From a virus (lineage: Duplodnaviria; Heunggongvirae; Uroviricota; Caudoviricetes; Crassvirales), in IMG/VR virus record IMGVR_UViG_3300037280_000040, positions 1-20,378 of that record: a DNA stretch of 20,378 bases; one strand, written 5' to 3'. This document shows positions 1 through 20,378 of this stretch, one piece after another. The translations under genes were made by a program, and so were the position numbers. Position 1 is the stretch's first letter. The number at the start of each line of letters is the position of its first letter. The notes under the pieces are model-generated. The model had not been told where the DNA came from and ran no database searches. It saw only the letters and a program-made list of their open reading frames with translations.

Positions 1-825
1 AGTAGAAATGGAAATATTAATCCAGTTGCTCAATATGAGAGTGTAATGGATTATAATAAAAATATTGACAAACAAATAGCAGCAGTATCAGCTAAATATA
101 AATCAATGCCAACTGGTTCATCTTATAATGATATGATGAAGAATCCTCAAAGATACTCTGAAGCTGACTATGACCAAAGAGGTATAGATGTACATCATAA
201 AGAAGTATCTAGATTAATGGCTATGAAAAAACCTACTGTACTTAGTACAGATGATTATAATAATTTAAAATCTTATGGTATTACTACTAAAGATAATTGG
301 AGAGATGTAAAAAATAAAATTGGTTTTACTGAGCAACATGCTCAGACAAGACATACAAGTTATGGATTTGGTCTATCTGATTATAAAGGAGCAGATAATC
401 TTATAACTCAAGCAGTCACATCAGATAATAAGAGTTTAACTCCTATTGGAGATGCTAGTGAAGGTTATAAATTACATACAGATAAAACAGTTAGTTTAAG
501 TGATTTAGAAAAGAATAGAGTAAATCCTGAGAAATCTAAACCTTTAATAACTGATATTAAGTACTCTCCTTTATTTAATGGATTAGTAGTAACTACTCAG
601 AGTGGTAAAGAGTATAAAATTAATCATGTGGTAAGTGATGATTATACTAAGACTATTCAAGATGGAGATAAACTTGTACAAAGTTATATACAACAAGGAC
701 GTTTAGACTTAGCTAAAAAAGCTAGTTTACAATTAAGAGATGGTTTATTACAAGTAGTTTCACATGGATTAAATCAAGTTGCAGGAGATACTAATAAAGA
801 CCCTTATTCACCTATAGGTAGATAA
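1..825 (+). CDS. 5'-truncated hypothetical protein, probably a further virion cargo protein (at least 274 aa visible)
   Basis: The frame of the 46..825 ORF is open back to base 1 (agt aga aat gga aat att... = SRNGNINPVAQYESV before Met46), so the true start is probably outside the window. Codon usage matches the downstream genes. It ends TAA TAA, 13 nt before the next ATG. The cargo role is inferred from position only. Confidence 0.75.
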   Translation, partial: SRNGNINPVAQYESVMDYNKNIDKQIAAVSAKYKSMPTGSSYNDMMKNPQRYSEADYDQRGIDVHHKEVSRLMAMKKPTVLSTDDYNNLKSYGITTKDNWRDVKNKIGFTEQHAQTRHTSYGFGLSDYKGADNLITQAVTSDNKSLTPIGDASEGYKLHTDKTVSLSDLEKNRVNPEKSKPLITDIKYSPLFNGLVVTTQSGKEYKINHVVSDDYTKTIQDGDKLVQSYIQQGRLDLAKKASLQLRDGLLQVVSHGLNQVAGDTNKDPYSPIGR

Positions 826-838
826 TAAAATAAAAATT

Positions 839-3800
839 ATGGCAAAACAATATGTAAATACTGATACAGGAGAAGAATCTGAAAGTATTGATGGATTACA
901 AGGAGTTAACAAAACTAAAAGTAAATATAAAAATGTAGTAACTCAGGATGTTCCAGCACCAACTGGTAATCCTGAGTATGATGCTTTAGACCAAAAAGCT
1001 AATCAATTTTTTAATAAACTTAAGTACAATCCTAGAGAAGCTTTAACTGATGAATCTGCTAATCCTACAGATTATGTAGGAGGTAATGGATTTGGTGAAT
1101 CTGAATATGATTCTGCTGTTAAAAATGAATCAGAAAGAGAAGATTTAGGTAATACAAGAGCATTAGAACAACCTTGGTATGATAAAATAGGTGCAGGTAT
1201 CTTAAAAGGTACTGTACTTGCAGGTACTACATTAGCTGATGGTTTAATAGGTACTATTGCAGGACTTGGTAATATGGCTAAGGAAGGTACTATGGATAGC
1301 TTTGTAGAGAATCCATTTAGTGTTGCTATGCAAGATATTAATAAATGGTCTGAAGAAGCTTTACCTAACTATCAAACAGATGTTGAGAAACAAAATGAAG
1401 CTAATGGTCAATGGTATAATAACATATTTACTGCTAACTTTTTAGGTGGGCAACTTAAAAACTTAGGTTTTATGGTTGGTGCAGGACTTGCAGGTGAAAT
1501 TACTGGTGGTTTAACTGCTAGTTTAATGGGACTTAATGATGCTAGGATGGCATTTGAAGGAGCTGCTGCTGTAGGTAAAACATATGAAGATGTAATTGGT
1601 GCTTATAAATCAGGAGATGCAGTATTAGATGGTATAGCTCTTAATAAACAATTATTTGCAGCTGCTAAGACTCTTAAAAATGCAGAACCTGTTATTAAAT
1701 TAGCAGGGGGTTTAGCAGGTTCATTAGGTTGGGCTAGACAGTCAGCTATAACTGATTCACAAGATTGGTTTAATACTCAACAAGCTAAGATAGGACAAGA
1801 TAGAGAAGCCTTTAGTGATAAAATACAAGGTACTTTACTTCAAGACCCTGAGTATTATACAATTGCTGAGACAGGTGACCCTACTAATCCTTATGCTAAA
1901 GTTCTTAATCAACAAGGTCAAAGTGTATTAGATAAACAAGTTAGTGATAGATATAATTCTAATCTACAGAAAGCTACTGATGATAGAATTAAAATGAGTA
2001 ATGTTGATTTTGCTATTAACTTACCATTATTAACTGGAGCTGAGATATTTCAATTTGGTAAAGCTTATGCAGGTGGATATAAAAATGCTAGAAAATTAGC
2101 TCCTTTTATAGAAAAAACTATAGGAGAAGAAGGAGAAAGTTATGCTGCTAAATTACCTAGCAAATTACAACAATATGCTAAGATGGCAGCTAATCCTTTA
2201 GTAGCAGGTAATCAATTAATGATGATGAATGCTGTAGCTACTGGAGTAGGTAATAAATTTGGAGATGAATTAGATAACTTTTTATCAGGTAAAATAGATA
2301 ACAAAAGTACTGAATCAACTGACCAATATATAACTTCTATAGCAAGTAATCTTGTTCAAGGAGCTAAAGATGTATATGGTAATCCTTCTAAATGGGAACA
2401 ATTTATTATAGGTGCTTTTGCAGGTGTTGTAGGAATTCCTGGTTTTAAAGATAAAGTTAAAGCTGATGGTTCTGTAGGTAAAAGTATTACTATGAATGGT
2501 GGTATATGGGATGAAATGAGAGAACATAAAACTCTTGTACCTGAAGTTAATGAGTTAGTGGATAAATTAAACTCAAGAGTTCAAGACCCTGAATTTATTA
2601 ATAGATATCAAGGACTTATTAGACATAATCACTTAGAAGAAGCTAAGTCAGATGCAGCACAAAAAGGTGATGAATTTGCTTATAAAAACTTTGAGCATTC
2701 TCAGTTAGTAAGTGATGCTGTTTTATTTGATAAAGCAGGTAGAATACAAGATTTATATGATAATGTAGATAAAGCTTCTATACTTAAACCTGAAGATGTT
2801 AAACAAGTAAGAGAATTATCTATTAATAAAGAAACTGGTAAGTCTGTATTTGATAATATGACTGATAAAGAAGTTATTGACCAAGTAAAGAAACAAGGAG
2901 AAGATACTAAAGCTACTATAGATAACTATAGAAAAGTATCAGATGCTTTAAAAACTAAAACAGGTGGACAATTAAAAGATGATGAGCTAGAAGAAATGAC
3001 TTGGATGCTTACTAAAATAGATAACTGGGAATCAAGATTCCAAGATATGTATAAAGAAGTTAAAGATAAATCTTCTGATTTACTGCAAACATTTAGAGAT
3101 AAGACTTATAAAGATGAAGATAATGTAGAACATCCTATTACTGATGTATTAGATATGCCACCAGTATTAATGTTATCAGCATTGCAACATTTTAATATAG
3201 GAGATGTAGCTAAATTACATTCAACTATCTATGCAAATAATGCAGAATCTATACAGAAAGAAGCTGATACACAACAAAGTGTATTAGATACTAAAGCTGC
3301 TTCTGCTAATAAAAGAGGTATTAATTCTGTTAAAGGTAAGTTAGATAGATTAACTGAAGCTATTAGAAGTAATAAAGAAACTTCTGTTAAATATGGTAAT
3401 TTAGCTGATAAGATGGAAGATATGGGTAGATTAGCTAAAGCTAGAAATGAATTTATTGATAAGTATGATGGATATACAAGAAATCCTGATGCTTTGAGAG
3501 CTATGCTTAATGATACTAAAGAAGCTGTTGTAAAAGAAACTGAGGATAAAAAAGTAGCAGATATATCTACTAAAGTAAATACTGCAAAGACTTATAAAGA
3601 TTTCAAAGACACTGTTAATAGTGCAGAATCTCCTGAGTTAAAACGTAAGGTTATTGATGAAGCAGTTGCTAATAATAACCCTATAGCTGCTGAATATAAA
3701 AAAGTATCTAAAGGATTAAATGATTTATATCCTGCTATTGATAATGTTACAAATATAACACCTGAGCAAAGAAGTTTAGCTAGAAGAATATTAAAAGCTA

Positions 3801-6800
3801 AGTCAGATAATATTGAGGATTTAAAAACCTTATTAGATAAAAATACTTATAGTAATATAAGTGAAGATAATCTATGGGTTAATCCTAATACAGGTGAAAC
3901 TACTGACCCTCAAGATATGCAGAAAGCTCAGAATGCTATTGGAGCAGCTATTAATTCAGTATTAAAAAGTACTAAAGTAGAAGATAAAATTAAAGATTTT
4001 GCTAATTCTGAATCAGTTGCGGCAAATACTCCTGAAGTACCTGAAGAAAATATTCCTAATAGACCTGATAAACCTACTCTAGTAGGAGGAAATGTTACAA
4101 CTAAAGACTTATTAGATGGTAACAGAGATATAAATACAATTATGGAACCCTCTAATACTCCTGCCAATACTAATACTGGTAGTAGAGATTGGATTCAAGT
4201 GATTCATGAAATTGATTTAGATAGGTTTAAAAATAGTGGAGAAATTGCTTATATAGGAGACTTAGAAAATAAATCTGCTTATCATACTATATATAATTAT
4301 GTAAAAGATAATGGTGGATTTGATTATGTTAATAAGGGACAACTTAAAGCAGGTAGTAAAGTTGAATTTATGATTGACCCTGCTTGGGAAAAGTTAGATA
4401 CTAATAATGTAGGAACTGTCTTTATTACTCAAAATGGAGTAGTATTAGGAGCTATTGATAGGTCAGCTAATAGAATGTCTCAATTTGCAGGTATGAGTGA
4501 ATTTGCTCAGAGAGTTAGAAATGAGTTTGATGCTAGAGAAAATAAAGATGATACTAAATTTATATCTAAAGAAACTAATGATGTATCTAAAGTATTCTCA
4601 GGTAGAATTCCTTTTAGAAAAAGTGGAGATATTGAAAGATTTTTAGGTACTATTCCTGGTATTAAAGATGGAGATACTGTTAGTAAAAAAGTTATTTTTG
4701 GTATTATGCAAAAAGGACAATTAATTACTAATAAAACTGGAGTTAATACTGCTGATATCAAAGGATTAGATATAAGAGGTGGTAATAATGATGGTAGACT
4801 TTATTTATTAGTTGAAGGTGCAGATGGTAAATACTATCCTACTTTAGTTAAAACTAAGAGATTTAATTCTACTGAGTTTAATTTAAATGACCCTACTATT
4901 CAGAATACTCAGAGATACAAAAGTATTATAAAAATTGCTACAGATATGTGTAGTGCTACTGACCCTGAAGAGTTTACAAGACATTTTAATACTCTTAATA
5001 ATGAATTATATTTAGGAGATTTCCATATAAATTATAATGAGGATGGAGATGGTTCTATTACAGTTAGAAAAGATACTGCTGATGCAGGTCCTCAAACTAA
5101 AATACTTACAAGAGACCCTGAGAAAGTTCCTGAATTAGCTAGTGATTTTAGTAGTAATGGACCAGTATTAAATACAGATATTAAAGAAGGTGAAACTGGT
5201 GATAGACCTATTAATGAAGTAGTTAATGATGTATTAAATGCTATACAAAAAGATGGTACTTATTTACAAATTGATAAAGATGCTATTAATAGAGGAGAAT
5301 ATAATGATAAGCTTATAAATGATAATATTTTAAGTAGTAATATAGATAAACTAGGTGTAGTTGGTGCAGGATTTGAAATGAAGGGTAAGGATAAAGTAGG
5401 TGAAATATTAAAGACTGAAAAAGTTGAAGTACCTAAGTTAATTACTCCTGCTACTTCAGTAACTGAATCTAAAGGAACTGAAGTTAATTACGGTGGTAAA
5501 TATACTGTAACTTCTAAAGGAGATATTCTTAATGATAAAGGTGTACCTGTTAATCAATTAACTGAATCTAAATCTCAAATTATTAAAGATATTGCTTGGA
5601 TAACTGAGTTAAACTCAGGACAATATGGTAAAAATATTGGAGACAAAAAAGTTACTATGTCTTGGGATAGTAAAGCTAAAGAAGCAGATTATTATCTTAC
5701 TCCTAGTGGTAGAATATTAAAATATAGAGATGGAATAGTTGATAGATATGTTATTGGACATGAAGAAGAAGCTGTAAAGAAATCTTTTGGTAAGAAAGAT
5801 GTATTATCAGAGGTTACAAAACAAAGTACTCCTCTTGTTACTTCTAGTGCTATTACAAATAACTCAATAAAAGCAGATATTGATAAAACTACTTATAAGG
5901 AATATCATGCTAAATTTGAGGACTTAGATACTAATAAAGATGAAACTGGTTACTATTTAAACTCAGATAATAAAGTAGTTAAAGATTATGTAAGACCTCT
6001 TGGTACTTTTATGTCAGAAGGAGATTCTATTCCTATGCATGTAGTAAAAGATTTCTATAGTGGCAAAGAAGTATTTATGGGAATTATAGATGCTAATGGT
6101 AAGACAGCAGGTAAAGCTGATTCTATTGAGTTATTAAGAGAAACTATTGATAAAAACAAATCTGCATTAGCTGAGAGAGCTAAAGAAGAAACTATTATTA
6201 GTAGTTCTATTATTCCTAAATCTAATGAAACTACTCTAAATCAAGTTAAACCTATAGAAGTTAAACCTGATACATCAAAACCTTTTAATCCTACACAAGG
6301 AATATTAGGAGATGATTTATTAAGTTCTATGAATAAAAAACCTAGGAGACCTAAAGCAAGTGAAGTAGATACTAAATCATGGCAAGTATGGGACCAACCT
6401 AAAGAAATAGAGCATCTTAATAAAATATTACCAAATATTGTAAGAGGTGATTTACTTAAGATTCATAAAGGTTTAATAGAAGTAAATAAAGGTGGTGCTG
6501 CTGCTTGGGGTATATATAAAGATGGACTTATGGTTATATCTGATATAGCTTCTAAAGGAACTGTATATCATGAAGCATTCCATTTAGTTATGGATAAATT
6601 TACTTCATCATCTGAAAAAGCTGCATTATTTGCAGAAGCTAGAGGTAAATGGGGAAGATTATCTGAGTCTAAATTAGAAGAAAATATGGCTAATGCTTAT
6701 AAAAATTATACATTAACTGAGGTAGCTGATAAATCATTGGGTAGAAGAATTATTGATTTCTTTAAAACTACATTAGGATTATCCAAAACTAATACTGCCT

Positions 6801-7036
6801 TATTAGATAAATTCTTTTGGGATATTAATAAAGGTAAGTATGCAGATAAGGAAATAACTAGTGAATTTAAAAATAAATCAGTTAAAAGCTTGGATAACTC
6901 AGATAATTTGCATACCTTTGCTAATCTTGATTCAAATACTAGAGACTTACTTAGTAAAAAAGGTATAGATTTAGAAGTTTGGAATAATTTGAATAAGGAT
7001 GAAAAAATTAATGAATTAAAATGTATATCAATTTAA
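839..7036 (+). CDS. Giant virion cargo/ejection protein (2065 aa) with N-terminal membrane-interacting helices and a C-terminal zincin metallopeptidase domain
   Basis: Long intact ORF. Gly/Ala-rich hydrophobic segments at aa ~117-535. H1911-E-A-F-H1915 followed by LEENMA (E1947/E1948) and SLGRRIIDFFK, a gluzincin/MPTase-type pattern. Directly upstream of the RNAP gene. Confidence 0.85.
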   Translation: MAKQYVNTDTGEESESIDGLQGVNKTKSKYKNVVTQDVPAPTGNPEYDALDQKANQFFNKLKYNPREALTDESANPTDYVGGNGFGESEYDSAVKNESEREDLGNTRALEQPWYDKIGAGILKGTVLAGTTLADGLIGTIAGLGNMAKEGTMDSFVENPFSVAMQDINKWSEEALPNYQTDVEKQNEANGQWYNNIFTANFLGGQLKNLGFMVGAGLAGEITGGLTASLMGLNDARMAFEGAAAVGKTYEDVIGAYKSGDAVLDGIALNKQLFAAAKTLKNAEPVIKLAGGLAGSLGWARQSAITDSQDWFNTQQAKIGQDREAFSDKIQGTLLQDPEYYTIAETGDPTNPYAKVLNQQGQSVLDKQVSDRYNSNLQKATDDRIKMSNVDFAINLPLLTGAEIFQFGKAYAGGYKNARKLAPFIEKTIGEEGESYAAKLPSKLQQYAKMAANPLVAGNQLMMMNAVATGVGNKFGDELDNFLSGKIDNKSTESTDQYITSIASNLVQGAKDVYGNPSKWEQFIIGAFAGVVGIPGFKDKVKADGSVGKSITMNGGIWDEMREHKTLVPEVNELVDKLNSRVQDPEFINRYQGLIRHNHLEEAKSDAAQKGDEFAYKNFEHSQLVSDAVLFDKAGRIQDLYDNVDKASILKPEDVKQVRELSINKETGKSVFDNMTDKEVIDQVKKQGEDTKATIDNYRKVSDALKTKTGGQLKDDELEEMTWMLTKIDNWESRFQDMYKEVKDKSSDLLQTFRDKTYKDEDNVEHPITDVLDMPPVLMLSALQHFNIGDVAKLHSTIYANNAESIQKEADTQQSVLDTKAASANKRGINSVKGKLDRLTEAIRSNKETSVKYGNLADKMEDMGRLAKARNEFIDKYDGYTRNPDALRAMLNDTKEAVVKETEDKKVADISTKVNTAKTYKDFKDTVNSAESPELKRKVIDEAVANNNPIAAEYKKVSKGLNDLYPAIDNVTNITPEQRSLARRILKAKSDNIEDLKTLLDKNTYSNISEDNLWVNPNTGETTDPQDMQKAQNAIGAAINSVLKSTKVEDKIKDFANSESVAANTPEVPEENIPNRPDKPTLVGGNVTTKDLLDGNRDINTIMEPSNTPANTNTGSRDWIQVIHEIDLDRFKNSGEIAYIGDLENKSAYHTIYNYVKDNGGFDYVNKGQLKAGSKVEFMIDPAWEKLDTNNVGTVFITQNGVVLGAIDRSANRMSQFAGMSEFAQRVRNEFDARENKDDTKFISKETNDVSKVFSGRIPFRKSGDIERFLGTIPGIKDGDTVSKKVIFGIMQKGQLITNKTGVNTADIKGLDIRGGNNDGRLYLLVEGADGKYYPTLVKTKRFNSTEFNLNDPTIQNTQRYKSIIKIATDMCSATDPEEFTRHFNTLNNELYLGDFHINYNEDGDGSITVRKDTADAGPQTKILTRDPEKVPELASDFSSNGPVLNTDIKEGETGDRPINEVVNDVLNAIQKDGTYLQIDKDAINRGEYNDKLINDNILSSNIDKLGVVGAGFEMKGKDKVGEILKTEKVEVPKLITPATSVTESKGTEVNYGGKYTVTSKGDILNDKGVPVNQLTESKSQIIKDIAWITELNSGQYGKNIGDKKVTMSWDSKAKEADYYLTPSGRILKYRDGIVDRYVIGHEEEAVKKSFGKKDVLSEVTKQSTPLVTSSAITNNSIKADIDKTTYKEYHAKFEDLDTNKDETGYYLNSDNKVVKDYVRPLGTFMSEGDSIPMHVVKDFYSGKEVFMGIIDANGKTAGKADSIELLRETIDKNKSALAERAKEETIISSSIIPKSNETTLNQVKPIEVKPDTSKPFNPTQGILGDDLLSSMNKKPRRPKASEVDTKSWQVWDQPKEIEHLNKILPNIVRGDLLKIHKGLIEVNKGGAAAWGIYKDGLMVISDIASKGTVYHEAFHLVMDKFTSSSEKAALFAEARGKWGRLSESKLEENMANAYKNYTLTEVADKSLGRRIIDFFKTTLGLSKTNTALLDKFFWDINKGKYADKEITSEFKNKSVKSLDNSDNLHTFANLDSNTRDLLSKKGIDLEVWNNLNKDEKINELKCISI

Positions 7037-7042
7037 TAATAT

Positions 7043-10000
7043 ATGGCAAGTTGTATAACTTTAACAGGTAAGAATCTTGAATTAGCAACAGATGTATCAA
7101 ATGAATTAGGCTATAAGCTCCCTTTTATAGGAGCTAAGCTTAATTCTTGGATAAGTGCTAATAATGAACAAGAAGCAATTGACAAAGGAGAATATAGATT
7201 ACCTTCTAAAGAAGAATTAATTAATCATATTAAGAGTACTACTGGTGATTACATCAGTAGTACTTTTGTGCATAATATAGAAGAAGTTTCTGCTATAGAT
7301 AAAGTACATAAAGTATATGACCCTCAAACTAAAATTGATAGGTCTGTACTTGTATCTAATATGTTTACAAGAGTAGTAGATAATTTACAGAGAGTTAATC
7401 CTGATTTAAGTAGAGAAGAAGTAATTAATAAAGAGACTCCTCAAGGCATTTTTAATGCTGTAAAGAGTTCTTTTGAGAAGAGTTTAACTATAGAAGGATT
7501 GGACCCTAGGAGAGCAGCAGAGTTTAAAAAAGTATTAGATAATTTTAGTGGATTAGCTGAGCTTTCTACAAGTTATTTAAAGATTACTGAAGGATTAAAA
7601 TTTGATGTAAATTCATTAAAAATAGCAAAAGCTAATTTAAGTGCTGACCCTTCTGACCAAGGAGAAATAGTTGAACCATCTAATACTCAATCTTTTAAAG
7701 AGGAACAAGTTAAGGATGGCTGGATGATTAATTTTAGACATTTATCAGCTAATGAATCATTAAGTCAGAATGTTAGAAGAGTATTATCTAATATAGTAAA
7801 GAATGGTTTTGATGGTGAACCTGAAGTAGATGATTTAGGATTTGAGAGACATATTCCTGCTGATTATGCTTTTAATTCTTTAATGAGAAAATTAAGTGGT
7901 ATGACTAAAGATACACACTTAATGCCTATGTTAGAAGAATTAGCTACTAAAAAATCATGGGTTTATGATATAATAGATACTATAGCTGATATAGATGGTA
8001 ATCATTCTAAAGAACAATTAGATTTACAAAGTCAATTTTATAGTAACTTTAGAAAAGATTTTGTTCCATTATGGATTCAAAAACCTTTTATTAATGCTGC
8101 TGGTAATATTGGATATAAAACAGTGCAAATTAATGCTACTCAAGGTGTAGGACACTTATTATCAGAGATTAGAGATAACTATGAAAGTGGTACTAGATTA
8201 ACCAGTAATGCTATATATAATACTGATGGTAGAATTAATAAAGAAAATATTGATGCTAATTTAGTAAAAACTAATAATTTATTAAAAGAATATAAAGGAT
8301 TAGAATTATTAGCTAAAGATACCTCAGAAGTACATAATGAAATATTAGGAGCTTGGATAGAAAAAAATATTAGTTCTATACAAGATTTATCTAAATCTAT
8401 TGGTATTGATATAGATACAGATACTCTTAATCAGGCATTAACTTATACTATGCATGATGATAGTGCTAAATTAAAACTAACTCCTTCAGTTGAAGGTTAC
8501 TTAGATACTTTAAGAGGTATATTTGCTAATGTAAAATCTGGAGAAAAAGATGAATTAGGTAATGAAAGTAGAATTGATTTAAAAGCACAATCTAAATCTA
8601 TTGGTTCATTAGCTGAGAAATTAGCTAATGTAGCAGATGATAGTATAGAAAGTTCTGTAAATGAGAATGGTAAAAGTCATTACTCTCATTTAGTTCCATC
8701 TTATATAGGTAAACTTATCAAAAACTTTCAAATTAGTCATGGTAATATGACTGACTTTAAAGAGTTTATTGGTACTGAATTTGCTAAATATAATTGGTTT
8801 TATGATGCAGAAAAGAAACAATTTAGAGGAGATTGGTTAAGACAATTAGCTGATTTAGGAGATGAAGGTACTAATGCAAGAAATTTATTACAAAGAAAAT
8901 CTTTATTACACTTTGATAATGTATCTTACTCAGATTTAACTGAGACTGATTATACTTTAGCTTTAATAAATGAGTATTTTTCAGACTCAACTAATAAGTC
9001 TGCTTATTATCATGTACCTATTTTAGCAGATGCTCCATCAGCTGAGTTTATTAAATTTAAAAAATATATTGATGGTAATTTAACTCCAACTGGTAGTTAT
9101 AAGGAACATTTATTAAATCAATTTGTAGAACTTGCTAATCAAGAATTAGATAGAATTACATTAGTTAATAATAGAAAACCTCTTATTGCGGATGGTACTG
9201 TAAAAGAAATAGATAATTTTGATAAGAATGGTAATAAATTTCAATTCTTTCCTAAATTAAATGATATTATTGATAAAATTAAAGATTTAGCTGCTAGTGG
9301 AGAACCTTTAGCAGGTGAAAAAATTAATAGATTAATGAGAGATACTATTGAATCCTCTATAAATGAATCTTTTGATAAAAGATTAAAAGAATGGGATGAA
9401 ATGGGATTATTTGAAACTAAATCTAAAGAAGATAATACATTAAAAATATTAGAAACACCTAATGCTAGAAGATTAGTAAGAGGTAAAGAATTAGGAGATA
9501 TACAAGGTGCTACCAAAGCTGATTTAGAGAATTACTTTTGGAATAGTTTCCATGCTACTTCTCAAATAATTCAGCTTACTACAACAGATATGGCTTATTA
9601 TAAGAGTATAGAAGATTTCCAAAAGAGAAATAAACAAATCTATGCTCCTGCTATTAGATTAAATACAAAATCTCAATATGGTAGAACTGTTGAAAGAACT
9701 ATGTATTTAAAAGACCATGAGATAGCATCAAGAAATTTAGAACATATTGATACTATTTTAGAGTCTAAAATAAAAAGTAAAAATAATCCTACAGGTACTA
9801 TTACTCCTTTAAATAAAGCTAATATTATGGCTCAATTTGGAGGTGCTAATTTATGGACTAAAACAGTTGATGGTAAAGTTGTATCAATAAGTAGAGATGA
9901 ATTTAATAGTATTAAAAATAATAAAACTTTACAACCTCAAAGTTTTTATTCTGTAAAAGTAGATGGTAAAACTTATAAATCAGTTACTAAATCAGTAAAT

Positions 10001-13000
10001 GAAACAGATGCTCAAGCATACAGGTCATTAAGTTCAAGACGTGCTGTAGCAGATATGGCAGGACAATGGACTTCTCAAATGCAACATACCTATGATAACT
10101 TTAAAAAAGGTACTTGGGATATGCAGGATTTTAATACTTTATGGAATGCTGAGAAACCTTTCTTATATACTCAAACTGAAGTTAATTCAGGAGTAGATGG
10201 ACAAGTTATTAAAGTACCAGTTCAGAATAAAAACTCAGAAACATTATTATTAATGATGGGTCTAATGGGTAAATCTCCTGAACTAAGTGCTTTAGAAGAA
10301 TTTATGGAAAAGAATCAAATTGATGTAGTTCAATTTGAATCAGCTGTTAAAGAAGGAGGTCAAGGTAAAGTAAATATTAATGACTTAGGTACTAAAGAAA
10401 CTATATTAGACAGACTTACTTCTAAAATGCAAGAACCTGATACTATTCATGAATTAAATTATGAAGATTATGGTATACAAAATACTGTTCCTGAGCATTT
10501 AATGGATAGTGAAGCTTTATATGGTACACAGATTAGAAAATTATCTATGGCTGATATTTCTGATGACCTTAATTTTAGATTAAATCTAGATATGGGTGAT
10601 GGTACTTCTAAACAATTAACTAAGAAAGAAGCTTTAGATTTATACAATCAATTACATGTTGATAATATAGTTGATTCATATAAAGAAGCTAAAACTATAT
10701 TTGGCAGTAATCAAGAGATTGAGAAACTTTTATTAGAAGAGGTAAAAGGTAGTAAAAGGTTTGGTATTGATATGGTAAGAGCAGTAACTCTTAATGATAA
10801 AGGAGAATTTACTATACCTTTAAATGAGCCATCTCAAGCTTTAAGAGTTCAAAGTTTATTAAATTCTATTATTAAAGATAGAATCACTAAACAGAAAATG
10901 AATGGTGGTAATGCTGTACAAGTAAGTGATTTTGGATTAGCTGATGATTTACATATAGTATTTGAAGGAGAAGGTGCTGACAAGAGAATTAAACATTTTG
11001 AATGTTATATGCCTTGGTACTCTAAAAGATACTATGAGCCACTTATAGATTCTAAAACTGGTACTTTAGATATTAATAAATTACCTGAAGGACCTGAAGG
11101 AGATGAGTTAAGGAAATTAATTGGTTATAGAATTCCTACTGAGGATAAATATTCAATGACTCCTCTTTATATTAAAGGCTTTTTACCACAGCAATTAGGT
11201 GGAGCAATTATGCTTCCAAGTGAAATAACAACTATTTCAGGTAGTGATTTTGATATTGATAAGTTATTTTTAATGATTCCTAACTTTGAAGTTACTCATA
11301 AAAAAGCTGAAGCTAATGCTATAAAAGCTTTATATGGTGAATTAAAAAATAGAGAAGAATTTAAAGGTAATACTCCTAAAGAGATTAAAGATAAATTACT
11401 TACTATAGTTCAACAAAAGATTAATGGTGAACAATTTACTAAAGGTAGTATTGAGGATAGAGCTAGTTACTATTTAGACCAAAATAAAAGTAGTATTCCT
11501 ATGGAACCTACTGCTCAAAAAGTAAAATATAATTGGGATATAGGGTCACAAAATAATAGTAAAGAAGCTAGAGATAATATGTTACAAGATTTAACTAGGT
11601 CAGTATTAACAAGTTCTGATACTGCTAGTAAAATGCTTAATCCTGGTGGTTTTGATTCATTAAAATCATCTGCAAGATTAGTAACATTATTGGATAATAT
11701 GCCAGTAAATGAATTAAGAGACCTAGCTAAGTCACATGGATTTAATCATCCTTATGATTATTTAAAAAGTTTAACTCTTGAAGAAGCTAGTGATTTAGCA
11801 TCTAAATATAAAGAACCTCTTAATATGTTAGACCCTAGAACACAAGTTAAATTACATCAAAGAAATATGAATGCAGCTAAATTGATTGGTATATTTGCTA
11901 ATCATAATGCTAATCATGCTTTAATGCAACATACAGAACTTGAGTTAACTAGAGATAATCATTATACTGATGCAGAAGGAAATGTAAAGACAATTAATGG
12001 AGGTGCTTACACTTTAAATAATAAGAATAATACCAGTCTACATGATATAAAAGCTGCTGATGGTTCATTTATTTCTAGGAATATGGCTGTACCTTTAGCT
12101 GCTTCTGTAGATGCTGTAAAAGACCCTGTATTGAGTGACCTTAATATGAATACTTTTACTGCTGATTTAGCATCATTCTTAATTAGAAATGGTCATAGTC
12201 ATGATACAGTGTCTTTATTATTAAGACAACCTATCATTAGAGATATTACTACTGAGTATTACAATAGAGTAAAAGAAGGAGATAGAAAAGATGATATTAT
12301 AGATGATGTACTTAATAGATATAATGAAAATTCAGACCCTAGAGTAACAGAAAGATATAAGAATCAATTATTCTTAGATAAAGATATGGCAATGGCTATT
12401 GCAGTATCTAGAGAAGCTAAAGCTATGACTGAAGAAGAAAGAGCTCATCATTCTGATTTAGATATTAGAAATTACTATAATAATCAAATAAATGTTGGAT
12501 ATTTATTTAAACATTTGATGGCTAATGGTGATATTTTAGGAGATTTAGTAAATGCTACTAAAGCTGATACAAGTAATGGTGGAGCTGGTCCAACTAATGC
12601 TGATACTTTAGAGAAATTAAGAAAAGTTGATGATTATTTAGATAAGATTACTCCTAGTCCTGAAACAGTTCCTTTAAATAAAAGGAAAAGAATCTTACTT
12701 AATAATGCTCATGTAGTAGATAATAGTTTAGATTTTAATAATCCTGAAGAATTAAGAAGTAAATTATTAGATAGTAAATTACCTTATATACAAGCTTTTT
12801 ATTCATTAGGTCTAAAAGAATCACAAACTATGATGGGACAACATTTTCCTACTTTTAATCCTGAATTTAAAGCTGTATTTAATCAATTTGCTGATATTAC
12901 TAAATCAGGTAAATTAGATGCTAAAACTATTAATAATATCCAAAATGATTTATATGCATATATAATGACTGGTAAGAGATTTTTAGGAGGTAGCAATGAA

Positions 13001-14101
13001 GAAATGAGAGCTAAAAGAAATGCTTTTATTAATGAGTTTATACCTGAATATACTAAGATTATACAAAATAATCCTGATATAGCTAAATTAGATATTATTA
13101 AAGCTTTACAAGTACAGAAATCATCTGATATAGATGGATTAACTACATTAATATCAAGAAGTGTGGGAGATTTATCTCAGGCAGCTAAAGAGAATATTAC
13201 TAATAGTTGGACCTCTTTATTTTATATGGGAGAACAAGGACAACAGTTAGCTATGAATTTATTTCAATATGCTTTTTATAGAAATGGTTTTGCCTTTAAT
13301 AATAATAGTTTTATGCATTTAGCTCCTACAGTTATTAAAGAAGCAGCTCCTGAGTACTTAAATACTATTAGAGATTTAGCTAGACAAAATGTTCCTAAAG
13401 ACCAAGTTGATACTATTTATCAACACTTTATGTTACAATATTTGAGAAATCATAGTGATAATAGAAGGTTTGTACCTAGTATAGACCCTACTGAATCAAG
13501 AGCTAATATCTTTAATACTAATAAAGAATTAAATAATAATTTTACTATTACTGTAGATAGAAAAACCTCTTCATTAGAAGATAAAAAGTTTACTTCAGTA
13601 AATAATGACCAGGAAATTAGATGGGTTCCTTTAGTATCTATTCCTTATAAAGGTGGAGAGGAATTATTTGTTAATGATAATTATTTAGATGATAGTAAAA
13701 ATGGAAATGATACTGCTACTTATACTAGAATTGACCCATTAGGAGCTAAAAATAATTTCTTAGAATATGAAATGGACACTCCTCATAATGAGATAAGTTC
13801 TGTTATTAATAGAGATGTAAAAGCTCCATCAATAGACTCTAACTCTTATTATAGTGAATCTGATTTAATACCTGATTTTGATGAGTATAAAAAGAATAAT
13901 CCTCAACAGTTTGAAGAAACTCCTAGATATACTGAATATGACCAAATTAAGAAAGAAGAGGATTCAGCTAGACAAGCAATTGAGCAACAATTTGGAGAAG
14001 GTTCTACTAAAGATATTTCTGATAATATAGATGATAAGATTAAAGATTATTATAAAGACCAAGAGTATAAAAGAAGATTAGAAGAAGATAATATTTGTTA
14101 A
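7043..14101 (+). CDS. Virion-packaged single-chain DNA-dependent RNA polymerase (two-barrel/DPBB, crAss-like, phi14:2 gp66 type), 2352 aa
   Basis: Catalytic DxDxD motif in GSDFDIDKL (D1402/D1404/D1406, nt 11246-11260), preceded by GYRIP (R1363). Upstream conserved-looking blocks TDAQ (D989), QNKNS (K1063), FESAVKEG (K1103) and GTQIRKL. Size and motif position fit crAss-like vRNAP. Confidence 0.92.
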   Translation: MASCITLTGKNLELATDVSNELGYKLPFIGAKLNSWISANNEQEAIDKGEYRLPSKEELINHIKSTTGDYISSTFVHNIEEVSAIDKVHKVYDPQTKIDRSVLVSNMFTRVVDNLQRVNPDLSREEVINKETPQGIFNAVKSSFEKSLTIEGLDPRRAAEFKKVLDNFSGLAELSTSYLKITEGLKFDVNSLKIAKANLSADPSDQGEIVEPSNTQSFKEEQVKDGWMINFRHLSANESLSQNVRRVLSNIVKNGFDGEPEVDDLGFERHIPADYAFNSLMRKLSGMTKDTHLMPMLEELATKKSWVYDIIDTIADIDGNHSKEQLDLQSQFYSNFRKDFVPLWIQKPFINAAGNIGYKTVQINATQGVGHLLSEIRDNYESGTRLTSNAIYNTDGRINKENIDANLVKTNNLLKEYKGLELLAKDTSEVHNEILGAWIEKNISSIQDLSKSIGIDIDTDTLNQALTYTMHDDSAKLKLTPSVEGYLDTLRGIFANVKSGEKDELGNESRIDLKAQSKSIGSLAEKLANVADDSIESSVNENGKSHYSHLVPSYIGKLIKNFQISHGNMTDFKEFIGTEFAKYNWFYDAEKKQFRGDWLRQLADLGDEGTNARNLLQRKSLLHFDNVSYSDLTETDYTLALINEYFSDSTNKSAYYHVPILADAPSAEFIKFKKYIDGNLTPTGSYKEHLLNQFVELANQELDRITLVNNRKPLIADGTVKEIDNFDKNGNKFQFFPKLNDIIDKIKDLAASGEPLAGEKINRLMRDTIESSINESFDKRLKEWDEMGLFETKSKEDNTLKILETPNARRLVRGKELGDIQGATKADLENYFWNSFHATSQIIQLTTTDMAYYKSIEDFQKRNKQIYAPAIRLNTKSQYGRTVERTMYLKDHEIASRNLEHIDTILESKIKSKNNPTGTITPLNKANIMAQFGGANLWTKTVDGKVVSISRDEFNSIKNNKTLQPQSFYSVKVDGKTYKSVTKSVNETDAQAYRSLSSRRAVADMAGQWTSQMQHTYDNFKKGTWDMQDFNTLWNAEKPFLYTQTEVNSGVDGQVIKVPVQNKNSETLLLMMGLMGKSPELSALEEFMEKNQIDVVQFESAVKEGGQGKVNINDLGTKETILDRLTSKMQEPDTIHELNYEDYGIQNTVPEHLMDSEALYGTQIRKLSMADISDDLNFRLNLDMGDGTSKQLTKKEALDLYNQLHVDNIVDSYKEAKTIFGSNQEIEKLLLEEVKGSKRFGIDMVRAVTLNDKGEFTIPLNEPSQALRVQSLLNSIIKDRITKQKMNGGNAVQVSDFGLADDLHIVFEGEGADKRIKHFECYMPWYSKRYYEPLIDSKTGTLDINKLPEGPEGDELRKLIGYRIPTEDKYSMTPLYIKGFLPQQLGGAIMLPSEITTISGSDFDIDKLFLMIPNFEVTHKKAEANAIKALYGELKNREEFKGNTPKEIKDKLLTIVQQKINGEQFTKGSIEDRASYYLDQNKSSIPMEPTAQKVKYNWDIGSQNNSKEARDNMLQDLTRSVLTSSDTASKMLNPGGFDSLKSSARLVTLLDNMPVNELRDLAKSHGFNHPYDYLKSLTLEEASDLASKYKEPLNMLDPRTQVKLHQRNMNAAKLIGIFANHNANHALMQHTELELTRDNHYTDAEGNVKTINGGAYTLNNKNNTSLHDIKAADGSFISRNMAVPLAASVDAVKDPVLSDLNMNTFTADLASFLIRNGHSHDTVSLLLRQPIIRDITTEYYNRVKEGDRKDDIIDDVLNRYNENSDPRVTERYKNQLFLDKDMAMAIAVSREAKAMTEEERAHHSDLDIRNYYNNQINVGYLFKHLMANGDILGDLVNATKADTSNGGAGPTNADTLEKLRKVDDYLDKITPSPETVPLNKRKRILLNNAHVVDNSLDFNNPEELRSKLLDSKLPYIQAFYSLGLKESQTMMGQHFPTFNPEFKAVFNQFADITKSGKLDAKTINNIQNDLYAYIMTGKRFLGGSNEEMRAKRNAFINEFIPEYTKIIQNNPDIAKLDIIKALQVQKSSDIDGLTTLISRSVGDLSQAAKENITNSWTSLFYMGEQGQQLAMNLFQYAFYRNGFAFNNNSFMHLAPTVIKEAAPEYLNTIRDLARQNVPKDQVDTIYQHFMLQYLRNHSDNRRFVPSIDPTESRANIFNTNKELNNNFTITVDRKTSSLEDKKFTSVNNDQEIRWVPLVSIPYKGGEELFVNDNYLDDSKNGNDTATYTRIDPLGAKNNFLEYEMDTPHNEISSVINRDVKAPSIDSNSYYSESDLIPDFDEYKKNNPQQFEETPRYTEYDQIKKEEDSARQAIEQQFGEGSTKDISDNIDDKIKDYYKDQEYKRRLEEDNIC

Positions 14102-14119
14102 TATAAAAATAAAGAGTAT

Positions 14120-17100
14120 ATGAGTGAAGCATGTAGAATGATTCCCCCAAGAAAAGGTAGTAATGAGGATAGTAAGTTATTTAAAGACTTACTATCCTAT
14201 ACTAATGATAGGGATTTAAGTTTAAGAGCTAAATATTGGTCAGAATCTAGAGATGCAGAGAAGTATCATTTAGATAAGGATTCTAATGGAGAAGTAAAAT
14301 TAGAAGCTTTAATGAAAAGATTTGATTTAACTAAAGAATTACCAGTATCTAAAATTATAAACAATATAAAAAAAAATATTGGTACTTTAAAATCAGATGG
14401 TTCTAATAAAGTATATTTAACTGAGAAAGAGGTATTTGATAAAGCTTCTGATTTTAATAAGAATAATCCATTAAATGAAAACTATGTAGCTACTTATGGT
14501 AGAGTACCTATTGGAGATAATGGAGAAAAGAGTGGTTTTACTGTTAGAGTAGAAAAAAAGACTCAACTTAATTCTTTAGATGGTAAAAAGATGGAAATTA
14601 ATATGAAACTTAATGATAAAATTAAGGACATATTAACCTCTTATGGTATAGGTATTGGTGGATTAAATGAATTAGATAAAAGAGTAAATGCTACAGGTGT
14701 TACTGACTTTTCTACAGCTACTAAAACTGCTAATGGTTTATTAGAAATAATAAGATTAGCTGAGGGTAAAAAAGGAGAGCAAGCATTACCTGAAGAATTT
14801 GGACACTTTATTATTGAAACTTTGGACCAACATCCTTTAGTAAATAGATTACTTAATTTATTAGCTAAAGATGGTAACTATAAAGAAGTTTTAGGAGACC
14901 AATATGAACAATATGACCATTTATATAATAGTAATCCAGTACTATTAGCTAAAGAAGCAGCAGGTAAATTAATGCATCAAGGATTCCTACAAAGTCAAGA
15001 AGTTAAACCTTCTTTTTTTAAGAATATTTTAGATAGAGTTATTGCTTTTACAAAATCTATGTTTTCTTCTAAAAATAAAGAAGGATTAAGTACTGAGTTA
15101 TCTAAGAGTATGGCTACTTTAGAGTCTAGTTTTAATAGTTTAGCTACTAATGTACTTGATGGTACTATGAATAGATTTATTGATATAGATCATGCTACTT
15201 CTCATACAACTAAGCTATATGAGGTAGCAGATACAATTGATAAAGATAGAGATTCATTGAAAAAGATTATAGAAATTGAAACTAAAAGATTATCTATATT
15301 CAGTGCTAGAAAAAATGGACAAGGTTTTGATGATGCTCAGAGAATAATGCTTTCTAAATTAGAAGCTGATTATAAGGGACATAAGGAGTTAGAAGGTATT
15401 TATACCTTTGTAGATGATACTATGGGTAAATTAAAAAGTATTAATCAAAGATATAATGATTTAAGAAACTTAACAGATAGAGACTCTATTAATCAAATGG
15501 CTTCTGTATTAAGAGATGCTAAAGATTTCTTAACTGCTTATACTCCTATATTTGAAGATTTAAGTTTAAGTATACAAGATGCTAATAGAATAGGTGATAC
15601 AAGATTTAAAGATAAAATTGAGAGTAATTTTAATGATACAAGACAGTTATTAATGGGATTACAAGACCAATACTCTGAATTAGCCTTACCTTTATTATCA
15701 AAATGGTTAGAACCTTGGGTAGGTAATTCTTTAAAAACTACTTGGGGTAAAAATAAAGGTAGAGTTAGAAGTTTAATGGAAGTTTTAACTGAAGCAGATA
15801 AAGATATACACTTTATGGACAGATGGTTAAACTCTATGGGAGATTCTAATAACTCAATGTTAAGATTAATGGACCATGCTGTTAAACTTACCAAAGAAGA
15901 GGGTAGAGCTGAACATTTAAATTTGGAGAAAGAACTTAAAGGTCATCAATTAGTACTTGAATCTAAAGGAGTTAAGGGTAATGATTTTATGTTTGAAAAA
16001 GATGAGAATGGTAAAATTACTGGTAGATATATAAGTAAAGTAGATACAAGAAGATTTGCTAATGATTATAAGGTATTTAGAGAAACTATGAATGCTAAAT
16101 ATCCTGAGATAACATCAGAAAATTCAGGTGCTTATAATAATGAAAGAATGGTTTGGGAACATACTCATATTGATAAGATAGGTGGTAAATCATATCCTAA
16201 AGAATCAATGTATGAAAATGCTGCTTTTAAGAATTTAACTCCTCCTCAAAGAGAATATTATAATAAAATCATAGATATAAAAACTAAATTGGATTCTTAT
16301 TTACCTGATAAGTATAGAGATACTTATAAAGCTATCCAAATCAGAAAAGACTTAGTAGAGAGATTAAAAGCTAATCCTTCAGGAGCTGGTAAAGAATTAT
16401 GGGAATCTATTAAAGATAGTATAATGAGACGTGCTGATGATGTAGATTTAGGTCAAAAGAAAGGTGCTCAGACTGATTTTAATGGAGAAGTAATTAAATT
16501 CTTACCTATCTATTATACTCATATGTTAGAAGATACTCATAGTATATCTACTGATGTAACTTCTACAATGACTGCTTATGCAGCTATGGCTATTGATTTT
16601 GACAAAATGAATAAAGTAATTGATACTTTAGAATTAAGTAGAGATTTAGCTAAAAATATGGATATTACTCAGAATAAAAAGGGTAAACCTATTGTAGAAA
16701 AATTCAATTCAATGGGTAGAACTATTGAGAATAAAGTTACTAATAAAGGAGATAATAGTAGAATAATTGAGAGATTAAATGACTTCTTTGATATGCAGGT
16801 ATATGGTCATTATAATAAAGACCAAGGTTCTGTTAATATATTAGGTAAAGAGATTGATGTAGCTAAAGCTGCAAGTACTTTTAATAGAGTTACTTCACTT
16901 AGTATTTTAGGTGGTAATGCTTTATCAGCAGGTTCACATATTGGTCGTGGTATTGCTCAATTAGGTATAGATGCTGTAAGTGGTGAACATTTTAATCTTA
17001 AAAATGTAGCTGTAGCTGATAAAAATCTTAGTTTATTATTACCTTCTTTAGTTTCTAATATTGGTACTAGAGTTAAAACAGATAAATTATCTCTTATTAA

Positions 17101-18130
17101 TGAGAAATTTAATGTAATGCAAGATTATGAGCAACATGCTAGAGATTTAAAAATGGATAGAAATAGTGGTTTCTCTAAATTAATGGGAACAAACTCTTTA
17201 TTCTTTTTAAATAATGCTGGAGTATATTGGATGCAAAATAGACCAACACTATCGTTAATGGATGCTTATAAATTAGTAGATTCTAAAGGTGTACAACATA
17301 GTTTATTTGATTCTTATGAAGTTAAACCTATCATAAAAGATGGTTTAAAAGTAGGAGCTACTCTAGAGTTAAAAGATGGTTATAAAAAACTAGATGGAAC
17401 TGATTTTACACAAAAAGATGTTACTGATTTTACTTTAAAAGCAGGTAAAATTACTAATAAAATGTTTGGTGCATATAATAAATCTGATATGAATGCATTC
17501 CAACATCATGCTGTAGGTAGATTAGTAAGTATGTTTAGAAAGTTTATGGTACAATCTTATAACAGAAGATTTGAATCACATAATTTTGATTATGATATAC
17601 AAGCTGAACAAGAAGGATATTATGCTACTTCAGCTAATTTCTTAAAAACTTTATATCAAGATGTTAAACATGGTCAATTACATTTAGCTACTCATTGGAA
17701 TGAATTAGCTCCTCAGGAAAGAATGAATATGATGAAATCTATGACTGAGGTAGGAACATTTATTGCATTAAGTACAGCATTAGGACTTATAACCTTTTCT
17801 ACTGATAAAGATAGACCTTGGGCAGCTAAAATGCTTGAGTATGAAATGAAAAGATTACACTTAGAAATGGGTTCTATGATACCTATTAATTATCAATTTC
17901 CTAAAGAAGCTATGAAGTTATTAACTTCTCCTGCTGCTAGTATTGATTATGTTAATAAGATATTAGAATTAGGTAATTTTGCTAAATATGGTAAAGTTTA
18001 TAAGAGTGGTAAATATAAAGACCATTCAGGATTTTATAAAGATGTTATGGACTTATTACCTACTAAGAATGCTATTGAGAAATCAATACATCCTGAATTA
18101 GGAATAAATTGGTTTAAAGCAGTTGATTAA
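14120..18130 (+). CDS. Giant virion cargo/ejection protein (1336 aa) with a degenerate zincin-like domain and a C-terminal hydrophobic helix
   Basis: Long intact ORF directly after the RNAP. ALPEEFGHF (E225-E-F-G-H229), then LAKEAAG (E279) and FFKNILDRVIAF, echoing the zincin of the 2065-aa protein. Largely helical. Hydrophobic VGTFIALSTALGLITFS near the C-terminus. Confidence 0.8.
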   Translation: MSEACRMIPPRKGSNEDSKLFKDLLSYTNDRDLSLRAKYWSESRDAEKYHLDKDSNGEVKLEALMKRFDLTKELPVSKIINNIKKNIGTLKSDGSNKVYLTEKEVFDKASDFNKNNPLNENYVATYGRVPIGDNGEKSGFTVRVEKKTQLNSLDGKKMEINMKLNDKIKDILTSYGIGIGGLNELDKRVNATGVTDFSTATKTANGLLEIIRLAEGKKGEQALPEEFGHFIIETLDQHPLVNRLLNLLAKDGNYKEVLGDQYEQYDHLYNSNPVLLAKEAAGKLMHQGFLQSQEVKPSFFKNILDRVIAFTKSMFSSKNKEGLSTELSKSMATLESSFNSLATNVLDGTMNRFIDIDHATSHTTKLYEVADTIDKDRDSLKKIIEIETKRLSIFSARKNGQGFDDAQRIMLSKLEADYKGHKELEGIYTFVDDTMGKLKSINQRYNDLRNLTDRDSINQMASVLRDAKDFLTAYTPIFEDLSLSIQDANRIGDTRFKDKIESNFNDTRQLLMGLQDQYSELALPLLSKWLEPWVGNSLKTTWGKNKGRVRSLMEVLTEADKDIHFMDRWLNSMGDSNNSMLRLMDHAVKLTKEEGRAEHLNLEKELKGHQLVLESKGVKGNDFMFEKDENGKITGRYISKVDTRRFANDYKVFRETMNAKYPEITSENSGAYNNERMVWEHTHIDKIGGKSYPKESMYENAAFKNLTPPQREYYNKIIDIKTKLDSYLPDKYRDTYKAIQIRKDLVERLKANPSGAGKELWESIKDSIMRRADDVDLGQKKGAQTDFNGEVIKFLPIYYTHMLEDTHSISTDVTSTMTAYAAMAIDFDKMNKVIDTLELSRDLAKNMDITQNKKGKPIVEKFNSMGRTIENKVTNKGDNSRIIERLNDFFDMQVYGHYNKDQGSVNILGKEIDVAKAASTFNRVTSLSILGGNALSAGSHIGRGIAQLGIDAVSGEHFNLKNVAVADKNLSLLLPSLVSNIGTRVKTDKLSLINEKFNVMQDYEQHARDLKMDRNSGFSKLMGTNSLFFLNNAGVYWMQNRPTLSLMDAYKLVDSKGVQHSLFDSYEVKPIIKDGLKVGATLELKDGYKKLDGTDFTQKDVTDFTLKAGKITNKMFGAYNKSDMNAFQHHAVGRLVSMFRKFMVQSYNRRFESHNFDYDIQAEQEGYYATSANFLKTLYQDVKHGQLHLATHWNELAPQERMNMMKSMTEVGTFIALSTALGLITFSTDKDRPWAAKMLEYEMKRLHLEMGSMIPINYQFPKEAMKLLTSPAASIDYVNKILELGNFAKYGKVYKSGKYKDHSGFYKDVMDLLPTKNAIEKSIHPELGINWFKAVD

Positions 18131-18145
18131 AACCTTGATGGAAGT

Positions 18146-18204
18146 AAAAAAAAATAAGGGCAAAATTCAGAATGTAAAATCCTGGTTTTGCCCTTATTTT
18201 ATTT
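18146..18204. terminator. Bidirectional intrinsic (rho-independent) terminator between convergent gene blocks
   Basis: Perfect 15-bp inverted repeat aaaataagggcaaaa (18151-18165) / ttttgcccttatttt (18186-18200), extendable by cag/ctg inside the loop. An A9 run at 18146-18154 gives a U-tract on the - strand, and a T-rich run follows on the + strand. It lies between stops at 18130 (+) and 18206 (-). Confidence 0.88.
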
Positions 18205-18205
18205 A

Positions 18206-18901
18206 TTATTTTACAGTATATTTTACACCATTGAATACTAACCACTCTATTGTGTTGATATTTACGGGTCTAACTGCACTTTCAGTGCCTTTAACTTCAA
18301 TATCCATATCAATACAATCATATTTACCATCTCTTGAAGTAAATTGAATTTTAAAGCCCCTAAGAACTCTACTCTCTCCTTCTACATAATCCTTCACAGG
18401 ATTCAATTGCATTGTTTCTAGAGCAATTCTATAGGCTTCAGCCATAGATTTCTTTTGTCTCTTAGCTTTATCAATTAAATCAATAGTAGAAGTTCTCTGA
18501 GCTTCTAATTCTTCAGCATAAACTTTCTTAGTTTTAGCTTTGTCAGCTTTTTTAAAGCATACAGCAAATACATGAGGAGTTACTAATTCTTCCCAAATAG
18601 TTCTGATTCCTTTAACTCTGACATCTCCTACTCTTGGAAATTCTCCAGTTTTAAAAGCTTTATCAATCTCAGCTTGTTCAAGCTGTTTAACTGTCCAAAA
18701 TTTATCTTCTTTACCTACTTCAATTTCAGTTTCATATTGGTCACCTGATTTAAGTAGATTTTTTACATAATCTTTAGAGAGTCTTACAACAGTATTACTC
18801 TCAATATGATTAAATAACACAGCATCTCTATCAGTACTTTGTACTGCATAATGTGATACTTCTGAGAATATATCACCAGCTTGAATGTCTTTAATATCCA
18901 T
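18206..18901 (-). CDS. Phage hypothetical protein (231 aa), possible SH3/Sm-like (WYL_2-like) C-terminal fold
   Basis: Intact ORF with typical codon usage. Its ATG overlaps the upstream stop (TAATG). The pattern VCFKK...R-LRG...D-D...R-VN-NTI resembles WYL_2/DUF2693-type beta barrels. The fold call is weak. Confidence 0.8.
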   Translation of the reverse strand: MDIKDIQAGDIFSEVSHYAVQSTDRDAVLFNHIESNTVVRLSKDYVKNLLKSGDQYETEIEVGKEDKFWTVKQLEQAEIDKAFKTGEFPRVGDVRVKGIRTIWEELVTPHVFAVCFKKADKAKTKKVYAEELEAQRTSTIDLIDKAKRQKKSMAEAYRIALETMQLNPVKDYVEGESRVLRGFKIQFTSRDGKYDCIDMDIEVKGTESAVRPVNINTIEWLVFNGVKYTVK

Positions 18902-19134
18902 TAGATGAACTTACTTAAAGATTCAACAAATGCAACAGCTTCAGATTTAAGCTTTTCAGCCCTTTCTTCTGTTGCTTTAGCTAGAGCAGTTGCTACTCTA
19001 TGACTTTGCAACTCTTCTTCAATTTCTTCCACTAATTTACTAGCTCCTTCATGGGCAGAAGTAAATATACTTTTAAATTCAGCTAGTTTCTCAATAGTAC
19101 TAGCTTCTGCTTTTTTTACACTAAAAATGCTCAT
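18901..19134 (-). CDS. Small coiled-coil hypothetical protein (77 aa)
   Basis: Fills the gap between the vWA gene and the 231-aa gene exactly (5-nt gap and 1-nt overlap). Ala/Glu/Lys-rich heptad-like sequence. Confidence 0.75.
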   Translation of the reverse strand: MSIFSVKKAEASTIEKLAEFKSIFTSAHEGASKLVEEIEEELQSHRVATALAKATEERAEKLKSEAVAFVESLSKFI

Positions 19135-19139
19135 AATTC

Positions 19140-19823
19140 TTACTTTTTATTATTATTTTCTTGATTAAAAAATCCAATATTTGAATCAGTTCCTGCTACT
19201 ACAGATTTTGAATACATAATAGTAGCTGCATTAGAGGTTGTATAAGCTGCTTTTACACCTCTTGTAGTATTATCATGATTAAGAGTATTAGTAACATTAA
19301 TCTTAATATTTCTAACAATTAAATCAGTATCATCTTTTGTACCTACAAAAGTAATAACATATCCTAATTCTTCACAAGTCTTTATAAGACTAGCTACTTT
19401 AATAGAGCTGAATCTAACTGAGTCATTTTCTCCTCCATCTGTAAAGATTTTAACTAATACTTTTTCATTAAATCTACAATCTAATATATTAGTTAAAGTT
19501 TGACCAATAGCATCATATAATGCTGTACATCCTGTTGGAGGAAAGAAAGTTAAATAATCAATATTTAAATCATTGATATTTACTCTATTACAGATAGTTT
19601 GAATATTATTTCTATAGTCAAATTCAACTATAGTATAAAGATATTCTACTTCTTTGTTAAGTTTAAGAGCAGCTATTTCTTCTTTCATTCCTTCAACAGC
19701 AGCTTCAAATTTACCTCCCCTCATACTGCCACTACCATCTAAGATATGTACAATATGTATAATAGCTTTACTTTGTCCAGCAGTATCTACTATAATCTTT
19801 TTATTTTCTTTGTTAATTCTCAT
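19140..19823 (-). CDS. Stand-alone von Willebrand factor A (vWA) domain protein (227 aa)
   Basis: Complete MIDAS signature: HILDGSGSM (DxSxS), GCTALYDAIG (T) and IFTDGGEN (D), with a vWA-like beta/alpha alternation including ITFVG. Confidence 0.9.
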   Translation of the reverse strand: MRINKENKKIIVDTAGQSKAIIHIVHILDGSGSMRGGKFEAAVEGMKEEIAALKLNKEVEYLYTIVEFDYRNNIQTICNRVNINDLNIDYLTFFPPTGCTALYDAIGQTLTNILDCRFNEKVLVKIFTDGGENDSVRFSSIKVASLIKTCEELGYVITFVGTKDDTDLIVRNIKINVTNTLNHDNTTRGVKAAYTTSNAATIMYSKSVVAGTDSNIGFFNQENNNKK

Positions 19824-19827
19824 TTTT

Positions 19828-20217
19828 TTATTCTGTTATTAATTTACCACAAGGAGTACCATCCTCAAAGGTATAATATTCTAAGAATTCACTATTTCTT
19901 ATACCATTTATATAACAACTATATTTTTCTATTTGAGAAAAACTATTTATTCTACCTAGACTAGTACCATTTTTAGCTCTATACCATTTATCTCTAAATA
20001 GTTTAGCATCTTCCATCTCAAAAGGTATATAAGTAGATTCAGGTTTAACTCTTAATTCAAGATATTTCTTATCTATTAAAATAGTAGCTTGTTTTAAATC
20101 TTCTCCAGTTAAAGTTGTAATATCTTGCCATCCATCATTTAGTTCTCTCTGAATAATTTTACCTTGTTTAAAAGCACTTAATATCTCAATTAAATGATTA
20201 GCTCTTTCTATATTCAT
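19828..20217 (-). CDS. Phage hypothetical protein (129 aa)
   Basis: Intact ORF packed 1 nt after the ThyX-like stop and 4 nt before the vWA start. The pattern AFKQGK-IQ...W-D...RVKPE..Y-PF...YTFEDGTP-G resembles, from memory, uncharacterised Bacteroidota phage proteins. Confidence 0.8.
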   Translation of the reverse strand: MNIERANHLIEILSAFKQGKIIQRELNDGWQDITTLTGEDLKQATILIDKKYLELRVKPESTYIPFEMEDAKLFRDKWYRAKNGTSLGRINSFSQIEKYSCYINGIRNSEFLEYYTFEDGTPCGKLITE

Positions 20218-20218
20218 A

Positions 20219-20377
20219 TTAAATTAATTTTAATCTTTTAAATTCTTCATGTAAAGGAGTAGCTAATTCTTTAGCACTAGGATGAGCAGGTACTGCATCT
20301 CTTAATTCAAAGAAATGATTCCAATCACTTACAAAAGCAGTATGAATTAGTTCAGTTTTAGCACTTAAAGTTAAACA
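20219..20377 (-). CDS. thyX: C-terminal fragment of a flavin-dependent thymidylate synthase (ThyX-like); 5' part lies outside the window
   Basis: Not in the ORF track. Manual translation of the - strand gives CLTLSAKTELIHTAFVSDWNHFFELRDAVPAHPSAKELATPLHEEFKRLKLI*, matching the ThyX C-terminal pattern KTE...T....W.HFF.LR....AHP....LA. The diagnostic RHRxxSxxxxSxR motif would be upstream and is not visible. Confidence 0.72.
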   Translation of the reverse strand, partial: CLTLSAKTELIHTAFVSDWNHFFELRDAVPAHPSAKELATPLHEEFKRLKLI

Positions 20378-20378
20378 A

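Follow-up and report, generated by a model that had tools for sequence, protein, structure and literature searches.

Conserved cysteines at the facing ends of three giant cargo proteins of crAss-like phages suggest an end-to-end linkage

The window, which was the whole stretch of DNA analysed, comprised 20,378 nucleotides from a virus of the Crassvirales (IMG/VR record IMGVR_UViG_3300037280_000040). It carried the end of one cargo gene, followed by three giant genes for proteins referred to here as A, B and C. The following features were identified, and their junction cysteines are the subject of this study.

1..825, plus strand: 3' part of a C2 cargo gene (crAss001 gp46 type), with the 5' end beyond the window start; 0 cysteines
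839..7036, plus strand: protein A, 2065 aa, homologue of crAss001 gp47 and of the phi14:2 1797-aa virion protein; Cys 1371 and 2062
6569..6583, plus strand: HEAFH, a zincin-type motif within the conserved module at the C-terminus of A (motif scan, A1911; module HMM matches)
6914..7033, plus strand: putative "tail" connector of A, about 40 aa (...WNNLNKDEKINELKCISI), conserved in the alignment
7022..7024, plus strand: codon tgt of junction cysteine A2062, the fourth residue from the end of A (...LKCISI, then stop)
7043..14101, plus strand: protein B, virion RNA polymerase (RNAP), 2352 aa; Cys 4, 1321 and 2352
7043..7237, plus strand: putative "head" connector of B, about 65 aa, an extended N-terminal peptide with Cys4 and then a small helical bundle (alignment, AlphaFold2)
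7052..7054, plus strand: codon of junction cysteine B4, in the MASC start of B
11003..11005, plus strand: codon of the internal cysteine B1321
11246..11260, plus strand: DFDID, RNAP catalytic motif at residue 1402 of B, as described for phi14:2 gp66
14009..14098, plus strand: putative tail of B, acidic (...RRLEEDNIC), a second connector type (motif listing)
14096..14098, plus strand: codon of junction cysteine B2352, the last residue of B
14120..18130, plus strand: protein C, 1336 aa, homologue of crAss001 gp49; single cysteine at position 5
14120..14239, plus strand: putative head of C (MSEACRMIPP...SKLFKDLLSY; alignment, motif listing)
14132..14134, plus strand: codon of junction cysteine C5 in MSEAC, the sole cysteine of C

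B matched PDB 6VR4 (phi14:2 gp66) with an E value of 5e-25, and it was approximately 38.5% identical to the RNAP of crAss001 over 97%. Judged by its sequence and its DFDxD motif, B is a virion RNAP of the crAss, two-barrel type. Neither PHROGs nor Pfam assigned A, B or C to a family. HMMs built from A and C of the window covered crAss001 gp47 and gp49 end to end. The crAss001 proteins gp47/gp50/gp49 and the RNAP-flanking virion proteins of phi14:2 are genuinely homologous to A, B and C and have the same four junction cysteines, and the trio was found in virions of both phages by mass spectrometry (PMC10172136; preprint 10.1101/2020.03.07.982082). In the crAss001 atlas, gp47/gp50/gp49 were without clear density in the virion map (PMC10172136). 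The first ORF of the window matched the Pfam crAss_CARGO2 proteins of two relatives, L001 and L003, in BLASTP (E values of 1e-14 and 1e-17). The order C1-C2-A-B-C was found in the closest relative, and the block of the window lay downstream of C1/C2-type cargo (Pfam crAss_CARG1, crAss_CARGO2). In the C-terminal alignment of A, YHEAFH was present in 10 of 24 sequences. The initial annotation had taken A for a membrane-channel protein. This role was not retained, since no hydrophobic membrane-type segment was found in A and in crAss001 it was gp45/gp46, and not gp47, the homologue of A, for which a channel role was proposed (PMC10172136).

The three proteins of the window contained 6 cysteines in 5753 aa. 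Four of these were located at facing ends, namely the fourth residue from the end of A, position 4 and the last residue of B, and position 5 of C. The outer ends, the N-terminus of A and the C-terminus of C, carried no cysteine. The ORFs and translations were re-read, and the coordinates and cysteine counts first given for A, B and C were all correct. The arithmetic of the accompanying chance estimate, approximately 1e-8, was also right; conservation was the stronger test.

Conservation was followed in 90 related loci, in which the RNAP core was 28-100% identical. The loci were retrieved by an alignment-based scan of viral contigs; a scan with a single RNAP sequence matched nothing. All genuine facing ends carried a cysteine: the C-end of A in 63/63, the N-end of B in 83/83, the C-end of B in 83/83 and the N-end of C in 81/81. 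At the outer ends of the relatives' chains, the counts were 0/13 and 0/82. The four ends were fully conserved across 36 clusters with less than 50% core identity. In a dereplicated set of 108 proteins (220,635 residues), non-junction cysteines had a frequency of 0.15%, which gives a 1.5% chance of a cysteine in any 10-residue window. The cysteines were close to the ends, with 0-9 residues after the C-terminal one and 2-7 before the N-terminal one. The A2062 column was the sole near-invariant one in the last 230 aa of the A alignment (24 sequences), Cys4 was the sole invariant column in the first 200 aa of the B alignment, and Cys5 was the sole invariant column in the first 400 aa of the C alignment. 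Among 120 RNAP homologues (37-73% identical), an N-terminal M-x(1-5)-C was present in nearly all, and most had a cysteine in the last 10 residues shown. Some relatives had hardly any other cysteines. In phi14:2, 4 cysteines were found in 5398 aa, every one at junctions. L069 likewise had 4 cysteines in approximately 6300 aa, all at junctions, and crAss001 gp47 and gp49 had one cysteine each, which was the junction cysteine. These results bore out the expectation that the terminal cysteines of orthologous triplets would be conserved and co-occur pairwise, and the four positions were kept across Crassvirales.

In crAss001 and L006, A was encoded on the opposite strand, and in crAss001 the gene for A was not adjacent to the RNAP gene. 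All four cysteines were still kept in crAss001, and the rule was independent of gene adjacency. This meant that the feature belonged to the proteins and not to the DNA of the gene junction, and a DNA-level signal at the junction was ruled out. Five apparent exceptions were explained. In the case of L033 and L083, the start of C had been called too far upstream, and the real starts were MAKKC and MAKSC. In the case of L050, the end of B ran on in a separate 716-aa ORF ending in ...PFEEC. The RNAP gaps of L046 and L065 were group I introns, and these RNA-level interruptions carried no cysteine. The 1.3-kb insert of L045 and L089 gave no Rfam match. L070 showed a frameshift-type split of the RNAP without cysteine, which was probably an assembly error.

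The fused forms of the proteins showed which cysteines belonged together. The A+B fusions L049, L077 and P0123 (the last read from its protein) had a single cysteine, located at the C-end, and the A+B fusion L062 had a C-end cysteine and a second, internal one. The penultimate residue was the only cysteine of A in L009, where Cys4 was the only cysteine of a 4280-aa B+C fusion. The junction of the B+C fusion L081 was without cysteine. Cysteines were lost pairwise where proteins were fused, with the B-end/C-start pair kept in A+B forms and the A-end/B-start pair kept in B+C forms. Four A+B+C fusions (P0126-P0129) contained 0-2 cysteines, none of them terminal or at a junction, and two contained no cysteine at all. 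The number of terminal cysteines was twice the number of breaks. A-end with B-start and B-end with C-start was the only pairing that left no orphan cysteine in any architecture. The end-to-end pairing in gene order put forward in the initial annotation was therefore supported, as the cysteines vanished in pairs exactly where the proteins were fused. On the RNAP tree, switches between the fused and split states numbered at least 4 at the A|B junction and at least 3 at B|C; the deep nodes were weak, which makes the number of independent events approximate.

The position of the break was also variable. In L063, L069, L079, L088 and L009 it had shifted to a place upstream of the zincin module, taking the cysteine pair with it. 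The cysteines tracked the polypeptide breaks and not particular domains. A "cysteine switch" acting on the zincin of A was set aside, because the pair followed the break when the break lay upstream of the zincin. The A+B+C fusions had the same modules in the same A-B-C order as the trio of the window. However, their parts were joined by peptide bonds without junction cysteines, and the authors who described them proposed that they are cleaved. The split forms appear to do the opposite, by joining the parts again.

The sequences around the cysteines were modelled and compared. In the B head model (AlphaFold2, pLDDT 86.7), residues 1-8 were non-helical and were followed by helices at 9-22, 26-39 and 43-47. 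In the C head model (pLDDT 73.2), residues 1-9 were non-helical. Both termini of the RNAP were flexible in the phi14:2 crystal (10.1101/2020.03.07.982082). The junction cysteines are not catalytic and lie on flexible ends. Foldseek found no PDB match for either head model at E <= 0.001 and no known docking-domain fold. An intein or Hedgehog-type (Hint) junction was rejected, since the 0-9 and 2-7 flanking residues left no adjoining domain and there was no Pfam domain. The B-head HMM matched residues 1-50 of the C proteins of another clade, in L063, L069, L077, L079 and L088 (E values of 6e-10 to 3e-8). The A-tail HMM matched the C-ends of three upstream proteins, in L069, L079 and L077 (7e-6, 1e-5 and 0.014), and the upstream proteins matched in this clade were B proteins. 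By these matches, the conserved tail and head modules move as a pair to a different junction. When the A tail (81 aa) was co-folded with the B head (110 aa) as single window sequences, the score was 0.24 against a mark of 0.34, which speaks neither way on binding.

A disulfide of this kind was observed in the cyanopodophage A4 (Anabaena phage A-4L). In the cryo-EM structure, the C-terminal helix of gp27 lies in a cleft of gp26 with a Cys1715-Cys5 disulfide, inside the capsid (PMC12002296, PNAS 2025). Cys1715 of gp27 (of 1717 residues; ...DNPCQF) and Cys5 of gp26 (MSKHC) were the only cysteines of either protein. As in the window, these are consecutive, cysteine-poor ejection proteins with a cysteine near the upstream C-terminus and one at downstream position 5. 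However, A4 has one link, not a three-protein chain, and no RNA polymerase. The A4 paper treats the disulfide as a structural detail, without presenting it as a conserved rule or tying it to gene fusion or fission (PMC12002296). No homology between A4 gp26, gp27 or gp28 and A, B or C was found by HMM and BLAST (hhalign probability <1%), and the Foldseek searches of the PDB with the two head models showed no fold likeness to A4 gp26 at E <= 0.001. A4 is used here as a working analogy; it is not a homologue. In the crAss001 paper (PMC10172136) and the phi14:2 preprint (10.1101/2020.03.07.982082), the word "cysteine" has 0 occurrences, and the crAss001 disulfides that were seen belong to the tail and the outer surface of the capsid and not to the cargo (PMC10172136). 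The linkage had been thought undescribed; this held for crAss-like phages in the literature searched but not for phage A4 (PMC12002296).

Based on the junction cysteines and the analogy with A4, A, B and C are probably tied end to end by disulfides, as a polyprotein in three genes whose breaks are bridged post-translationally. At each gene break, the upstream C-terminal tail would dock on the downstream N-terminal head to form a connector. In the assembled particle, the single cysteine of the tail and the single cysteine of the head would then be joined by an intermolecular disulfide. The product would be a linear A-S-S-B-S-S-C chain of approximately 5750 residues, equivalent to the single-chain fusions of other lineages. 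For crAss-like phages, the bond itself is suggested by the junction cysteines taken together with A4. The link might fix a 1:1:1 packaging ratio and keep the trio connected in the cargo or pre-ejectosome. With cysteines 1-10 residues from the ends, the chain would be thin and unbranched for passage through the tail, and host thiol reductases might free the parts in the cytoplasm. Several observations counted against the proposal. L054-L056 had no C partner within the locus, the B+C fusion L008 retained one relic cysteine at the former end of B, the split RNAP of L070 was without cysteine, and in crAss001 the trio gave no clear density and the disulfides seen lay outside the cargo. Assembly in a reducing cytoplasm and the anaerobic gut hosts were counted against a disulfide.

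Related arrangements are known in other systems. N4 and DEV (Schitoviridae) also have a giant ejected polymerase, which is thought to cross the tail unfolded as "beads on a string", and their ejected proteins are strongly cysteine-depleted. However, this polymerase is a single chain of 3400-3500 residues with essentially no cysteine and an unrelated polymerase fold. The remaining cases are analogies only. In AB toxins, the chains are held by a disulfide that withstands transport and is broken by reduction in the cytosol. Linear polymers of von Willebrand factor and mucins arise by end-to-end disulfides between terminal cysteines. In modular polyketide synthases, short C-tail/N-head docking modules set the order of subunits.

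Other explanations of the facing cysteines were weighed against the disulfide chain. The few cysteines of cysteine-poor proteins might happen to lie near ends through chance or composition, and the definition of "near the end" was indeed picked after the first reading had seen the data. The full retention of four ends in 36 clusters, against 1.5% expected per window, refuted this explanation, and its probability is negligible. Different pairing, with a B4-B2352 bond and a link between A and C, or with each cysteine bonded to its own copy in a second molecule, is very improbable. An intramolecular bond would be sterically possible with the flexible RNAP termini of the phi14:2 crystal, but every A+B or B+C fusion would then carry an orphan cysteine, and the two-protein phages Lbo-JY46 and A4 match an upstream end with a downstream start.

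It is also unlikely, though less so, that the terminal cysteines anchor each protein elsewhere (portal, C1/C2 cargo, capsid or DNA) or act at a free terminus, for example by forming a transient thioester or protecting the end. The contacts of A with B and of B with C are predicted ones, which leaves room for this reading. It does not account for outer termini that never carry a cysteine, nor for terminal cysteines that number twice the breaks. In addition, C1 and C2 are without any cysteine, the tail and head modules relocate pairwise, and the A+B+C fusions must still be packaged although they have no terminal or junction cysteine. We regard as similarly unlikely a bridge between the facing cysteines by a metal ion, as a clasp with nearby acidic residues, or by another thiol link that can form in a reducing cytoplasm. 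The conservation and covariation apply equally to such a link, and acidic residues are frequent just before the B-end cysteine (EEDNIC, DEEGNxIC). Phage assembly takes place in a reducing compartment, which was also counted in its favour. However, each junction has only two cysteines, with no conserved histidine or second cysteine nearby. The two-protein forms keep just two cysteines, so the pairs are independent and a shared four-cysteine site was excluded. The sole solved case, A4, is a plain disulfide (PMC12002296).

The disulfide chain can be extended tentatively to a wider proposal, which we consider possible but somewhat less probable than its opposite. Several unrelated lineages (Crassvirales, Lightbulbvirus and cyanophages) may use portable one-cysteine tail/head connectors of at least two non-interchangeable types. 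These might build an ordered covalent train of ejected proteins, in which links are swapped freely with peptide bonds. The crAss RNAP would be a passenger in an older A-C chain, and the train would be threaded N-to-C as one strand and reduced apart in the host cytoplasm.

The crAss-like phages are the most abundant viruses of the human gut. How they store a polymerase-associated cargo of approximately 700 kDa, and how it gets through a tail that is narrower than the folded proteins, is described as unsettled in the crAss001 (PMC10172136) and N4 papers. The junction-cysteine rule predicts which ends join and in what order, and this can be tested on existing virion preparations and possibly on existing mass-spectrometry data. 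As a rule for annotation, junction cysteines mark real protein ends and help to separate true gene breaks from introns, recoding and assembly errors. The same junction-cysteine rule was found in the RNAP-less phages phi4:1 and Lbo-JY46 (outside Crassvirales). Since A and C had the same junction cysteines in phages without a virion RNAP, their annotation as "RNA polymerase subunits" is less likely to be right than a general role as ejection proteins.

The cysteine residues of the three giant cargo proteins were located on the translated genes of the window, which were as follows.

1-825, + strand, 3' end of a cargo gene; its product is related to crAss_CARGO2 proteins found in close relatives
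839-7036, + strand, A, ORF of 2065 aa (homologue of crAss001 gp47)
7043-14101, + strand, B, ORF of 2352 aa, crAss-type virion RNA polymerase (RNAP; homologue of crAss001 gp50)
14120-18130, + strand, C, ORF of 1336 aa (homologue of crAss001 gp49)

B matched the solved phi14:2 enzyme 6VR4 with an E-value of 5e-25 and was 38.5% identical to the crAss001 polymerase, with 97% covered. Motif scans located DFDID at residue 1402 of B and a HEAFH zincin motif at residue 1911 of A. The full inventory consisted of Cys1371 and Cys2062 in A, Cys4, Cys1321 and Cys2352 in B, and Cys5 in C. The N-terminus of A and the C-terminus of C were without cysteine in the window. Every cysteine listed in the initial annotation was confirmed in the translated proteins. 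Its description of A as a membrane-channel protein was not supported, since A lacked a hydrophobic membrane-type segment; none was found in B or C either when all three were scanned. At the position of Cys1321 in B (window 11003-11005), 39 of 54 aligned homologues had a cysteine, and V, A or I stood there in the others. This residue probably lies buried in the core, outside the junction system.

The terminal cysteines were followed in related proteins and loci. The RNAP homologues were the best 120 in a large protein collection, with identities of 37-73%. Nearly all of these best 120 started with M-x(1-5)-C, and a cysteine within the last 10 residues was shown in most of them. The loci compared were seven obtained by exact look-up and from GenBank, 80 from IMG/VR obtained by core alignment, and phi14:2. 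ORFs were called by our own script, with TAG=Q applied to four loci, and were labelled using HMMs made from A, B and C of the window together with an HMM of the C-terminal module of A. The loci L005, L008, L043 and L081 gave long ORFs only with TAG as a sense codon (table 15), and their giant genes fragmented under table 11.

The terminal cysteines were conserved in the orthologues. At genuine facing ends, a cysteine was present at the C-end of A in 63/63 loci, at the N-end of B in 83/83, at the C-end of B in 83/83 and at the N-end of C in 81/81. In contrast, it was absent from the outer ends (0/13 loci for the N-end of A or of an A+B fusion, 0/82 for the C-end of C). The junction cysteine was 1-4 residues from the C-end in A and 1-10 in B, and it was at positions 3-8 in B and 3-6 in C at the N-end. 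The frequency of non-junction cysteine in 108 dereplicated proteins was 0.15%, so a 10-residue window would be expected to hold a cysteine 1.5% of the time; 42 of the 108 had no cysteine except the junction ones. The cysteine was the sole invariant or near-invariant column when A was aligned over its last 230 residues, B over its first 200 and C over its first 400. In crAss001, gp47 (2341 aa) had a single cysteine at 2339, gp49 (1349 aa) a single one at 5, and gp50 had Cys5, Cys2404 and one internal cysteine. The junction cysteines of crAss001 fall in the terminal stretches CNS (gp47 C-end), CITTNS... (gp50 N-end), ICGANTLYEL (gp50 C-end) and CAIIPQVR (gp49 N-end), and the masses of gp47, gp50 and gp49 are 262.5, 276.9 and 154.5 kDa, about 690 kDa together. 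phi14:2 had four cysteines in a total of 5398 residues, namely A1797, with which A ends, B3, B2179 and C3. The junction-cysteine pattern is real and is conserved across the order Crassvirales and beyond.

Every fusion state was found among the longer homologues. The A+B fusions P0123, L049 and L077, of 3900-4500 residues, had a single cysteine each, which was at the C-end, with none at the start. The A+B fusion of L062 had the C-end cysteine and one internal cysteine. The protein after the A+B fusion began with M-x-x-x-C in L049, L062 and L077. In L009, the sole cysteine of the 1570-aa A was the penultimate residue, and the sole cysteine of the 4280-aa B+C protein was Cys4. No cysteine was found near the fused junction in the B+C fusion of L081, and one relic was retained there in that of L008. 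The A+B+C fusions P0126-P0129 had 0-2 cysteines, none of them terminal or at a junction. Across the split, A+B, B+C and A+B+C forms, the terminal cysteine count was therefore twice the number of breaks. The pairing of C-end and next N-end proposed in the initial annotation was upheld, as the A-end/B-start and B-end/C-start cysteines covaried and the fused forms dropped the junction pair, apart from the L008 relic. Of the possible pairings, A-end/B-start together with B-end/C-start was the sole one under which no architecture has an orphan cysteine. Moved breaks were also found. In L063, L069, L079, L088 and L009, the break was upstream of the zincin module, which was now in the B protein, and a cysteine pair was found at the new break in all five. 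A FastTree phylogeny of the RNAP core required a minimum of 4 switches between the split and fused states at A|B and a minimum of 3 at B|C, and these counts are approximate because the deep nodes were weak.

Gene A of crAss001 and its relatives was on the opposite strand, at a distance from where the RNAP gene begins, and the C-terminal cysteine was retained. Because crAss001-type A keeps this cysteine though it is encoded elsewhere, the pattern is a property of the proteins and not of gene junctions. RNA-level interruptions created no cysteine at the RNAP gaps of L065 and L046.

Several irregular genes were seen. Group I introns were located in the virion RNAP genes at L065:11164-11397 and L046:11807-12041 (Rfam RF00028; 100 and 47 bits), within the conserved GYR-PTEDKYS motif region. 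A 1.3-kb insert divided the RNAP gene at L045:10396-11722 and L089:10432-11755; about 85 core residues were missing from the two ORFs, and the insert matched no Rfam family. In L070 (7247-14085), a frame change divided the RNAP into parts of 1803 and 474 aa, and the break had neither a gap nor a cysteine; gene A of L078 (18138-22360) was in two pieces. Misassembly or recent damage probably accounts for both splits. The RNAP of L054-L056 (B at about 2200-14047) was extended at its N-terminus by about 1300-1650 aa, and it retained both terminal cysteines (MGC..., ...HKYC). A hairpin terminator then followed, and no C homologue was found within 8 kb downstream. Two apparent exceptions at the start of C were dismissed as starts called too far upstream, and one at the end of B was dismissed as B continued in an extra ORF.

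The cysteines were located in conserved connector modules. About 40 residues around the cysteine were conserved in the C-terminal tail of A, even where the preceding sequence varied, and about 60 residues around Cys4 were conserved in the N-terminal head of B. The AlphaFold2 model of the B head (pLDDT 86.7) placed Cys4 on an extended N-terminal peptide followed by a small helical bundle. In the clade of L063, L069, L077, L079 and L088, this module pair was also found at the other junction: residues 1-50 of the C protein were matched by the B-head HMM in all five (E 6e-10 to 3e-8), and the A-tail HMM matched the C-ends of the upstream proteins in L069 (7e-6), L079 (1e-5) and L077 (0.014). Tail and head therefore move as a cognate pair. 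At the B|C junction of the window, an acidic ...EEDNIC tail was instead paired with an M-x-x-x-C-x-[ILM]-x-P head. Two separate connector types would set the order A, B, C.

Phages without a virion RNAP also had homologues of A and C, and these kept the junction-cysteine rule. Cellulophaga phage phi4:1 (Lightbulbvirus, L091) had three such proteins: one of 1957 aa whose sole cysteine was the last residue, one of 517 aa with Cys4 and Cys516, and one of 1914 aa whose sole cysteine was at position 3. In Leptolyngbya phage Lbo-JY46 (L092), a 1552-aa A-like protein with a sole, terminal cysteine was followed by a 2748-aa C-like protein with Cys4 only. A and C thus look like general ejection proteins, with the crAss polymerase apparently inserted between them, and the GenBank label "RNA-polymerase subunit" of crAss001 gp47 and gp49 is doubtful.

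A disulfide of this kind has been observed by cryo-EM in cyanophage A4 (A-4L), where gp27 Cys1715 and gp26 Cys5 are joined within the pre-ejectosome, inside the capsid (PMC12002296). In the A-4L genome, we found these to be the sole cysteines of the 1717-aa and 1114-aa proteins. A CRISPR editing method exists for A4. Sequence comparisons, and fold searches with models of the B and C heads, gave no relation of the A4 ejection proteins to A, B or C; A4 provides experimental precedent for the mechanism but is not a member of their family. The crAss001 atlas assigned gp47, gp49 and gp50 to the capsid as virion cargo and described numerous disulfides, which were located in the tail and on the outer capsid, and the cysteines of these three proteins were nowhere mentioned (PMC10172136). 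The crAss001 virion LC-MS/MS data of Bayfield et al. cover a non-reduced and a reduced sample, each of them alkylated and digested with trypsin. The preprint on phi14:2 (10.1101/2020.03.07.982082) was likewise silent on cysteines. Papers on Schitoviridae described ejected proteins that avoid cysteine almost totally and a polymerase like "beads on a string". Neither a junction-cysteine rule for crAss-like phages nor its link to fusion and fission was stated in the searchable literature. The best-supported reading, and a likely one from the sequence evidence, was that the facing cysteines tie A, B and C head to tail in gene order. We infer both the disulfide itself and the timing of its formation. 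The chain could be threaded through the tail in order and released by reduction, as the initial annotation suggested.

Other features were also observed. Among 31 C homologues, E225 (EEFGH motif, window 14792-14806) and E279 (about 14954) were near-invariant, which is consistent with a putative degenerate zincin-like site in C. In the C-like protein of Lbo-JY46, residues 504-718 were similar to "lysis" or internal-virion proteins from small podophages. The - strand encoded, at window 19140-19823, a protein of 227 aa that had a von Willebrand factor A domain (Pfam E 3.6e-5), and such a protein was found at the equivalent place in crAss001 (gp52) and in the related locus L001.
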